From the NCBI GenBank assembly GCA_035649595.1, contig DASRJG010000073.1, positions 1 to 56,614 on the forward strand: a stretch of DNA of 56,614 bases, written 5' to 3'. The position numbers and the translations under genes are program-made. The notes beneath the pieces were generated by a model that saw nothing but the letters and a program-made list of their open reading frames with translations, was not told the DNA's origin and made no database searches. Shown here piece after piece: positions 1 through 56,614 of the stretch (the stretch's first letter is position 1; every line of letters begins with the position of its first letter). Source of the DNA: Candidatus Polarisedimenticolaceae bacterium (lineage in GTDB: Bacteria > Acidobacteriota > Polarisedimenticolia > Polarisedimenticolales > DASRJG01).

Positions 1-1187
1 ACCGTCAACACGAGGTCGCCGATCTGACCTCGCACACGCCCCCAGGTCGCGCCGTCCGTGGCCAGCCGGGCGTGCAGGTCCGCGTAGCGACCGCGCGCGC
101 GATCGACGTGCTGGAGGTCCACCTCCGTGCGGATCAGTCCCGCCGCCACCGAGGCGACGAACGGGGACGCGGGGGCCTCGGAGATCGACTGGTCGAGCCA
201 CCCGAGGATCTGCTCTCCGTCCGCCGCGGCGAGGCGCCCCTGCGCGTCGCGGCTCGCGTTGCGGGCAAGCGCGCGGCAGTACCGCGCCGCCGGGCGGAGG
301 GGTGTCTCCGGGGAGCGCTCGAGAAGCGTTCCCGCCGCCTTGTCGATCCGCGAGGCGACCTCGGCGGGGAGGACCTCCCAGCGCGACTCGACGCCCCCCG
401 TGTAGAGGGTCAGAAGGCTCGCGATCGCGGGCTCGAGATCCGGGGCGTCCGGACGCGCGGCGACGTAGGCCTCCAGCCGCGCCGCGGTCGCGCGCTTTAT
501 CGTCCGCTTCCACAGTCGCGTCAGTCTCGGCCCGAGCGCGGGCGCCATCCGATCGACCTTGGCGTCGAGAGCTTCGCGGTCGCTCAAGACCGAGCGCAGA
601 TCCGGCGGAGTCTCCTTGACCTTGAACGATCCCCATCCGGCGTGCTTGCTCTCCTCTTCCACGAGATCCGGGAGGTAGGTCTCGAGTGCGTAGAAGTTCA
701 TGGTGCTTCGCATCTTGCCCCAGCCTTCGGCTCTCTGGATCCGGCCCAGGTCGTAGAACCCGCGCACCATCGCCGCGCGGAGGTTCTCGAGCGCCTCCTT
801 CGGCGCGCCGCGTCCGGCCGCGACGAAGGCGAGGGAAACGTAAGGCTCGTAGTTTCCAGGGAAGATCGCGATCTGAGCCCGGTACGCCGCTTCGGCGCCG
901 CCGGGATCTCCCGCGCGCGTCATCCGGCGTCCCTGCTCTCCCAGGGCCATGAACCGATCGACCTCGGCGGTGCTCAGATTCGGGAGGAACCCCGGCACGG
1001 GGAGCTGGGCCAGATACTCGCTGATCAGCCGCGCCCGGGCGTCTTGCTGCGGCTTTGCGTCGAAACGGCTTCCCGCGCGGCTTCCCGAGCCGCACCCGAG
1101 GGGGCTTCAGCCGCCCGCAGGAAGATCGACCGTGGATGCTGCGAGCACGACCGCGACCACCGACAGGATTCGAGCCGTTCTGCACAT
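1..1187 (-). CDS. hypothetical exported protein; its C-terminus lies beyond the window edge. One in-frame TGA (1107-1109) separates the signal-peptide-like N-terminus from the rest of the frame
   Basis: Hand translation of the minus strand. GGAGG lies 5 nt upstream of the ATG at 1187 (MCRTARILSVVAVVLAASTVDLPAGG-TGA). The same frame then stays open from 1106 to the window edge and reads protein-like (..ISEYLAQLPVPGFLPNLSTAEVDRFMALGEQ..FYDLGRIQRAEGWGKM..). It is absent from the ORF track because it has no stop inside the window. No family recognised. Confidence 0.45.
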
Positions 1188-1268
1188 GGCTGCCTCCTCG
1201 TTGAGCTTCCGCCGAGATTACTCCCTGTTGCGTTCCGTGTACAGTGAGCGGCCGCTCGAGGGAGGCCC

Positions 1269-1955
1269 ATGACCGAAACGCGTCGCGTCTATCGCTACTA
1301 CGAGTTCGTGCTGGCGGCCTTCGTGACGGTGCTGCTCTGCGCGAACATCATCGGCCCGGGAAAGGTGGCGCGCGTCGGGCCGCTGACCTTCGGCGCGGGC
1401 GTGCTCTTCTTCCCGATCTCCTACATCTTCGGCGACGTGCTGACCGAGGTGTACGGGTACGCCCGGGCGCGCCGCGTCGTCTGGTCCGGCTTCGCCGCGC
1501 TCGCCTTCGCGTCGTTCATGGCCTCGGTCGTCGTGGCGTTCCCGCCCGCGCCGGGGTGGAACCATCAAGCCGCCTACGAGACCGTGTTCGGCTCGACCTG
1601 GCGGATCGTGCTCGCGTCGCTGACCGCGTTCTGGGCCGGGGAGCTCTGCAACTCGTACGTGCTCGCGAAGATGAAGGTCTGGACCGAGGGTCGAAGCCTG
1701 TACCTGCGCACGATCGGATCGACGATCGTCGGCGAGGGGGTGGATTCGTTGATCTTCTACCCGCTGGCCTTCCTCGGGGTCTGGACCAACGATCAGGTTC
1801 TTCGGGTGATGATCACGAACTACGCGATCAAGGTCGGCTGGGAGACACTCGCGACGCCCGTCACCTACCGGATCGTCGGCTGGCTCAAGCGCGCCGAGCA
1901 CGAGGACTACTACGATCGCAACACCGACTTCAACCCGTTCACGCTGAGGGTCTGA
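1269..1955 (+). CDS. yhhQ: queuosine-precursor transporter, YhhQ/DUF165 (Vut) family
   Basis: 228-aa multi-pass membrane ORF with family-typical stretches (FFPISYIFGDVLTEVYGY, RTIGSTIVGEGVDSLIFYP). GGGAGG lies just upstream of the ATG. Confidence 0.85.
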   Translation: MTETRRVYRYYEFVLAAFVTVLLCANIIGPGKVARVGPLTFGAGVLFFPISYIFGDVLTEVYGYARARRVVWSGFAALAFASFMASVVVAFPPAPGWNHQAAYETVFGSTWRIVLASLTAFWAGELCNSYVLAKMKVWTEGRSLYLRTIGSTIVGEGVDSLIFYPLAFLGVWTNDQVLRVMITNYAIKVGWETLATPVTYRIVGWLKRAEHEDYYDRNTDFNPFTLRV

Positions 1956-2886
1956 TCCCCGCGTGCCCGGCCAGGGCGGCGACGAGCGCGCCGCGGACGT
2001 TCGTCCCGCCCAGGTGATCGAACCCGAGGAACATCGGGGAAGGGTTCAGCTCCAGGATCTTGAGGACGCCGTTCGACGCCTCCTTGAGGTCCATCCCCGT
2101 GAACCGGAGGCCGGTCGCCAAGGCCGCGCGGAGGCAGATGTCCTCGACGGCGGGGGCGAGCGCGATGCTCTCCACCTTCTCCTCGTTCTGGCGGTAGTCG
2201 AGCGCCTGGCTGTGGATGTGGAACGCGGCGACGACCCGGCCGTCGAGCACGAACACGCGCAGGTCGCGCCCCGGGAGCAGCTCCTGGAAGGTGACCGGCG
2301 CATTGGCGAGCCGGGCGAGCTTCGTCTCGTCGAGATCGGCCGCGGAGAGCTCGCGGGTCGCGGCCCCGCCCGCCACCGGCTTGTAGGCGATGCGGCGGCC
2401 CTCGGCGAAGCGGCGGACCGCTTCGGGGTCGTTCGTCCAGAGGGTCTCCGGGACCGGCAAGCCGCGCTGCGCGAGCTCGGCCATCTGGAACGGCTTGCGC
2501 ACCGCGTCGGAGGCCGACAACGCGTTGTAGATCGGGATTCCCATCGCCTCCCAGCGCCGCATCACCCCGACGAGCACCTCTGCCTTCTCGCGCAGGATGA
2601 CGAGCGTGGTGCGCCAGTCCTCGCTCATCTCGCGCGTCATGTCCACGCCGAACGCGAGGGGAGAGAGGTACAGGCTGCGAAGGTAGACGGCGGACGGGTG
2701 GCCGACGTCCTTCCCGTCCAGCAGGATCGCGTCGGGCTCCGCCCCGAGCGCCAGGCGAGGCGACGCCGGGAACGCCAGGCTGTCGAGGATCACCGGGGCG
2801 GCCCCGACTTCGTCGAGCGACTCGCGCAGCGCCGCGACGTGATCGTCGGATACGGATCCGACGAGAACGATCGGCCCCCGGCTCAC
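1939..2886 (-). CDS. ATP-grasp ligase, MdnC/MvdD-like (putative RiPP macrocyclase)
   Basis: This is the C-terminal 315 aa of track ORF 1939..4467. The GTG start at 2886 overlaps the TGA of the upstream gene (GTGA). The N-terminus IVLVGSVSDDHVAALRESLDEVGAAPVILDSLAFP, and ..RVFVLDGRVVAAFHIHSQALDYRQNEE..GMDLKEASNGVLKILELNPSPMF, resemble microviridin-type ATP-grasp enzymes by eye. Confidence 0.8.
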   Translation of the reverse strand: MSRGPIVLVGSVSDDHVAALRESLDEVGAAPVILDSLAFPASPRLALGAEPDAILLDGKDVGHPSAVYLRSLYLSPLAFGVDMTREMSEDWRTTLVILREKAEVLVGVMRRWEAMGIPIYNALSASDAVRKPFQMAELAQRGLPVPETLWTNDPEAVRRFAEGRRIAYKPVAGGAATRELSAADLDETKLARLANAPVTFQELLPGRDLRVFVLDGRVVAAFHIHSQALDYRQNEEKVESIALAPAVEDICLRAALATGLRFTGMDLKEASNGVLKILELNPSPMFLGFDHLGGTNVRGALVAALAGHAGIRPSA

Positions 2887-4637
2887 CGCAGCACCGCGGC
2901 GACGATCGCGGGGTGCTGCCCGATCATCACGTCCAGATCGTCCAGCGTGGATTCCCAGACCCGCCCGTTGAGCAGCAGGGTCGGCGTTCCGGTCCGGAGC
3001 GCATCGGCGAGCGCGGCGGCTCGCTCCACCGCCTCCGCGGCGGCGGGCAGGACGGCCGCAGGATCCACGGACGGCGGCATGAACGCGGCGACCAGCCGGT
3101 CCGCCCCACCCCGCGCGATCTCCAGGTACTTGCGCGGCTCGCCCTTGATCGTGCGGAAGACGTGGATCGTCTGCTCCCCCCCGGCGAGCAGCCCGATCGC
3201 CGAGACCCCGGCGCACATCGCGAGGTCCCCGGGATCCTTGGGATCGCGCGGCGCGAGATGGAAGGCGACCTGCACGGTGTCGGCGCGGCGCGAGGTCATG
3301 CCGACGAGCCCCTCGACGACGGGACCGCAGCCGCTGCAGAACGGGTGCACGAGCGCGTCGATGCGGAACGGAGCGTCGGACCGGCCGAGGCGGAACGCGG
3401 ACGCCGGTGGGCTCGAGAAGGCGCGGGTGCGCCCGGCCGCCTCCGCGAGCGCGCCCCACGGCGTCGCGGCGACCCAGGCGAGCCTGCTCCGGCTCGCGCG
3501 AGATTCGATGCCCAGCTCGAGGAGCGGCACCACCAGCCCCGCGACCGCCAGGAAGGCGGTGACGTGGATGGCGCCGACGAGCACGAGCATCGGCGGCGTG
3601 AGCGCCTCCCAGGCGCGGGCGCCGGTCACCACGATCATCGCGGCGCCCGCGAGCACCCCGGCGTGGACCGTCATGCAGAGCGGGCAGAACCTCTTGAGCG
3701 GCCAGACCTGCAATCCGATGAAGAACAGGGAGGCCGGCGCGGCGAGCAGGTGCGCCGCCGCGATCCAGCCGAAGCCGAAGACCAGCAGCGGTGGAGGCGC
3801 GATGGCGAGGACCCCGGCGAGGATCACGTTGGACGCGGCGAAGGCGAGACCGAGAACGGGGAGATCGAACCCGCCGATGCGCGCCCACTTCGACCCGAGG
3901 ACGCCTTCGCAGTCGCCGAGCCCTCCGCGGCCGCAGATGCGCTGCGCCAGCCGGGGCGTCGCCGAGGCGACCCTCGTGCGGCGGCTGGCGTGGAACAGGA
4001 CGATGCAGGTGGCGGCGACGAGCAGGTCGAGGCCGATCAGAGCCGCGGCGGCCGCGGCGAGCGGCGGCCGCGCGGAGAGCCGCGCCGCCGCCCCGAGACC
4101 CAAGAGGACGATGCCGAGCGTACCGATCGCCCGGGCGGCAAGGAGCGCCGCCGCTTGGCGGTCGACGCGCGCGAGCGTCCACCAGCGGGCCAGGGGTCCG
4201 GGGTCCCTCGGCGGAGCGACCGGTCGCTCGGGGCTCTCGAACGTGACGATCACGCCGGTCCAGGCGGATGCGAACGAGCCGGCGTCCAGCCGCGTGACCT
4301 CGTGGGTGATCGGGTCCTCGAGCTCGTAGGCGTCGCGCGCGGCCCCGACGAGAACACCGAACGACTCCTCGCCGTCGAGAGGGGACCGCAAATGCACGAT
4401 CGCGGGGAGCACCGCGTCGCCGAGGTTCGCAAGCTCGCCTTGGAAGGCGCGCGCGGTGTATCCCCAATCGCGCGCGACGTGGACGAGCGCGAGCAGCGAC
4501 GAGGGATCGTCGTGCAGCGAGAACCGGGCGGCGACGAGCGTCGGCTCGACGCGGTTCCCGAGCCGCCCGAACACCGACGCGAGCACCTCGGCCGGTCCCG
4601 CGCCCCGATACGTCTCGACTCCCATCGTGTCGGTCAT
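2883..4637 (-). CDS. three-domain membrane protein: Cys-less peptidase-C39-like domain, vitamin K epoxide reductase (VKOR) domain and thioredoxin/DsbA-like domain
   Basis: 584-aa ORF. The N-terminal ~140 aa align by eye to the C39 domain of the neighbouring ABC exporter, but GADC is replaced by GAGP and the domain contains no Cys. The VKOR loop pair is C-x7-C (ICGRGGLGDCEG), with SKWA and the CxxC in FCPLCM. The C-terminal thioredoxin-like CxxC is FCSGCGP. Confidence 0.85.
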   Translation of the reverse strand: MTDTMGVETYRGAGPAEVLASVFGRLGNRVEPTLVAARFSLHDDPSSLLALVHVARDWGYTARAFQGELANLGDAVLPAIVHLRSPLDGEESFGVLVGAARDAYELEDPITHEVTRLDAGSFASAWTGVIVTFESPERPVAPPRDPGPLARWWTLARVDRQAAALLAARAIGTLGIVLLGLGAAARLSARPPLAAAAAALIGLDLLVAATCIVLFHASRRTRVASATPRLAQRICGRGGLGDCEGVLGSKWARIGGFDLPVLGLAFAASNVILAGVLAIAPPPLLVFGFGWIAAAHLLAAPASLFFIGLQVWPLKRFCPLCMTVHAGVLAGAAMIVVTGARAWEALTPPMLVLVGAIHVTAFLAVAGLVVPLLELGIESRASRSRLAWVAATPWGALAEAAGRTRAFSSPPASAFRLGRSDAPFRIDALVHPFCSGCGPVVEGLVGMTSRRADTVQVAFHLAPRDPKDPGDLAMCAGVSAIGLLAGGEQTIHVFRTIKGEPRKYLEIARGGADRLVAAFMPPSVDPAAVLPAAAEAVERAAALADALRTGTPTLLLNGRVWESTLDDLDVMIGQHPAIVAAVLR

Positions 4638-4641
4638 CCTG

Positions 4642-4685
4642 GAGAAAAAAGAAACGGCCGGCCCCTGGTCAGAGAAGGCCGGCCG
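4642..4685 (-). terminator. intrinsic terminator after the fourth precursor gene, ending 5 nt before the oxidase start codon
   Basis: Minus strand reads GGCCGGCC-13 nt loop-GGCCGGCC followed by GTTTCTTTTTTC. Confidence 0.65.
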
Positions 4686-4703
4686 TCAGGTGTGCTCCGG
4701 AGA

Positions 4704-4847
4704 TCAGTTGCAGCCGGAACAGCCGTTGGCTTCCTCGCCGCAGGCGAGGGTCGTCGGAAGACAGCACGGACAGGGGAACGGAGGCGGTGGCGGCTTCTTG
4801 CCTCCCCCGTTGACGTGCTTCAGATCCTCGATGAACAACTCACGCAT
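4704..4847 (-). CDS. RiPP precursor peptide A4 (47 aa): MRELFIEDLKHVNGG|GKKPPPPPFPCPCCLPTTLACGEEANGCSGCN
   Basis: Hand-verified translation. GGGAGA RBS upstream of the ATG at 4847. The track ORF 4704..4940 over-extends the N-terminus. Double-glycine leader; core with 6 Cys and TT-x4-EE. Confidence 0.85.
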   Translation of the reverse strand: MRELFIEDLKHVNGGGKKPPPPPFPCPCCLPTTLACGEEANGCSGCN

Positions 4848-4870
4848 CGTCAGTCTCCCAGCCGACGACA

Positions 4871-5005
4871 TCAGCTCGTCGCGCAGCAGCTGTCGCAGGG
4901 GCCTTCCTCGCAGCAAGCGAGGGTGGTGATACCGCAGCACTTACACGGGTGCGGAGGCTTGCCACCCTGCACGTTCTTCAGATCCTCGATGAATAGCTCA
5001 CGCAT
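4871..5005 (-). CDS. RiPP precursor peptide A3 (44 aa): MRELFIEDLKNVQGG|KPPHPCKCCGITTLACCEEGPCDSCCATS
   Basis: Not in the ORF track (too short). Hand translation: ATG 5005, TGA 4871-4873, GGGAGAA RBS upstream. The leader is near-identical to the paralogs. Core has 8 Cys and TT-x4-EE. Confidence 0.85.
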   Translation of the reverse strand: MRELFIEDLKNVQGGKPPHPCKCCGITTLACCEEGPCDSCCATS

Positions 5006-5029
5006 GGTCGGTTCTCCCAGCCGAAGAGA

Positions 5030-5173
5030 TCAGCTCGTGGGCGGGCAGCAGGTGTCGCAGCCGATGGATGATTCCTCGCAGCAGGCCATGGTCGTAGGAT
5101 TGCAGCACCTGCACGGCCTGGGGCCCCATCCGCCTTGGATCTTCTTGAGATCCTCGATGAACAGCTCCTTCAT
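5030..5173 (-). CDS. RiPP precursor peptide A2 (47 aa): MKELFIEDLKKIQGG|WGPRPCRCCNPTTMACCEESSIGCDTCCPPTS
   Basis: Not in the ORF track. Hand translation: ATG 5173, TGA 5030-5032, GGAGG RBS (5182-5186 on the plus strand). Core has 8 Cys and TT-x4-EE. Confidence 0.85.
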   Translation of the reverse strand: MKELFIEDLKKIQGGWGPRPCRCCNPTTMACCEESSIGCDTCCPPTS

Positions 5174-5191
5174 ACCCGAACCCTCCTAGAA

Positions 5192-5223
5192 ATGAAAAAA
5201 GCGCGGTATGAGGTTCCGCGCTT
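5192..5223 (-). terminator. intrinsic terminator immediately after the first precursor gene (A1)
   Basis: Minus strand reads AAGCGCGG-9 nt loop-CCGCGCTT followed by TTTTTTC. The stem starts at the A1 stop codon. Confidence 0.7.
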
Positions 5224-5363
5224 CAGATGCAGCAGTTGCCGGAGCAACCGTTGGCTTCCTCGCAACACGCGAGGGTGGTGGGGCGACAACACTTGCAGCC
5301 GATCACCTCGTTCTGCTTTCCGCCTTGAACCTTCTTGAGATCCTCGATGAACAGCTCTTTCAT
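5223..5363 (-). CDS. RiPP precursor peptide A1 (46 aa): MKELFIEDLKKVQGG|KQNEVIGCKCCRPTTLACCEEANGCSGNCCI
   Basis: This is the C-terminal part of track ORF 5223..5591. The real ATG is at 5363, preceded by GGAGAGGAG. Core has 8 Cys and TT-x4-EE. Confidence 0.85.
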   Translation of the reverse strand: MKELFIEDLKKVQGGKQNEVIGCKCCRPTTLACCEEANGCSGNCCI

Positions 5364-5403
5364 ACGCAATGCTCCTCTCCGCCGGGAGAAAACCGGCGTT
5401 CGG

Positions 5404-5432
5404 ACTCTACGCACGTGTCGCCCCCCGGTCAA
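5404..5432 (-). promoter_or_regulatory. sigma-70-type promoter for the precursor genes (TTGACC-17 nt-TAGAGT)
   Basis: The -35 (5427-5432) overlaps the ABC exporter stop codon; the -10 is at 5404-5409. The same TTGAC-17-TAGAnT architecture occurs upstream of rpmH and rpsU in this window. Confidence 0.6.
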
Positions 5433-7576
5433 GTCCTTTCCTGGGCCCGAACCAGCTCGGCATAAAGACCCTTTCGGGACAGGAGCGCGGCGTGGTCTCC
5501 CGTTTCCGCGATGGCGCCCCTCTCGAGGACGACGATCCGATCGGCGTCGATGACCGTGCTCAGGCGGTGGGCGATTACGATTCGGGTGCAACGAAGTTGT
5601 GCCAAGTTGTTCGCAATCGTTCGTTCCGTGACGTTGTCGAGGTCGCTGGTCGCCTCGTCCAGGAGGAGAATCGCCGGCCTTCGAAGGAGCGCCCGGGCGA
5701 GGGCGAGCCTCTGCCGCTGGCCCCCCGAGAGGGTCGCCCCCCCGTCGGCCAGAAGGGTGTCGTACCCCATCGGCAGGGCCTCGATGTCGTCATGGATCGC
5801 CGCGATCCGCGCGGCGGCGATGACGGCGTCCAGGTCCGTGTCCGGGTCGGCGAGCGCGATGTTCGCTCGGACCGTGGCTCCGAAGATCCGGGCATCCTGC
5901 GTGACCACACCGATCTGCGCTCGGACGGAGCGGAGCTCCAGCCCTTGGAGGTCGAGATCGTCGTACAGGATCCGCCCGGACTCGGGCGCGTAGAGTCCGA
6001 CGAGCAGACGGGCGAGCGTCGACTTGCCGGCGCCGGACCTCCCGACGATCGCCAGCTTCTCCCCCGGCACGACGTGGAGGGTGACGCCGTCGACCGCGGG
6101 GGGGTCGTTGCGGGAGTACCGGTAGGTGACCTGCTCGAGCGCGATCGCCCCCGAGAGCTTCGGCGCCGGCCGGACGGCGCGGGCGTCCTGCTCGCGAGCC
6201 GCCTGGAGCACGTCCTCGATGCGCGCCACGTGGCTTCGCGTCTCCTGGAGCTGGAGCGCGGTCGCGAGGAGGCTCGAGAGCGGCATCAGGAACCCCGCGG
6301 CGAGGGCATTGAGGGTCAGCATCGTCCCGAGCGAGATCTGGTCCCGGAGCACGAGCACGGTGCCGCCGAGGAGGATCGCGAGCGGGGAGCCGATCGACAG
6401 CGCGGCCGTCAGCGCCCCGGCCAGTGAGCCCACCTGCCCGCGCCGGAGGGCGACGTTCATCTCGTCGATGAACAGGTGCGACCACCGCTCGGTGGAGCGG
6501 CGCTCCGCGCCGAGCGCCTTCAGCGACTCGAAGCCCGCGAGCATGTCGACGATGTGCGACTGCGTCCGCGACGAGGCCTCCAGCTCCTGCGCGGCCAGGT
6601 CGCGCATCGGTCCGCGAAACGCCGCGAAGACGGCGATCTGCGCGAGGCCGAGGACGATCACGAGCGCGCCGAGCCGCCAGCTCGCGGCGACGAGGAGCAC
6701 CAGATACGAGATGACCAGCGCCCCGTCGAGCAGCGTCGAGAGCGAGACGGACGTCAGCGCGGTCCGGAGCGCCCGGTTGCTCTCGTAGCGCGAGAGCAGA
6801 TCCCCCGCCGGGCGGCTCGTGAAGAAGGTGTAGGGAAGGTCCGCCAGCCTCTCCATGAAGCCGAACGTCAGATCGACGTCGAGAACCGTGCGGAGGTGGA
6901 TCAGGAGCACGCCGCGCAGGAGCGTGGCGACGAGCTGGAACACGACCAGCCCCGCCGCGCCGACGGCGAGCAATCCGACGAGCCCCGCGTCCCGCCAGGG
7001 GATCACCCGGTCGACCACCGCTCCCAGGATCAGGGGGAACGCCAGCGCCAGCGCCTGCAGGATGATCGAGAGGGCGATGACCCGGGCGACGATGCCGCGG
7101 TGCCGGAGCACGCGCCCGAGATACGCCGCGACGTACCGGCGACGGATCCGGCGCGCCTGGAACCCTTCTCCGGGCTCGAGGATCAGCGCGACCCCCGTGA
7201 ACCGCTCCCGGAAGCTCTGCATCGGCACCATCCGCGGCCCGGCGGCGGGATCGACCACGCGCACGCCCGATCCGGCCAGCCGGTCGAAGACCACGAAGTG
7301 CTCGAACCCCCAGTGGAGGATCGCGCCACGCGGGAGGAACTTCAGGTCGCCGACGTCGAGCTGAACCCCTCGGCCGCGGACCCCGAAGCGCTGGGCGCCC
7401 ACGACGATGTCGTACGCGCTCGCCCCCCCGCGTCCCGCGCCCACCGCCTCCCGCGCCTCGTCGAGCGTGATGTCGCGCCCGAGGTACCCCAAGACCATCG
7501 TCAGGCAGGCGGCCGCGCAGTCGGCGCCCTCCATCTGCGGGACGAACGGGATCGCGCGCCGCGGCCTAGTCGCCAC
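5429..7576 (-). CDS. bacteriocin/RiPP ABC exporter with N-terminal peptidase C39 domain (double-glycine leader cleavage and export)
   Basis: 715-aa ORF with a GTG start. The C39 catalytic region is QMEGADCAAACL with later HWGFEHF and VVDP. Six-TM ABC membrane domain. Walker A GRSGAGKST, signature LSGGQRQR, Walker B ILLLDEATS. Confidence 0.93.
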   Translation of the reverse strand: MATRPRRAIPFVPQMEGADCAAACLTMVLGYLGRDITLDEAREAVGAGRGGASAYDIVVGAQRFGVRGRGVQLDVGDLKFLPRGAILHWGFEHFVVFDRLAGSGVRVVDPAAGPRMVPMQSFRERFTGVALILEPGEGFQARRIRRRYVAAYLGRVLRHRGIVARVIALSIILQALALAFPLILGAVVDRVIPWRDAGLVGLLAVGAAGLVVFQLVATLLRGVLLIHLRTVLDVDLTFGFMERLADLPYTFFTSRPAGDLLSRYESNRALRTALTSVSLSTLLDGALVISYLVLLVAASWRLGALVIVLGLAQIAVFAAFRGPMRDLAAQELEASSRTQSHIVDMLAGFESLKALGAERRSTERWSHLFIDEMNVALRRGQVGSLAGALTAALSIGSPLAILLGGTVLVLRDQISLGTMLTLNALAAGFLMPLSSLLATALQLQETRSHVARIEDVLQAAREQDARAVRPAPKLSGAIALEQVTYRYSRNDPPAVDGVTLHVVPGEKLAIVGRSGAGKSTLARLLVGLYAPESGRILYDDLDLQGLELRSVRAQIGVVTQDARIFGATVRANIALADPDTDLDAVIAAARIAAIHDDIEALPMGYDTLLADGGATLSGGQRQRLALARALLRRPAILLLDEATSDLDNVTERTIANNLAQLRCTRIVIAHRLSTVIDADRIVVLERGAIAETGDHAALLSRKGLYAELVRAQERT

Positions 7577-8111
7577 GCGCGCTCCGGAGCGAGGGGAACA
7601 GGAGGCCGAGCAGGCTCTCCTTCCCGACCGGCGCCCGAGCCGTGAGCACCTCCCCGGCCGTCGCCCCTGCGCCGCGATCCCCGAGAAGGATCGCGTCGGC
7701 GATCAGGACGCGGGATGGAGCGGCGCCCCCCGGCCAGGTCGCGCCGCGAATCCGATCGATCACGAGAGTGAGCGGGGCGGGCTCGAGCCGCACCGCCCTC
7801 ACCTCCGCACGGAGCGTCCGCCGCGCATCCGAGGGATCGCCGAGCTGGACGACGAGCCCCGACGCGATGCCGCGACGGTCGCGATCGGAGAAATAGAGCG
7901 TGACCGATTCGGGCGTTTCGACCGCGGCGAGCCCTTGCGCGTACACCGCCACGGACCCGAGCGCCGCGTACGCCGCGCCGGCGACGAAGACGGCCACGAG
8001 GAACGCGAACGTCCATCGCGTCCAGGACGGCGGGACACGCAGGACGTCGCCGGAGGATCGTGCTCCGGCGTGGTGGCGGAGCGCCTCTTCGCGAAAGAGT
8101 CCTTCGGTCAT
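7566..8111 (-). CDS. short HlyD-like secretion accessory protein (181 aa; lacks the long coiled-coil region)
   Basis: The real start MTEGLFREEALRHH (ATG 8111) is typical of HlyD-family N-termini and is followed by one TM helix. It overlaps the upstream stop (ATGA) and overlaps the ABC gene start by 11 nt. The upstream part of track ORF 7566..8795 was rejected. Confidence 0.55.
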   Translation of the reverse strand: MTEGLFREEALRHHAGARSSGDVLRVPPSWTRWTFAFLVAVFVAGAAYAALGSVAVYAQGLAAVETPESVTLYFSDRDRRGIASGLVVQLGDPSDARRTLRAEVRAVRLEPAPLTLVIDRIRGATWPGGAAPSRVLIADAILLGDRGAGATAGEVLTARAPVGKESLLGLLFPSLRSARGD

Positions 8112-8869
8112 CGACGGATCAGCCTCCAGCCGTCGGCGTAGAGATAGTCGAGATCGTCCCGGCGCTCCAGCCGTCCCGACACCTCGACGGGGCGACCGAC
8201 CAGATCCGCGATCCGAGACCCCAGCGGGCTTCCATCGGCCGCGACCAGGATGAGATGCGCCTCGCGCCCCCGCTCGTCTCGCGCGAACAGCATCGGCGGG
8301 ATCCCGCCCGCGAGGCATCGCAGCGCGCAGGCGCGGTGCACGGCGAGACGTCCCGGGTTCATCACGCCGAGAAAGCACTTCGAGTCGACGATCTCCCCCG
8401 TGAGCACCCGGCGCCCTTCGTCCACGATGCGCGTCGCGGGAGGGGGCGGTCCGCCGGTCGGGAGCGCGGGCTCGTAGGGCTCGATGTCGGCCAGCTCGAT
8501 CATCGTGGTCGAGCCCCGGACGATGCGCCGTCCCCGCACCGTCACCGGCCTCCCGTCGAATGCGGCCACGACGCCTCCCGCGCCGTGCTTCCCCTCGGCG
8601 ACGAGCGGATAACGGACGACCGCGGCGAACGGCGAGCCGTCGCTCGACTCCCTGGCGAGGAGCACCGGGACCGGCTCGGTCTCGATGGTCCCGCGCCAGG
8701 CCCGAGTCTCTCCGTACTCGAAGACCGCACGGTCGAAGGGGCCGGTCGCCGCCGCGAAGAGGGCGGCTCCGGCGACCGATGCCCCGAGCAGCCACCAGGC
8801 GATGCGTCGCGTCCGCGCCGCGCAGCTCGCGGGAGCGGGAAGGTAGCCGACGAAGAAGTCGTCAGACAC
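8108..8869 (-). CDS. hypothetical membrane-anchored protein with a C-x12-H-x2-C-x3-C motif
   Basis: 253-aa ORF with an N-terminal TM helix (IAWWLLGASVAGAALFAAA) and the motif DSKCFLGVMNPGRLAVHRACALRC. It is translationally coupled on both sides. No family recognised. Confidence 0.6.
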   Translation of the reverse strand: MSDDFFVGYLPAPASCAARTRRIAWWLLGASVAGAALFAAATGPFDRAVFEYGETRAWRGTIETEPVPVLLARESSDGSPFAAVVRYPLVAEGKHGAGGVVAAFDGRPVTVRGRRIVRGSTTMIELADIEPYEPALPTGGPPPPATRIVDEGRRVLTGEIVDSKCFLGVMNPGRLAVHRACALRCLAGGIPPMLFARDERGREAHLILVAADGSPLGSRIADLVGRPVEVSGRLERRDDLDYLYADGWRLIRR

Positions 8870-9863
8870 GGGCCGGCTCGACGGCGGTTCCCGGCTCGTG
8901 CGCCTCGGGGTTCACCCAGACCCGGCCCGCGACGACGCGCACGTCGAAGGTCGCGATCTTCTCCGTGAAGGGCGCGGGGGAGCGGCCGGTCTGCGGGAGG
9001 TACTGGTAGCCGTGCCAGGGGCACGTGATACAGCCGTCGATGATCCGCCCCTCGCCCAGGGGGCCTGCCTGATGCCGGCAGACGTTCGAGACCGCGGAGA
9101 TCCAGCCGTCGTAGCGAAAGACGGCGATGCGCTCCTTGTCGCAGACGATGCGGGCGCGATCCTCGGGGATCTCGGCCGCCGGCCCCGCGTCGATCCAGCC
9201 GTCCGGCCCCCGAGGCGTCGCCCGGTCCCCAGGGCGCTCGCGCGACGCGGCGAGGAGGTGGATCGACAGGAGCCAGATCATCCCCACTCCCGTCGCGATC
9301 GCGAGCGCGGGGTGGATCTCGGAGCGGAGCGCGCCGAACGCGACGTGGAGCGAAAGGAGCGCATACGCGAGATACACCGCCATGTGGAGGGACTTCCAGA
9401 CGCGAGCGCTCAGGTTGGCCAGCCAGAAGTCGTGGCTCGTCGCCGCCATTAGGAAGAGGATCACGAGCGCGCCGAGACCGAAGGTCTGGAACCCGAATCC
9501 CGTGGTCAGGAGGCTGACCAGCGGCGGCACGTTCCCCAGCGCGTGGAACTGGACGATCGCGAAGATCGCGTGCGCCAGCGCCAGGCAGAACATCGCGACG
9601 CCGAGGTGCCGCCGGTTGTAGAGGAGCGGGAGCAGCGCCGGCCGCAGCCGGCACAACGGCCCGATGGAGAGGATGACGTGGAGGAGGAGGAACGCCGCGA
9701 GAGCGAGGCCGCGGATCAGGAGGGTCTCGATCGTCGAGTCCGGATGGACCGCGGCGCCGATCGCGACGAACGCCCCGAGGAACAGCGCGACGCCCGCCGC
9801 GAGCACCGTGTCGTAGCGTCGCTTGAAGCGGTTCCAGCCGACGGCGGCGTAGGAGACGCTCAT
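8862..9863 (-). CDS. ferric-reductase-like (di-heme b, MsrQ/YedZ-type) transmembrane domain fused to a Rieske [2Fe-2S] domain
   Basis: 333-aa ORF. The N-terminal ~200 aa form a multi-TM region with conserved His residues. The C-terminus carries the Rieske motifs CRHQAGPL ... CPWHGYQY. Confidence 0.8.
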   Translation of the reverse strand: MSVSYAAVGWNRFKRRYDTVLAAGVALFLGAFVAIGAAVHPDSTIETLLIRGLALAAFLLLHVILSIGPLCRLRPALLPLLYNRRHLGVAMFCLALAHAIFAIVQFHALGNVPPLVSLLTTGFGFQTFGLGALVILFLMAATSHDFWLANLSARVWKSLHMAVYLAYALLSLHVAFGALRSEIHPALAIATGVGMIWLLSIHLLAASRERPGDRATPRGPDGWIDAGPAAEIPEDRARIVCDKERIAVFRYDGWISAVSNVCRHQAGPLGEGRIIDGCITCPWHGYQYLPQTGRSPAPFTEKIATFDVRVVAGRVWVNPEAHEPGTAVEPARV

Positions 9864-9979
9864 CGCAGGACGACGCCGGCGACGAACGCGATCGGAAGGA
9901 GGATCGCGAGCCCGATCAGGATCAGCCTGTGGGCGCGGCGGAGCGCCCGGGTCAACGCCCTCTCCCGACCGCCGCCCAT
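9860..9979 (-). CDS. possible 39-aa single-TM peptide (MGGGRERALTRALRRAHRLILIGLAILLPIAFVAGVVLR)
   Basis: Its stop overlaps the start of the ferric-reductase/Rieske gene (ATGA), which has no RBS of its own. There is no clear RBS for this ORF, and its start overlaps the 72-aa ORF end by 28 nt. Confidence 0.3.
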   Translation of the reverse strand: MGGGRERALTRALRRAHRLILIGLAILLPIAFVAGVVLR

Positions 9980-10170
9980 CGGCGCGCGATGAACGGCCAG
10001 AGCGCGATCACGCCCGGGAGGACCAGCACGCGGAACGTCCACGGCGTGCCGCGCGCCGCGGCGTCGATGCGTCCGATCCCCGTGATCACGAACGGCACGC
10101 CGATCAGCGTTCCGACGCCGAGGTAGACCCCGAGTGTCCACAGGGCGACACGGGCGGCGTCCGCATGCAT
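9952..10170 (-). CDS. small two-TM membrane protein (72 aa), function unknown
   Basis: ORF with two clear hydrophobic helices. It starts 10 nt after the stop of the upstream gene. No obvious RBS. Confidence 0.45.
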   Translation of the reverse strand: MHADAARVALWTLGVYLGVGTLIGVPFVITGIGRIDAAARGTPWTFRVLVLPGVIALWPFIARRWAAVGRGR

Positions 10171-10180
10171 GGGGCGAAGG

Positions 10181-11941
10181 TTACGGGAAGTACCAGTACA
10201 GCACCAGACTCACCGACCAGCCGCCGCGCTGGACGAGCACGTCGTAGTCGATGGTGTAGGTTCCGCCGGCCGGGAGCTGGGCGGTCAGGTCGAGGTCCTG
10301 ATCGCAGGGTGCATTTCCCGTGCACGCCACGTAGCCGGGACACCAGCCCGCGCGGGAGAACGTGCAGGACGGCCAGCCGCACGCGTTCCAGCCCATGCAC
10401 GCCGTGATGCCCCCCGGGGTGCAGTCGGTCCGGAACGGGACGCCCGTCCAGATCGGCGTGCCGTTCTTCAGGATCCGGTTCGTCCTGTGGCAGAACTCGT
10501 CGCAGTTCTGGCAGGTCCCCCCCGGGCAGTTCGAGGTGGTGGTGCAGGCGTTCCCGTTGTTCGACCCGCCGTCGCAGTAGAGCGTCCCGCCATGGCCGGT
10601 GGTGAAGAGCCGCATCACGACCTTGTTGGCCCCGAGCGGGATCGAGACCGACCGCGTCGCGAGGGGCGCGCCGCCGAACCCGACGACCTGGATCCCCGCG
10701 GCGGGGTGCTTCGCGGACGCTTCCTCGGGGCGCTTGCTGAAGGTGAACTCGCTCGTGACGTGCCAGCCCGCCGAAGCGAAGTTCGCGATCTCGGCCCCGA
10801 CGTACTTGTGCCCGGTGAGCAGCGGGGCGTACGGCGTGACGTCGAGCGAGAGCACGCGGGGGGGGACGACGCCGGTGCCGTTGGGCGCCGGGGCGTCCGT
10901 GCCGAACGGGGTGATCGCGCGCATGAGCTCGAGGTTGTCGTTGGTGACGCAGCTCCCCGTTCCCGCGATACAGCCGTCGAGCACGAGGAAGAGCTGCGCG
11001 ATCCGGTCCCACGGATCGCCGCACGGGTTCCACCCGCCGGGCGTGGGGTTCGTGCTCCCGCACTTGTCCGTGCACCCCATCTGCCCCGGCTTGCACAGCC
11101 TCGAGTCCAGCGTGTAGGTCACCGTGATCTTGGTCCAGTTCCCGGCCGGGAAATCGACGGGGACCATCAGCTGGAACCCGTCGCTGCGCTGAACGGTGCC
11201 GGGCCGCGGCGGACAGCTCTGGCCGCCGCCGAGCCAGCAGAGGGCGTCGTCGTCGTGGGCGCGCACCCGGACACGGCCGGCGACCGCCTCGATGTGCTCG
11301 TTCGAGAACGCGGACTCGTTCCCGGCCGCATCGACGGCCACGACCGCGAAGTAGTAGTTCGTCCACAGCGCGAGGCCGGTCATCGACGTGGCGAGCGACA
11401 GCCCGACGTCCTTCACGTTGTCGTAGACGTGCGATTTCGTGCCGTAGTAGACGAGGTACTTCGTCACCTCTCCCGCCGGCGCCGCCGCGGTCCAGGTGAG
11501 CTCGATCGTCGTGTCGGTGTAGCTGCCGGAGATCACCGGGAGCGTCGTGACGGTGGAGCCCCTCGATTCGGATTCGTTGCCGGCGGCGTCGACCGCAGTC
11601 ACGAGGTAGTAGGCATCGATGCCGGAGCCGAGGGCTCCGGCGTCCAGGAAGCTCGGGGTGGGCGACGTTCCGATGCGATTGCTCCCGCCCGCCTTGTCGG
11701 GGACGAAGCTCGGCACCGATCCCCGATAGACCCGATAGGAGGCGACGCTCTCCACTCCGTCGTTGACGTCGCGATCGACGAGCGACCAGGACAGCGCCGC
11801 GTCGCCCCCCGACTTGCCGACCAGGACGTTGGCCGGGGCCTTCGGCTTGGTGACGTCCGCGCCGAGCGTGGCCGGAGCCAACGCCAGAAGGGCGGGAAGC
11901 ACGAGGATCGCGGGACGCAAGGGCCGGCTCATGATCGCCAT
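10181..11941 (-). CDS. secreted protein: signal peptide, two fibronectin-III-like domains and a Cys-rich PNGase-F-like C-terminal domain
   Basis: Start chosen at MAIMSRPLRPAILVLPALLALAPATLGA (ATG 11941). FN3-like signatures are YRVYRG.., YYLVTAVDAAGNES and YYFAVVAVDAAGNES. The C-terminal ..HGGTLYCDGG..CDEFCHRTN..NG..RAGWCPGYV.. resembles the peptide-N-glycosidase F C-terminal family by eye. Confidence 0.7.
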   Translation of the reverse strand: MAIMSRPLRPAILVLPALLALAPATLGADVTKPKAPANVLVGKSGGDAALSWSLVDRDVNDGVESVASYRVYRGSVPSFVPDKAGGSNRIGTSPTPSFLDAGALGSGIDAYYLVTAVDAAGNESESRGSTVTTLPVISGSYTDTTIELTWTAAAPAGEVTKYLVYYGTKSHVYDNVKDVGLSLATSMTGLALWTNYYFAVVAVDAAGNESAFSNEHIEAVAGRVRVRAHDDDALCWLGGGQSCPPRPGTVQRSDGFQLMVPVDFPAGNWTKITVTYTLDSRLCKPGQMGCTDKCGSTNPTPGGWNPCGDPWDRIAQLFLVLDGCIAGTGSCVTNDNLELMRAITPFGTDAPAPNGTGVVPPRVLSLDVTPYAPLLTGHKYVGAEIANFASAGWHVTSEFTFSKRPEEASAKHPAAGIQVVGFGGAPLATRSVSIPLGANKVVMRLFTTGHGGTLYCDGGSNNGNACTTTSNCPGGTCQNCDEFCHRTNRILKNGTPIWTGVPFRTDCTPGGITACMGWNACGWPSCTFSRAGWCPGYVACTGNAPCDQDLDLTAQLPAGGTYTIDYDVLVQRGGWSVSLVLYWYFP

Positions 11942-11987
11942 TACGTACACCCGGTGCGCGCGACGATCAACGGGAAAAGCCGCGGCG

Positions 11988-13313
11988 TCACTTGAACAGG
12001 TGGTCGTAGCGCCCGGGCTTCCCCTGCTCCCATGGGCGATAGACATTGCAGAAGTCGATCCGCTCGCCGAGCAGCGGGTGGTCGGCCCGCCAGAGCTTGT
12101 ACAGGAGCCCCCGTCGCGGGACGCCGAGGTTCTCCTGCTGGAGCTTCACGAACGCGGTGGCGGCCGCGTGGTTGTCCCGCGTGATCTCCAGGCCGAAACG
12201 GTCGGCCTCGTGCTCCTGCCACCGCGAATACGCCCCGGCGACCGGTGTGACGACGAACGACAGCACGCCGACCAGGATGATGATGAGCGGAAGGGAGGCG
12301 ACGTCCGAGAGCTCCGTGAATCCGAACCGCGACCCGAACCGCGCGATGAGCCCTCCTTGCAGGCGATAGGCGGCATAGAGCGTGACCAGGATCAACCCGG
12401 CGAAGAAGAAGATCGATTTCACCACGTGACCGAGCACGTAGTGGCCCATCTCGTGCCCCATGACGAAGAGCAGCTCCTCCGGCGCGAGCTTGGCGATCGT
12501 CGTGTCCCAGAGGACGATCCGCTTGGTGCCGCCGAATCCGGTGACGTAGGCGTTGACCGTGTTCGTGTCCACGCTCTTCTCGACCTCGAACACGCGCGCG
12601 CCGTCGATTCCGGCGCGCCCCGCGAGGGTCAGGATCTGCTGCTCCAGCGCCTTGTTCTTCATCGGACCGAACTTGTTGAACAGCGGCGCGATCGCCACCG
12701 GGGCGACGAGCAGGAAGAACGCCGCGAGCGGGATCGCGAGCGCGCTGGTCCACAGCCACCAGCGGCGCGGGCTCTTCCGGAGGAGCAGATAGGGGATCCA
12801 CAGGAAGAGCGCGCCGATCACGATCCCCACCATGAGTCCCTTGAGCTCGTCGCCGGCCCACTTGCCGAAGGTCTGATTCGAGAGGCCGTACGCGTGAGGC
12901 CGGACGAACCCGGCGAAATAGGACAGCGGCAGATCGGCCAGGAAGTCGATGAGGGCGAACAGCGCGACGTACACGACGATCGTGAAGAGCCACACGCGTC
13001 CGATCTTCCGGGCGCGATCGCGGAGCTTCGCGGAGAGACCCGTGAAGAGGATGAGCGCCGGCACGAGCAGGCTCCAGACCTGATCGGTCGCCCAGAGCCA
13101 GTTTCCCCCGCGGGCGAAGCGAAGCGCCTTTTCGGTGGGCTCGGGAACGGGGACGGGCCCCCGCTCCGGCTCGGGCGCCGGAGAGGAATCCGCCGCCTGG
13201 TTGGCGATGCCGTGCGGGGACTCCTCGGGAGGAGGATTCGGGGGCGCGGCGAGCCCCGGCACCCCGAGCGCGAGAGCGAGGACCGCGAGGAGCACGGCAA
13301 CACGCGCGCTCAC
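11988..13313 (-). CDS. M48-family zinc metalloprotease (Ste24/HtpX-like), membrane-bound
   Basis: The GTG start at 13313 overlaps the stop of the BON gene (GTGA). HEMGH motif (VMGHEMGHYVLGH) and multiple TM helices. The upstream part of track ORF 11988..13631 was rejected. Confidence 0.85.
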   Translation of the reverse strand: MSARVAVLLAVLALALGVPGLAAPPNPPPEESPHGIANQAADSSPAPEPERGPVPVPEPTEKALRFARGGNWLWATDQVWSLLVPALILFTGLSAKLRDRARKIGRVWLFTIVVYVALFALIDFLADLPLSYFAGFVRPHAYGLSNQTFGKWAGDELKGLMVGIVIGALFLWIPYLLLRKSPRRWWLWTSALAIPLAAFFLLVAPVAIAPLFNKFGPMKNKALEQQILTLAGRAGIDGARVFEVEKSVDTNTVNAYVTGFGGTKRIVLWDTTIAKLAPEELLFVMGHEMGHYVLGHVVKSIFFFAGLILVTLYAAYRLQGGLIARFGSRFGFTELSDVASLPLIIILVGVLSFVVTPVAGAYSRWQEHEADRFGLEITRDNHAAATAFVKLQQENLGVPRRGLLYKLWRADHPLLGERIDFCNVYRPWEQGKPGRYDHLFK

Positions 13314-14044
13314 GGCTGGATCACCCGCAGCGTCGTGCTCGAGCCGAGATCCAGACGATTGTCCACCTGGCGCACGCCGTTGATCCCCCAGGCTTGCCGC
13401 TCGGCCGTGATCTTGTCGTGGAGCCGCGGCACTCGGCCCTCGAGCGTGACGGCCCCCGCGGCGACGGTCGCCGAGACCCGCCCGGGGAATCTCGGAGTCA
13501 CGCGCGCGCCGAAGACCCCATCGAGCGCCTTCTGGATCCGGGCGTCCGGCGTGTCGGGGGTCTGGATCCGATCGATGACGTCCACGACGCCTTCGACGGC
13601 TCCGCAGAGCGCGCGAAGGTCGCTCCGCCACGACGCGTGCTTCATCGTCCCGCTCAAGGTCACGACTCCGGCATCGACGGCGACCGAGATCGCCGAGGTC
13701 GCGTACCGCGGGCTCTCCGTCATCGACCGCTCGATCGCGGCGGCGATCGCGGCGTCCCCGGGTCCGGGAAACTCGAGGCGAATGCCGGTCCGATCGACGC
13801 CCGCGATTCCCTTGACCTTGCTCGCGAGCTCCACCACGTCGTCCGCTTGCCGCAGGTCGCGCACGACGCCCTGGGGGATCGCGACCCGGTCCCGGACGTC
13901 GATCTTGAGGTGGAGTCCGGCCGTGGGAGCGGAACCGCGGATGGACGCCTCGACGTTGCTCCGGAGGTCCATGTCGTCGAGGGTGCTCGCGCCCGCGCCG
14001 GCGACGGCGGTCCAGACGAGCGCGGAGGCGGTCAGGCGGCGCAC
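13310..14044 (-). CDS. BON-domain protein (three BON-like repeats), periplasmic
   Basis: 244-aa ORF with a GTG start, AGGA RBS and signal peptide. It has repeated ..V.V..G.VTL.G.V.. units characteristic of BON domains. Confidence 0.75.
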   Translation of the reverse strand: MRRLTASALVWTAVAGAGASTLDDMDLRSNVEASIRGSAPTAGLHLKIDVRDRVAIPQGVVRDLRQADDVVELASKVKGIAGVDRTGIRLEFPGPGDAAIAAAIERSMTESPRYATSAISVAVDAGVVTLSGTMKHASWRSDLRALCGAVEGVVDVIDRIQTPDTPDARIQKALDGVFGARVTPRFPGRVSATVAAGAVTLEGRVPRLHDKITAERQAWGINGVRQVDNRLDLGSSTTLRVIQP

Positions 14045-14057
14045 GCCACGATCCTAC

Positions 14058-14100
14058 GAAAAAAGGGCCGGCGCAGTTGCCCCACCGGCCCCTTTATTTT
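14058..14100 (-). terminator. intrinsic terminator downstream of the protease gene (hairpin flanked by A- and T-tracts, so potentially bidirectional)
   Basis: Plus strand reads GAAAAAA-GGGCCGG-13 nt-CCGGCCC-CTTTATTTT. Confidence 0.65.
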
Positions 14101-14119
14101 CCGAATCGCTCGTTCGCGG

Positions 14120-15496
14120 TCAGCGGCAGGTCTGTCTCTTCTTCGGACCGGCGCAATTCCTCGAGCAGCACTGCGCGTCCGCCGTGCAGACCGCTCCCGC
14201 CCCCGAGCACACGGCGGTGCAGCCGCTCGTGTTGAAGGTGCATGATCCGGTGCAGGCGAGCGTTCCTCCGGGGAAGCCCTGGCTCTGGCAGGTCTGTCCG
14301 CCGAGGTCGGCGCCGTCGCACTGCTCGCCGCCCTCACGGACGCCGTTGCCGCAGACGGCCCCTCCGCCCCCGCCCGAGCAGGTCCCGAGCAGGCCGCTGA
14401 TCTGCGGGTAGATCAGGTCCATGCGGCCGCCGGAGTTGTAGCAGCCTCCGAAGTGGTGGAGCGCGACCACCTGGTTCGTGTTCCCCGAGAAGACCGGTGA
14501 GCCGGACGAGCCGCCGATGGTGTCGCAGTAGTAGCAGACGTCCGACGTCGCGCTGTTCCCGGCGCACGGCGCCGCGCGAACCGTGCACTTGCCGCCGGGA
14601 TCCAGATCGGAGTCGATCGAGAGCTTCTTCGGGCCCGCATTGGGATGTCCCGCGACGTAGATCCGCTCCCCGACCGACGGGAGCCGATTCTCGAGCGTCG
14701 CGCACGGAACGCTGCTCGAGTTCCCGGTGGTCGTGAACAGCGTGTAGTCGAGAACCGCGTCGGTCTTGTTCAACGCGTTTCCCAGCACGCTCCCCGAGTA
14801 GGCGGCAGTGCCCGTCCCGCAGCCCGGCGTCTGGTAGTAGAAGCGGAGCTCGATCGAGGCGACCTGGCTCGCGGTCGAGGCGCAGTGGTTGTTCGTCAGG
14901 AACTGACCCGAGTCCGAGACCTTCACGGCCGTGCAGGCGCTGCAGCAGCCGATGTACTCGACCACCGCGGCGTTCGATTGGTCGTACTCCGCCGACGGGT
15001 CGTAGCATTTGACGTCGCGCCAATCCTGGGACCCGCAGACGCTCTCCGGCTGAGCGGGATCCTCGGGAGCCGGGGCCCCGATCTCGACCACGCCGCGGCC
15101 GAACGCGTCGGCCTCGAAGCCGAACGCGCTCCCGTTCGAGGCTTGCAGCCGGAGGATCGCCGTGTCGCCCCGGATCAGGTTCGCCCAGAACTCCCCGGAG
15201 CCCGCCGGTCCCTTGCCTGCGTACGCGAACGACTCGGCGCCGTCCGGACTGGCGATCTGCAGCAGATCGCCCGGAGCGAGGTCGAAGCGGTCGAAGTGCA
15301 CACGGATGTAGGTTGCCCCCGGATACCGGATCGTCCACGTGCGCGCGTTCGGTCCGGATCCGATGCCGTAAGGGTGCGGCGAGCCGAGAGCGACCGTCTC
15401 GAGCTCGCCGATCTTGGTCGCTTGGGGTGTCGCCGCCCAAGCCGCGCCGCCCGCGGCGAGCATGCCGAGAGCGGTCAGTCCTGCCAGAATCCTCAC
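14120..15496 (-). CDS. secreted trypsin-like (S1/Glu-endopeptidase-type) serine protease with Cys-rich C-terminal modules
   Basis: GTG start with a GGAGGAGGG RBS and a signal peptide. Catalytic-type motifs TNNHC and GGSSGSP. C-terminal myxo-type repeat CGNGVREGGEQCDG.. and a final C-x6-C-x5-CC-x3-C-x8-C segment. Confidence 0.8.
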   Translation of the reverse strand: MRILAGLTALGMLAAGGAAWAATPQATKIGELETVALGSPHPYGIGSGPNARTWTIRYPGATYIRVHFDRFDLAPGDLLQIASPDGAESFAYAGKGPAGSGEFWANLIRGDTAILRLQASNGSAFGFEADAFGRGVVEIGAPAPEDPAQPESVCGSQDWRDVKCYDPSAEYDQSNAAVVEYIGCCSACTAVKVSDSGQFLTNNHCASTASQVASIELRFYYQTPGCGTGTAAYSGSVLGNALNKTDAVLDYTLFTTTGNSSSVPCATLENRLPSVGERIYVAGHPNAGPKKLSIDSDLDPGGKCTVRAAPCAGNSATSDVCYYCDTIGGSSGSPVFSGNTNQVVALHHFGGCYNSGGRMDLIYPQISGLLGTCSGGGGGAVCGNGVREGGEQCDGADLGGQTCQSQGFPGGTLACTGSCTFNTSGCTAVCSGAGAVCTADAQCCSRNCAGPKKRQTCR

Positions 15497-15542
15497 ACGT
15501 CCCTCCTCCGGGGATTGGACGTTCCCCCCCTGATCCCGCGTG

Positions 15543-15571
15543 AGACTACGGCCGCGCTGTTACGCTATCAA
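15543..15571 (-). promoter_or_regulatory. candidate sigma-70 promoter of the protease gene (TTGATA-17 nt-TAGTCT)
   Basis: Motif match only: -35 at 15566-15571 and -10 at 15543-15548. Confidence 0.4.
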
Positions 15572-15598
15572 CGCCTTTTTGCGGGGGAGGCACGAGCG

Positions 15599-15970
15599 AT
15601 GGCGTCGCGCTGGTTCGCGATCGGGGCTGGGCTCGCGGCGGCGGGGGTCGCGCTCGGGGCCTTCGGTGCGCACGCGTTGAAGGGCCGGCTCTCCTCCGAA
15701 GCGCTCGCGATTTGGGAGACGGCCGCGCGCTATCACCTGATCCACGCCCTCGCTCTCCTCGCGACCGGCTGGGCCGCCGAGCGCTGGCCGGGGGGATGGA
15801 CGACAGCGGCGGGCTGGGCGTTCGTGACCGGGATTGTCATCTTCGGCGGGAGCCTGTACGGGCTCGCGCTCACGGGTGCGCGCGCTCTCGGGGCGATCAC
15901 GCCCTTCGGAGGCCTCTGCCTCATCGCGGGCTGGATCTGCCTGGCGATCGGCGCGGCGCGAGGCCGCTGA
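15599..15970 (+). CDS. DUF423 (YgdD/TMEM256-like) small membrane protein
   Basis: Real start MASRWFAIGAGL.. (ATG 15599, GGGGGAGG RBS). Family-typical GAFGAHAL and ..YHLIHALALL.. motifs. The upstream part of track ORF 14645..15970 was rejected. Confidence 0.8.
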   Translation: MASRWFAIGAGLAAAGVALGAFGAHALKGRLSSEALAIWETAARYHLIHALALLATGWAAERWPGGWTTAAGWAFVTGIVIFGGSLYGLALTGARALGAITPFGGLCLIAGWICLAIGAARGR

Positions 15971-15983
15971 GAGCTTCCAAGAC

Positions 15984-17630
15984 TCAGGGACAGGCAGCGA
16001 TCGGCGCACGCGCCTGGCTCGCGCTCCCGGCGCCGAAGCTTCCCACCCCGCAGCCTTGTCGCGCCCGGACGAGGTAGTAGGAGCCCTCTCCGGCGGGGAG
16101 AGCACGGGAGTCCACGGCCGCTGGGGCGACGGCGCCGGCAGCGAGGCAGGCGGCCGCGATGACGCTGCGGTCGACACGCAGGGACGCGAGCGATCCGGTC
16201 ACGACGTCATACGAGGTCGCGAGCGGCAGATCACTCCATGCGATGGAAGTCGGGCCGTGCCCCGAGACCGACAAGCTCACGACCTCGCCGGGGACCTCCG
16301 CGCACGCCGTGACCCGTCCGTGCGAGACGCAGGTGTCGAGCGCCGCTTCGTTGACGATGGCGCGCACGATCCGCACGCCGGCGGACGACCCGCCCGACTG
16401 CAGCACACGGAACTCGATCATCAGGATCGGACCCGCGCCCCGGAAGGTGGTCATCGGGTCGGCGGTGGCGACACGGATCGCCGCCTCGCCGGGATAGCTC
16501 AGCTCCGCGGTCAGCACCGCGCCGCGCGTGATCTCGGTGGTCGTCACGGCGATCGCCTGGAGGGCGGCCGGGTCGAACTCGAGGCTCACGTCGATCTCGA
16601 TCCCGTCGGCCGGCTGGGCCTGAACCGGTACGAGGATCGTCCCGCCGGGAACGCCGGTGAGATCCCGAGGGATGCTGATCGCCACGTCGGCCCGGACGCG
16701 CTCCCCGGCGACGCAGCCCGCGGCGCCCCCGCAGGTCTCGGATCCGTTGCAGGTATCCCCGTCGTCGCAGAGCGCGCGTCCGTCGTCGTCGATCGCGCCG
16801 TTGCAGTCGTCGTCGACGCCGTTGCAGATCTCCGCGGCCGGCTGGCCCGGGAGGCACGAATCGACTTCGTGTCCTCCGACGCAGGACAGCAGCCCGGTCC
16901 GGGCGCACGCCCCCGCGCCGCAGAAGGACGGCGTCGCGACGTAGTCCTCGTCGATCTGGCCGTCGCAATCGCTGTCGATGTTGTTGCAATTGGTGTCGGC
17001 CGGCTGGACCGGAGGGCCCGGCGTGCAGGTATCCACCCAAGTGCCGCTCTCGCAGCTCCGGTTCCCCTCCGCCGCGCAGATCCCCACCCCGCAGGTCGTG
17101 ACCGTGCGGGCGATGTCGTCGTCCACGGCTCCGTCGCAGTCGTCGTCGACGCGGTCGCACGTGGTGTCCGTTGCCGCGAGCGGGGACGCCGGCTGGCAGC
17201 TATCCACGACGTGGCCGGCCACGCAGGCGACGGTCCCCGACCGCCGGCAGGCTCCGGTTCCGCACGAGGAGGCCCCCGCGGGGAAGTCGTCGTCGACCGC
17301 GCCGTCGCAGTCGTCGTCCGAGTCGTTGCAGCTCGCGTCGTCGGGCGTCACCGGCAAGCCGGGCGTGCAGGTCTGCGGCACCCCGTCCAGGCAGGTCAGG
17401 ATCTCCACGCGGCAGACCCCTTCTCCGCAGACCGTCGTCCCCGCGTCCACGGGGGCGTGATTGCACTCCTCGTCCCCGCCGCACCGGTCGAGCGTGCAGA
17501 CGTTTCCGTCGTCGCAATCCGAGTCGTCGATGCAGATCGCGCCGTGCGCCGGGGCGGCCGCCGCGAGCACGAGCAGAGCGAGCGCGATGGGGAGCCCCGC
17601 GAAACCCGCCCGACCGCTCGTGTTCGCCAT
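15984..17630 (-). CDS. secreted Cys-rich repeat protein: about five C..D.DDDCDG.VDD (MopE-like metal-binding-motif) repeats, a cohesin-like domain and an unknown C-terminal domain
   Basis: Start chosen at MANTSGRAGFAGLPIALALLVLAAAAPAHGA (ATG 17630). Repeats are seen in the translation (CNDSDDDCDGAVDDD, CDRVDDDCDGAVDDD, CNNIDSDCDGQIDED, CNGVDDDCNGAIDDD). Confidence 0.7.
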   Translation of the reverse strand: MANTSGRAGFAGLPIALALLVLAAAAPAHGAICIDDSDCDDGNVCTLDRCGGDEECNHAPVDAGTTVCGEGVCRVEILTCLDGVPQTCTPGLPVTPDDASCNDSDDDCDGAVDDDFPAGASSCGTGACRRSGTVACVAGHVVDSCQPASPLAATDTTCDRVDDDCDGAVDDDIARTVTTCGVGICAAEGNRSCESGTWVDTCTPGPPVQPADTNCNNIDSDCDGQIDEDYVATPSFCGAGACARTGLLSCVGGHEVDSCLPGQPAAEICNGVDDDCNGAIDDDGRALCDDGDTCNGSETCGGAAGCVAGERVRADVAISIPRDLTGVPGGTILVPVQAQPADGIEIDVSLEFDPAALQAIAVTTTEITRGAVLTAELSYPGEAAIRVATADPMTTFRGAGPILMIEFRVLQSGGSSAGVRIVRAIVNEAALDTCVSHGRVTACAEVPGEVVSLSVSGHGPTSIAWSDLPLATSYDVVTGSLASLRVDRSVIAAACLAAGAVAPAAVDSRALPAGEGSYYLVRARQGCGVGSFGAGSASQARAPIAACP

Positions 17631-17722
17631 CGTCGAGAACGTCGATGGCGCGCCATCGGAAATCAATGGCTCTTTCGGTATGCGCCGGGCGCCGCGCGCG
17701 CGGCGTCGGCCGAGTCGGCGGT

Positions 17723-19450
<1,728 letters not shown>

Positions 19451-19463
19451 CGTCCTCTCTTGT

Positions 19464-21233
19464 CTATTGCGGTAGGTCACGGAATGGTGCGTCCATGTCG
19501 CGGGCGAGCTTCATCGCCTTCCCGAGCAGGGCCTCGGCCTCGTCGGGCTCGGCGTGGTCCAGGGAGCGCAAGACCTCACGGCTTTCCCTCTTCAACCGTC
19601 CATGTTTCAACATTTGGAGACATCCGTCGACCTCGTCGGCCCCGCCGGCGATGTCCTCCTGGAAGGCGATCCGCGTGAGGAGCTCCCGGTCGGCCTCCCC
19701 TTCGAGGGCGTCGACGACGAGGGGGCCGTCCACCGGCAGCCCGCGCCGGTCGAGATCCAGGATGGTCGCGACGATCGCGGCGACGCGCGTCCCTTCGAGA
19801 TCGGCCGATCCGAGCACCAGCCTCGCGTGCCCCCGCGCCTCGTCGCTGGTCAAGAGCACGCGGACGAGCCGCCCCTCGACCTCTCGCACGGTGGGCCGAT
19901 CGGCGGGCCGGTGCCGGATCCCCGGCTTGGCGGACCGCAGGGCGTTGCGGAGCTCCTGCATCACGAGGTCGTCGTCGATCCGCAGCGCGTCCGCGAGGCG
20001 GCCGGCCCATCCCGCCCTCTGAACGGCGCTCTCGAGCCGCGCGAGCTTCGGCAGGATGGCGTTGATCGCGGCGACCTGCTCCTCGGGACGGGAGAGGTCG
20101 CGGCCGGCGAGCTCGCGCTGAACGATGAAGTCGAGATAGCCCGGGGCCTGGCGGACGATCGCGTCGTAGGCCGCGGCGCCGTGCTCGCGAACGAAGTCGT
20201 CGGGATCGAGACCGCCGGGGATCGCGGCCACACGCACGTCGAAGCTCCGGTCGAGGAAGAGCTCGAGCGACCGCGCCGCCGCGCTCATCCCGGGAGCGTC
20301 GCCGTCGTAGCTGACCACCACGCGCTCGGAGAAGCGGGCGAGCAGCTTGACCTGCGCGGGGGTGAGGGCGGTCCCGAGCGAAGCGACCGTGTTCTCGAAG
20401 CCCGCCTGGTGGAGAACGACCAAGTCCAAGTACCCCTCGACGAGGATGGCAAACCCCTCCCGCCGGATCGCATCCTTCGCGAGGTCGAGGCCGTAGAGGT
20501 TTTCCCCCTTCACATACGTAACGGTCTCGGGAGAGTTGAGGTATTTCGGCTCGGAATCTCCCAGGGCTCGCCCACCGAACGCGATAGGGCGTCCGGAGAG
20601 ATCGTGGATCGGAAAGATCACGCGGTCCCGGAAGCGATCGTACTGACCCGTTCCTTCCTTTCGCGTCACGGCGAGGCCCGCTTCGAGAATCTCTGAAGGC
20701 TTGAACCCGCGCGCGCGCAGGGCGCTGCCGAGCGCATCCCAGCCATCCGGCGCGTAACCGAGAGCGAACCGCCGGCCGACGTCGTCCGACACGCCGCGCT
20801 TGGCGAGGTAGTCGCGTGCGGCGCGGCCGCGAGTCGGGTCCGACCACTGCGCTCGGAAGAAACTCGCGGCGGCCTCGTGGACGAGAAGCTGACGGGCCCT
20901 CAGGTCGTCGCCGGGCCTGGCCGCGGCCTTCGGGAGCGGTACCCCCCAGCGCTTGGCCAGGAACTCGACCGACTCGGCGAAGTCCAGCTTCTCGTAGAGC
21001 ATCACGAACTTGAAGACGTCCCCCCCGGCCTGACAGCCGAAGCAGTAGAACAACTGCATTTGGGGGTCGACGGAGAACGACGGTGTCTTCTCGTGATGGA
21101 AGGGGCACAGCCCCTTGAGGCGACGCCCCGCCGGCTTGAGGGGAACGTAATCCGAGACCAGGCGAACGATGTCGCCCGCATTCCGGACCGCCGCGACGAA
21201 GTCCTTCGTGAGCGGAACGGCCAAATGGGCCAC
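19464..21233 (-). CDS. dnaG: DNA primase
   Basis: 589-aa ORF with a zinc-ribbon region ([24 protein letters not shown]) and a TOPRIM region (ILVEGYLD). Confidence 0.95.
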
Positions 21234-21282
21234 CCGGTGAAACGGACCGGACGGGGAGGGCCGTCCGGTCCGGGAGTGTTTT

Positions 21283-21489
21283 CTAACCGTTGTTCCTGCG
21301 CTCTTGCGCCAGTCGCTTCAAAAGCTTCTTGCGGGCGGCCAGCGCTTTCCTCTTCTTCTTCACGCTGGGCTTTTCGTAGTGCTGGCGCTTCTTGATCTCC
21401 GTCAAGATGCCCGACTTCTCGCACTTCCGCTTGAAGCGCTTCAAGGCGTTCTCGAGGCTCTCGTCCTCGCGCACCTTGATCAGCGGCAT
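21283..21489 (-). CDS. rpsU: 30S ribosomal protein S21
   Basis: 68-aa basic [32 protein letters not shown].., typical of bS21. The rpsU-dnaG-rpoD order is conserved. Confidence 0.95.
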
Positions 21490-21557
21490 CGAATCCTCAC
21501 CCCACTTTCCCGGTCACGTTTCGTTCGCCCTGCAATTGAGGGCTGCACAAAACCGCA

Positions 21558-21586
21558 ACTCTAGCGATCGCCCCGAAAGCCGTCAA
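21558..21586 (-). promoter_or_regulatory. candidate sigma-70 promoter of rpsU-dnaG-rpoD (TTGACG-17 nt-TAGAGT)
   Basis: -35 at 21581-21586 and -10 at 21558-21563 on the minus strand, about 70 nt upstream of the rpsU ATG. Confidence 0.5.
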
Positions 21587-21689
21587 GCCGCGTGGAAGTG
21601 GGGGTCTCCGGCTCGCCGCACGCCGCAGACCGGTTTCGTCCGGCGAGATAGATACCGCCGCTCGATGGGGTGTGCAACAGTTTATCGAC

Positions 21690-22469
21690 TCAGGCTCGCG
21701 CCTTCCGTGCGGTTGCGCCTCCGCAACGACGATTGATGAGCGACGCGAGGCAGCCGGCACCGTGTCCATTGTCGATATTGACCACGGCGAGGCCGGAGGC
21801 GCACGTGTTGAGCATCGTGAGCAACGCGGCAACCCCCGCGGCCCCGGTGCCGTAGCCGACGCTCGTCGGCACGCCGATCACCGGGCATGCGACGAGACCG
21901 GCGACGACGGACGGGAGGGCGCCTTCCATCCCGGCCACCGCGACGATCACGTTCGCGCGCGCAAGCGTCTCGCGATGAGACAACAGCCGGTGGAGGCCCG
22001 CGATACCGACGTCGAAGATGCGTACGACCTCCTCCCCCATGACCTCCGCCGTGAGCGCGGCCTCCTCGGCCACGCCGATGTCCGTGGTCCCCGCGCTGAT
22101 CACCACCACTCCCGGTCGCGGGGCCCGCGCGCGGCCGGCCCGCAAGACCACGGCGCGGGCCGAGGGTGAGTACGCGGCGCCCGTGTGCCGCTCGCGGATC
22201 GCCTCGTGGACGTCGGGGCCGACCCGCGTGACCATGGCGGTCTGACCGGCGGCGTGGAGCTTGTCGACGATCGCCACGATCTGGGCGATGGTCTTGCCCG
22301 GACCGTAAACCGTCTCCGGGAACCCCCTGCGCGCGGCGCGATGGGTGTCGACCGTCGCGAACCCCAAGGATTCGCTCGGGAACCCCTGAAGCCGCTCGAG
22401 AGCGTCTCGAACCTGGACCCGTCCCGCTCGAACGCCCGTCAGCAGCCGTTTCAGAGCGTCCCGGTCCAC
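21690..22469 (-). CDS. larB: LarB-like (AIR-carboxylase-fold) nickel-pincer cofactor biosynthesis protein
   Basis: Family-typical ..LGFATVDTHRAARRGFPETVYGPGKT.. and ..AGMEGALPSVVAGL..PVIGVPTSVGYG... GTG 22469 (GGAGAG upstream) is preferred over the track start 22562, which would overlap the divergent PilZ gene. Confidence 0.75.
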   Translation of the reverse strand: MDRDALKRLLTGVRAGRVQVRDALERLQGFPSESLGFATVDTHRAARRGFPETVYGPGKTIAQIVAIVDKLHAAGQTAMVTRVGPDVHEAIRERHTGAAYSPSARAVVLRAGRARAPRPGVVVISAGTTDIGVAEEAALTAEVMGEEVVRIFDVGIAGLHRLLSHRETLARANVIVAVAGMEGALPSVVAGLVACPVIGVPTSVGYGTGAAGVAALLTMLNTCASGLAVVNIDNGHGAGCLASLINRRCGGATARKARA

Positions 22470-22548
22470 GATCTCTCCAAGGCGTCGAACATCGCCCTTC
22501 GCGCTGGTAGCATAGCGTCCCGTCGAAACGACCCTACGGAGGACCGTC

Positions 22549-22911
22549 GTGAGCCCCACCACCGTCGAGCGCCGCTCCCACGCCCGGTTTCCGCATCGGT
22601 TCGAGATCGAAGGCCCTCCCGACGACCAGGGAACCCTGGCGCGGATGGTGGCGAGCGACCTCTCGCTCGGCGGTCTCCACTGCTCCTCGAGCCGCGACTA
22701 TCCCGAGATGACCCGTCTCGCCGTCCGCCTGCAGCTGCCGCGGGGGAGCCAGGTCGACACGGTCGAGGTCGAGGCGGTCGTCGTTCACCGCCTCGAGCTG
22801 CCGTCGTCCTCGGGCTCGCCGCGGTTCGAGATCGGCCTGTTCTTCACCGGGCTCACCCCGCAGGCCCGCGAGCGGATCGCGAGCTTCCTCTCGCGCAACT
22901 CGTCGAACTGA
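22549..22911 (+). CDS. PilZ-domain protein (putative c-di-GMP receptor)
   Basis: 120-aa ORF with a GTG start and a GGAGG RBS. RxxxR (ERRSHARF) and D-x-S-x-x-G (DLSLGG) motifs. Confidence 0.75.
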   Translation: MSPTTVERRSHARFPHRFEIEGPPDDQGTLARMVASDLSLGGLHCSSSRDYPEMTRLAVRLQLPRGSQVDTVEVEAVVVHRLELPSSSGSPRFEIGLFFTGLTPQARERIASFLSRNSSN

Positions 22912-22921
22912 TCTCGATCGC

Positions 22922-22939
22922 GTCGACATTATTGTCGGC
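22922..22939. promoter_or_regulatory. 18-bp palindrome GTCGAC-ATTATT-GTCGGC, same type as the array downstream of parB
   Basis: Seen directly, about 60 bp upstream of the candidate hup -35 element. Confidence 0.4.
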
Positions 22940-22998
22940 GGAGAGATCGACGCCTCTTCGAAGTCCGCGCCGGGCGCGGGTTTCGATGCATTGACTCC

Positions 22999-23027
22999 TT
23001 GACGCTCACCGATTGGCGCGCTGTAAT
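22999..23027 (+). promoter_or_regulatory. candidate sigma-70 promoter of hup (TTGACG-17 nt-TGTAAT)
   Basis: Motif match about 40 nt upstream of the hup start. Confidence 0.45.
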
Positions 23028-23066
23028 GCGCGCGCGCGAACGCCACGAGCGAAAGGAGGTGAGACG

Positions 23067-23342
23067 GTGAACAAGCAAGAGCTGATCGGGAAGATTGCGG
23101 CGGACGCGGGCATCACCCGCTCCGCGGCTTCGACGGCGATCGAATCCCTCATCGACGGGATCACGTCGTCGCTGAAGAAGGGACAGCGGGTGACCCTCGT
23201 CGGGTTCGGCACCTGGGGCACCAGCAAGCGGAAGGCCCGGACCGGGCGCAATCCGCAGACGGGCGAGTCGATCAAGATCAAGGCGAAGACTGCGGTCCGC
23301 TTCAAGGCGGGCAAGCAGCTCGACAAGAAGATCAACCGGTAA
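23067..23342 (+). CDS. hup: HU-family nucleoid-associated DNA-binding protein
   Basis: The GTG at 23067 is preceded by AAGGAGG. VNKQELIGKIA..GFGTW..RKARTGRNPQTGE.I.I.. is typical of HU. The N-terminal extension in the track was rejected. Confidence 0.93.
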   Translation: MNKQELIGKIAADAGITRSAASTAIESLIDGITSSLKKGQRVTLVGFGTWGTSKRKARTGRNPQTGESIKIKAKTAVRFKAGKQLDKKINR

Positions 23343-23368
23343 GCTCGCCGATCCTCCAACAGATCTCA

Positions 23369-23405
23369 GGCCCTCGGGTCGGATCGGAGATCGGACCCGG
23401 GGGCC
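23369..23405. terminator. GC-rich hairpin between the convergent hup and carboxylase genes (no clear U-tract)
   Basis: GGCCC-TCGGGTCGGATC-GGA-GATCGGACCCGG-GGGCC, with one central mismatch. Confidence 0.4.
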
Positions 23406-23412
23406 GCTTCGC

Positions 23413-23913
23413 TCACTCCAGCACGACGAGCTTGGCTCCCGCTTCGACGGTTTCCCCCGGCGCGACGGCGATCTCCTTCACGCGTCCGCCCCGCGGGGCC
23501 GCGACCTCGTTTTCCATCTTCATCGCCTCGATCACGACGATCCCCTGACCGGCGCGCACCTCGTCCCCAGCCTCGACGAGAACGCGGACGACCTTTCCGG
23601 GCATGATGGAGTCGATCCGCTCGGGACCGTCGCGCCGGCGGAGCTCCTCGCGACCGCCGCGGCTGGCGTCCGACAGCTCGACGAGCTGCTCGTGGGCCCC
23701 GTGGCGGACCCAGTAGCTTCCGCCCGAGCTCTCGACCGAAAGCTCGTACGACTTGCCTTCGTAGAGGATCGAGTAGAAGTCCGCCTCGAGCTTGCGGACG
23801 TCGAGGACGTGCTCGACCCCGTCGAGCGTCACCACGTACGCCGCGTCGACTCGCGTGATCGCGATCTCGTGCGTGCGGTCCCCGACCTTGGCCGAGAGCT
23901 TCACCGTCGCCAT
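23413..23913 (-). CDS. biotin carboxyl carrier (biotinyl-domain) subunit of an acyl-CoA carboxylase
   Basis: Real start MATVKLSAKV (ATG 23913). C-terminal biotinylation motif EAMKMEN within a lipoyl/biotinyl fold. Confidence 0.85.
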   Translation of the reverse strand: MATVKLSAKVGDRTHEIAITRVDAAYVVTLDGVEHVLDVRKLEADFYSILYEGKSYELSVESSGGSYWVRHGAHEQLVELSDASRGGREELRRRDGPERIDSIMPGKVVRVLVEAGDEVRAGQGIVVIEAMKMENEVAAPRGGRVKEIAVAPGETVEAGAKLVVLE

Positions 23914-25415
23914 CCCGTCCGCGCGCCGCGCCTCCAGTCCGACCCGCGCCGGCCCCCGGCGGACGGCCGTGAGCCGCGGAGCGACAGCTGCTCCATCCTC
24001 CGAAAGTGCGCGACGCCGGCGGCGAGGACCGCGACCTCGTCGAGCCACGGATCGTTCCCGCGCGCGGCGAGATCCGGATGCTCCGCGAGGAAGCCCGTGT
24101 GGAGATCGCCGGCGAGGAAGGCCGGGTGCGTCATCAAGCGGCGGTGGAACACGATCGAGGTCTTGACGCCGTCGACGCGGAGCTCGTCGAGCGCCCGGGC
24201 CATGCGCGCCGCCGCCTCCGCGCGATCACGCCCCCAGGTCACGAGCTTCGCCAGGAGCGGATCGTAATGGACCGGGACCGTGAAACCTCCGTAGACCCCG
24301 CCGTCGTAGCGTACGCCGGGACCCGCCGGGGCGCGGAGCGCCCGGATCGTCCCGGGCGCCGGCACGAACCCCCGCGCGGGGTCCTCGGCCAGGATGCGGC
24401 ACTCGATCGCGTGTCCTCGCGAGACGAGATCCTCCTGCCGCCAGGGAAGCGCCCCGCCCGCCGCGATCCCGATCATCGCCTTGACGAGATCGACGCCGTA
24501 GATCGCCTCCGTGACCGGGTGCTCGACCTGGAGGCGCGTGTTCATCTCCATGAAGTAGAAGGCCCCGTCGGCGGCTCGGAGCATCTCGACCGTTCCCGCC
24601 GAGACGTAGCCGCAGGCCTTCGCCGCCGCGACGGCCATCGCGCCGATGCGCTCGCGCGTGTCCGGATCGATGACGGGGGACGGCGCCTCCTCGACGAGCT
24701 TCTGATGCCGCCGCTGGATGGAGCACTCGCGCTCGCCGAGATGCACGCAGCGGCCGTGGGCGTCCGCGAGGACCTGCACCTCGATGTGGCGCGGACGCTC
24801 GACGTACTTCTCCAGGAAGATCGTCTCGTCGCCGAACGCGGACCTGGCCTCGCCGCGCGCCTGCGCGAGGAGGGAGGGGAGCTCGGACGCGCCGCGCACG
24901 ACGCGCATCCCCCGCCCCCCGCCCCCCGCCGAGGCCTTGAGCAGCACCGGGTAGCCGATGCGCGCCGCGTGCGCCTCGGCGTCCGCAACGCCGGCGAGCG
25001 GAGGCGACCCCGGAACCACCGGGATCCCCGCGGCGGTCATCAGCTCGCGCGAGCGGACCTTGTCCCCCATCGCCTCGATCGCCTCGGGCGTCGGGCCGAC
25101 GAACACGATCCCCGCGTCGCCGCACGCGCGGGCGAACGCCGGGTTCTCGGAGAGGAAGCCGTAGCCGGGATGGACCGCCCCCGCTCCGCTCCGCTTCGCG
25201 ACGTCGAGGAGCGTGTCGATCCTCAGGTACGACTCCGACGACGGCGGCGGCCCGATGGCGTACGCTTCGTGCGCGTAGCGGACGTGCAGGGCGTCCCGAT
25301 CCGCCTCCGAGAAGACCGCGACGGTGCGGATGCCCATCTCGTGACACGCGCGGATGATGCGCACCGCGATCTCGCCGCGGTTGGCGACGAGGAGCTTCTC
25401 GAACGGAGGCGCCAT
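23901..25415 (-). CDS. biotin carboxylase subunit (AccC/PccA-type ATP-grasp)
   Basis: Real start [24 protein letters not shown].. (ATG 25415, ATGA overlap with the upstream stop). Typical ..HPGYGFLSEN.., ..EMNTRLQVEHPVTE... Confidence 0.93.
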   Translation of the reverse strand: MAPPFEKLLVANRGEIAVRIIRACHEMGIRTVAVFSEADRDALHVRYAHEAYAIGPPPSSESYLRIDTLLDVAKRSGAGAVHPGYGFLSENPAFARACGDAGIVFVGPTPEAIEAMGDKVRSRELMTAAGIPVVPGSPPLAGVADAEAHAARIGYPVLLKASAGGGGRGMRVVRGASELPSLLAQARGEARSAFGDETIFLEKYVERPRHIEVQVLADAHGRCVHLGERECSIQRRHQKLVEEAPSPVIDPDTRERIGAMAVAAAKACGYVSAGTVEMLRAADGAFYFMEMNTRLQVEHPVTEAIYGVDLVKAMIGIAAGGALPWRQEDLVSRGHAIECRILAEDPARGFVPAPGTIRALRAPAGPGVRYDGGVYGGFTVPVHYDPLLAKLVTWGRDRAEAAARMARALDELRVDGVKTSIVFHRRLMTHPAFLAGDLHTGFLAEHPDLAARGNDPWLDEVAVLAAGVAHFRRMEQLSLRGSRPSAGGRRGSDWRRGARTGWRR

Positions 25416-26965
25416 CAGAGCGGGATGTTTCCGTGCTTGCGCGGGGGGTTCGCGTCGCGCTTGGTGTCGAGCAGGCGGAGCGAAGCGATGAGCTTGCGCC
25501 GCGTGAGCGCGGGCTCGATCACCTCGTCGACGTAGCCGCGCTCCGCGGCGACGTAGGGGTTCGCGAACTTCTCCGCGTACTCGGCGACCTTCGCGGCGCG
25601 GACGCTGTCGGCCTCGGCCCCCGCGGACGCGATCTCGCCCCGATGGATGATGTTCACCGCGCCGGCCGGCCCCATCACCGCGATCTCCGCGCCGGGCCAA
25701 GCGTAGTTGAAGTCGGCCCGGATGTGCTTGCTCGCCATGACGCAGTAGGCGCCCCCGTACGCCTTGCGCGTGATGACCGTGATCTTCGGGACGGTCGCCT
25801 CCGCGAACGCGTAGAGCAGCTTCGCCCCGTGGAGGATGATCCCGCGGAACTCCTGCTCGGTCCCGGGGAGGAAGCCCGGCACGTCCTCGAACACGATCAG
25901 CGGAATGTTGAAGCAGTCGCAGAAGCGGACGAAGCGAGCGCCCTTCACGGACGCGTTGATGTCGAGGCACCCCGCGAGCACCGCCGGCTGGTTCGCGACC
26001 ACGCCCACCGGACGGCCGCCGAGCCGCGCGAACCCCACCACGATGTTCCTCGCGAAGTGCTCGTGCACCTCGAGAAAGCTCTCGCGGTCGACGACGCTCG
26101 CGATCACGGCCTTGATGTCGTACGGCTGGCTGGACGACTCCGGCACGATGGAGTTCAAGGCCACCTCCGCGCGGTCGTCGGGGTCGTCCGTCGCCGTCTC
26201 CGGGGGATCGTCCATGTTGTTCGACGGCATGTAGCTCAGGAGGGACCGCACGAGCAGGAGCGCGTCGCGATCGTCGGCCGCCGCGAAGTGCGCGACGCCG
26301 GAGGTCGCGTTGTGCGTCATGGCGCCCCCGAGCGTCTCCTTCGTGACCTCCTCGTGCGTGACCGCGCGGATGACGTCCGGGCCCGTGATGAACATGTAGG
26401 AGGAGTCCCGGACCATGACGGTGAAGTCCGTGATCGCAGGCGAGTACACGGCGCCGCCCGCGCAGGGCCCCATGATCACCGAGATCTGGGGGACGACGCC
26501 CGAGGCGAGCGTGTTGCGCAGGAAGATGTCGGCGTATCCCGCGAGGGAGACCACGCCCTCCTGGATCCTCGCCCCGCCGGAGTCGTTCAGGCCGACCACC
26601 GGGCAGCCGGTCTTCATGGCGAGGTCCATGACCTTGCAGATCTTCGCGGCGAACGTCTCGGACAGCGACCCGCCGAAGACCGTGAAATCCTGCGCGAAGA
26701 CGAACAGGGGCCGCCCGTCGATCCGGCCGTGGCCGGTGACGACGCCGTCTCCAGGGATGCGCTGCGCCTCCATGTTGAAGTCGGCGCAGCGATGGACGAC
26801 GAGCGCGTCCAGCTCCTCGAAGGATCCGGGATCGAGGAGGATGTCGATCCTCTCGCGCGCCGTGAGCTTGCCGGCGTCGTGCTGCTTTCGGACCCGCTCC
26901 TCTCCCCCGCCGATCCGGGACGCGGCGTAGCGGCGGTGGAGCTCGTCCAGACGCGTGTCGGGCAT
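25415..26965 (-). CDS. acyl-CoA carboxylase carboxyltransferase (beta) subunit, propionyl/methylmalonyl-CoA type
   Basis: 516-aa ORF. ..[29 protein letters not shown].. is typical of PccB/AccD5-like proteins. Confidence 0.92.
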
Positions 26966-26975
26966 CGGGGCTCCG

Positions 26976-27620
26976 CTACTTCTTCGCCTTCTCCCAGTCG
27001 TCGAGGAACTTCTTGAGGCCGACGTCGGTGAGCGGGTGCTCGTAGAGCTGCATCATGACCTTGAACGGCATCGTCCCGACGTCCGCCCCCGCGAGAGCGC
27101 ACTCGACCACGTGGACCGGATGCCGGATCGAGGCCGCGAGGATCTGCGTCGTGAAGCCGTAGTTGTCGTAGATCGCCCGGATCTGCCGGATCAGCTCCAT
27201 CCCGTCGTGCGACACGTCGTCGAGCCGCCCCACGAACGGGGAGATGAACGTCGCTCCGCATTTCGCCGCCAGCAGCGCCTGCGACGGCGAGAAGCACAGC
27301 GTCACGTTCACGGCCGTCCCCTCGCCGCGCAGCGCCTTGCACGCGCGCAGCCCGTCCCGCGTCAGCGGGACCTTGACGGTCACGTTCTCGTGGATCTTCG
27401 CGAGCGGCCGGGCCTGCGTCATCATCCCCTCGAAGTCGAGGGCGGTGACCTCGGCGGAGATCGGCCCGTCCACGATCGTGCAGATCTCCGCGATGACGGA
27501 CTCGAACTTCTTCCCTTCCTTCGCGACCAGGCTCGGATTGGTGGTGACGCCGTCGAGGATCCCGAGCTTCGCCGCCTCGCGGATCTCGTCGATGTTCGCG
27601 GTGTCGATGAAGAATCTCAT
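26976..27620 (-). CDS. tal: short transaldolase / fructose-6-phosphate aldolase family protein
   Basis: 214-aa [38 protein letters not shown].., typical of type-3B Tal/Fsa. Confidence 0.9.
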
Positions 27621-27624
27621 GATC

Positions 27625-30132
27625 TCACTCCCCCGGATCGTCTTCGGCGCCCGCGGTGTCGTCGGGGTCCGGCGCGGTCGCCACGGGCGCGGACTTGCCC
27701 TCCTCCTCGCGCTCGGCCGTTCTGATGGCGGAGACGACCTGGTCCCCCTCCTCCATCTGGATGAGCCGGACGCCCTGCGTGGCGCGCCCGATCCGGCTGA
27801 TCCCCGACGCGTCCATGCGGATGATCTTCCCGTACGCGGTGATGAGCAGCATCTGGTCGTCGTCGGAGATCTCGGTCGCCCCGACGACGAGCCCGTTCCG
27901 CTCCGTCGTCCGGATGTTGATGATCCCGGAGCCGCCGCGCCCCTGCAGACGGTAGCCGCCGACCGCGGTGCGCTTTCCGTACCCGTTCGCGGTCAGCGAG
28001 AGGATGTCGGGCTTCCCGGAGAGGACCTCCATCTCGACCAGACGATCGTCCTGCGACATGCGGATGCCGATGACGCCGCGGGCGTTGCGCCCCATCGGAC
28101 GGACGTCCGTCTCCTTGAAGCGGATCGATTTGCCCTTGGCCGTCGCCATGAACACCTCGCAGTCGCCGTCCGAGAGGTCGACGCCCAGGACGTCGTCTCC
28201 CGGATCGAGCGTCAGCGCGATGATGCCGTTGGCCCGGACGTTGGCGAACGCCGAGAGCGGCGTCTTCTTGACGTACCCCTGACGCGAGGCCATGACGACG
28301 TACTTCCCCTCGGAGAATTCCCGCACGTTGAGCATCGCGCAGACCTTCTCCTCGGGGCCGATCTGGATCATGTTGACGACCGGACGCCCGCGCCCCGAGC
28401 TGGAGACGTCGGGAATCTCGTGGACCTTCAGCCAATACATCTTGCCGGAGGAGGTGAAGACCAGGATGTAGTCGTGCGTCGAGGCGACGAAGAGGTGCCG
28501 CACCGCGTCCTCGTCGCGCGTCGTCATGCCGATGCGGCCCTTGCCCCCGCGCCGCTGGGAGCGGTAGGTCGAGAGAGCGGTCCGCTTGATGTAGCCGGTG
28601 TGGCTGACCGTGATGACGACCTCCTCCTCCTGGATGAGGTCCTCGATCGAGATCTCCTCCGCGTGGGCGACGATCTCCGTGCGCCGGGGATCCCCGAACT
28701 CCTCCCGTAGCGCCATCAGCTCGTCCACCACGATCTGGAGCTGCATGCGCTCGCTCGCGAGGATCGCGCGCAGCTTCTCGATGAGCTTCAGCGTCTCCTC
28801 GTACTCGTCGACGATCTTCTGGCGCTCGAGCCCCGTCAGCCGCTGCAGGCGCATGTCTAGGATGGCCTGGGCCTGCGGGTCGGTGAAGTGGAAGCGCAGG
28901 CGCAGGGCCTCCTTCGCCTCGGGAGGGGTCTTGCTGCCCCGGATGATCGCGATCACCTCGTCCAGATGGTCGATCGCGATCTTGAGACCCTCGAGGATGT
29001 GGGCCCGCTCCTCGGCCTTCCGCAGATCGAACTGGGTCCGGCGGACGACGACCTCGCGCCGGAAGTCCACGAAATGGCGTAGCAGGCTCCTGAGCGGGAG
29101 CACCTGCGGGCGTCCGTGGACGATCGCGAGGTTGATCACGCCGAACGTCGACTGGAGCTTCGTGAACTTGTAGAGGTTGTTGAGCACGACGCCCGGGTTC
29201 TCGTCGCGCTTGAGCTCGAGGACCATGCGGATCCCGTCGCGGTCGGACTCGTCGCGGATGTCGGAGATCCCCTCGATCCGCTTGTCCCGGACGAGGCCGG
29301 CGATGTCCTCGATGAGCTGCGCCTTGTTCACCTGATAGGGAAGCTCGGTGACGACGATCGCCTGGCGATCCTTGCCGCGCGGCAGGTCCTCGATCGAGGC
29401 CCGTCCCCGCACGACGATGCGCCCGCGCCCGGTCTCGTAGGCGGACCGGATCCCCGCGACGCCGTAGATGAAGCCCGCCGTGGGGAAGTCGGGACCGGGC
29501 ATCGCCTTCATCAGCTCCGCGAGCTCGACGTCGGGATCCTCGACGATCAGCTTGATCGCGTCGACGACCTCGCGGAGGTTGTGGGGCGGGATGTTCGTGG
29601 CCATCCCCACAGCGATCCCCGACGAGCCGTTGACCAGCAGGTTGGGGAACGCGGCCGGAAGGACGAGCGGCTCCGTCTCGGCGCCGTCGTAGTTGGGCGC
29701 GAAGTCGACGGTCTCCTTCTCGATGTCGCGGAGCATCTCGTGCGCCAGCCTGTCGAGGCGGATCTCCGTGTAGCGCATCGCCGCCGCGGGGTCGCCGTCC
29801 ACCGAGCCGAAGTTCCCCTGCCCGTCGACGAGCGGATAGCGCATCGAGAAGTCCTGCGCGAGCCGCACGATCGTGTCGTAGACCGCTTGATCCCCGTGAG
29901 GGTGATACTTGCCGATGACCGTTCCGACGGTGCGCGCGGACTTCTTGTAGGGCTTGTCCGCGGTGTTCCCGGTCTCGTGCATCGCGTACAGCACGCGGCG
30001 ATGCACCGGCTTCAGCCCGTCGCGAACGTCCGGGAGCGCCCGCCCGATGATCACGCTCATCGCGTAGTCGAGGTAGGAGCGGCGCATCTCCTCCTCGATG
30101 TTGATCGGCTGCCTGCTCTCCGCCTCGCTCAT
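27625..30132 (-). CDS. gyrA: DNA gyrase subunit A
   Basis: 835-aa ORF with ..[14 protein letters not shown].. and the active-site region ..AAMRYTE.., plus C-terminal beta-pinwheel repeats. Confidence 0.97.
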
Positions 30133-30144
30133 GGTCGCCCCGTG

Positions 30145-33878
<3,734 letters not shown>

Positions 33879-34004
33879 GGTGTCCTCGTTCCCGTCCTCG
33901 AAATCCTCGGATACTCTCCAGGGAGAGAGAATCAGCAGTAGTTATCGTAGCCGAGTCCGACCTGCGGATCCCGCGCGAAAGTCAACCGCTCCAATCGCTT
34001 GCGC

Positions 34005-34120
34005 TGTGGACTCCCTCGCGGATCGTCCCGCGCCTCACGACGACGCCGGCTCTGAATCCGCCGCCAACCTCCCCATGCAGCGGCATCCACAGGCGATCCA
34101 CGCGGAGTGCGTGTGGAAAA
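34005..34120. promoter_or_regulatory. cluster of DnaA-box-like 9-mers in the dnaA-dnaN intergenic region (oriC candidate)
   Basis: TGTGGACTC (34005-34013), GCATCCACA (34083-34091), CGATCCACG (34094-34102) and TGTGGAAAA (34112-34120). A modestly AT-richer stretch lies at 33930-33950. Confidence 0.5.
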
Positions 34121-34128
34121 CCGCGGTG

Positions 34129-35505
34129 TCAGTGGAGCAGCTGGACGAAGCTGTCGACCAGCCTATCGAAATCCTTCTCCCTCGTTCGCTTGTGCTCGAT
34201 CTTCTGTATCGCATGGATCACGGTGGAGTGATGCTTCCCCCCGAAGCGCTTGCCGATCTCCGGAAGCGAGCACTCCGTCATGTGCTTGCAGAGGTACATC
34301 GCGATCTGCCGCGGGAACGCGATCTGCTGGCTGTTGTTCTTCGATTTCAGCTCCGCAACCCGAAGATTGTAGTGGTTCGCGACGAGCTTCTGGATGCTCT
34401 CGACCGTGACGGCCGCCGATTCGGGGACGAGGAGATCCTTCAGGGTCTCCTTCGCGTAGTCGAGCGTCAGCTCCCGTCCCGAGACCGATGCGTAGGCCAC
34501 GACGCGGATCAGGGCGCCTTCGAGCTCGCGGATGTTCGACTTGCTGTTCGTGGCGATGAACAGGGCGACATCGTCCGGGAGATTCGCACCTTCCGCCTCG
34601 GCCTTCTTGCGCAGGATCGCGATCTTGGTCTCCAGGTCGGGGGGCTGGATATCCGCGATCAATCCCCACTCGAAGCGGGACCGGAGGCGGTCCTCGAGCG
34701 TCGGAATCTCCCGCGGCGGACAATCGCTCGTGATCACGATCTGCTTCTGCGCGTCGTAGAGGGCGTTGAACGTGTGGAAGAACTCCTCCTGCGTACGCTC
34801 TTTCCCGGCGAGGAACTGGATGTCGTCGATCAGGAGCAGATCGACGTTCCGGTGCTTCTCCTTGAACTCGTGCGTCCGCTCGAAGCGGATCGCGTTGATC
34901 AGCTCGTTCATGAACTGTTCCGTCGAGAGATAGCGCATGCGCGCCGTGCCCCGCTGGGTGAGCCGGTTCCCGATGGCTTGCATCAGGTGGGTCTTTCCGA
35001 GGCCGACCCCTCCGTACACGTAGAGCGGATTGTAGGCGCGCGACGGCTGCTCTGCGACGGCGTTGGCGGCCGCGTGGGCGAATTGGTTGCACGAGGACAC
35101 GACGAACTTCTCGAACGTGTAGCGCGGGTTCAACCAGCCCGCGAGCTCGTCGGAGGAGACGACGGGCTGCGGCGTCCCGATCGCGGCCCTGGGCGCCCGG
35201 CGGGGGGGCGGCGTAGAGGGCCCATTTCCCGTGGAGGGAGAGGCTTTAGAGCCGGGGTCGTGGACGAACTCGACCGAGACACCGGGGCGCTCGACCTCGT
35301 CGAGCGCTTCTTGGATGACCGGCAGATAGTTCGTCCGCAGCCACTCCGCGAACCAGGAGTTGGGAACCCGGACTCGGAGGCTCGCCGCGTCCTCGGAAAC
35401 CAGATGCGTGGGTTGGAACCACGTTTTGAACGAGTGGGCATTGACGCGCGCCTCGATACGTCGCAGGGCGCGGTCCCAAATGTTCCTATTCGGGTATTGC
35501 TCCAT
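34129..35505 (-). CDS. dnaA: chromosomal replication initiator protein DnaA
   Basis: Start chosen at MEQYPNRNIWDRAL (ATG 35505). AAA+ Walker A GGVGLGKTHL and the C-terminal DNA-binding domain (..IAFPRQIAMYLCK..SLPEIGKRFGGKHHSTVIHA..). Confidence 0.96.
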   Translation of the reverse strand: MEQYPNRNIWDRALRRIEARVNAHSFKTWFQPTHLVSEDAASLRVRVPNSWFAEWLRTNYLPVIQEALDEVERPGVSVEFVHDPGSKASPSTGNGPSTPPPRRAPRAAIGTPQPVVSSDELAGWLNPRYTFEKFVVSSCNQFAHAAANAVAEQPSRAYNPLYVYGGVGLGKTHLMQAIGNRLTQRGTARMRYLSTEQFMNELINAIRFERTHEFKEKHRNVDLLLIDDIQFLAGKERTQEEFFHTFNALYDAQKQIVITSDCPPREIPTLEDRLRSRFEWGLIADIQPPDLETKIAILRKKAEAEGANLPDDVALFIATNSKSNIRELEGALIRVVAYASVSGRELTLDYAKETLKDLLVPESAAVTVESIQKLVANHYNLRVAELKSKNNSQQIAFPRQIAMYLCKHMTECSLPEIGKRFGGKHHSTVIHAIQKIEHKRTREKDFDRLVDSFVQLLH

Positions 35506-35540
35506 GACCCCCTGCCGCCCAGCGCCTAGTCGTTCACAGG

Positions 35541-35560
35541 TTTTCCACACCTGTGGAAAA
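35541..35560. promoter_or_regulatory. inverted pair of DnaA boxes TTTTCCACA-cc-TGTGGAAAA upstream of dnaA
   Basis: A perfect 20-bp palindrome seen about 36 bp upstream of the dnaA start. It fits autoregulation or part of oriC. Confidence 0.6.
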
Positions 35561-35859
35561 AGAGAAACCGCTTCAAGGCACCCCTGGATCCGAAGGTTCG
35601 AGAGGCGAGCTGGGAGAAGGGACCGGAGTCTCGTACGGGCGGTGGGAAGAGGAGTCGCGCGTGATCATGGATGAGTGCACGATGAGACGGAAACGTAGGA
35701 GTGCCGACACGGCGGCACACGGTGGCGACTCCGAACCGCGAGCTGTGTGATGGTCTACCTCGACTCTCGACGACCGACCCGCGGCGAGGCTACCACAGCG
35801 CGTCGGCGGGTTTCAATCACGACGAAGAGGGACGCGCGATGCGCCGGCGGGCCGGTCGC

Positions 35860-35888
35860 TTGACACTCGCGCGCGCGTTCCCTAGACT
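35860..35888 (+). promoter_or_regulatory. candidate sigma-70 promoter of rpmH (TTGACA-17 nt-TAGACT)
   Basis: Motif match about 37 nt upstream of the rpmH ATG. Confidence 0.55.
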
Positions 35889-35924
35889 GGCGGCTTTGAT
35901 TTCGAGGATTGGGGAACCAGGCCG

Positions 35925-36059
35925 ATGAAGCGCACCTTCCAGCCGAACAATCGCCGTCGGAAAAAGACGCACGGGTTCCGCGCGCGTATGAGCACGAAGG
36001 GAGGGCGTCTTGTCCTGTCCCGGCGCCGCGCGAAAGGGCGCAAGCGTCTCGCGCTCTGA
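35925..36059 (+). CDS. rpmH: 50S ribosomal protein L34
   Basis: Not in the ORF track (44 aa). Hand translation gives [44 protein letters not shown], the canonical bL34 sequence. Confidence 0.97.
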
Positions 36060-36423
36060 CCCGGACGCGGCGGGTCGCGACTTCCGCCGCGGCTCGCGCA
36101 TCTGCGGTCGTCGGCAGTTCCTCGAAATCTACCAGCACGGACAGCGCGTGAACGGCTCCTACTTCGTCCTGTTCGGGTTGCCGGGGCGCGCCGCGACCGC
36201 GCGCCTGGGGATCACGGCGACCCGCAAGTTCGGCGGAGCGGTCGCGCGCAATCGCATCAAGCGCATCGTGAGGGAGATCTTCCGCCATCGAATCCGCGAG
36301 CGCGCCACCCCGATCGATCTCGTCGTCAACGTCAAGACGACCGCTCGCGATGCGACGTTCGCGCGTCTCGAGGAGGACTTCGTGATGCGCCTGCGCGAGC
36401 TCGCCCGTAGGATGGGTGCATGA
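36010..36423 (+). CDS. rnpA: RNase P protein component
   Basis: ..[47 protein letters not shown].. is typical of RnpA. The only in-frame ATG/GTG/TTG start is ATG 36010, which lies inside rpmH (50-nt overlap). Confidence 0.85.
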
Positions 36424-36668
36424 CGCCGCGAGCCGCGCTGGCCGGGCTGCTCCGGGCCTACAAGCGGTTCCTCTCCCCCCTCCTTCCGCCGGCCTGCCGG
36501 TTCCAGCCGACGTGCTCCGAGTACGCCGTCGAGGCCGTGGAGACCCACGGCGCCGTCAAAGGGGCCGCGCTCGCCTCGCGTCGGCTGCTTCGTTGTCACC
36601 CGTGGAGCGCCGGAGGATTCGATCCCGTACCCCCGTCCACGATCTCCTCGCGTTTGACGCGCGACTGA
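36420..36668 (+). CDS. yidD: membrane protein insertion efficiency factor YidD
   Basis: 82-aa ORF, ..[26 protein letters not shown]...[18 protein letters not shown] overlap with rnpA. Confidence 0.93.
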
Positions 36669-36683
36669 GCGCAGGGGTCGCCG

Positions 36684-38372
36684 ATGGAAAAACGGATGGT
36701 CGCCGCGTTCGCGCTGTCGATCCTGATCCTGATCGGATGGTCGATCCTCGCGAAGAAGCTCTTTCCGCAGCCGGAGCCTCCCGTCCCCCCCGCGGCCCCC
36801 GCCGCGGTCGAGGGTGACCGGGCGGCCGAGCCGATCCCGCCGGCCGAGCCGGTGCCGCAGCGGCCTGCGGTGGCCGCGACGTCCGCCGCTTCGGAGCAGG
36901 AGATTCGCCTGGAGCTGGATTCCGTGCAGGTCGTCCTCACCAACCGGGGCGGGCGCGTGCGCTCCTGGCGGCTCAAGGGCTACGACACCGCCGGCCGCCC
37001 GGTCGACTTCGTGAGCGACGCCGCGAGACGGAACGACGTCCTGCCGCTCGCCTTGAGCTTCGACGACCGAGGAGTCCTCCCCGGCGTGAACCACGCGCTG
37101 TTCGACGTGACGCGCGCGGACGAGCCGGGTGGAGGCGCGCGCGTCGAGTTTCGCTGGGCCGACGGCGCGGGCGGCTCGGTCTCGAAGACGTTCGTGTTCC
37201 ATTCGGACGCGAAGCTCGTGGACGTCCGCATCGACGCGTCGGACCACGGCCGGAAGGTCACGCCCCATCTGGTCTGGGCGCCCGGTCTCGAGCTCGAGGA
37301 CCCGAACCAGCGCTCAAACACCTATTACAACGGCCAGGCGCTCGTCTACGACGGAACGCAAGTGACTCGCATTCCGCGGCGGAGGATCGACACCGCGGTG
37401 GCCGTCCCCGAGTCGGCGAGCGTGGTGTGGGCGGGGCTCGAGGACCAGTACTTCACGGCGCTGATGTTGCCCGAGGGGTCGCGCGCCGCGGTGACGATCG
37501 CTCCGCTCGCGCAGAGCGGGCTCGCGGCCAAGGGGCAGACCTTGCCGGAAGCGGTCGCGTCCGCTCCCACGATCGCGGTCTCCCTCCCCGAGGGAGCGAC
37601 GCAGCTCTTCGTGGGTCCGAAGGACTTCGGCGTCCTCTCGTCGTTGGGGCACGGGCTGGAGAAGGCCGTCTGGTTCTCCAGCTACCGGCTGATCTATGCC
37701 TGCGCGAAGCCCGTGTTCCTCGCGCTCCGGTTCGTGCACGACCACTGGGTCGAGAACTACGGCGTCGCGATCGTGATCCTCACGATCGGGCTTCGGCTGC
37801 TGCTCTTCCCGCTGAACCAGTTCTCGATGGTCCGCATGCGGAAGGTCGCGGGAGAGATGCAGCGGATCCAGCCGAAGCTCAAGCAGATCCAGGCCAAGTA
37901 CAAGAAGAGCAAGGACGCGGACGGGCGCGCGAAGATGAACGCCGAGACCATGGAGATGTACAAGCGGGAAGGGGTGAACCCCTTCGGCGGCGTCTCAGGT
38001 TGTCTTCCTCTCTTCATCCAGATGCCGATCCTCTGGGCGTTCTTCGACGTGCTGACGGCGACCGTCGAGCTCCGCGGGGCGCCGTTCTTCGGCTGGATCC
38101 GCGACCTGACGCATCCGGATCCGTTCTGGATCACGCCGATCCTCATGGGTGCGTCGATGTTCGTGCAGCAGAAGATGACGCCCACCGCGAATGTCGATCC
38201 GGCGCAGCAGCGCGTGATGCTCTTCATGCCCGTGATCTTCACGGTGATGTTCGGCTCGCTCCCGAGCGGCCTCGTGCTCTACTACTTCGTGAACAACGTG
38301 CTGGGGATCGGGCAGCAGTGGCTGGTCAATCGGCACATCGCCAAGCTGGAAGCGGCACCGTCCAAGGCGTGA
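36684..38372 (+). CDS. yidC: membrane protein insertase YidC
   Basis: 562-aa ORF with a large periplasmic domain and a conserved C-terminal 5-TM core (..ILTIGLRLLLFPL....MQRIQPKLKQIQAKYK..). Confidence 0.95.
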   Translation: MEKRMVAAFALSILILIGWSILAKKLFPQPEPPVPPAAPAAVEGDRAAEPIPPAEPVPQRPAVAATSAASEQEIRLELDSVQVVLTNRGGRVRSWRLKGYDTAGRPVDFVSDAARRNDVLPLALSFDDRGVLPGVNHALFDVTRADEPGGGARVEFRWADGAGGSVSKTFVFHSDAKLVDVRIDASDHGRKVTPHLVWAPGLELEDPNQRSNTYYNGQALVYDGTQVTRIPRRRIDTAVAVPESASVVWAGLEDQYFTALMLPEGSRAAVTIAPLAQSGLAAKGQTLPEAVASAPTIAVSLPEGATQLFVGPKDFGVLSSLGHGLEKAVWFSSYRLIYACAKPVFLALRFVHDHWVENYGVAIVILTIGLRLLLFPLNQFSMVRMRKVAGEMQRIQPKLKQIQAKYKKSKDADGRAKMNAETMEMYKREGVNPFGGVSGCLPLFIQMPILWAFFDVLTATVELRGAPFFGWIRDLTHPDPFWITPILMGASMFVQQKMTPTANVDPAQQRVMLFMPVIFTVMFGSLPSGLVLYYFVNNVLGIGQQWLVNRHIAKLEAAPSKA

Positions 38373-39025
38373 TGGGGCGCATGGAATTCGACGGCAAGGA
38401 TCTCGACGAGGCGCTGGCCGCCGCTGCGGCCGCCCTCGGACGACCGGCTGCCGAGATGGACTACGAGCTCGTCGAAGGAGGCCGGAAGGGGGTCTTCGGG
38501 CTCGGGGCACGGCCGGTCCGGATTCGGGTGACGTCCCCGTCCCTGGGACCTCCTCCGGCCGCGCCGGCGGGGGCTCCGGCCCGAAGCGCGCCCGCGGTGG
38601 CGCTGGAGGATCTGTTCGCGCGGATGCGATTCGAGCTGTCGGTGACGGAAACCCGCCGCAATGGCGCGCTCGAGCTCACGCTCGACGGCGCCGACGCGAG
38701 CCGCCTGACCGCCCGGGACGGCGAGCTGCTGGGAGCCGTCGAATTCGTCCTGAACCGGATGGGGCGCCGCATGTGGCCGGCCGAGTCGAACGTACGACTC
38801 GCCTGCCCCGGCTTCCGGCGGGAGCGGGACGGAGGGTTGATCGAGCAGGTCCGTGAGCTCGCGGCCCGCGTCGCGGAATCGGGTCAACCACGCCGTCTTC
38901 GCGAGATGAACCCCTACGAGCGCCGGGTGGTCCACGTGACCGTGCGTGAATTCGCGGGGCTGACGACCGTCTCCGAAGGCAACGGCTTCCTGAAACGAGT
39001 GCGCATCGAGAAGATCGCCCCGTAG
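38372..39025 (+). CDS. jag: Jag/KhpB-type RNA-binding protein (Jag_N, KH-like and R3H domains)
   Basis: The real start MGRMEFDGKDLDEAL (ATG 38372) overlaps the yidC stop by 1 nt. C-terminal R3H-type ..MNPYERRVVHVTV.....TVSEGNG..KRV.I. Confidence 0.85.
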   Translation: MGRMEFDGKDLDEALAAAAAALGRPAAEMDYELVEGGRKGVFGLGARPVRIRVTSPSLGPPPAAPAGAPARSAPAVALEDLFARMRFELSVTETRRNGALELTLDGADASRLTARDGELLGAVEFVLNRMGRRMWPAESNVRLACPGFRRERDGGLIEQVRELAARVAESGQPRRLREMNPYERRVVHVTVREFAGLTTVSEGNGFLKRVRIEKIAP

Positions 39026-39034
39026 GCCTCGCGC

Positions 39035-40393
39035 GTGCACGATCTCTCGACGACCCTCGCGGCGGTGGCGTCCGCTCCGGGGCGCGGCGGCGTGGCCTGC
39101 ATCCGAGTGTCGGGTCCCGATGCGTACCGGGTCGCCGCCGGCCTGTTTCGATCCAAGCGGCATTACGAGCTGCCCGGCGACGGCCGACCCCTCTTCGGAT
39201 CGTTCGTCGGCACGGACAGCGCGGCGCTCGATCACGGCTTCCTCGTCGCGTTCACGCCCGGCCGCGCGTTCACCGGGGAGCCGACCGTCGAGCTATGGAC
39301 TCACGGAAGCCCCCCGGTTCTCCAAGCGCTCTTGCGGGTCGCCGTGGCGCTCGGCGCGACGCTCGCAGGGCCGGGAGAGTTCACGTACCGCGCGCTGCGG
39401 CACGGCCGCCTGGACCTCCCCCGCGCGGAGGCGATCCGCGACTTGATCGACGCCCGTACGATTCACCAGGCACGGATGGCGCTGGCCCAGGCCGAGGGTG
39501 CTCTTTCCCGCCGGCTCGGCCCCCTGAGGGAGGCCCTGATCGATCTCGCCGCGAGAGGCGAGGCCGCGGTCGAGTTCGCCGACGAGTCGGAGACCCATCT
39601 CGAAGACGGCGCGTTCCGGAAAGGCGTCGGCACCGCCCTTCACGCGGCGCGATCGCTGCTGGAAGAGGGGCGCCGGGGACGGGTTATCCGCGACGGCGCC
39701 CGCGTGGTTCTGGCCGGGGTGACGAACGTCGGCAAGTCGTCGATCTTCAACCGTCTCGTGGGGCGCGACCGGGCGATCGTCTCGTCGGCTCCGGGGACCA
39801 CGCGGGACACTCTCGAGGAGACGATCGACGTCGCGGGCATCCCCGTGACCCTCGTCGATACGGCTGGACGACGAGCCTCGGACGATGCGATCGAGTCGGA
39901 AGGGATGAGGCGCGCACGAGCCGCCGCCGGCACGGCCGACATGCTGATCCGGGTGATCGACGCGACCCGTCCTCTCACCGCGGACGAGGAGGACGATCTG
40001 CGGGGCGATGCAGCCGCGGCCGTGCCGGTGATCGTCGTCGTCAACAAGATCGATGCGGCGCCGGCGCGCGAGCCCATCGCCGCTCCACCCGGTGCGATCC
40101 CGCTCTCGGCGGCCGACGGAGAGGGGTTTCCGTCGCTCTGCGAAGCGATCGTCAGGGGACTCGCCGGCGCTCCCACGCTCGAACAGCCGCTGGTCAGCAG
40201 CGCGCGACATCTCGCGTCGCTGGATACGATCGTGACCTCCCTCGCGGCCGCGCGCGAGTCGGCAGGTCTCGGCGTGGAGCTCGCCCTCGAAGACGTGCGC
40301 TCGGCGCTCTCGGAGCTGGACGAGCTGATCGGGCGCGTCGGGGGGGACGATCTGTATGATCGGATCTTCAGCACGTTCTGCATCGGAAAGTAG
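39035..40393 (+). CDS. mnmE: tRNA modification GTPase MnmE
   Basis: 452-aa ORF with a GTG start. G-domain GVTNVGKSSIFN.., DTAG, NKID, and the C-terminal FCIGK motif. Confidence 0.95.
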   Translation: MHDLSTTLAAVASAPGRGGVACIRVSGPDAYRVAAGLFRSKRHYELPGDGRPLFGSFVGTDSAALDHGFLVAFTPGRAFTGEPTVELWTHGSPPVLQALLRVAVALGATLAGPGEFTYRALRHGRLDLPRAEAIRDLIDARTIHQARMALAQAEGALSRRLGPLREALIDLAARGEAAVEFADESETHLEDGAFRKGVGTALHAARSLLEEGRRGRVIRDGARVVLAGVTNVGKSSIFNRLVGRDRAIVSSAPGTTRDTLEETIDVAGIPVTLVDTAGRRASDDAIESEGMRRARAAAGTADMLIRVIDATRPLTADEEDDLRGDAAAAVPVIVVVNKIDAAPAREPIAAPPGAIPLSAADGEGFPSLCEAIVRGLAGAPTLEQPLVSSARHLASLDTIVTSLAAARESAGLGVELALEDVRSALSELDELIGRVGGDDLYDRIFSTFCIGK

Positions 40394-40396
40394 CGC

Positions 40397-42202
40397 ATGA
40401 GGTCCTTCGACGTCGCGGTGGTGGGCGCAGGTCACGCCGGCTGCGAAGCCGCGCTGGCGGCGGCGCGGATGGGACGCTCGGTCGCGCTCGTGACCTTGAA
40501 ACGAGAATCCGTGGCGCGCATGTCGTGCAATCCCGCGATCGGGGGTTTGGCCAAGGGGCATCTCGTTCGAGAGATCGATGCGCTCGGCGGGACCATGGGG
40601 CGGGTCGCGGACGCTTGCGGGATCCAGTTCAGGCTCCTCAATCGAAGCCGCGGCCCGGCGGTGCGCGGACCACGCGCTCAGCAGGACAAGGATCTGTATC
40701 ACCGAGCGATGCTCGCGGAGGTCGAAAGCTGCGAACGACTGGCTCTCGTGGAGGGCGAGGTCACCGGGTTCGTCGTGAATCGCGGCCGGATCCTCGGCCT
40801 GCGTCTTTCCGGCGGGCTCGAGCTGTCCGCGGCGGCCGTCGTCGTGACGACCGGGACGTTCCTTCGCGGACTGCTCCACGTGGGTCTGTCGTGCGCCCCG
40901 GGCGGCCGCCACGGCGAGCCTCCCTCCGTCTCGCTCTCCGGTGAGCTGTCCGCATTGGGGTTCCGGCTGGGACGGTTCAAGACCGGTACCCCGCCGCGCC
41001 TGTCGCGGGCGAGCGTCGATCTCTCTCGGTTCGAGGAGCAGCCAGGCGATGCATGCCCGACGTTCTTCTCCGAGGACACGACCGCGCCCGCACTGCCCCA
41101 GGTCAGCTGTCGGATCGCGTACACCAACGAAAACGTTCATCGCGCCGTCCGATCCAATCTCGACCGGTCTCCGTTGTTCACCGGCGCCATCGAAGGGCGC
41201 GGGCCGAGGTATTGCCCATCTCTCGAGGACAAGGTCGTACGCTTCGCCGATCGGGAGCGGCACCAGCTTTTCCTCGAGCCGGAGGGGCTGGAGTCGCCCC
41301 TGCTCTACGTCAATGGCTTCTCGACGTCGCTTCCCCCGGAGGTGCAGGAATCGATGGTGCACGCCGTCGCCGGGCTGGAGGACGCGATCGTCGTCCGGCC
41401 CGGCTACGCGGTCGAGTACGATTACGTCGATCCCACGGAGCTCGAGCCGACCCTGGAGACGAAGCGGATCCGGGGGTTGTTCCTCGCCGGCCAGATCAAC
41501 GGCACGACGGGATATGAAGAGGCGGCGGGGCTGGGACTGATCGCCGGGATCAACGCGGCGCTCACCGCGGCGGGAGAGCCTTCGCTCGTCCTGGGCCGGG
41601 AGGAGGCCTATCTCGGAGTCCTGGTGGACGACTTGGTGACGCGCGGCACCAGCGAGCCGTACCGGCTGTTCACGTCGCGCGCCGAATACCGGTTGCTGCT
41701 CGGCGTGGACACGGCGTCGAAGCGTCTTTGCGGCCACGGCGCGAGGATCGGCCTCCTGGATACGAGCCGCGCGGCGCGATCGACCGATCGGTGGGGTGCG
41801 ATCGATGCCGCCGTGCGCGCGATCACCGAATCCGACACCGCGACCGCCCAAGCGCTCCGGAAGCCGGACACCGATCTCGAGGCCGTCGCGAACGGGGAAC
41901 CCCTGATGGCACGCCTCGATGGGCGCGATCGTCGTATCGTCGGCGAGACCGTGCGCTTCGAGGGATACGTCGCCCGACAGCAACGGCTGGCCGAGCGTGT
42001 GAAGCGTTCGGGAGCGCTTCGGATCCCCGAGACGCTCGTGTTCCGGACGCTTCCGGGTCTCTCCCGTGAGCTCGTCGAGAAGCTCGACGCCATCAGGCCC
42101 GACACCGTCGGCCGCGCGGCACGGATCGACGGCATGACTCCCGCCGCCCTGGCCTTGCTGACGGTGCATATCGAGAGCGCGCGGTCGGGACAGGACGGGT
42201 GA
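40397..42202 (+). CDS. mnmG: tRNA uridine 5-carboxymethylaminomethyl modification enzyme MnmG (GidA)
   Basis: 601-aa ORF with the FAD motif [12 protein letters not shown] and a family-typical sequence throughout. Confidence 0.96.
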
Positions 42203-42864
42203 CCGACCGGTCGCTTTCGGTTCCCGGATCGGACGCGATCGCCGCACGCGCAACAGCGGCGGGAGTCACGCTCTCGGAGAGCGGCGCAACAGCGCTCGAA
42301 GCTCACGCGCGAGCGGTGCTCGCCGCCAACGACCGGCTGCACCTCACGGCGATCACGGACCCGGGTGAGTTCCTGGAGCGACATCTCGGCGAAGCGTTCG
42401 AGGGCGCGGCGCTGTTGCCGGCCGGGATCACCGGTTCTCTGGTCGACCTCGGGAGCGGGAACGGCTATCCGGGGATTCCGCTGGCAGTCGCCCGCCCCGG
42501 TCTCGTGCCGTTTCTCGTCGAGCGCTCGATCAAGAAGGCGGCGTTCCTTCGGGAAGCTCTGGCACTGACCGGTCTCGGGGCCGGGGGTGTGATCGAGAGG
42601 AGCGTCGAGCGCGCGTCGGATCTAGCAGAGGTCGGGACTGTCCGCGTCCTCACCGTGCGGGCGATGGGTGGTTGGGAACGTATCGTTCCCAAGCTCCGAT
42701 CGAGCTTGGCGTCCGAGGCCGTGGTGCTGATCTGGGGCGGCGACGAAGCGCCCTCGGTTTTCGCGCGGAAGGCGTGGAGTCCCTTCGAGCTCGAGTCGGT
42801 CGCGAGACTCCCCGGGCGTCAACGATCCAACGTCTTTGCGTTGCGCGCGCGCGGACCGTCCTAG
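42199..42864 (+). CDS. rsmG: 16S rRNA (guanine527-N7)-methyltransferase RsmG (GidB)
   Basis: 221-aa ORF with a GTGA overlap with mnmG. SAM motif [14 protein letters not shown]. Confidence 0.9.
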
Positions 42865-42902
42865 AAGTATTTAAAGTAATGTAGTTATAATCTCAATAAT
42901 CA
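42862..42902. other. about 40-bp AT-rich island in an otherwise GC-rich window; contains a perfect TATAAT (42886-42891)
   Basis: tagaagtatttaaagtaatgtagttataatctcaataatca, seen directly between rsmG and parA. Confidence 0.7.
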
Positions 42903-42919
42903 TGTTCCACGTGGAAACA
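42903..42919. promoter_or_regulatory. parS-like palindrome TGTTCCAC-GTGGAAACA; alternatively an inverted pair of DnaA-box cores
   Basis: It matches the parS consensus TGTTNCACGTGAAACA except for one extra G. The core TTCCACGTGGAA is a perfect palindrome. It sits between the TATAAT and the parA start. Confidence 0.5.
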
Positions 42920-42976
42920 TCGCGCTCGAGGAGCGCGTGTCGCGTGTTAAATTCCTCCTGGTTTTCTGGAGAGCCG

Positions 42977-43768
42977 ATGGGTCGCATCGTCGCCGTCGCC
43001 AATCAGAAAGGGGGCGTAGGAAAGACCACGACCTCTGTCAATCTGAGCGCTGCGTTGGCGATCGCCGAGCGACGGGTCCTATTGATCGACGCGGATCCCC
43101 AAGCAAATTCGACACGCGCGCTGGGAATCGAACCGGATCCAGAGCGTGCTTCCCTGTACGACGCGATCTCCGGCGAGGCATCCCTGTCCGACGTCGCACT
43201 CCCCGTGGATGGGCTCCCCCACCTCGCCCTCGTGCCGGGTGACCGCGATCTGATAGGAGCCGAGGTCGAGCTGACCGCTGTGGAGGGGCGTGAGTTCCTT
43301 CTCAAGAATCTGCTGACGGCAATCCGTGACAAGTACGAGCACGTGCTCATCGATTGTCCGCCCTCGCTCGGTCTCATGACCCTGAACGCGCTCACCGCAG
43401 CGGATGGCGTGCTGATTCCCGTCCAGTGCGAGTACCTCGCCCTCGAGGGGATCTCCCAGTTGGTGGACACTCTCGATCGCGTGCGCCAAGCCCTCAACCC
43501 CGCTCTGGAGATCGACGGCGTCGTCATGACGATGTACGACGATCGGACGAACCTCTCGCGACAAGTCGTCGATGAGGTCAGGAACGTCTTCGGGGAACGC
43601 GTTTACAAGACGGTTGTCCCTCGGAACATCCGGCTCGGCGAAGCGCCAAGCTACGGCAAGCCGATTTTCTTGTACGACATTCGCTCCAGGGGCGCCGAGG
43701 CATACCTCAGTCTCGCGAAGGAGTTCGTCGCGCATGAAGAGAAAGGCGTTGGGCAAGGGGCTCGGTAG
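42977..43768 (+). CDS. parA: chromosome partitioning ATPase ParA (Soj)
   Basis: Real start MGRIVAVANQKGGVGKTTTSVNL (ATG 42977, GGAGAG RBS) with the deviant Walker A. The track extension from 42902 was rejected. Confidence 0.95.
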   Translation: MGRIVAVANQKGGVGKTTTSVNLSAALAIAERRVLLIDADPQANSTRALGIEPDPERASLYDAISGEASLSDVALPVDGLPHLALVPGDRDLIGAEVELTAVEGREFLLKNLLTAIRDKYEHVLIDCPPSLGLMTLNALTAADGVLIPVQCEYLALEGISQLVDTLDRVRQALNPALEIDGVVMTMYDDRTNLSRQVVDEVRNVFGERVYKTVVPRNIRLGEAPSYGKPIFLYDIRSRGAEAYLSLAKEFVAHEEKGVGQGAR

Positions 43769-44684
43769 TCTGATTCCAAGTTCCATTCCGAGGCCTGCGG
43801 CAACCTCACCGGCAATGGCCGCAAACCCCAGTCCCCCGACATCCGAGCTTCGGGTCGAGATCAGCAAGATCCGGCCGAACCCCCGCCAGCCGCGGCAATC
43901 GTTCGATGAATCCGCGCTCGATGGTCTCGCCGAATCGATGAAGACCCAGGGCGTCCTGCAGCCGGTGGTCCTCCGTCCCTTACGCGACGGACAGTTCGAA
44001 TTGATCGCGGGAGAGCGGCGATGGCGAGCCGCTCAGCGGGCCGGAATTCATCGGATCCCGGCGATCGTGCGAGACGTTCCGGACGAGCAGCTCCTCGAAT
44101 TGGCTCTGATCGAGAACATTCAACGTGAAGAGCTCAACGCCATTGACGAAGCCGAAGCGTACCGGATCCTCATCGACGACCTGGTGCTGACTCAGAACGA
44201 GGTGGCGGAGCGCGTTGGGAAACAGCGCACCACCGTGGCGAATGCTCTACGGCTTCTGAACCTCCCCAAGCGGGTCCAGGACATGGTTCGGGATCGTCGC
44301 CTCTCCATGGGCCATGCGAGGGCCTTGCTCGCGCTCGAGGACGCGAAGGCCATCGAGCTTCTGGCCGAGCAGGTCATCTCGGAAGGTCTTTCGGTGCGGG
44401 CGGTGGAGTCCCGCGCGAAGCGTCCCGTCCGCCAGGGCCGTCCGGGCCGCCCGAGTCAAGTCGCGGATCCGAATATCGCTGCGGCCGAGGCGAGTCTTCA
44501 GCGAGCTCTCGGGACGCGGGTCAGAATCACCGGGAATGGCAAGATCGGCCGGGTCGAAATCCACTATCACAATCCGGAGCAGCTTCAGGGGATTTTCCAG
44601 GCGCTCACCGAACGGCACCGAGGGGAAACACCTGCGCCGACACATTTGTCGGCCGCCGACATTAATGTCGGCATTGATTCCTAG
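43734..44684 (+). CDS. parB: chromosome partitioning protein ParB (Spo0J)
   Basis: Real start MKRKALGKGLGSLI (ATG 43734). ParB box ..IAGERRWRAAQRAG.. and HTH ..LTQNEVAERVGKQRTTVANALRLL... Confidence 0.95.
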   Translation: MKRKALGKGLGSLIPSSIPRPAATSPAMAANPSPPTSELRVEISKIRPNPRQPRQSFDESALDGLAESMKTQGVLQPVVLRPLRDGQFELIAGERRWRAAQRAGIHRIPAIVRDVPDEQLLELALIENIQREELNAIDEAEAYRILIDDLVLTQNEVAERVGKQRTTVANALRLLNLPKRVQDMVRDRRLSMGHARALLALEDAKAIELLAEQVISEGLSVRAVESRAKRPVRQGRPGRPSQVADPNIAAAEASLQRALGTRVRITGNGKIGRVEIHYHNPEQLQGIFQALTERHRGETPAPTHLSAADINVGIDS

Positions 44685-44846
44685 TATACCAACGGCGAGG
44701 CATTGCGAAGCGGGCCGACAAGAGTGTCTGCCGCCGACGATAGTGTCGGCCGACGCACGCCGACGAATCGGTCGGCACATTTCAAAGCGCCGACTTTTCG
44801 GTCTGCGAACGGATGCCAGATTTCGACATCGAACTTCGGATGTCGA
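44648..44846. repeat. array of short palindromes: five GCCGAC-N6-GTC(G/T)GC units plus related inverted repeats, spanning the parB 3' end and the parB-bactofilin spacer
   Basis: Units lie at 44655-44672 (a perfect 18-bp palindrome, GCCGACATTAATGTCGGC), 44714-44731, 44733-44750, 44759-44776 and 44789-44806. Also GTCGGC-C-GCCGAC at 44648-44660 and TCGACATC-N8-GATGTCGA at 44823-44846. Confidence 0.8.
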
Positions 44847-44906
44847 TCCTGAGGCCACCCCGTAGCGCGCTAGCCGTCACGCCGCCGGATTCCCGACGCC
44901 GGCGCT

Positions 44907-44922
44907 TGGCACGTGCATCGCT
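44907..44922 (+). promoter_or_regulatory. sigma-54 (RpoN)-type promoter candidate TGGCACG-TGCA-TCGCT upstream of the bactofilin gene
   Basis: Compared with the consensus TGGCACG-N4-TTGCW, the GG/GC spacing is correct with one mismatch in the -12 element. It ends about 40 nt upstream of the bactofilin start. Confidence 0.45.
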
Positions 44923-44963
44923 CTCACGCGTGAACGCTCCGCAGCGGGGTGGGGGAGGTCATC

Positions 44964-45386
44964 GTGGGCAAGTGGCGTCTTCGAGCGAAGGATGGCGGGG
45001 ACAGCGCCGACATCGTCGGCTTCATCGGCGAAGGGACGGTCTTCACGGGGGAGCTCGTGCTCAAGGGGGGCGCCCGGATCGACGGGAAAGTGGTCGGGCG
45101 CATCGTTGCGCCGTCCCTGCTGATCGTCGGGCCGAACGGCGACATCGAGGCCGAAGAATTGCGGGCGAGTCGGATCACGGTCTGTGGAACGGTGCGCGGG
45201 CAGCTGTTCGTGGAGGAGCGTCTCGAGATCCAGCCCGGAGGTCGGGTCTGCGGTCACCTGACGATGCAGAAGGAAGGACTGGTCGTCGCTCCCGGAGGCA
45301 TCTTCGAGGGAGCCGTCGAGTACGCGAACATTGCCGAGCGCGACACGCGATCGCAGCGCGAGATGGAGATCGAAGCCGCCGTCTGA
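44964..45386 (+). CDS. bactofilin (DUF583) cytoskeletal polymer protein
   Basis: Repetitive beta-helix-type sequence (..GEGTVFTGELVLKGGARIDGKVVGRI......I.G.V.G.L..). GTG 44964 follows a GGGGGAGG RBS; the track start GTG 44949 is the alternative. Confidence 0.85.
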   Translation: MGKWRLRAKDGGDSADIVGFIGEGTVFTGELVLKGGARIDGKVVGRIVAPSLLIVGPNGDIEAEELRASRITVCGTVRGQLFVEERLEIQPGGRVCGHLTMQKEGLVVAPGGIFEGAVEYANIAERDTRSQREMEIEAAV

Positions 45387-45390
45387 TTGC

Positions 45391-45419
45391 TTGACCCCGT
45401 CCGACCCCTGTGCTAACGT
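45391..45419 (+). promoter_or_regulatory. weak candidate sigma-70 promoter of atpHAGDC (TTGACC-17 nt-TAACGT)
   Basis: Motif match only. Confidence 0.3.
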
Positions 45420-45485
45420 CGCCGATCTTCAACTAACCTCAAGCAACGACAGAGGTTGAGGCCGCGGCGGCTGCCAGGGGCACTC

Positions 45486-46028
45486 ATGAAAGACCGTAAG
45501 CTCGCGACGCGGTACGCGCGCGCCCTGCTCAGCGCTCTTCCCGAGACCTCCGAGCAAGACACCGCGGATGAGTTTCTCTCGGCGCTCGCCGCGAGCATCC
45601 GAGCGAATCCCGCGTTCCGAGCCTATCTCCTCGATCCGGCGAATCCGGCGCCCTCCAAGGACCTGCTGCTCCGGGGCCTCGCGGACACGCATCGCACGCC
45701 CAAGGCGGTCGCGGGACTCCTCGCCACGGTCGTGGCGAACCGACGTCTCGCGAACCTCGAGTCGATCGCCGCGGTGTTCCACGAGGAACGGGAACGCGCC
45801 CAAGGGAGGATCAGCGCCACCGTGGTGTCCGCGACCCCGATGGACCAGGAGCTGACCGCGCGGACGCGAGCCGCGCTCGAGCGGCTGACGGGGAGCAGGG
45901 TCAATCTGACCGCCCAGGTCGATGCGACGCTTCTCGGGGGCGTCGTGACCCGGATCGGATCGGTGATCTACGACGGAAGTCTCAAGACACAGCTCGCACG
46001 GCTGCGTCAATCAATGGGGAAGGAATAG
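45486..46028 (+). CDS. atpH: F1Fo ATP synthase delta (OSCP) subunit
   Basis: Real start [15 protein letters not shown] (ATG 45486). C-terminal ..[22 protein letters not shown].. is typical of AtpH. Confidence 0.9.
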
Positions 46029-46033
46029 CAGGC

Positions 46034-47593
46034 ATGGAGATCAAGGTCGGCGAGATCAGCAAGGTGCTCCGCCAACGGATCGAGGCCTTCGACCGGACGA
46101 CCGATCAGGCCGAGGTCGGAAGCATCGTTTCCGTAGGCGACGGCATCGCCCGCATCTATGGGCTCGAGCGCGCCATGGCGGGCGAGCTCCTGGAGCTGCC
46201 GCACGGCGTCATGGGCATGGTGCTGAACCTCGAGGAGGACAGCGTCGGCGCGGTTCTCTTCGGCGAGACCGATCTCATCAAGGAAGGCGACCAGGTCCGC
46301 CGGACGCGGCGGATCATGGAGGTCCCGGCGGGCGAAGGGCTCATCGGCCGCGTGGTCAACACGCTCGGACAACCAATCGACGGCAAGGGCGCCATCCAGG
46401 CGACGCACAGCATGCCCGTCGAGCGCATCGCCCCGGGGGTCGTCGACCGTGTCCCCGTGAAGGAACCCCTGCAGACCGGCATCAAGCCGATCGACGCGAT
46501 GATCCCGATCGGGCGTGGCCAGCGCGAGCTGATCATCGGCGACCGGCAGACCGGAAAGACCGCGATCGCCCTGGACACGATCATCAACCAGAAGGGGAAG
46601 GGCGTCATCTGCATCTACGTGGCGATCGGCCAGAAGCAGTCGACGATCGCGCAGGTCGTGAGGACCCTCGAGGAGGAAGGGGCGCTCGGGTACTCGATCG
46701 TGGTCGCGGCCAACGCGTCGTCTCCGGCGCCGCTCCAATACCTCGCCCCGTATGCGGGATGCGCGATGGGGGAGTACTTCCAGTTCCATGGCGCGGACGG
46801 AAAGCCCGCGAGCGAGTCGAATCCCGGTCGCGCGGTCCTCTGCGTCTACGACGACCTGTCGAAACACGCGGTGTCGTACCGGGAGGTGTCGCTCCTGCTC
46901 CGGCGCCCGCCGGGGCGCGAGGCGTATCCGGGAGACGTTTTCTACCTCCACTCGCGCCTCCTCGAGCGTGCCTCCAAGCTCAACACGCCGCTCGGAGGCG
47001 GGTCGTTGACCGCGCTCCCCATCATCGAGACCCAGGCGGGCGACATCTCCGCCTACATTCCCACCAACGTCATCTCGATCACGGACGGCCAGATCTTCCT
47101 CGAGTCCGACCTGTTCTTTTCCGGAGTCCGGCCGGCGGTGAACGTCGGACTGTCGGTGAGCCGCGTGGGCGGCAACGCTCAGATCAAGGCGATGAAACAG
47201 GTCGCCGGGACCCTTCGCCTCTCGATGGCGCAGTACCGCGAGATGGCGGCGTTCGCCCAGTTCGGGTCCGATCTCGACAAGGCGACGCAGGACCAGCTGG
47301 CCCGCGGACAGCGGCTCGTCGAGGTGCTCAAGCAGGGTCAGTACGAGCCGGTTCCGGTGGAGAGACAGATCGTCATGATCTACGCGGGAACGAACGGGTT
47401 CCTCGACGACATCGACGTCCGCGACGTCGGCCCCTTCGAGGCGCACCTGAACGGGTACCTCGATCTGCATCACGGAGACCTTCTCTCCAGCATTGCGGCC
47501 AAGAAGACGCTCGACGACGACATCAAGAAGGCGATGGGCGCGGCGCTCGAGGCATGCAAGGCGGAGTTCAAGGCATCGCGCGCGGTCGCGTGA
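46034..47593 (+). CDS. atpA: F1 ATP synthase alpha subunit
   Basis: 519-aa ORF with Walker [10 protein letters not shown] and ..[27 protein letters not shown]... Confidence 0.97.
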
Positions 47594-47600
47594 ACGGCGC

Positions 47601-50331
<2,731 letters not shown>

Positions 50332-50338
50332 CGGCGCG

Positions 50339-51487
50339 GTGAAGCGCATCCTGCCGGCCGTCGTCGCGCTCGCCTGCGCCGCGGGCTGCGGCGAGCCCGC
50401 CCGCGTCGGGGCGATCGTCTCGCGCAGCGGGGCGGCTTCGGCGTACGGCGCGCAGGTGGCTCGCGGATTCGATCTCGCGGTCGACGAGGTGAATGCGGCG
50501 GGCGGGGTCGAGGGGCGCAAGCTCACCCTGTTGTACCGGGACGACTCCACCAATCCCGAGATCGGTCTGGCCGCGATGAAAGAGCTCGTCGAGCGCGAGC
50601 GCGTCACGGCGGTGCTCGGCGCGGTGTCGTCGACCGTGACCCTCAGGCTCGCGCCTTACTGCGAGCGCCGCCACGTCGTGCTCCTCTCGCCCTCGGCGTC
50701 GGCACCGCAGATCTCCGAGGCGGGGGACTACGTGTTCCGCACGTTCCCGTCCGACGTCCTGGAAGGGGCCTCGATGGCGGAGTTCGCGCGGGACCTGGGA
50801 CTCGATCGCGTCGCGATCCTCTCGGTCGACAACGACTACGGCGTCTCGCTGGCACGGGTGTTCGACGAGCGGTTCCGCGCGTCGGGCGGAAGCATCGTCG
50901 CTTCGGCCTCGTTCACGGAGGGGGACGCGTCGTCGATCACGAGCGCGGTCGGCACGGTCGCGCCGGCGGCGGCGCGCGGGATCTACATCCCGGCGTACTC
51001 CGCCGACCTCGCGATCGCCCTCTCCGCGTTGAGGGGGGCGGGGCAGCGCGCGATCCTGCTGGGGACGTCGGCGACCACTCCCGAGCTCATACGGTCCGCG
51101 GGTCCCGCGGCGGAGAACCTGGTCTTCCCGATGCCCAGCTTCGACGCGACGTCGAGCGACCCTCCCGTGCGGTCGTTCGTGACGGCGTTCCGCGCCAGGT
51201 TCGGTGAAGACCCGGACGTCTACGCCGCGCACGCCTACGACACCGTGCGCGTCCTCGCGGCCGCGGCCGAGCGCGCGGGCTCGTGGGACGCGGACGAGCT
51301 TCGCGCCGCGCTCCTCCATATGGACGCCTACGAGGGCGCGACCGGACGCATGGTGTTCGACCCGAAGGGGGACGTGGTCCAGTACCCGCGCCTCTACGTC
51401 GTCCGCGGCGGGCAGGTCGTCGCCTACGATCGCTTCGTCGAGAGCGGCGGAGCGCTGCCCGTTCCGGGGAGGGCAACGACCCCATGA
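50339..51487 (+). CDS. LivJ-type (periplasmic binding protein type 1) ABC substrate-binding lipoprotein
   Basis: 382-aa ORF with a GTG start. Lipobox LACAAGC, then ..GAIVSRSGAASAYGAQVARGFDLAVDEVNAAGGV.GRKL.L...D. is typical of branched-chain amino acid binding proteins. Confidence 0.8.
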   Translation: MKRILPAVVALACAAGCGEPARVGAIVSRSGAASAYGAQVARGFDLAVDEVNAAGGVEGRKLTLLYRDDSTNPEIGLAAMKELVERERVTAVLGAVSSTVTLRLAPYCERRHVVLLSPSASAPQISEAGDYVFRTFPSDVLEGASMAEFARDLGLDRVAILSVDNDYGVSLARVFDERFRASGGSIVASASFTEGDASSITSAVGTVAPAAARGIYIPAYSADLAIALSALRGAGQRAILLGTSATTPELIRSAGPAAENLVFPMPSFDATSSDPPVRSFVTAFRARFGEDPDVYAAHAYDTVRVLAAAAERAGSWDADELRAALLHMDAYEGATGRMVFDPKGDVVQYPRLYVVRGGQVVAYDRFVESGGALPVPGRATTP

Positions 51488-52251
51488 CGCCGGTCGCCTC
51501 CCGGCCGTTCCTGTCGATCGTGGTGCCCGCCTACAACGAGGAGCGACGCCTGGGGGAATCCCTCGACAAGATCGGCGCGTATCTCGCCGCGGGGGACGTC
51601 GACGCGGAGATCGTCGTCGTCGACGACGGCTCGACCGACGGCACCGCGGAGCTGGCGGCGAGAGCGCTGCGCGCGAAGCGCGGCCGGGTCCTCCGCAACG
51701 GCGAGAACCGCGGCAAGGGGTTCTCCGTGCGCCATGGCATCACCCAGGCCGCCGGCCGGTTCGTCCTCGTGACCGACGCCGACCTGTCGACGCCGATCGA
51801 GGAGCACGGAAAGCTGGCGGCGATCATGCGCGACCGCGATCTGGACGTCGTGATCGGATCGCGGGCCTTGGCGGATTCGGACGTCCAGGTGCGGCAGGGG
51901 TGGCTGCGCCAGCTCATGGGCCGCGGATTCAATCGGATCATCCGCGGCCTCACCGGTCTGACGTACCGCGACACCCAGTGCGGCTTCAAGCTCATGGACC
52001 GTGACCGGGTGCTTCCCCTCGTGGAAAAGATGCAGATCGATCGGTTCGCGTACGACGTCGAGCTGTTGTTCCTCTGCGAGCGCTTCCGGCTCGCCGTGGC
52101 GGAAGTGCCGGTGATCTGGCGGAACGCGGTGGGATCGAAGGTGTCGCTCGTCGGGGATCCCCTCAACATGCTCCTGGACGTGGTGCGCGTGCGCTGGCGG
52201 TTCCGGCGGGGGCTCTACAACCCGTCGCGAGGAGATTCCGCCGGCTCATGA
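51484..52251 (+). CDS. family-2 glycosyltransferase (polyprenyl/dolichyl-phosphate glycosyltransferase-like)
   Basis: Real start MTPVASRPFLSIVVPAYNEE (ATG 51484, ATGA overlap). DDGSTDGT and DADL motifs. Confidence 0.85.
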   Translation: MTPVASRPFLSIVVPAYNEERRLGESLDKIGAYLAAGDVDAEIVVVDDGSTDGTAELAARALRAKRGRVLRNGENRGKGFSVRHGITQAAGRFVLVTDADLSTPIEEHGKLAAIMRDRDLDVVIGSRALADSDVQVRQGWLRQLMGRGFNRIIRGLTGLTYRDTQCGFKLMDRDRVLPLVEKMQIDRFAYDVELLFLCERFRLAVAEVPVIWRNAVGSKVSLVGDPLNMLLDVVRVRWRFRRGLYNPSRGDSAGS

Positions 52252-55200
52252 GCGGGGGACCCGGATTCCTCGCACCTCTCCTCCACGCCCCCGCCTACGC
52301 CGCGCTCGAGCGCGCGCTCCTCCGCACCGGGCCGTCCGTCGCCGTCACCGGTCTGACCGGTCCCGCGCGCGCCGCGGTCGTGGCTCTCCTGCTCGAGCAG
52401 ACCGGGCGCACGCTGGTCCTCGTCGTTCCCGACGACACCGGCGTCGCAGCCTGGCAGCGCGACCTCGCCGCGTTCGCGACGCTCATCGGGCGCGACCCTC
52501 GGCGCGTCGTCCCGTTTCCTGCGCTCGATGCGGACCCGTACGACGACATTCCCCCTCATCCCGAGATCGAGCGCGAGCGGGTTCGAGCGCTGGGTCGCTT
52601 GGGGCGCGGCGAGCTGGACCTCCTCCTGGTCCCGGCCCGCGCGACCCTGTCGTGGCTTCCGTCGCCGGACGCCGTCACGGCGAGCGCACGAACGCTCAGG
52701 GTCGGCGACACGCTCGCCCCGGACCGCTTCGTCCTCGACAGCCTGCGCGCCGGATACCGCCGAGCCGACACCGTGGCGGCGCCGGGGGAGATCTCCCGAC
52801 GGGGCGGGATCGTCGACGTGTTCCCTCCGGAATCCGACGAGCCGGTCCGTATCGAGCTCTTCGGCGACACGATCGAGTCGCTGCGGGCGTTCGATCCCGA
52901 GCACCAGCGCTCGACGCGGCCGCTCCGCGAGGCCGTCGTCGGGCCGGCCGTCGAGAACCCCGCCACGGACGACGCCGTCCTCCGCCTCGGGGCGTACCTC
53001 GAGGCCGGCGCGCGTCGCGCGCGGGAGGAGGACGGTCCGGTGCAGGCCTATCGCGCGAAGCTCGAGGCGCTCCGTGCCGAAGGCCACCTGCCGGCGTTCG
53101 AGGCGCTGGCGGCGCTCACGGCCGCGAACCCCGCGACGCTCTTCGAGCACACGGGAGGCGCGACGGTCGCCGTGGACGAGCCCGAGCGCGTCGAGGAGGA
53201 GATCCTGCGAGCCGGTCACGAGCTGCGTCTCTCCCACGAGAAGAGCGGCGACCGGGTGCTGCCCCCGCCGGGCATCCTGTTCGTTCCCGAGACGGACGCG
53301 ATCGCGACCCTGCGATCGAACGCGATCGCGTTTCGGGAGCTGGCCTCGGGGGAACCGGGCACCGCGACTCAGGCGGTCTGGTCGGCCCGGCGGGCGCGCT
53401 CGTTCGCCGGACGCGCGGCCGAGTTCGCGGGGGCTCTCGCCGAAAGCTCCCGGCGCAGGGAGCGCGTCGTCTGCGTCCTGCGGACCCCGGGAAGCGCCAA
53501 GCGCCTGGCGGAGATCCTCGACGAGTACGAGACCACGGCGACGATCGCCGTCGCCGGCCTGCGCGAGGGGTTCGAGTGTCCGGACGAGAAGCTGGTCGTC
53601 TACTCGGAGCGGGAGATCTTCGGCGAGGACAAGCACGCGCGGGACCGGAAGCCCGGCGCGCGAGCGGCGTTTCTCTCCGACTTTCGCGACCTGAAGGTCG
53701 GAGACTTCGTCGTCCACGTCGATCACGGCGTTGCCCGGTACGCGGGTCTCGGGCGGCCGAAGGGCGCGAGCCTCAACCGCGACTTCATGGTCCTGGAGTT
53801 CCAGGGAGCCGACCGGTTGTTCGTGCCGACCGACAGGCTGGATCTCGTTCAGAAGTACAGCGGGGTCGCCGGCCATCGTCCGGCGCTCGACCGGCTCGGT
53901 GGGACCGGGTGGGAGAAGGTCAAGAGCCGCGTGAGGAAGTCCGTCGTGTCGATGGCGAAGGAGCTCCTGGAGCTCTACGCGCGGCGGCGCGCCGCGGCAG
54001 GGCACGCGTTCGCGCCCGACGGGGCTTGGCAAGCGGAGCTCGAGGCGGCGTTTCCGTTCGAGCTGACTCCGGACCAGGAGCGCGCCATCCGCGAGGTGAA
54101 GGACGATCTCGAACAGCCCAAGCCGATGGACCGGCTCCTGGTCGGCGACGTGGGATTCGGAAAGACGGAAGTGGCGGTCCGCGCGGCGTTCAAGGCGGTC
54201 ATGGACGGAAAACAGGTCGCCCTCCTCGCCCCGACGACCGTCCTTGCCGCGCAGCACTTCGAGACGATTCGCGAGCGGTTCGCCCCGTTCCCCGTCGTGC
54301 TCGAGATGGTCTCCCGCTTCCGGAGTCCTGATGAGACGCGCCGCGCCCTCGAGGCGCTCCTCGCCGGGTCGATCGACATGGTGGTGGGGACGCACCGGCT
54401 CCTCTCGAAGGACGTCGCGTTCCGGCGGTTGGGGCTGCTGGTGGTCGACGAGGAGCAGCGCTTCGGCGTCGCCGCGAAGGAGCGCCTGAAGCAGCTCTCG
54501 GTCGGCATCGACGTGCTGTCCATGACCGCGACCCCGATCCCGAGAACTCTCCAGATGTCGCTCGCGGGGGTCCGTGATCTGTCGATCATCGAGACCCCGC
54601 CTCCGGGCCGCACCGCGATCCAGACGTATCTCGTTCCGTTCCGGAAGAACGTCGTCGCCCAGGCGATCCGGCAGGAGCTTCGCCGCCAGGGCCAGGTCTT
54701 CTTCGTGCACAACCGTGTGGAGACCATCCCCGCGCTGGTCCGGGCTCTGGAGGAGCTCGTCCCCGAGGCGCGCATCGTGGTCGCGCACGGTCAGATGCCG
54801 GAGCGGGAGCTCGAGCGGGTGATGCTCCGATTCATCCATGACGAGGCGGACGTCCTGGTCACCACGACGTTGATCGAGAACGGACTCGACATCCCTCGCG
54901 CGAACACGATTCTCGTCAACCGCGCCGATCGTCTCGGATTGGCGCAGCTCTACCAGCTTCGGGGACGCGTAGGGCGCAGCGTGCAGCACGCGTACGCGTA
55001 CTTCCTGATCCCCGGGGGCCACACGCTTTCCGAATCCGCACGCCGCCGCCTGAAGGCGCTCCAGGAGTTCAGCGAGCTCGGCTCCGGCTTCCGGCTGGCG
55101 GCCGCGGACCTGGAGATCCGCGGGGCCGGCGAGTTCCTCGGATCGCGCCAGCACGGACACATCGCCGCTCTAGGGTTCGACCTCTACTGCCAGATGCTCG

Positions 55201-55676
55201 AGCGGGCGGTTTCGGAGCTGCGGGGCGAGACGGTCGAGGAGAGACCACCGGTCTCGCTGCACCTGGCGATCGACATCAAGCTGCCCGAGAGCTACATGCC
55301 CGACGTCGGCGATCGTCTGACGCTCTACAAGCGTCTTTCGGTCGCGCGGGACGCGGCCGAGGTGGACCGGCTCCAGACGGAATCCGAGGACCGGTGGGGG
55401 CACCTTCCGGCGCCGGGTCGCAACCTCTTCGACATGGCCCGGCTCCGACTGGCCGCCGAGCGAGCCGGCGTCAAGAGCGTCGACGTGGTGGAGGCCAAGC
55501 TCCAGCTGCGATTTCGCGAGACCGCGCCGGTCGACCCCCAGCGGCTGGTCGAGCTGGTCTCACGGCGCGGCGGAACGATCTCGCCCTCCGGTCTGCTGAG
55601 TCTCGCCGCTCCCGACGCGCCGTCGGAGCGGATCGGCACGGTGCGCCGCATCCTCGAAGATGCGGCCGGCGCGTGA
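52248..55676 (+). CDS. mfd: transcription-repair coupling factor Mfd
   Basis: 1142-aa ORF with a CarD/RNAP-interaction region (..GDFVVHVDHGVARYAGL..), helicase motifs (GDVGFGKTEVA, DEEQRFGV, ..QLRGRVGRS..) and a TRG/TRCF C-terminal domain. Confidence 0.96.
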   Translation: MSGGPGFLAPLLHAPAYAALERALLRTGPSVAVTGLTGPARAAVVALLLEQTGRTLVLVVPDDTGVAAWQRDLAAFATLIGRDPRRVVPFPALDADPYDDIPPHPEIERERVRALGRLGRGELDLLLVPARATLSWLPSPDAVTASARTLRVGDTLAPDRFVLDSLRAGYRRADTVAAPGEISRRGGIVDVFPPESDEPVRIELFGDTIESLRAFDPEHQRSTRPLREAVVGPAVENPATDDAVLRLGAYLEAGARRAREEDGPVQAYRAKLEALRAEGHLPAFEALAALTAANPATLFEHTGGATVAVDEPERVEEEILRAGHELRLSHEKSGDRVLPPPGILFVPETDAIATLRSNAIAFRELASGEPGTATQAVWSARRARSFAGRAAEFAGALAESSRRRERVVCVLRTPGSAKRLAEILDEYETTATIAVAGLREGFECPDEKLVVYSEREIFGEDKHARDRKPGARAAFLSDFRDLKVGDFVVHVDHGVARYAGLGRPKGASLNRDFMVLEFQGADRLFVPTDRLDLVQKYSGVAGHRPALDRLGGTGWEKVKSRVRKSVVSMAKELLELYARRRAAAGHAFAPDGAWQAELEAAFPFELTPDQERAIREVKDDLEQPKPMDRLLVGDVGFGKTEVAVRAAFKAVMDGKQVALLAPTTVLAAQHFETIRERFAPFPVVLEMVSRFRSPDETRRALEALLAGSIDMVVGTHRLLSKDVAFRRLGLLVVDEEQRFGVAAKERLKQLSVGIDVLSMTATPIPRTLQMSLAGVRDLSIIETPPPGRTAIQTYLVPFRKNVVAQAIRQELRRQGQVFFVHNRVETIPALVRALEELVPEARIVVAHGQMPERELERVMLRFIHDEADVLVTTTLIENGLDIPRANTILVNRADRLGLAQLYQLRGRVGRSVQHAYAYFLIPGGHTLSESARRRLKALQEFSELGSGFRLAAADLEIRGAGEFLGSRQHGHIAALGFDLYCQMLERAVSELRGETVEERPPVSLHLAIDIKLPESYMPDVGDRLTLYKRLSVARDAAEVDRLQTESEDRWGHLPAPGRNLFDMARLRLAAERAGVKSVDVVEAKLQLRFRETAPVDPQRLVELVSRRGGTISPSGLLSLAAPDAPSERIGTVRRILEDAAGA

Positions 55677-55714
55677 GCGGAAAGCCTTGCGCCGCGCCGC
55701 CCACCCGATCCACC

Positions 55715-56614
55715 ATGCTCGCCATGGTCGGTCGCCTCGGTCGGCGGGTCGCGTCGGTCCTCGCGATGACGGCGGCCGCGGCGTGCAACCGCGCCGCCCC
55801 CGATCTCGGGACGCGGGTCGTCGCCCTGGTCGGGCAGCGGTCTCTGACGGCCGCGGAGCTGCAGGCCTACCTCGACGCGAATCTCGTGCACGACGCGGCC
55901 GACGAGTCGCCTGCGCCGGGGGACCTCGCTCGGGTCAAGAGCCGGCTGTTCGATGATTTCCTCGACGGCGAGCTGCTGTTCCAGGAGGCGACGCGCCGGA
56001 AGGTCACGGTCTCGGACGAGGAGCTCCAGGATTATCTCGCCGACGGACCTCCCGCCTCACCGGCGGCCACGGCGTCGGCACGACGCGATCTGACGATCCA
56101 GAAGCTCCGTGAATCCGTGGTCCGGACGGAGGTCCACGTGAGCGATGCGGAGATCGATTCATGGCTCGCGGCGCACGCCGCTCCCGCCGCGACCCCCGGC
56201 TCCCTCCGCACCTTGCGGCTGGCGTCCTACCCCGAGGCCACGCGGGTCCGGCAGGAGATCCTCTCGAGAAAGCTCTCGTTCGCCGAAGCGGAGGGCGCCT
56301 ACGGCGCCGATTCCATCCCCGACGTCCCGGGGGAGTCCGATCTCGACGCCTTGCCGAACAGCATCGCCGGGGCGGTGCGCGCGCTGAGGCCGGGGGAGGT
56401 GAGCGCCCCGCTTCCGTTCGAGTCGAGCGTCCTATTGTTCCTGCTCGAGCCGCCGGACGATCCCGCCGCCTCGGAGGCGCGGCGCCGGGAAGGGGCGCGA
56501 AGGGCCATCGCGCTCGATCACGCGCAGGAGGTGGAGAATCGTCTCCTGCGCGACCTGCGCGCGCGGACGCGTATCACGCGGTATCCCGCCGAGCTTCCGT
56601 TCGCGTACGTGGCG
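55715..56614 (+). CDS. SurA-N/PpiC (parvulin)-like periplasmic chaperone lipoprotein, 3' end outside the window
   Basis: Hand translation of the open frame to the window edge: MLAMVGRLGRRVASVLAMTAAAAC.. (lipobox-like), then ..LTAAELQAYLD...LFDDFLDGELLFQEA....VSDEELQDYL... The position after mfd is common for such genes. The alternative GTG 55673 overlaps the mfd stop. Confidence 0.6.
   Translation, partial: MLAMVGRLGRRVASVLAMTAAAACNRAAPDLGTRVVALVGQRSLTAAELQAYLDANLVHDAADESPAPGDLARVKSRLFDDFLDGELLFQEATRRKVTVSDEELQDYLADGPPASPAATASARRDLTIQKLRESVVRTEVHVSDAEIDSWLAAHAAPAATPGSLRTLRLASYPEATRVRQEILSRKLSFAEAEGAYGADSIPDVPGESDLDALPNSIAGAVRALRPGEVSAPLPFESSVLLFLLEPPDDPAASEARRREGARRAIALDHAQEVENRLLRDLRARTRITRYPAELPFAYVA

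Follow-up and report, generated by a model that had tools for sequence, protein, structure and literature searches.

Organization of the gene cluster

The window analyzed here is a stretch of 56,614 nucleotides from Candidatus Polarisedimenticolaceae bacterium, a soil member of the Acidobacteriota (contig DASRJG010000073.1). It carries a string of genes, all on the minus strand, that encode in transcription order a 181-aa single-pass membrane protein (p181, 7566–8111), a 715-aa C39-peptidase ABC exporter (PCAT, 5429–7576), four short precursor peptides (5363–4704), a 584-aa C39-like/VKOR/DsbA fusion protein (2883–4637) and a 315-aa ATP-grasp enzyme (1939–2886). The ORF list contains all five proteins and the four peptide genes at the positions assigned in a preliminary description of this DNA. 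The GTGA overlap reported there is also present in the sequence at 2883–2886, where the GTG start of the ATP-grasp gene overlaps the TGA stop of the fusion gene.

Several putative regulatory features accompany the genes, all on the minus strand. A sigma-70-like promoter match (TTGACC-17-TAGAGT, 5404–5432) immediately precedes the first peptide gene; one match was found versus 0.2 expected, and it is a consensus match only. Every peptide gene is preceded at 7–10 nt by a GGAG-type ribosome-binding site. After the first of them, a hairpin followed by a U6 tract (5195–5224; −13.9 kcal/mol, z −3.1) resembles an attenuator or terminator, and a strong GC hairpin with a U-rich tract behind it (4644–4687; −30.6 kcal/mol, z −4.6) separates the oxidase gene from the last precursor gene. 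None of 200 shuffled sequences was as stable in either case. The second hairpin probably acts as a leaky terminator, through which the ratio of precursor to enzyme is set.

The same gene order is also seen in metagenomes and MAGs. Wherever the sequence extends to the ATP-grasp position, in 26 loci (25 fetched loci and the window), the fusion gene lies directly upstream of and next to the ATP-grasp gene, which is missing from none of them. The pair is found in Acidobacteriota, Actinomycetota and Myxococcota. Synteny, on which the preliminary description had made its reading depend, also holds elsewhere, as peptide genes in the fetched loci adjoin the ATP-grasp and VKOR-fusion genes. This recurring order, together with four paralogous peptides that share a common leader, places the cluster beyond chance.

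Precursor peptides and exporter

All four precursors consist of a 15-residue leader, M(K/R)ELFIEDLKxVxGG, and a core of 29–32 residues. A1 (46 aa, 5223–5363, minus strand) has the leader MKELFIEDLKKVQGG and the core KQNEVIGCKCCRPTTLACCEEANGCSGNCCI; A2 (47 aa, 5030–5173, minus strand) has MKELFIEDLKKIQGG and WGPRPCRCCNPTTMACCEESSIGCDTCCPPTS; A3 (44 aa, 4871–5005, minus strand) has MRELFIEDLKNVQGG and KPPHPCKCCGITTLACCEEGPCDSCCATS; and A4 (47 aa, 4704–4847, minus strand) has MRELFIEDLKHVNGG and GKKPPPPPFPCPCCLPTTLACGEEANGCSGCN. The first three contain eight Cys residues each and A4 contains six. Close relatives of A1, with one or a few substitutions, occur at two other loci (L013 and L015). Substrates of PCATs carry hydrophobic residues at positions −4, −7 and −12 before the GG (PMC12457901), and all four peptides follow this rule with V/I at −4, L at −7 and L at −12, then GG.

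Each core in the window carries a single TT(L/M)AC(C/G)EE. The pattern TTxxxxEE had been named in the preliminary description as the plesiocin signature, correctly so, and as [ST]T-x-A-C-x-E-E it is kept in all 45 distinct cores from ~27 loci. These cores contain 4, 6 or 8 Cys only, arranged in six frameworks, with gains and losses of Cys occurring in pairs. As the number is always even, it fits two to four disulfides. A Stigmatella relative that lacks the fusion gene has the Cys-free core TTYALAEE. Steric constraints may weigh against the joint presence of esters and disulfides, since the four-residue loop of the ester hairpin holds two neighboring Cys.

The exporter is a PCAT of the NHLM/NHLP type, and profile searches confirmed the C39, ABC_membrane and ABC_tran domains expected of the C39-peptidase ABC exporter described before (Peptidase_C39 1.9e-27, ABC_membrane 8.5e-33, ABC_tran 1.3e-33). 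It matches TIGR03796 at 3e-171, under the cutoff of that model, and possesses the catalytic Cys (ADC) and His (EHFVV). C39 ABC exporters are among the protein families most frequent beside graspetide ATP-grasp genes (Makarova 2022), and group 2 graspetides co-occur with NHLM-type transporters.

The p181 protein starts with MTEGLFREEAL; its N-terminal motif, LFREEALRHH, is accompanied by a single TM helix and by a beta-rich domain that spans ~110 aa. Homologs lie upstream of the PCAT gene in six other loci (L003, L004, L020, L023, L024 and L026), and in some loci p181 is truncated or fused to the PCAT. No Pfam match (E up to 10) or NCBIfam match (E up to 1) was obtained. The best PDB profile match is a beta-barrel segment of MacA (E 0.19), and hhalign against an AprE-type barrel protein gave E 0.33, both non-significant. 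At only 181 aa the protein has no room for a coiled-coil hairpin. It is possibly the stub of an HlyD/MFP-type export accessory protein; the ORF described earlier as HlyD-like is present, and that name was the weakest item of the description.

The fusion protein and its predicted membrane topology

The 584-aa protein begins with a non-catalytic C39-like domain (CLD, residues 1–~140, 4218–4637, minus strand; Pfam Peptidase_C39 1.2e-10). A VKOR domain with six hydrophobic helices follows (residues ~160–386, 3480–4160, minus strand; Pfam VKOR 2e-11, 44.6 bits vs a cutoff of 27.5). The C-terminal part is a DsbA-like thioredoxin-fold domain (residues ~393–584 and the stop, 2883–3461, minus strand), recognized from Foldseek matches and invariant columns. 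These assignments bear out the earlier view of a Cys-less C39-like domain, a VKOR domain and a thioredoxin-like domain in one protein.

The AlphaFold model of the CLD resembles ComA PEP (5xe8, TM 0.76), LahT150 (6mpz) and the HlyB CLD (3zua) in Foldseek comparisons. In the five CLDs aligned, the catalytic Cys is replaced by Pro or another residue and the catalytic His by Ser, Gly, Ala or Arg, and alignments of relatives revealed no conserved Cys in the domain. The CLD is predicted to be a GG-leader binding module.

The VKOR part has one helix more at its N terminus (TM0) than bacterial VKOR with its five, and it contains the loop Cys C235 and C243 and a C318-P-L-C321 motif. The DsbA-like domain contains C434-S-G-C437, the cis-Pro T551-P552 and a lone invariant C475. 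Its Foldseek matches are BdbD (3eu3), ScsC, DsbA and BcfH; by sequence it matches Thioredoxin_4 weakly (E 0.064), a domain that is called directly in P0215, a distant relative. All 19 aligned relatives retain the six redox Cys (C235, C243, C318, C321, C434 and C437) as well as the cis-Pro. We infer that the protein acts as a VKOR/DsbA-like disulfide generator with a relay to quinone.

The protein belongs to a large, uncharacterized family: 60 clusters at 50% identity match it at E ≤ 1e-30, and many of the further matches are full-length C39-like/VKOR/Trx fusions. Distant fusions of this kind adjoin GG-leader peptides with 2, 2, 6 and 8 Cys, with no ATP-grasp there.

The topology was predicted from a hydropathy scan combined with the positive-inside rule. 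The window protein shows six hydropathy peaks, and its AF2 model has six long helices. Six hydrophobic segments are also found in 97 of 140 relatives by the scan, a crude method that returns five or seven helices for 39 of the 140 (five for 29). Six helices place the N- and C-terminal domains on one side of the membrane. K+R residues number 11–16 on the side that bears the CLD, the Cys loop, the CxxC and the DsbA-like domain and 1–6 on the opposite side. In human VKORC1, too, the luminal segment following TM1 includes a basic stretch, and for that reason this loop was excluded from one of the bias comparisons. The same reversed bias is seen in 92–94 of the 97 relatives and is opposite to that of the solved Synechococcus VKOR-Trx (3KP9/4NV2 sequence). 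The loops that are cytoplasmic in canonical VKORs are nearly free of K and R in this family, and P0215 carries KYKKKDRELRRLK immediately after its last helix. The sequence prediction thus departs, in six helices and reversed bias, from the canonical N-in, five-helix topology with a periplasmic active site. Since the basic residues lie on the side with all three functional modules of a six-helix protein, we lean somewhat toward oxidation at the cytoplasmic face, with the precursor not yet exported and still carrying its leader. Oxidation was assumed to be periplasmic in the preliminary description, whereas the number of helices and the charge bias point to the other face.

The same graspetide pathway could also operate with an oxidase in the canonical orientation. 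In that case the CLD would dock to the PCAT or the precursor in the cytoplasm, the DsbA-like domain and the active site of VKOR would face the periplasm, and the disulfides would form after cleavage and export. To our knowledge, all solved VKORs and known DsbB/VKOR oxidases face the periplasm or the ER lumen; the periplasm is the natural oxidizing compartment and the cytoplasm is reducing. The solved Synechococcus VKOR-Trx, with its five-helix core and Trx domain, and the relatives scanned with five helices point the same way. We nevertheless regard this orientation as rather unlikely, in view of the six segments of the window protein and most of its relatives, the basic residues gathered beside the Cys loop, the CxxC and the DsbA-like domain, and the scarcity of K and R in the normally cytoplasmic loops. 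In addition, a leader-binding domain in the periplasm would have no ligand after the PCAT has removed the leader.

Beyond the window, the chances appear even that the fusion family represents a large, undescribed group of naturally inverted VKORs, that is, leader-guided, quinone-coupled disulfide synthases that act on the cytoplasmic face before cleavage and export by the PCAT. If so, the family has been recruited here to a plesiocin-type graspetide, with a scaffold of nested omega-esters and two to four disulfides, and it would be a natural counterpart, furnished with a substrate-recruiting domain, of the engineered inverted VKOR.

A further alternative concerns the Cys residues themselves, which might bind metal or form other cross-links, with the fusion protein serving immunity, export quality control or another redox task. 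Makarova et al. take conserved Cys of graspetide precursors as possible thioether donors. However, no radical-SAM enzyme, dehydratase or cyclase occurs in the conserved cassette of the loci compared, the Cys count is strictly even over the six frameworks, every aligned fusion keeps the full VKOR-plus-CxxC relay, and the fusion family tracks Cys-containing GG peptides outside graspetide clusters too. All the above make such a role very improbable.

The ATP-grasp enzyme and the class of the product

The ATP-grasp protein is assigned as a PsnB-type macrocyclase of graspetide synthetase group 2a. The PsnB structure (PDB 7DRM) was matched over the full length at E 3.7e-87 (query residues 6–306 vs chain residues 28–329), whereas RimK and LysX reached only ~1e-10. 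Identity to PsnB is 47.7%, and all 13 functional residues compared are conserved, counting R192K and I193L. The core-binding and catalytic residues R72, R213 and the D(F/W)R loop of PsnB correspond to R70, R210 and D230-Y-R232, and R101, which is specific to group 2a, corresponds to R99. The leader pocket of PsnB (Y171, R181, R192, I193, L196, V201 and F203) is retained with the R-to-K and I-to-L changes. By these comparisons the enzyme is related to PsnB, the macrocyclase of plesiocin, at the level of an orthologue and is not RimK-like. Its earlier designation as a RiPP macrocyclase is supported by these E values. The label MdnC-like captured a graspetide-type ATP-grasp and was too loose, the protein being specifically PsnB-like (group 2). 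A point against the overall reading is that the protein falls under the curated NCBIfam cutoffs of the MvdC, MvdD and SAV_5884 maturase models. That it is instead a RimK/LysX-type amino-acid ligase, adding for example Glu tails, is scarcely credible: RimK is the best match in Pfam and rimK_fam in NCBIfam (3.3e-21, all NCBIfam matches under cutoff), and JGI labels relatives as 'glutathione synthase/RimK-type ligase', but the RimK-type matches are confined to the C-terminal ATP-grasp core (residues ~105–305), the PsnB alignment takes in the leader pocket and the core-Glu-binding residues, and the cognate peptides bear the leader and core motifs of PsnA2.

As the enzyme, the LFIEDL leader and the core are all plesiocin-type, the cluster belongs to the characterized group 2 (plesiocin-type) graspetides and is not a new RiPP class. 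The claim of an unprecedented combination survives in part. Graspetides with a GG leader and a C39 exporter are known, and so are oxidoreductases together with a PCAT, in glycocins; new here is only the pairing of a Cys-rich graspetide core with a C39-like/VKOR/DsbA fusion oxidase. In the literature and searchable supplements we found no graspetides linked to VKOR, thioredoxin or these cores.

Proposed biosynthetic pathway

We are fairly confident that this operon directs the synthesis of single-core group 2 graspetides, which are knotted further by enzyme-installed disulfides and exported by the PCAT. The four precursors, as can be read from their genes, would first be translated. Given the close homology to PsnB, the ATP-grasp enzyme would bind the LFIEDL motif of the leader and phosphorylate both Glu side chains. 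The inner ring (second Thr with first Glu) would close before the outer one (first Thr with second Glu), which would give two nested Thr-Glu omega-esters. The dead C39-like domain of the fusion protein would hold the same GG leader while the DsbA-like CxxC oxidizes the six to eight core Cys to three or four disulfides. Electrons would pass to the loop Cys of VKOR, then to its CxxC and finally to the membrane quinone. From what is known of its family, the PCAT would cut after the GG and export the cross-linked core, and p181 may serve as an accessory. The product may inhibit serine proteases, an activity we propose with low confidence by analogy with the two characterized group 2 graspetides.

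Comparison with known systems

The closest system is plesiocin of Plesiocystis pacifica (PsnA2/PsnB, group 2a, PDB 7DRM–7DRP). It shares the LFIEDL leader motif, which is required in PsnA2, and the TTxxxxEE core, which predicts two nested Thr-Glu esters here. Whereas the plesiocin precursor contains four repeated cores, each window precursor contains one. A PsnA2/PsnB paper reports no Cys or disulfide, whereas cores of the present cluster contain 4–8 Cys, two of them in the ester loop; the window also differs in a membrane oxidase gene translationally coupled to the ATP-grasp gene. In the rcp cluster of Rheinheimera (RcpA/RcpB/RcpC), too, a group 2 graspetide occurs together with a PCAT, whose C39 domain cleaves off the leader, and the products are inhibitors of human neutrophil elastase. 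Several ester motifs occur in RcpA (TTxxxxEE, TTxxxED and VTxxxxED), and neither an oxidase in the cluster nor graspetide disulfides are described (PMC11626197).

Domain searches and neighboring loci revealed no glycosyltransferase for the precursor in the conserved cassette, which sets the cluster apart from the glycocin type. BdbB of sublancin is DsbB-like. Glycocins (sublancin, sunA-sunT-bdbA-sunS-bdbB; glycocin F, GccCD) resemble the present system in having a precursor, a PCAT and cluster-encoded thiol-disulfide oxidoreductases, which form two or three disulfides (PMC12457901). Their oxidoreductases, however, are separate thioredoxin-like and DsbB-like proteins with no VKOR and without a leader-binding domain, their primary modification is glycosylation and not ATP-grasp esterification, and their producers are Firmicutes.

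HlyB-type CLDs bind their substrate instead of cutting it. They likewise have a C39 fold without catalytic residues (PDB 3ZUA), fused there to an ABC transporter and here to a redox enzyme. With the Synechococcus VKOR-thioredoxin (PDB 3KP9/4NV2) the fusion protein shares the VKOR fold, the loop Cys pair, the CxxC, one further helix following the four-helix core, a C-terminal thioredoxin-fold domain with a CxxC and an implied electron relay to quinone. It differs in its added N-terminal C39-like domain and one additional TM helix, in the reversed K/R bias and in a thioredoxin-fold domain that is DsbA-like with a helical insert. Unlike the bacterial VKOR/DsbA pathway, it is proposed to be dedicated to one peptide family and not to be a general oxidase. 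An engineered inverted VKOR/DsbB makes disulfides in the E. coli cytoplasm (Hatahet and Ruddock 2013, as cited in PMC4727284); that enzyme is artificial, whereas the family of the fusion protein would be natural.

Organization and chromosomal setting of the cassette

The minus-strand cassette comprises genes for a 181-aa protein, p181 (7566-8111), a 715-aa ABC protein, the peptidase-containing exporter PCAT (5429-7576), four Cys-rich double-glycine (GG) leader peptides A1-A4 (5223-5363, 5030-5173, 4871-5005 and 4704-4847), a 584-aa fusion protein (2883-4637) and a 315-aa ATP-grasp protein (1939-2886). An ORF check confirmed the positions that the preliminary description had given for five protein genes and four peptide genes, and the overlap it claimed between the GTG start of the 315-aa gene and the TGA stop of the fusion gene can be read in the sequence. 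Each peptide gene is preceded by a GGAG-type ribosome-binding site, and a promoter-like site lies just upstream of A1. A hairpin with a U-tract is found 3' of A1 (-13.9 kcal/mol) and a stronger one 3' of A4 (-30.6 kcal/mol, z -4.6). A hairpin and U-tract between precursor and enzyme genes is the usual route to an excess of precursor over enzyme.

The window has a G+C content of about 69% and contains, in this order of coordinates, the core chromosomal genes rpoD-dnaG (17723-21233), gyrB (30145-32571), mnmG/gidA (40397-42202) and mfd (52248-55676). The cluster therefore sits in the chromosomal core, possibly near the replication origin. Neither tRNA genes nor Rfam matches were found in the window. 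We considered an origin from a mobile element or phage, of which no sign was seen in these chromosomal-core surroundings. The genome closest to the window is an Acidobacteriota metagenome-assembled genome, and a 7.5-kb JGI contig shows 100% amino-acid identity to the window across the cassette.

A predicted PsnB-type macrocyclase

The only Pfam match of the ATP-grasp protein was 'RimK', and all of its NCBIfam matches fell under their cutoffs, so these results alone left open whether it is a RimK-type enzyme or a macrocyclase. In a PDB search, PsnB (7DRM), the macrocyclase of the group 2 graspetide plesiocin from Plesiocystis pacifica, matched residues 6-306 at an E value of 3.7e-87, whereas RimK and LysX matched at only ~1e-10 and were restricted to the C-terminal core. 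A grouping with RimK-type enzymes, raised in the preliminary description as the alternative, is very unlikely on these values. The identity to PsnB is 47.7%. The residues that had been tested in the structural paper on PsnB were located in the alignment of the two proteins, and all of them are kept: R72, R213, the D-F-R loop (D-Y-R here) and the group-2a-specific R101, together with the leader-pocket residues Y171, R181, R192 (K here), I193 (L here), L196, V201 and F203. Judged by its sequence, the ATP-grasp protein is a PsnB-type graspetide macrocyclase.

Precursor peptides and their cysteine frameworks

According to the PsnB paper, the plesiocin precursor PsnA2 requires the leader motif LFIEDL, its cores have the form TTxxxxEE (the signature given, correctly, in the preliminary description), and in every PsnA2 core the inner Thr-Glu ester is formed first and the outer one second. 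The window peptides carry the leader M(K/R)ELFIEDLKxVxGG, followed by a core with TT(L/M)AC(C/G)EE. Since both motifs match those of PsnA2, the window system belongs to a characterized family. The same 15-residue leader also obeys the PCAT rule, with hydrophobic residues at -4, -7 and -12 before GG, so that the two recognition signals overlap in position.

Related loci yielded 45 distinct cores, in which [ST]T-x-A-C-x-E-E is kept without exception (45/45). The number of Cys is even in every core, being four in 7, six in 22 and eight in 16, and the cores fall into six frameworks. Cysteines are gained and lost in pairs; TTLACGEE cores, for example, lack one C-terminal Cys. Across all graspetide loci the frameworks are modular, with a minimal set of ACC and a C-terminal CC, one optional pair made up of an N-terminal Cys and a C-terminal Cys, and a second optional pair in the form of an N-terminal CC; the second Cys of ACC is lost together with one C-terminal Cys. 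From this modularity, disulfide connectivity can be predicted in a testable way; the covariation of the cysteines points to bonding of the ACC pair with the C-terminal CC. An ATP-grasp protein of the same family is present in Stigmatella aurantiaca with no fusion gene, and the core there, TTYALAEE, is free of Cys, as one would expect were it the role of the fusion protein to pair core cysteines.

Conservation of the gene arrangement

Searches with the ATP-grasp protein and with the fusion protein gathered about 35 loci from other genomes and metagenomes (L-numbers below), with hosts that include Acidobacteriota, Actinomycetota and Myxococcaceae metagenome-assembled genomes (MAGs). In 25 of the ~35 loci and in the window, the ATP-grasp gene directly follows the fusion gene, and no locus of this set that reaches the ATP-grasp position is without an ATP-grasp gene. 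In nearly all of these 25 loci and in the window, precursor genes stand upstream of the fusion gene, with PCAT nearby. Synteny of peptide, ATP-grasp and VKOR-fusion genes elsewhere, the absence of which the preliminary description had listed as evidence against its proposal, is thus present. Given this comparative evidence from sequences, we regard the finding as real and well supported.

In an Actinomycetota MAG (GCA_046263255.1), a glutaminyl-cyclase-family gene (PF05096; L038:5939-6739) overlaps the ATP-grasp stop and represents a possible extra tailoring step; the precursor at this locus reads MRELFIDELAEVTGG followed by STDPLERVKEIVRDLKDGWNTTQACCEEGQCCDYWA. A Myxococcaceae MAG (L037:2900-3235, 6128-9818) has fusion and ATP-grasp genes, with PCAT and a P450 on the opposite strand. 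No clean precursor was found at this locus; the sole candidate is the tail of an ORF immediately 5' of the fusion gene, which ends in HTLAFCEEGPNCGTGC and a stop codon and has no in-frame LFIxDL leader. A frameshift or a leader that has diverged may explain this. At L030:2300-8650 only fragmentary matches to p181, PCAT, the fusion protein and the ATP-grasp protein and no precursor were found, and this copy of the cassette looks decayed.

p181 and flanking genes

Homologues of p181 recur upstream of the PCAT gene in other loci. The protein shows the motif LFREEALRHH in its N-terminal part, a single TM helix and a beta-rich domain. No significant family match was found for it; the best was a MacA barrel (E 0.19), and the HlyD-like label given to it earlier therefore did not reach significance. 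The LFRExA N-terminal motif is fused in frame to PCAT at L008:3752-6007, and p181 is shortened to 81-102 aa at L018:2937-3182 and L022:1169-1477. This accessory thus seems dispensable or decaying, and probably represents what is left of a membrane-fusion protein, a stub that the system can do without.

Two further minus-strand genes are translationally coupled to the p181 gene: one (8108-8869) for a membrane protein of 253 aa that weakly matches DUF5818, and one (8862-9863) for a 333-aa protein that combines a ferric-reductase-like transmembrane domain with a Rieske domain. Their start/stop overlaps suggested operon membership, but among the related loci only the near-identical L012 has them, and they are probably outside the system. 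The Vut_1 gene downstream of the cassette is not conserved with it. A 621-aa secreted-looking protein with fn3 and PNGase F N- and C-terminal domains is encoded beside an M48 (CAAX-type) membrane peptidase at 10181-12046 and 11988-13631, both on the minus strand. Such a domain make-up is unusual for a bacterium.

Domains and conserved residues of the fusion protein

Pfam matches Peptidase_C39 and VKOR in the fusion protein. BLASTP of the PCAT C39 domain against the fusion N-terminal domain gave no meaningful alignment, and the C39-likeness of this domain was settled by a MAFFT family alignment and a fold search. In the AlphaFold model (mean pLDDT 81), the N-terminal domain resembles C39 peptidase domains and the HlyB C39-like domain (TM ~0.75), and the C-terminal domain resembles DsbA, BdbD and ScsC. 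In five of five relatives aligned with true PCAT peptidase domains, the N-terminal domain has lost the catalytic Cys as well as the catalytic His. A phmmer search of the VKOR region against the PDB found human VKOR only, at E 3, so the VKOR assignment rests on Pfam and the Cys pattern.

Invariant residues in a 19-member alignment include C235 and C243 (VKOR loop), the membrane C318xxC321, C434xxC437, the T551-P552 cis-proline and a lone C475. This C475 (window 3213-3215) is unpaired. Residues 383-399 (window ~3441-3491) form an invariant juxtamembrane motif, R-x-R-L-x-W-x-x-x-T-P-W-G-A-L-A-E, which links the last helix to the DsbA-like domain. Sequence and model together indicate that the fusion protein is a three-module redox enzyme.

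Predicted orientation and the wider fusion family

Hydropathy analysis gives six hydrophobic segments in the fusion protein and the model six long helices, whereas Synechococcus VKOR-Trx (sequence confirmed against 4NV2/3KP9) has one helix fewer. There is no signal peptide on the C39-like domain. C39 domains are cytoplasmic; with a cytoplasmic C39-like domain and an even helix count, the DsbA-like domain would lie on the same face. Membrane-adjacent K+R number 11-16 on the side of the C39-like domain, Cys loop, CxxC and DsbA-like domain versus 1-6 on the opposite side in all close relatives (19/19), and in canonical VKOR this bias is reversed.

Repeating the word-indexed search with the family profile added nothing to the 23 proteins of the first, and the wider family is visible only by exhaustive search of representatives. 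This found 60 clusters (50% identity) with E values up to 1e-30 and 1081 with E values up to 1e-10, many of them full-length 525-610-aa fusions sharing the Cys motifs. A crude hydropathy scan finds six helices in 97 of 140 full-length members; the C39-like/Cys-loop/DsbA side is more basic in 94 of these 97, and in 92 with the long TM1-TM2 loop excluded.

Distant family members adjoin GG-leader peptides with 6 and 8 Cys, with PCAT alongside. A low-G+C cluster, possibly of Bacteroidota (L032:3909-4166, 8001-9605, 9768-9989, 10169-14824; also L033), contains a distant C39-like/VKOR/Thioredoxin_4 fusion together with a second thioredoxin/AhpC-like protein, PCAT, an AprE-barrel HlyD protein, a TonB-dependent receptor and two GG-leader peptides (6 and 8 Cys). 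Other members have short GG-leader peptides immediately upstream (L036:6742-6864, with the core ACRRGCGSGRYAR, and L035:362-577, with a core of 37 residues), each core with two Cys, and no PCAT was found within 7 kb. One distant member is an orphan with no GG-leader peptide nearby. No ATP-grasp gene was found at the distant loci with GG-leader peptides, including L032, L033, L035 and L036. The fusion module thus has the look of an oxidase that serves double-glycine peptides in general.

The predicted leader-binding domain of the module makes sense only where leaders persist, that is, in the cytoplasm. An engineered inverted VKOR is known to work in the cytoplasm (Hatahet and Ruddock 2013, cited in PMC4727284). 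From topology predictions and the model we lean towards the view that the fusion oxidase is an inverted VKOR, guided by leaders and acting on the cytoplasmic face.

Significance and comparison with known systems

If the proposed chemistry is true, these would be the first graspetides to join ester macrocycles to a conserved disulfide framework, giving a scaffold of 25-33 residues with up to six cross-links that would be useful to peptide engineers and protease-inhibitor groups; the 45 cores in six Cys frameworks are natural diversity ready for use. If the proposed orientation is true, the oxidase may outweigh the peptide in importance. A cytoplasm-facing VKOR that chooses its substrates by a leader-binding domain would represent a novel way in which bacteria form disulfides as well as a leader-dependent RiPP tailoring enzyme of a new type, and possibly a tool for making disulfide-rich peptides in the cytoplasm. 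The oxidase family, with its predicted inverted topology, is the most novel lead of this analysis, and current graspetide mining rules overlook VKOR/thioredoxin neighbours.

The C39 ABC exporter is among the families most common beside graspetide ATP-grasp genes, and the conserved Cys of graspetide precursors have been taken as thioether donors (Makarova 2022). Group 2 graspetides co-occur with NHLM-type transporters (Carter 2026), and a group 2 graspetide of Rheinheimera with a leader-cleaving PCAT has been produced and inhibits elastase (PMC11626197). The combination of graspetide core, GG leader and C39 exporter, one part of the set that the preliminary description took to be undescribed, had thus already been described (Makarova 2022; PMC11626197). 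Glycocin clusters have PCAT and their own thiol-disulfide oxidoreductases (PMC12457901).

VKOR, thioredoxin, ACCEE and LACGEE are absent from the searchable texts and supplements of two large graspetide surveys, and none of the papers listed in a literature search pairs VKOR with RiPP, C39 or PCAT. The undescribed RiPP class proposed earlier is, as a class, known, namely the group 2 graspetides with their PsnB/PsnA2 motifs; the pairing of a Cys-rich graspetide core with its VKOR oxidase is the part that stands, as no report of a graspetide together with VKOR was found in the published literature outside the tables of Ramesh et al. 2021 and outside Lee et al. 2020 (JACS). On its sequence features, the system would best be filed as a variant form of group 2 graspetides in which a disulfide framework, itself conserved, and an oxidase of their own have been added.

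Follow-up and report, generated by a model that had tools for sequence, protein, structure and literature searches.

A peptidase-dead C39-like domain fused to a predicted VKOR/DsbA-like disulfide-forming unit in an Acidobacteriota graspetide-type peptide operon

One gene in the window, by which we mean the whole stretch of 56,614 nucleotides from Candidatus Polarisedimenticolaceae bacterium analysed here, encodes what is probably a membrane enzyme in which an inactive domain of a putative leader-peptide-binding type is joined to a predicted quinone-driven disulfide-forming unit (Table 1). Our main reading, to which we give a probability of roughly 0.6, is that this membrane-bound protein serves as an oxidase specifically for the precursor peptides encoded just upstream of it, which its dead C39 domain would recruit through their leader or through the exporter, with the redox side predicted to be cytoplasmic. 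A sequence-only reading of the same DNA had proposed a three-part architecture of C39-like, VKOR and thioredoxin-type domains, and this was borne out by Pfam profiles, the fold of an AlphaFold model (pLDDT 82.4) and Foldseek; the motifs quoted there (C-x7-C, CPLC in a transmembrane helix and FCSGCGP) are all found in the translation, at C235/C243, C318-P-L-C321 and F-C434-S-G-C437-G-P. We found no published description of a C39-like/VKOR/DsbA-like fusion in the literature. Gene callers use an alternative Met start at position 4625, which yields a protein of 580 residues (P0001).

Table 1. Features of the peptide operon and of the fusion protein (positions in the window; aa, residues of the 584-residue translation)
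Feature	Position	Strand	Description and basis
Short membrane-anchored MFP-like protein	7566..8111	-	181 aa; opens LFREEAL; translation
ABC exporter (PCAT)	5429..7576	-	715 aa; Pfam Peptidase_C39, ABC_membrane, ABC_tran
Precursor peptide A	5223..5363	-	MKELFIEDLKKVQGG then KQNEVIGCKCCRPTTLACCEEANGCSGNCCI; 8 Cys; LFIEDL leader, GG site, TTxxxxEE core
Precursor peptide B	5030..5173	-	MKELFIEDLKKIQGG then WGPRPCRCCNPTTMACCEESSIGCDTCCPPTS; 8 Cys
Precursor peptide C	4871..5005	-	MRELFIEDLKNVQGG then KPPHPCKCCGITTLACCEEGPCDSCCATS; 8 Cys
Precursor peptide D	4704..4847	-	MRELFIEDLKHVNGG then GKKPPPPPFPCPCCLPTTLACGEEANGCSGCN; 6 Cys; second subtype
Target gene	2883..4637	-	ORF, 584 aa: C39-like domain, extra TM helix, VKOR core, TM5, DsbA-like domain
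C39-like domain, peptidase-dead	4197..4637	-	aa 1-147; Pfam PF03412, family profile vs ComA, Foldseek, family column counts
Extra hydrophobic helix (TM-a)	4083..4160	-	aa 160-185, before VKOR TM1; Arg-rich segment upstream; model and hydropathy
VKOR four-helix core	3603..4067	-	aa 191-345; loop pair C235/C243 (C-x7-C), C318-P-L-C321 at TM4 start
TM5 and basic juxtamembrane helix	3480..3596	-	aa 348-386; joins VKOR core to C-terminal domain; AlphaFold helix 348-386
DsbA-like thioredoxin-fold domain	2886..3461	-	aa 393-584; C434-S-G-C437, cis-Pro T551-P552, Cys475
ATP-grasp macrocyclase, PsnB (plesiocin) homologue	1939..2886	-	315 aa; PDB 7DRM, Pfam RimK, NCBIfam

The N-terminal domain has the papain-like C39 fold and is peptidase-dead. 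Pfam Peptidase_C39 (PF03412) matches residues 18-135 (E 1.2e-10; 41.8 bits, cutoff 22), and comparison of a family profile with the ComA peptidase domain gave an E value of 2.4e-12 and a residue alignment. Foldseek matched the domain to the peptidase domain of ComA (5xe8, TM 0.74), to LahT150 (6mpz, TM 0.73) and to the C39-like domain of HlyB (3zua, TM 0.69), the TM scores to these three proteins ranging from 0.69 to 0.76. In the ComA alignment the position of the catalytic His is taken by Ser92 and that of the catalytic Cys by Ala13; the earlier claim that this Cys is replaced by Pro is thus right about the loss but not about the residue, since Pro15 lies two positions further on, and the accompanying claim that the domain has no Cys agrees with a count of zero in residues 1-150. 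Both catalytic residues are missing from every close-clade member, and a Cys as well as a His occurs close to the catalytic positions in no more than 13 of 262 relatives, with non-canonical spacing. Whereas the relationship to C39 domains holds by Pfam profile and structure, the parallels with the C39 domain of the operon's own exporter from which it had been proposed are insignificant (pairwise BLASTP E 3.1), and the same comparison indicates that the domain is no recent copy of the exporter's.

The middle of the protein is formed by a VKOR four-helix core with one Cys pair in a loop and a CxxC where TM4 begins. Pfam VKOR (PF07884) matches residues 207-331 (E 2e-11; 44.6 bits, cutoff 27.5), a profile match to Synechococcus VKOR (4nv6/4nv2) has E values of 5e-9 to 1e-8, and covariation over 261 sequences recovers the TM1-TM4 and TM3-TM4 packing of VKOR. 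This core is preceded by the extra helix, which in the AlphaFold model is separated from TM1 by a break at residues 186-190; across 259 relatives it is as hydrophobic as TM1 (mean Kyte-Doolittle 2.16 vs 2.13), and in most relatives two hydrophobic stretches separate the loop cysteines from the C39-like domain. The C-terminal domain, described previously as carrying a thioredoxin-like motif, does have both motif and thioredoxin fold, and can be refined to DsbA-like: it combines the CxxC with a cis-Pro loop and a helical insertion (helices 469-547 between strands in the model), and Foldseek places it with DsbA-family proteins (TM 0.5-0.66; BdbD 3eu3, TM 0.61). A Pfam search of the target protein gave no match for this domain, and Thioredoxin_4 or DSBA matches the same domain in relatives. 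All six redox cysteines (C235, C243, C318, C321, C434 and C437) and the cis-Pro are invariant in 141 of 141 full-length relatives, T551-P552 is invariant and Cys475 is a further clade-invariant Cys.

The operon runs from the short MFP-like protein through the C39 ABC exporter, four precursor peptides and the target gene to the ATP-grasp gene, the start of which overlaps the 3' end of the target gene by four bases (GTGA). The precursors combine the leader motif of plesiocin (LFIEDL, as in MKELFIEDLKKVQGG) with a GG site for cleavage and a single TTxxxxEE motif in the core, and contain 6 or 8 Cys. The downstream ATP-grasp protein matches PsnB (PDB 7DRM) over residues 6-306 with an E value of 3.7e-87, and also matches Pfam RimK and an NCBIfam ATP-grasp RiPP maturase; with its PsnB-type ATP-grasp, LFIEDL leader and TTxxxxEE core, the operon is a Group 2 (plesiocin-type) graspetide cluster. 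The exporter has the active C39, ABC transmembrane and ATPase domains of a PCAT (96, 115 and 117 bits for Peptidase_C39, ABC_membrane and ABC_tran): its Peptidase_C39 match covers the catalytic region, GADC and HFVV motifs are visible, and the nearest NCBIfam model, TIGR03796, scores 571 bits, under its equivalog cutoff. Pfam and NCBIfam searches of the 181-residue protein gave no family match; its opening is one that we take to be typical of HlyD/CvaA-type membrane-fusion proteins, and its counterpart gene in related loci has weak CusB/CzcB barrel-sandwich matches.

The fusion architecture is widespread: its matches fall into over 1,000 clusters (50% identity), mostly in Bacteroidota and one Acidobacteriota clade. 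That it might be widespread outside peptide contexts had been named as a finding that would count against a peptide-related role; every context that we read held such a peptide. The cassette of exporter, peptide(s), target-type gene and ATP-grasp is present in 12 of 12 Acidobacteriota-type loci with readable flanks (the window and 11 further loci, down to ~37% identity), and their 15 precursors all have [ST]TxxxxEE and an even number of core Cys (6 or 8). A GG-leader Cys-containing peptide is also encoded directly adjacent in four Bacteroidota loci and one minimal locus; in the distant Bacteroidota relatives the adjoining peptides have 6-8 Cys, and a C39 ABC exporter is present in three of the four loci. 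The synteny strongly backs the earlier suggestion of an oxidase dedicated to neighbouring GG-leader peptides.

We considered whether the protein could instead be a general housekeeping disulfide-forming enzyme that substitutes for DsbB/DsbA, its adjacency to peptide genes being incidental. VKOR-thioredoxin fusions are general oxidases in cyanobacteria, and the Synechococcus VKOR structure matches the core of the target. Like the target, the Synechococcus fusion (PDB 3KP9, 4NV2, 4NV5) has a four-helix core with a loop Cys pair and a membrane CxxC, and a fifth helix to which a thioredoxin-fold domain bearing a separate CxxC is tethered. Unlike the target, it is an outward-facing general oxidase without the N-terminal C39-like domain, the extra helix or the DsbA-type helical insert; its loop pair is spaced C-x5-C rather than C-x7-C, and the thioredoxin motif, CPHC in the Synechococcus-type relative P0288, is CSGC in the target and CGPC in most relatives. 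Bacteroides, moreover, lack general disulfide machinery (Coyne et al.), which we also counted for a housekeeping role. Against a housekeeping role, 15 of the 16 loci read, which span two phyla, have a GG-leader Cys peptide gene directly adjoining the target-type gene (the remaining locus ends there), the target is translationally coupled within the peptide operon, at least two paralogues (P0160, P0177) occur in Chitinophaga caseinilytica and it is hard to see what a general oxidase would gain from a dead leader-peptidase domain. We therefore give this explanation next to no weight.

From sequence and model, the C39-like domain, both VKOR Cys pairs and the DsbA-like domain are predicted to share one face of the membrane, since one extra helix before VKOR TM1 would bring the C39-like domain to the redox side. 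The puzzle raised by the sequence-only reading, that C39 domains are cytoplasmic and VKOR/thioredoxin sites periplasmic, rests on a miscount of helices: the model and the hydrophobic stretches both place this additional helix before TM1. The shared face is probably the cytoplasm, judging from charge bias and the missing signal peptide, which would make the target an inward-facing VKOR, unusual in bacteria. No N-terminal hydrophobic segment or signal peptide was found in 256 of 260 relatives. With the large Cys loop left out, the redox side carries on average 9.3 Lys+Arg compared to 1.4 on the other side and is the higher in 99.6% of 259 relatives; a bias toward the redox side was also computed in the close clade. 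Immediately before the extra helix stand 3.5-3.9 Lys/Arg, and across the family the segment after TM5 has 2.9-3.6. The TM2-TM3 loop, which is cytoplasmic and contains K-R-W-R in Synechococcus VKOR (the one canonical bacterial VKOR compared), has almost no positive charge in the target family. The large Cys loop was left out because Lys and Arg in VKOR loops are not a safe guide to orientation: human VKORC1 likewise has a luminal loop rich in Lys/Arg. In giant-virus VKORs, loop charges had to be rebalanced for outward insertion in E. coli (PMC13486548).

An inward-facing VKOR, ApVKORi, exists in Aeropyrum pernix, where the cytoplasmic placement of the active Cys, only predicted for the target, is experimental (PMC13486548, with reference to Hatahet and Ruddock 2013 and Hibender et al. 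2017). ApVKORi differs from the target in being archaeal and stand-alone, without a fused thioredoxin or C39-like domain, and in serving general cytoplasmic disulfide formation in a hyperthermophile with no peptide operon. In E. coli, too, disulfides can be made to form in the cytoplasm by an inverted VKOR or DsbB (PMC13486548, PMC4727284). The other leader-dependent steps, ATP-grasp and exporter peptidase, are all cytoplasmic, and we counted this for the inward orientation.

In the conventional orientation, the arrangement that the sequence-only reading had assumed, the VKOR Cys and the DsbA-like domain are periplasmic and the C39-like domain is cytoplasmic. The extra helix would then not cross the membrane but run on into TM1 as a stalk or interfacial helix; the C39-like domain would dock the oxidase on the exporter or sense the leader-bearing precursor, and the peptides would be oxidised while emerging. 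All experimentally characterised bacterial VKORs are outward-facing (PMC13486548), and in a high-confidence model of a Chitinophaga relative DSSP gives residues 128-193 as one unbroken helix, which, read literally, means that the extra helix does not fold back and that the C39-like domain lies opposite the redox sites. Covariation over the 261 sequences says nothing decisive on the extra helix. However, the hydrophobicity of this segment matches that of TM1, a continuous hydrophobic helix of 48 residues is too long for the bilayer, and Gly/Pro-rich breakers lie between the two helices in the proteins read by residue (the target, P0078 and P0160). The charge bias would also be reversed, with would-be cytoplasmic loops totalling 1.4 Lys+Arg, and the segment after TM5, with 3.6 Lys+Arg (8 in the Chitinophaga protein), would need translocation; the MFP-like gene in the operon, in turn, suggests one-step export past the periplasm. 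On this evidence we regard the conventional orientation as unlikely. TlpA-like redoxins, presumably periplasmic, adjoin two Bacteroidota loci and fit the conventional orientation with periplasmic oxidation. So do two more Cys that most Bacteroidota members conserve in their thioredoxin domain and that could be a structural disulfide, and the fact that the bacterial cytoplasm is reducing.

An arrangement in which everything is periplasmic would require translocation of the 150-residue C39-like domain, with the extra helix as a reverse signal-anchor; once outside, the domain would bind the exported core, periplasmic export machinery or another partner. The helix count, by which the redox centres share a side with the C39-like domain, speaks for it, and the C39-like domain is net negative (13.6 Lys+Arg vs 19.2 Asp+Glu). 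We nevertheless consider it highly improbable: a signal peptide is missing in all but four of the 260 relatives, the positive charges right before the extra helix argue against translocating that end, the exporter has already removed the GG leader once a peptide leaves the cytoplasm, and an odd number of Cys in the C39-like domain is common (82 of 260 relatives).

A path for the electrons can be proposed from the way in which VKOR-thioredoxin fusions work: from the peptide cysteines they would reach the DsbA-like CxxC (C434/C437), which would hand them on to the loop pair of the VKOR core (C235/C243); the membrane CxxC (C318/C321) would come next and a membrane quinone last. The inactive C39-fold domain may bind the double-glycine leader or, if not the leader, then the exporter, which would present the 6-8 core cysteines to the tethered oxidase. 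In the order that we envisage, the PsnB-like ATP-grasp would form two Thr-Glu lactones on TTxxxxEE, the target enzyme would then close three to four disulfides with the leader still attached, and the C39 ABC exporter would cleave after GG and export the peptide. The C39-like domain of HlyB is retained as a substrate-binding module. The target domain shares its fold with that domain (3ZUA) and with the C39 domains of PCAT1, ComA and LahT, which are active; the catalytic Cys is missing in both the HlyB domain and the target, which also lacks the catalytic His, and the target domain is joined to an oxidase in place of an ABC transporter. LFIEDL of the plesiocin leader is the motif bound by PsnB. 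The downstream PsnB homologue and the LFIEDL leader thus indicate that the leader is read by more than C39-type domains, and because LFIEDL is already an ATP-grasp binding site, leader conservation is explicable without binding by the C39-like domain.

Disulfide formation is normally seen as a general periplasmic service, and leader recognition in peptide natural products is usually credited to PqqD-like recognition domains. An oxidase with its own substrate-recruiting domain inside a peptide operon would imply substrate-specific, leader-directed oxidative folding, a third bacterial disulfide-forming route, and a recycled dead peptidase domain, if leader-binding, would be a different solution to leader recognition from PqqD-like domains. 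More tentatively, and with somewhat less than even confidence, we propose that the family is the first bacterial class of inward-facing VKORs: widespread leader-guided oxidases of Bacteroidota and Acidobacteriota that use a dead C39 domain as leader-recognition element and oxidatively fold disulfide-rich peptides cytoplasmically at the membrane before C39 export, the product here being a new hybrid, a plesiocin-type graspetide knotted by three to four disulfides. If the enzymes do face inward, mesophilic bacteria would naturally use cytoplasmic disulfide formation, and disulfide-rich peptides could be produced in the cytoplasm with a compact tool consisting of a single gene. The family also marks cysteine-rich GG-leader peptides that current tools leave unflagged, among them, in Acidobacteriota, an undescribed graspetide type predicted to be disulfide-rich.

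Dedicated thiol-disulfide oxidoreductases are known from bacteriocin operons, such as BdbA/BdbB of sublancin and PedC of pediocin. The bacteroidetocin thiol oxidoreductase, compared here by description only as PMC6671954 gives no domain make-up, resembles the target in being encoded inside a GG-leader/C39-exporter operon and is required for full activity of the product (PMC6671954). These three systems differ from the target in that their oxidoreductases are described as separate proteins without a leader-binding domain and are assumed to be extracytoplasmic. A census of graspetides makes no mention of VKOR, thioredoxin or disulfides. Among graspetides, the target operon is closest in kind to the plesiocin pathway PsnA2/PsnB (Group 2), with which it shares a close PsnB homologue, the LFIEDL leader and the TTxxxxEE core; unlike plesiocin, it has a GG cleavage site, a dedicated C39 exporter, 6-8 core Cys and an oxidase gene, and its precursors contain one core motif where plesiocin has four.

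The domain composition that the sequence-only reading had assigned to the gene directly following the four precursor genes (henceforth the oxidase gene), namely a C39-like domain, a VKOR core and a thioredoxin-like domain, was confirmed because the Pfam matches, the cysteine motifs, the AlphaFold/Foldseek comparisons and a profile match to Synechococcus VKOR all agree. The Pfam matches to Peptidase_C39 (aa 18-135, E 1.2e-10) and VKOR (aa 207-331, E 2e-11) both lie above the curated cutoffs; relatives of the protein are gene-called from the second Met, which gives 580 aa (P0001). In Foldseek searches with an AlphaFold model of the protein (18 homologues as input, mean pLDDT 82.4), the N-terminal domain resembled the ComA peptidase domain (TM 0.74-0.76), LahT150 (0.73) and the C39-like domain of HlyB (0.69), and the C-terminal domain resembled DsbA-family proteins such as BdbD (TM 0.61). 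The latter domain is DsbA-like, with a thioredoxin fold, a helical insert and an invariant T551-P552 cis-Pro loop. Synechococcus VKOR (4nv6/4nv2) was matched by the family profile with E 5e-9 to 1e-8, for which a 7-sequence profile was required, as a phmmer search of the PDB with just the VKOR segment returned noise only. All of the redox motifs quoted earlier are present (C235-x7-C243, C318-P-L-C321 and F-C434-S-G-C437-G-P).

It had also been proposed that the N-terminal domain is devoid of Cys, that Pro replaces its catalytic Cys and that it parallels the C39 domain of the operon's own exporter. The first 150 residues indeed contain no Cys. The replacing residue was misidentified: in a profile alignment D-C-G-P-A of ComA aligns with G-A-G-P-A of the oxidase, so that the ComA catalytic Cys corresponds to Ala13 and not Pro15, and Ser92 takes the place of the ComA catalytic His (Q-H-Y-Y-V-V). 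No member of the close clade of Acidobacteriota-type relatives has either catalytic residue. The parallels to the exporter were not significant (pairwise BLASTP E 3.1), and for this reason we dropped a recent duplication of the exporter's C39 domain as the origin of the C39-like domain. The N-terminal domain has a C39 fold but was not recently copied from the peptidase of the operon.

Every gene from position 8111 down to 1939 lies on the minus strand, separated by gaps of 23-66 bases or overlapping, in the order membrane-anchored protein, C39 ABC exporter, four precursors, oxidase and ATP-grasp. The membrane-anchored protein has no Pfam or NCBIfam match, its LFREEAL N-terminus presumably resembles those of HlyD/CvaA-type membrane-fusion proteins, and its counterparts in related loci (156-333 aa) have weak CusB/CzcB barrel-sandwich matches only; it may be a minimal membrane-fusion partner. 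Since rimK_fam is the top NCBIfam match of the ATP-grasp, we considered whether it could act as a RimK-like poly-glutamate ligase, a role that we rejected on the basis of its full-length match to PDB 7DRM (E 3.7e-87) and of the TTxxxxEE and LFIEDL motifs in the precursors. The 7DRM entry represents PsnB, the enzyme that macrocyclises plesiocin, a Group 2 graspetide; PsnB requires the LFIEDL leader motif of its substrate and makes two Thr-Glu lactones per TTxxxxEE core motif. The 15-residue precursor leader, MKELFIEDLKKVQGG, combines the ATP-grasp site with a double-glycine site, and the cores of the four window precursors, 29-32 residues long with 8, 8, 8 and 6 Cys, each contain exactly one TTxxxxEE (TTLACCEE, TTMACCEE or TTLACGEE). 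Since a PsnB-like ATP-grasp, LFIEDL, one TTxxxxEE and 6-8 Cys occur together, we predict that the operon makes a disulfide-rich graspetide of the plesiocin type (Group 2) with a single core; the graspetide census (PMC8939145) makes no mention of a disulfide-rich single-core Group 2 graspetide. Two precursor subtypes can be distinguished in the window and in loci L001-L011: an 8-Cys subtype (C.CC...ACCEE..C..CC; three of the window precursors) and a 6-Cys subtype ending ACGEEANGCSGC, often with a Gly-rich tail (one window precursor). Upstream of the operon lie genes for a weak-DUF5818 protein (253 aa), a ferric-reductase-like membrane domain fused to a Rieske [2Fe-2S] domain (333 aa) and a secreted fibronectin-III / PNGase-F-like protein (621 aa).

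Features of the operon, the oxidase and selected related loci (L012 and L014, Bacteroidota; L015, locus of an intermediate family member)
Feature	Position	Strand	Remark
Three genes upstream of the operon	8108..9863 and 10181..12046	-	
Membrane-anchored protein, 181 aa	7566..8111	-	one membrane helix; 11-base overlap with exporter start
C39 ABC exporter, 715 aa	upstream of precursor genes	-	Pfam Peptidase_C39 match covers catalytic region
Four precursor genes	4704..5363	-	leader pattern M[KR]ELFIEDLK.[VI].GG
Oxidase gene	2883..4637	-	584-codon ORF
ATP-grasp, 315 aa	1939..2886	-	GTGA overlap with oxidase gene
Oxidase TM-a (extra helix)	aa 160-185		in model
Oxidase VKOR TM1 (start of Pfam VKOR)	aa 191-218		in model
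Oxidase loop helix bearing C-x7-C pair	aa 229-247		in model
Oxidase TM2	aa 259-279		in model
Oxidase TM3	aa 282-311		in model
Oxidase TM4	aa 319-345		in model
Oxidase TM5 and juxtamembrane helix	aa 348-386		in model
TlpA-like genes, L012	9593..10933		
TlpA-like genes, L014	2925..6503, 9095..10480, 14379..15572		
GG-leader peptide, L015, 40 aa	6742..6864	+	MKKNEAPSKSAPVQVLSAADLAAVTGG (leader), ACRRGCGSGRYAR (core); upstream of P0038 gene
P0038 gene, L015	7001..8764		C39-like/VKOR/thioredoxin, intermediate member

A word-indexed search returned only 23 relatives of the oxidase, all with C39 and VKOR, and a scan of one genome per species, queried with the close-clade alignment A1, returned seven loci, in Acidobacteriota MAGs only. 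Neighbourhoods were read in these seven MAG loci and four metagenome contigs; L006, truncated 131 bases upstream of the oxidase homologue, was uninformative. Wherever the flanks could be read, the locus contained a common cassette of exporter, one or two same-family precursors, oxidase homologue and PsnB-like ATP-grasp, which is retained down to about 37-40% identity. Each of the 15 precursors has a 15-residue leader, either 6 or 8 Cys (always an even number) and a [ST]TxxxxEE motif.

A wider family emerged when 1.84 billion cluster representatives were searched exhaustively with a profile, with 6,945 matches at E ≤ 1e-3, 1,098 at ≤ 1e-10 and 60 at ≤ 1e-30. Among the matches listed beyond the close clade, most were about 540-560 aa long, and in many the alignment began in the C39-like domain and reached into the thioredoxin domain; these were Bacteroidota proteins (Chitinophaga, Mucilaginibacter, Niabella, Sediminibacterium, Anditalea and others) with Pfam C39, VKOR and Thioredoxin_4, annotated just as ‘vitamin K epoxide reductase family protein’ or similar. 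The cis-Pro and all six redox cysteines are conserved without exception in 141 full-length members, in which the column of the catalytic Cys holds mostly Pro, Ala, Leu, Ile or Val, and that of the catalytic His never holds His; in a 5% minority some Cys and His occur close by, without the canonical spacing. In four Bacteroidota loci the gene directly adjoins peptides of 79-87 aa that contain 6-8 Cys and have GG leaders typical of Bacteroidetes, accompanied by a C39 ABC exporter in three (the fourth contig stops shortly past the peptide), HlyD/AprE-like proteins in two and TlpA-like redoxins in two. The gene pair of L015 is minimal: the peptide core has 13 residues and two Cys, and neither an exporter nor an ATP-grasp was found within 7 kb. 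The neighbourhoods thus identify a GG-leader, Cys-containing peptide as the constant partner of the architecture, unlike graspetide chemistry, which is a variable one. In L012 and L014, one to five TlpA-like AhpC-TSA/Redoxin/Thioredoxin_8 genes lie beside the peptide, oxidase and exporter genes; their products may serve as reductases or isomerases or in immunity. The thiol oxidoreductase of bacteroidetocin, which is needed for full activity (PMC6671954), might be of the TlpA-like or of the VKOR type.

The sequence-only reading had seen a puzzle in the topology, since C39 domains act inside and VKOR/thioredoxin sites outside. Compared with Synechococcus VKOR, the oxidase has one extra hydrophobic helix, TM-a, between the C39-like domain and TM1, which equals TM1 in hydrophobicity over 259 relatives and is separated from it by short Gly/Pro-containing turns in the oxidase and its relatives P0078 and P0160 (a Chitinophaga caseinilytica paralogue). 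A membrane-spanning TM-a would place the DsbA-like domain, the TM4 CxxC and the loop cysteines on the same face as the C39-like domain, and the puzzle would disappear. An N-terminal hydrophobic segment is absent from 256 of 260 relatives, and the 15 residues ahead of TM-a contain 3.9 Lys+Arg. With the large Cys loop excluded, the redox face of 259 proteins carries 9.3 Lys+Arg versus 1.4 on the other face, and is the richer face in 99.6% of them. In a comparison resting on one canonical VKOR, the Synechococcus protein has K-R-W-R in its cytoplasmic TM2-TM3 loop and H-R-W..K in its TM4-TM5 loop, the counterparts of which are nearly uncharged in the oxidase family, in which a basic stretch instead follows TM5 (8 Lys/Arg per 23 residues in the Chitinophaga protein); searches for further canonical controls with the Synechococcus VKOR fragment, and by tblastn of the VKOR-thioredoxin part against plasmids, yielded a single partial protein and zero matches, respectively. 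The lack of a signal-like segment, the charge bias and the loop comparison together argue for an enzyme whose redox sites face the cytoplasm, an orientation to which we give a probability of about 0.65 and which also fits the leader being intact only there, where the ATP-grasp and the exporter peptidase act. As a caveat, the Chitinophaga relative, whose model is the better one (pLDDT 91.8, pTM 0.74), has residues 128-193 drawn by DSSP as a single helix, with TM-a and TM1 unbroken. Mean-field covariation recovered the VKOR core contacts TM1-TM4, TM3-TM4 and loop-TM3, and for an antiparallel TM-a/TM1 pairing gave TM-a signals that were at noise level and mutually inconsistent. According to PMC13486548, VKORs are mostly outward-facing, Aeropyrum pernix has an inward-facing paralogue, and positive loop charges can confound VKOR topology; in E. 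coli, disulfides can form in the cytoplasm with the help of an inverted VKOR or DsbB (PMC13486548, PMC4727284).

By analogy with VKOR-thioredoxin fusions, electrons would pass from the peptide thiols to C434/C437, then to C235/C243, C318/C321 and quinone. The fold, the HlyB precedent and the synteny suggest that the GG leader is bound by the dead C39 domain, probably through the leader's C-terminal half (Val-4, Leu-7 and GG), LFIEDL being the site of the ATP-grasp; alternatively, the C39-like domain could dock on the exporter instead. Lactones would form before disulfides, followed by cleavage and export. VKOR-thioredoxin fusions, C39-like domains and dedicated oxidoreductases of bacteriocin operons are already known, and the triple fusion is present in databases under generic names. 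Our literature search found no paper on the triple fusion, or tying VKOR to C39, double-glycine peptides, bacteriocins or graspetides, and neither the VKOR phylogeny paper nor the graspetide census mentions it. If both the inward orientation and leader binding are true, the family would represent a distinct class of leader-guided cytoplasmic oxidase.

Around the CxxC of the DsbA-like domain, His431 (three residues ahead of the motif) and Cys475 are invariant in the Acidobacteriota clade (aa 431, 434, 437 and 475; window about 3213..3347), and in the Bacteroidota (P0160 aa 394, 398, 401 and 495) Cys394 occupies the His431 position and Cys495 lies ahead of the cis-Pro loop; these extra clade-conserved residues could form a structural disulfide, a second redox pair or a metal site. 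The top covarying pair of the family (score 3.1; next 2.5) is D204, a buried Asp mid-way along VKOR TM1, with G331 in TM4, a pair that may be relevant to the binding of quinone or the handling of protons.

Follow-up and report, generated by a model that had tools for sequence, protein, structure and literature searches.

Organization of the gene array

The window (the whole stretch of 56,614 nucleotides that was analysed) carries on its minus strand an operon-like array, in which genes for a small membrane protein and a PCAT are followed by four tandem precursor genes (A1 to A4), a C39-like/VKOR/DsbA-like fusion oxidase and an ATP-grasp macrocyclase, the latter two genes and ~1.8 kb downstream of the precursors (Table 1). 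The four precursor genes proposed in an earlier note are real, as all four ORFs were found on the minus strand within 4704-5363, each with its own Shine-Dalgarno-like sequence (GGAG, AGGAGG or GGGAG) 6-10 nt 5' of it. The remark that two of them were missing from the ORF track fits our observations that the public gene calls of three near-identical contigs omit A3, which is also missing from protein database matches, and that the ORF listing of the window joins A4 to an upstream GTG. An identical A1 peptide is encoded on 3 further metagenome contigs. The whole window was scanned against Rfam and for tRNAs, and nothing was found.

Table 1. Coordinates and properties of the features of the array in the window.
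Feature	Positions	Strand	Properties and evidence
ATP-grasp macrocyclase, PsnB ortholog, 315 aa	1939-2886	minus	PDB 7DRM, E=3e-87 over 302 residues; 47.5% identity
Fusion oxidase, 580 aa	2883-4625	minus	Pfam, alignments, AF2 model, Foldseek, PDB profile matches; alternative ATG at 4637
Fusion oxidase, parts			C39-like domain, predicted dead, residues 1-135; extra TM helix 156-181; then five-TM VKOR core
Fusion oxidase, redox sites			VKOR loop Cys231/Cys239 and CxxC 314/317; DsbA-like domain CxxC 430/433 and cis-Pro GTP 546-548
Terminator/attenuator-like hairpin	4645-4687	minus	Between A4 and oxidase gene; strong, GC-rich, then UUUCUUUUUU; -31.1 kcal/mol, z = -4.25, 0/200 shuffles fold as well
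Precursor A4, 47 aa	4704-4847	minus	MRELFIEDLKHVNGGGKKPPPPPFPCPCCLPTTLACGEEANGCSGCN; core TTLACGEE, 6 Cys, PPPPP tract
Precursor A3, 44 aa	4871-5005	minus	MRELFIEDLKNVQGGKPPHPCKCCGITTLACCEEGPCDSCCATS; core TTLACCEE, 8 Cys
Precursor A2, 47 aa	5030-5173	minus	MKELFIEDLKKIQGGWGPRPCRCCNPTTMACCEESSIGCDTCCPPTS; core TTMACCEE, 8 Cys
Terminator/attenuator-like hairpin	5195-5222	minus	Directly after A1 stop; GCGCGG/CCGCGC then U6; clear anatomy, energy z-score -0.64, not significant
Precursor A1, 46 aa	5223-5363	minus	MKELFIEDLKKVQGGKQNEVIGCKCCRPTTLACCEEANGCSGNCCI; 15-aa leader MKELFIEDLKKVQGG; 31-aa core with TTLACCEE, 8 Cys
Sigma-70-like promoter candidate	5404-5432	minus	Just 5' of A1; TTGACC-17-TAGAGT; 1 site vs 0.2 expected; consensus match only
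PCAT	5429-7576	minus	Pfam C39, ABC_membrane and ABC_tran; TIGR03796 E=3e-171, 571 bits, below 853-bit cutoff
Membrane protein, 181 aa	7566-8111	minus	N-terminal LFREEA motif and one TM; overlaps PCAT start

The C39 domain of the PCAT aligned with LahT150 (6MPZ, E=7e-25) over the segments QMEGADC, EHFVV and VDP, with matching Gln, Cys, His and Asp, so that the catalytic triad is intact and the domain is predicted to be competent. The 181-aa membrane protein preceding it had no match in Pfam, NCBIfam or PDB. It is kept upstream of the PCAT in divergent loci, presumably resembles the N-termini of HlyD and CvaA, and is likely an export accessory protein. A '409-aa' ORF at 7566-8795 was found to be an artefact in which two genuine genes, for products of 181 and 253 aa, are joined.

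Precursor peptides and their relatives

Translation of the four genes upheld the peptide anatomy given in the earlier note. The leaders follow the pattern M[RK]ELFIEDL...GG, with ELFIEDL invariant, V/I, L, L and M at the hydrophobic positions -4, -7, -12 and -15, and GG at -2/-1, and the core signature, the Cys counts of 8, 8, 8 and 6 and the PPPPP tract of A4 all hold. Each peptide contains a single core, and TTxxxxEE is present in all four. No NCBIfam model matched the A1-A4 peptides.

A profile of the four peptides retrieved 98 relatives from a set of 5.8 billion proteins, and an exhaustive search with the peptide profile yielded 231 representative clusters; the signature of A1-A4 is thus far beyond chance. 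The motif TTxxxxEE was exact in 94 of the 98 relatives, TT and EE being the most conserved core residues in the family. The earlier proposal depended on the TT, EE and Cys positions recurring in other genomes, and they are conserved in about 100 homologs. The top match of the exhaustive search, P0122 (1503 aa), was discarded as spurious: it is a eukaryotic, copia-like fragment built of tandem repeats, in which the scores of the 'TTYFCYEE' units add up.

The number of core Cys was even in 107 of 107 relatives, distributed over five modular patterns, and ring Cys6 was accompanied by an additional C-terminal Cys in all 107; one relative has lost ring Cys6 and gained a new Cys after EE. Among 143 newly returned cluster representatives, 93 are single-core peptides with ring Cys and contain 2, 4, 6 or 8 Cys, and a single representative has an odd core count (P0231, 5 core Cys). 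Multi-core relatives are without ring Cys. The cysteines of the family appear to be gained and lost in matched pairs, and their co-variation suggests that the last C-terminal Cys would pair with ring Cys6 and the one before it with ring Cys5, that the first Cys following EE would be joined to the one at -3/-4, and that there would be an extra N-terminal pair.

The A2/A3 (24 nt) and A3/A4 (23 nt) spacers are near-duplicates, as the earlier note had observed, sharing 19 identical positions, and their likeness extends into common 3' ends (...ACGAGCTGA). The recent tandem duplication that had been read from them was not borne out. Synonymous divergence among the paralogs was pS = 0.44-0.57, on which ground a recent origin was rejected, and A1 is closer to its orthologs elsewhere (85-89% identity) than to the paralogs beside it in the window (58-60%); other contigs likewise carry peptides of the A2, A3 and A4 types. 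The duplication is ancient. Comparison of the four genes gave pN/pS of 0.55-0.95 for the core vs 0.12-0.51 for the leader, which places the leader under purifying selection and indicates relaxed constraint on the core rather than demonstrated positive selection. Support for describing A1-A4 as a diversifying family is therefore weak, variable as the flanks are.

The macrocyclase and the graspetide assignment

TTxxxxEE is the published two-lactone core of Group 2 graspetides, and LFIEDL is the published leader motif by which the macrocyclase PsnB recognizes its precursor and which is required for binding. Regarding the leader as a classical double-glycine export signal was thus correct for the pattern but incomplete for its function, since LFIEDL is the recognition element of a macrocyclase. 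The ATP-grasp protein of the window keeps the residues that bind the core Glu in PsnB (R72, R101, R213), thereby containing both the general Arg72/Arg213 and the Group 2a-specific Arg101 of the PsnB clade. Of the leader pocket, Y171, R181, L196, V201 and F203 are kept, and R192K and I193L are conservative changes. The GTG start of its gene overlaps the stop codon of the oxidase gene (GTGA), and the two genes are probably translationally coupled. A point against is that Cys at ring positions 5 and 6 would be a novelty among the substrates of PsnB-type enzymes.

Judged from these motifs, A1-A4 are very probably single-core Group 2 (plesiocin-type) graspetide precursors. Tandem cores within one precursor, which they lack, are typical of plesiocin but do not strictly define the group. 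The fixed scaffold of TT, EE and even Cys with variable flanks, which the earlier note had proposed for these paralogs, is supported by this Group 2 core and by the nearby PsnB ortholog, PCAT and VKOR/DsbA-type oxidase. The mass shifts it had predicted, -36 Da and -6 to -8 Da, are by calculation exactly those expected for two esters and 3-4 disulfides. The linear cores have calculated monoisotopic masses of 3249.330 (A1), 3407.276 (A2), 2956.148 (A3) and 3187.373 (A4); after losing 36.02 Da through the esters and 8.06 Da (A1-A3) or 6.05 Da (A4) through the disulfides, the products would weigh 3205.246, 3363.192, 2912.065 and 3145.305, respectively. Overall, we assign a probability of roughly 0.7 to the reading of the products as lactone-plus-disulfide graspetides, the bonds of which we infer.

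The fusion oxidase

The gene between the precursors and the ATP-grasp gene codes for a membrane protein that we assigned to the VKOR family by Pfam (PF07884) and by a profile match to PDB 4NV2. In an alignment of 16-18 homologs the VKOR residues C231, C239, S245, C314 and C317 were invariant, and so were C430, C433 and G546-T547-P548 of the DsbA-like domain among homologs. The AF2 model of the fusion (pLDDT 82.8) contains 6 TM helices, and Foldseek matched its C-terminal domain to BdbD, ScsC and DsbA (TM 0.55-0.68), a DsbA-family fold. When the VKOR-DsbA part alone was compared with PDB by phmmer, chance TM matches were returned only, and a profile search found the Synechococcus VKOR.

The N-terminal domain matched ComA (TM 0.76), LahT150 with leader (0.73) and HlyB (3ZUA, 0.71) in Foldseek. 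Direct BLASTP of the PCAT C39 domain against it gave no match, the likeness being found by profile and PDB searches. Cys17 of ComA aligned to Ala and His96 to Ser, and none of the homologs of the fusion carries Cys or His at the C39 catalytic positions; the domain is C39-like and, by its sequence, predicted to be catalytically dead and not a peptidase. Most likely it would bind the leader, and a membrane oxidase with its own leader-binding domain would represent a so far undescribed architecture.

The cassette order, PCAT, 1-6 precursors, fusion and ATP-grasp, recurs in over 30 loci, with Sorangium, Acidobacteriota MAGs and a remote subfamily of 4-Cys peptides among them. Across 20 metagenome loci, all contigs that reach far enough have the ATP-grasp gene downstream (17/17), and precursors were upstream in 17/17. 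For the one Cys-free plesiocin-like precursor examined, an ATP-grasp gene was present and VKOR absent. The family member P0080 has none of the cassette enzymes nearby. The disulfides of the A1-A4 products are, in our judgement, probably made by the fusion oxidase.

Alternative explanations

Three other readings of the cassette were rejected on its gene content, the PsnB motifs and the paired Cys changes. The Cys could serve as metal ligands of a metallothionein- or Zn-tetracysteine-like peptide, the VKOR/DsbA protein having another client, and indeed the CxCC and CC clusters look like metal-binding motifs and a Zn-tetracysteine RiPP family exists (cysimiditides); yet the oxidase gene lies between precursors and macrocyclase in every locus with enough sequence and is missing next to the Cys-free precursor, and the Cys number, always even, changes in pairs, while 2-Cys members would be unable to form a metal site, which makes this reading highly improbable. 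Even less probable, in our estimation, are unmodified, disulfide-bonded peptides of the class II bacteriocin type with an ATP-grasp enzyme acting on something else: bacteriocins that contain disulfides typically come with a double-glycine leader, a PCAT and an oxidoreductase of their own, but here leader and core bear both published PsnB recognition elements, TT and EE are more conserved than any other core residues, and the ATP-grasp protein retains the substrate-contacting residues and is apparently coupled in translation to the oxidase. We give hardly any credence to lanthipeptides, in which the dehydrated TT would be attacked by Cys to form methyllanthionines. The core is rich in Thr and Cys, two dehydrations would also fit -36 Da, and the Sorangium homolog P0076 bears the UniRef name 'Class I lanthipeptide', but no LanB, LanC, LanM, LanKC or LanL domain was found among the window neighbours or in the Pfam listings of conserved neighbours elsewhere, and the invariant EE, the LFIEDL leader and the PsnB ortholog would be left unexplained.

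The side of the membrane on which the graspetide disulfides would form is a separate matter. In the same graspetide pathway the VKOR/DsbA protein might face outward and make the disulfides in the periplasm after the PCAT removes the leader, the C39-like domain either lying in the periplasm or persisting as a remnant that no longer reads leaders and merely links oxidase and transporter. The characterised bacterial, plant and mammalian VKORs are so far all outward-facing, the C-terminal domain of the fusion resembles the periplasmic or extracytoplasmic DsbA, BdbD and ScsC, and sublancin with its thiol-disulfide oxidoreductase BdbB offers a precedent. Against this, six TM helices place the C39-like and DsbA-like domains on one side of the membrane, a sidedness derived from helix counting. 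With an outward orientation, an N-terminal domain of some 150 residues, rich in Arg and with no signal peptide, would further have to be translocated, and a leader-binding fold in the periplasm would never meet the leader. In the profile of the fusion, the first 178 positions match ComA residues 20-185, thus running from the cytoplasmic C39 domain of real PCATs into the start of their membrane region, where the part between the extra helix and PCAT TM1 is a low-complexity TM match. The K/R counts of the short loops are opposite to those of the Synechococcus VKOR of known topology, loop 2/3 having about 0.1 vs 3, loop 4/5 about 0.2 vs 2, and the part after TM5 about 3 vs 1. Part of the charge argument is weak, since VKORs that face outward also have a large loop 1/2 that is rich in Arg and positive in charge. 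We consider the outward orientation unlikely. Helix count, charge bias and PCAT homology give inward-facing, leader-guided oxidation by the fusion slightly better than even odds, while the complete scheme, in which an inward-facing VKOR-DsbA with a leader-reading, dead C39 domain makes cytoplasmic disulfides before cleavage and ATP-grasp, oxidase and PCAT read one 15-residue leader in turn, is offered tentatively.

Proposed pathway and activity

In the lactone-plus-disulfide pathway that we favour, LFIEDL in the leader would dock the precursor on the PsnB-like ATP-grasp enzyme, which would phosphorylate both Glu of TTxxxxEE and close two nested Thr-Glu lactones, giving a hairpin with a loss of 36 Da. 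The fusion would then oxidise the 6 or 8 Cys to 3 or 4 disulfides, with the DsbA-like CxxC presumably handing electrons on to the loop Cys pair of VKOR, then to its CxxC and then to membrane quinone, while the dead C39-like domain most likely holds the double-glycine leader. Should the C39-like and redox domains be cytoplasmic, as proposed here, oxidation would be guided by the leader and precede export. The PCAT would finally cleave after GG and export a compact product of 29-32 residues.

Against elastase and chymotrypsin, plesiocin has Ki values in the nM range, and replacing its Leu by Arg redirects it to trypsin. The analogy to plesiocin and the conserved Leu/Met after TT suggest that the products might be tight-binding inhibitors of serine proteases of the chymotrypsin, elastase or subtilisin type, a possibility to which we give somewhat less than an even chance.

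Relation to known systems and significance

The closest parallel to the window peptides is plesiocin (PsnA2/PsnB, Plesiocystis pacifica), with an LFIEDL-type leader ending in GG, a TTxxxxEE core that forms two nested Thr-Glu lactones, and Leu after TT; the A4 ring TTLACGEE differs from a plesiocin-like TTLA[IVL]GEE in position 5 only. The plesiocin precursor, however, has four cores, whereas the window peptides have one core and 6-8 Cys, one or two of these within the lactone ring, and their locus, known here from genes alone, contains several different precursors and a C39-like/VKOR/DsbA oxidase gene before the macrocyclase. The sublancin 168 operon (sunA-sunT-bdbA-sunS-bdbB) likewise combines a RiPP precursor and a PCAT with dedicated thiol-disulfide oxidoreductases for disulfides. 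BdbB is of the DsbB type and BdbA is thioredoxin-like, and both act outside the cytoplasm. In sublancin they are separate proteins without a leader-binding domain and the primary modification is S-glycosylation, not ester cross-links, whereas the window protein fuses VKOR and DsbA-like parts to a dead C39 domain with an extra TM helix.

The Synechococcus VKOR (3KP9/4NV2) shares with the fusion the loop Cys pair, the CxxC of TM4 and a fifth TM helix leading to a Trx-fold CxxC domain; the fusion differs by its additional N-terminal C39-like domain and sixth TM helix, its DsbA-like C-terminus and its reversed short-loop charge bias. Catalysed disulfide formation in the bacterial cytoplasm is unusual. 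The sole precedent for the orientation proposed for the fusion is ApVKORi of Aeropyrum pernix, a natural cytoplasm-facing VKOR. This archaeal enzyme makes disulfides for the cytoplasm of a hyperthermophile in general, lacks a leader-binding domain and is not part of a RiPP cluster; beyond a few Crenarchaea, no inward-facing VKORs have so far been reported. HlyB (3ZUA), too, retains a C39 fold that is catalytically dead and serves to bind the substrate, but there the domain is part of the transporter, in contrast to the window domain, which is fused to an oxidase and has the double-glycine leader as its presumed ligand. The HlyB domain binds the RTX substrate.

Graspetides are known as cross-linked by esters and amides only. 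In the searchable literature we found no paper combining ATP-grasp, VKOR and RiPP, and neither VKOR nor natural graspetide disulfides are mentioned in the large neighbourhood surveys of Makarova 2022 and Carter 2026 or in the PsnB mechanism paper; a mention in Ramesh et al. 2021 or Lee et al. 2020 is possible. Genome-mining tools may have missed such precursors, as some are uncalled and the intervening oxidase gene places them about 1.8 kb or more from the macrocyclase.

Our data point to a subfamily of considerable size and wide distribution, found in Acidobacteriota from soil and in Sorangium, in which the plesiocin hairpin would sit within a framework predicted to hold 1-4 disulfides, the work of a dedicated oxidase with an unusual architecture. 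If this holds true, a second type of covalent cross-link would be added to the graspetide class, and the peptides would provide engineering with a scaffold that is compact, hyper-stable and variable in one defined loop (likely the protease-inhibitor P1 at Leu/Met), as well as a natural test case for leader-guided, possibly cytoplasmic, bacterial disulfide formation. If, furthermore, the fusion does face inward and reads the leader with its C39-like domain, it would be without precedent both as a RiPP tailoring enzyme that forms disulfides under guidance of a leader and as an inward-facing VKOR outside Crenarchaea. Its products would then make up a large family of 'knotted' miniproteins with lactones and disulfides, so far uncharacterised, in Acidobacteriota and Myxococcota.

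Precursor genes and their likeness to plesiocin

The four small precursor ORFs proposed in the earlier note, A1 to A4, lie on the minus strand where it had placed them. Their alignment bore out the common leader, M-[KR]-ELFIEDLK-x-[VI]-x-GG, which is invariant in all four, and the core signature C-x-C-C-x-[PI]-TT-[LM]-A-C-[CG]-EE-...-C-...-C-[CN], with the claimed Cys counts of 8, 8, 8 and 6. A Shine-Dalgarno-like element precedes each gene, in line with the claim that each has its own RBS, and the reported likeness of the A2/A3 and A3/A4 spacers corresponds to ~79% identity. The proposed recent tandem duplication did not survive the comparison of the paralogs at DNA level: at pairwise pS values of 0.44-0.57, the A1-A4 paralogs are not recent. 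Among them, purifying selection acts on the leader (pN/pS 0.12-0.51), and constraint on the core is looser (pN/pS 0.55-0.95). Orthologs of A1 on other contigs show 85-89% identity, and peptides of the A2, A3 and A4 types are found there as well. A3 was left out by the gene callers on three near-identical public contigs, yet its sequence is present there.

Genes of the precursor cassette in the window
Feature	Positions	Strand	Remark
181-aa membrane protein	7566-8111	minus	
PCAT (peptidase-containing transporter)	5429-7576	minus	
A1, 46 aa	5363-5223	minus	
A2, 47 aa	5173-5030	minus	
A3, 44 aa	5005-4871	minus	
A4, 47 aa	4847-4704	minus	
580-aa fusion protein	2883-4625	minus	
315-aa ATP-grasp	1939-2886	minus	GTG start overlaps fusion stop codon

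The minus-strand array was defined by GC3 analysis, Pfam and public gene calls on near-identical contigs. Its ATP-grasp matches PsnB, the plesiocin macrocyclase (PDB 7DRM), at E=3e-87 and 47.5% identity, and retains the Glu-binding residues R72, R101 and R213, of which R101 is Group 2a-specific, as well as the leader pocket residues Y171, R181, L196, V201 and F203, with the conservative replacements R192K and I193L. The PsnB paper describes the Group 2 core as TTxxxxEE, in which two Thr-Glu lactones form via Glu phosphorylation, and reports that enzyme binding needs the leader sequence LFIEDL. The signature common to the four cores is thus plesiocin's two-lactone motif, and the leader, near-identical in all four, is the recognition sequence of the enzyme; at the sequence level, A1-A4 qualify as Group 2 graspetides on every count. 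The C39 domain of the PCAT matches LahT150 (E=7e-25), with Gln, Cys, His and Asp all in place.

A sigma-70-like promoter candidate was detected directly upstream of A1, and a GC stem followed by U6 immediately 3' of that gene. A much stronger hairpin with a U-run (-31.1 kcal/mol, z = -4.25) lies between A4 and the fusion gene. Hairpins of such kind are the usual means of raising the dose of precursor transcript above that of the enzymes, and these two may act in this way.

Neighbouring genes

In the 181-aa protein, a conserved LFREEA...G.V...P.W motif at the N-terminus is followed by a single TM helix and a tail of ~110 aa; Pfam, NCBIfam and PDB gave no match. The N-terminus is reminiscent of bacteriocin export accessory proteins of the HlyD/CvaA type, but the protein is much too short for a full membrane fusion protein. 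With its conserved LFREEA-TM N-terminus, it is probably an export accessory; homologs of it stand ahead of the PCAT in divergent loci (L002, L003, L016, L020, L031, L036 and L041). The "409-aa" ORF at 7566-8795 (minus) was rejected as a high-GC artefact joining the real 181-aa gene to an out-of-frame part of a 253-aa gene; in this 70% GC window many long ORFs are likewise spurious, e.g., the 842-aa ORF at 1939-4467 and the 758-aa plus-strand ORF at 2913-5189.

Directly upstream (8108-10170, minus), in overlapping or closely spaced frames, are a 72-aa ORF, a 333-aa Ferric_reduct-TM and Rieske [2Fe-2S] fusion, and the 253-aa protein, which is membrane-anchored and Cys-containing with a weak DUF5818 match. 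These genes accompany the cassette solely in near-identical contigs and are therefore probably unrelated to it, though they could conceivably be redox-linked to the quinone-dependent oxidase. At 10181-12046 (minus) lies a 621-aa protein that combines fn3 with the N- and C-terminal domains of peptide-N-glycosidase F; it is unusual for a soil bacterium and unrelated to the precursor cassette. The regions 17723-42202 and 52005-55676 encode rpoD, dnaG, gyrA, gyrB and dnaA (34129-35664) on the minus strand and yidC, mnmG and mfd on the plus strand; the contig is chromosomal and close to the replication origin, the dnaA-yidC intergenic stretch (~35665-36668) being a candidate oriC region.

Cysteine patterns in the precursor family

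A profile built on A1-A4 retrieved 98 proteins, 94 of which carry exact TTxxxxEE and the others ST or TS, so that TT and EE are conserved in homologs, as anticipated. Of 107 peptides, 82 have Leu at ring position 3, 20 have Met, three have Gln, and Phe and Arg occur once each; 105 have Ala at position 4. The even Cys count extends to the cores of all 107 relatives. The Cys classes (N-flank / ring / C-flank) are 3/CC/3 (47), 3/Cx/2 (23), 1/Cx/2 (14), 1/CC/3 (12) and 0/CC/2 (9). Cys at ring position 6 is found exactly when the C-flank carries one extra Cys, and one peptide lacking it has a new Cys immediately after EE instead. Such paired co-losses suggest, from co-variation, that ring Cys5 would pair with the penultimate C-terminal Cys, ring Cys6 with the final one, and the Cys at -3/-4 with the first one following EE, besides an additional N-terminal pair. 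In locus L018 of an Acidobacteria MAG, the first precursor (494-628) has TTMACNEE without Cys6 and has gained a Cys after EE (CECNPCCW), apparently a compensatory change that keeps 8 Cys; a second precursor (2661-2801) lies between its fusion and ATP-grasp genes.

When 1.84 billion representatives were searched exhaustively with HMMER, 231 clusters came up at E<=1e-3. Of the 143 representatives new to this search, 93 have a single core, a ring Cys and a Cys count of 2, 4, 6 or 8, and TTxACGEE-x(2-4)-C is their minimal form; 43 are multi-core, plesiocin-like and without ring Cys; and one has a truly odd core Cys count. The best match, P0122, is a false positive, a 1503-aa tandem-repeat protein of a copia-like eukaryotic retroelement that tops the search because its short TTYFCYEE unit is repeated ~12 times. 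Proteins of ~250 aa (P0147, P0160, P0172, P0177, P0178, P0200, P0244 and P0261) carry 7-10 TTxAxGEE repeats behind a twin-arginine-like signal (RRDFLRR) and lack the LFIEDL leader. Plesiocin-like cores thus sit on a Tat-exported protein here, and one may ask how or where their cross-links would be made.

The fusion oxidase and its orientation

Pfam recognizes Peptidase_C39 and VKOR in the 580-aa fusion. In alignments of 16-18 homologs, the VKOR loop pair C231 and C239 with S245, the VKOR active site C314-x-x-C317, and the Trx-fold C430-x-x-C433 with the cis-Pro motif G546-T547-P548 are invariant. Relative to the ComA peptidase domain, catalytic Cys17 is replaced by Ala and His96 by Ser, and none of the aligned fusion homologs has Cys or His at these positions; the N-terminal domain is thus C39-like but dead. 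In the AF2 model (pLDDT 82.8), this domain (1-135) is followed by an extra helix (156-181), five VKOR-type TM helices and a C-terminal domain (389-579). Foldseek matched the N-terminal domain to ComA (0.76), LahT150 with bound leader (0.73) and the HlyB C39-like domain (0.71), and the C-terminal one to DsbA-family BdbD, ScsC and DsbA (0.55-0.68).

Because there are six TM helices, the model places both terminal domains on the same membrane side. From helix counting, homology and charge statistics, we lean towards the cytoplasm, an inward orientation that is documented for VKOR only in the crenarchaeal paralog ApVKORi. No signal peptide precedes the Arg-rich domain of ~150 residues, and positions 14-178 of the family profile align with full-length PCATs (ComA 20-185, also PCAT1 and HlyB), an alignment that in our reading takes in C39 domain, linker and TM helix 1 of the transporter (inside to outside). 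The charge bias of the short loops also favours this side, being opposite to that of Synechococcus VKOR, the reference with solved topology: K/R counts are 0.1 versus 3 in loop 2/3, 0.2 versus 2 in loop 4/5, and 2.9 versus 1 after TM5. The Arg-rich loop 1/2 is uninformative, since outward-facing VKORs share it.

Conservation of the cassette

The same gene order, with the PCAT followed by one to six precursors, the fusion and the ATP-grasp, recurs in Sorangium cellulosum So ce26, in seven Acidobacteriota MAGs, in unrelated metagenome contigs, in a distant 4-Cys subfamily and in 20 further metagenome loci. Among these 20, ATP-grasp is present in 17/17 contigs extending past the fusion, and Cys-rich precursors in 17/17 with upstream sequence, one showing frameshifts that resemble assembly errors. 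Among genomes, the nearest relative is an Acidobacteriota MAG, whose fusion is 65% and whose ATP-grasp is 80% identical, which makes an acidobacterial origin of the window probable. Near the single Cys-free plesiocin-like precursor that was examined, an ATP-grasp but no VKOR was found.

The orphan member P0080 (L008 6788-6916, L009 5533-5661; ...PPATTMACCEESSSGCC..., 4 Cys) adjoins large HYR/TIG and BNR-repeat proteins and an AraC regulator, with no ATP-grasp, VKOR or PCAT within reach in either locus; either it is matured by enzymes encoded elsewhere, or it is a relic. Sorangium SOCE26_057470 (L001 10001-10165), named "Class I lanthipeptide" in UniRef, neighbours a C39-like/VKOR fusion, a PsnB-like ATP-grasp and a PCAT; since no lanthipeptide enzymes were found in that neighbourhood, the name looks like a mis-annotation.

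Comparison with known systems and proposed pathway

Unlike plesiocin, the window's precursors have a single core each, with Cys inside and around the ring, and the locus holds several precursors and a dedicated oxidase gene. Functionally, the oxidase has its nearest analogue in the sublancin operon, where BdbB and BdbA are separate proteins encoded beside a PCAT. Makarova 2022 proposed a possible role of conserved Cys as thioether donors and mentions none of VKOR, vitamin K, disulfide or thioredoxin. Carter 2026 predicted 21,584 graspetides and noted NHLM-type PCATs with Group 2; its text and the supplements examined contain no VKOR or disulfide term. The combination of ATP-grasp, VKOR and RiPP was not found in the literature searched, whose incomplete coverage may hide an earlier mention, and no natural disulfide graspetide is apparent from titles and abstracts of literature with both "graspetide" and "disulfide bond".

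With the genes and proteins identified, we infer the following chemistry. The leader LFIEDL would dock the precursor on the ATP-grasp, where two nested Thr-Glu lactones would form. The oxidase would bind the amphipathic double-glycine helix of the same leader through its dead C39 domain, and its DsbA-like domain would oxidise the Cys pairs and pass electrons via VKOR to quinone; the PCAT would cleave after GG and export the product. Expression, cross-links and activity of the A1-A4 products are predictions. Plesiocin inhibits elastase (Ki 16 nM) and chymotrypsin (Ki 7.5 nM), and replacement of a core Leu by Arg shifts the target to trypsin. As a conserved Leu/Met likewise follows TT here, this analogy tentatively suggests that A1-A4-type products may be serine-protease inhibitors.
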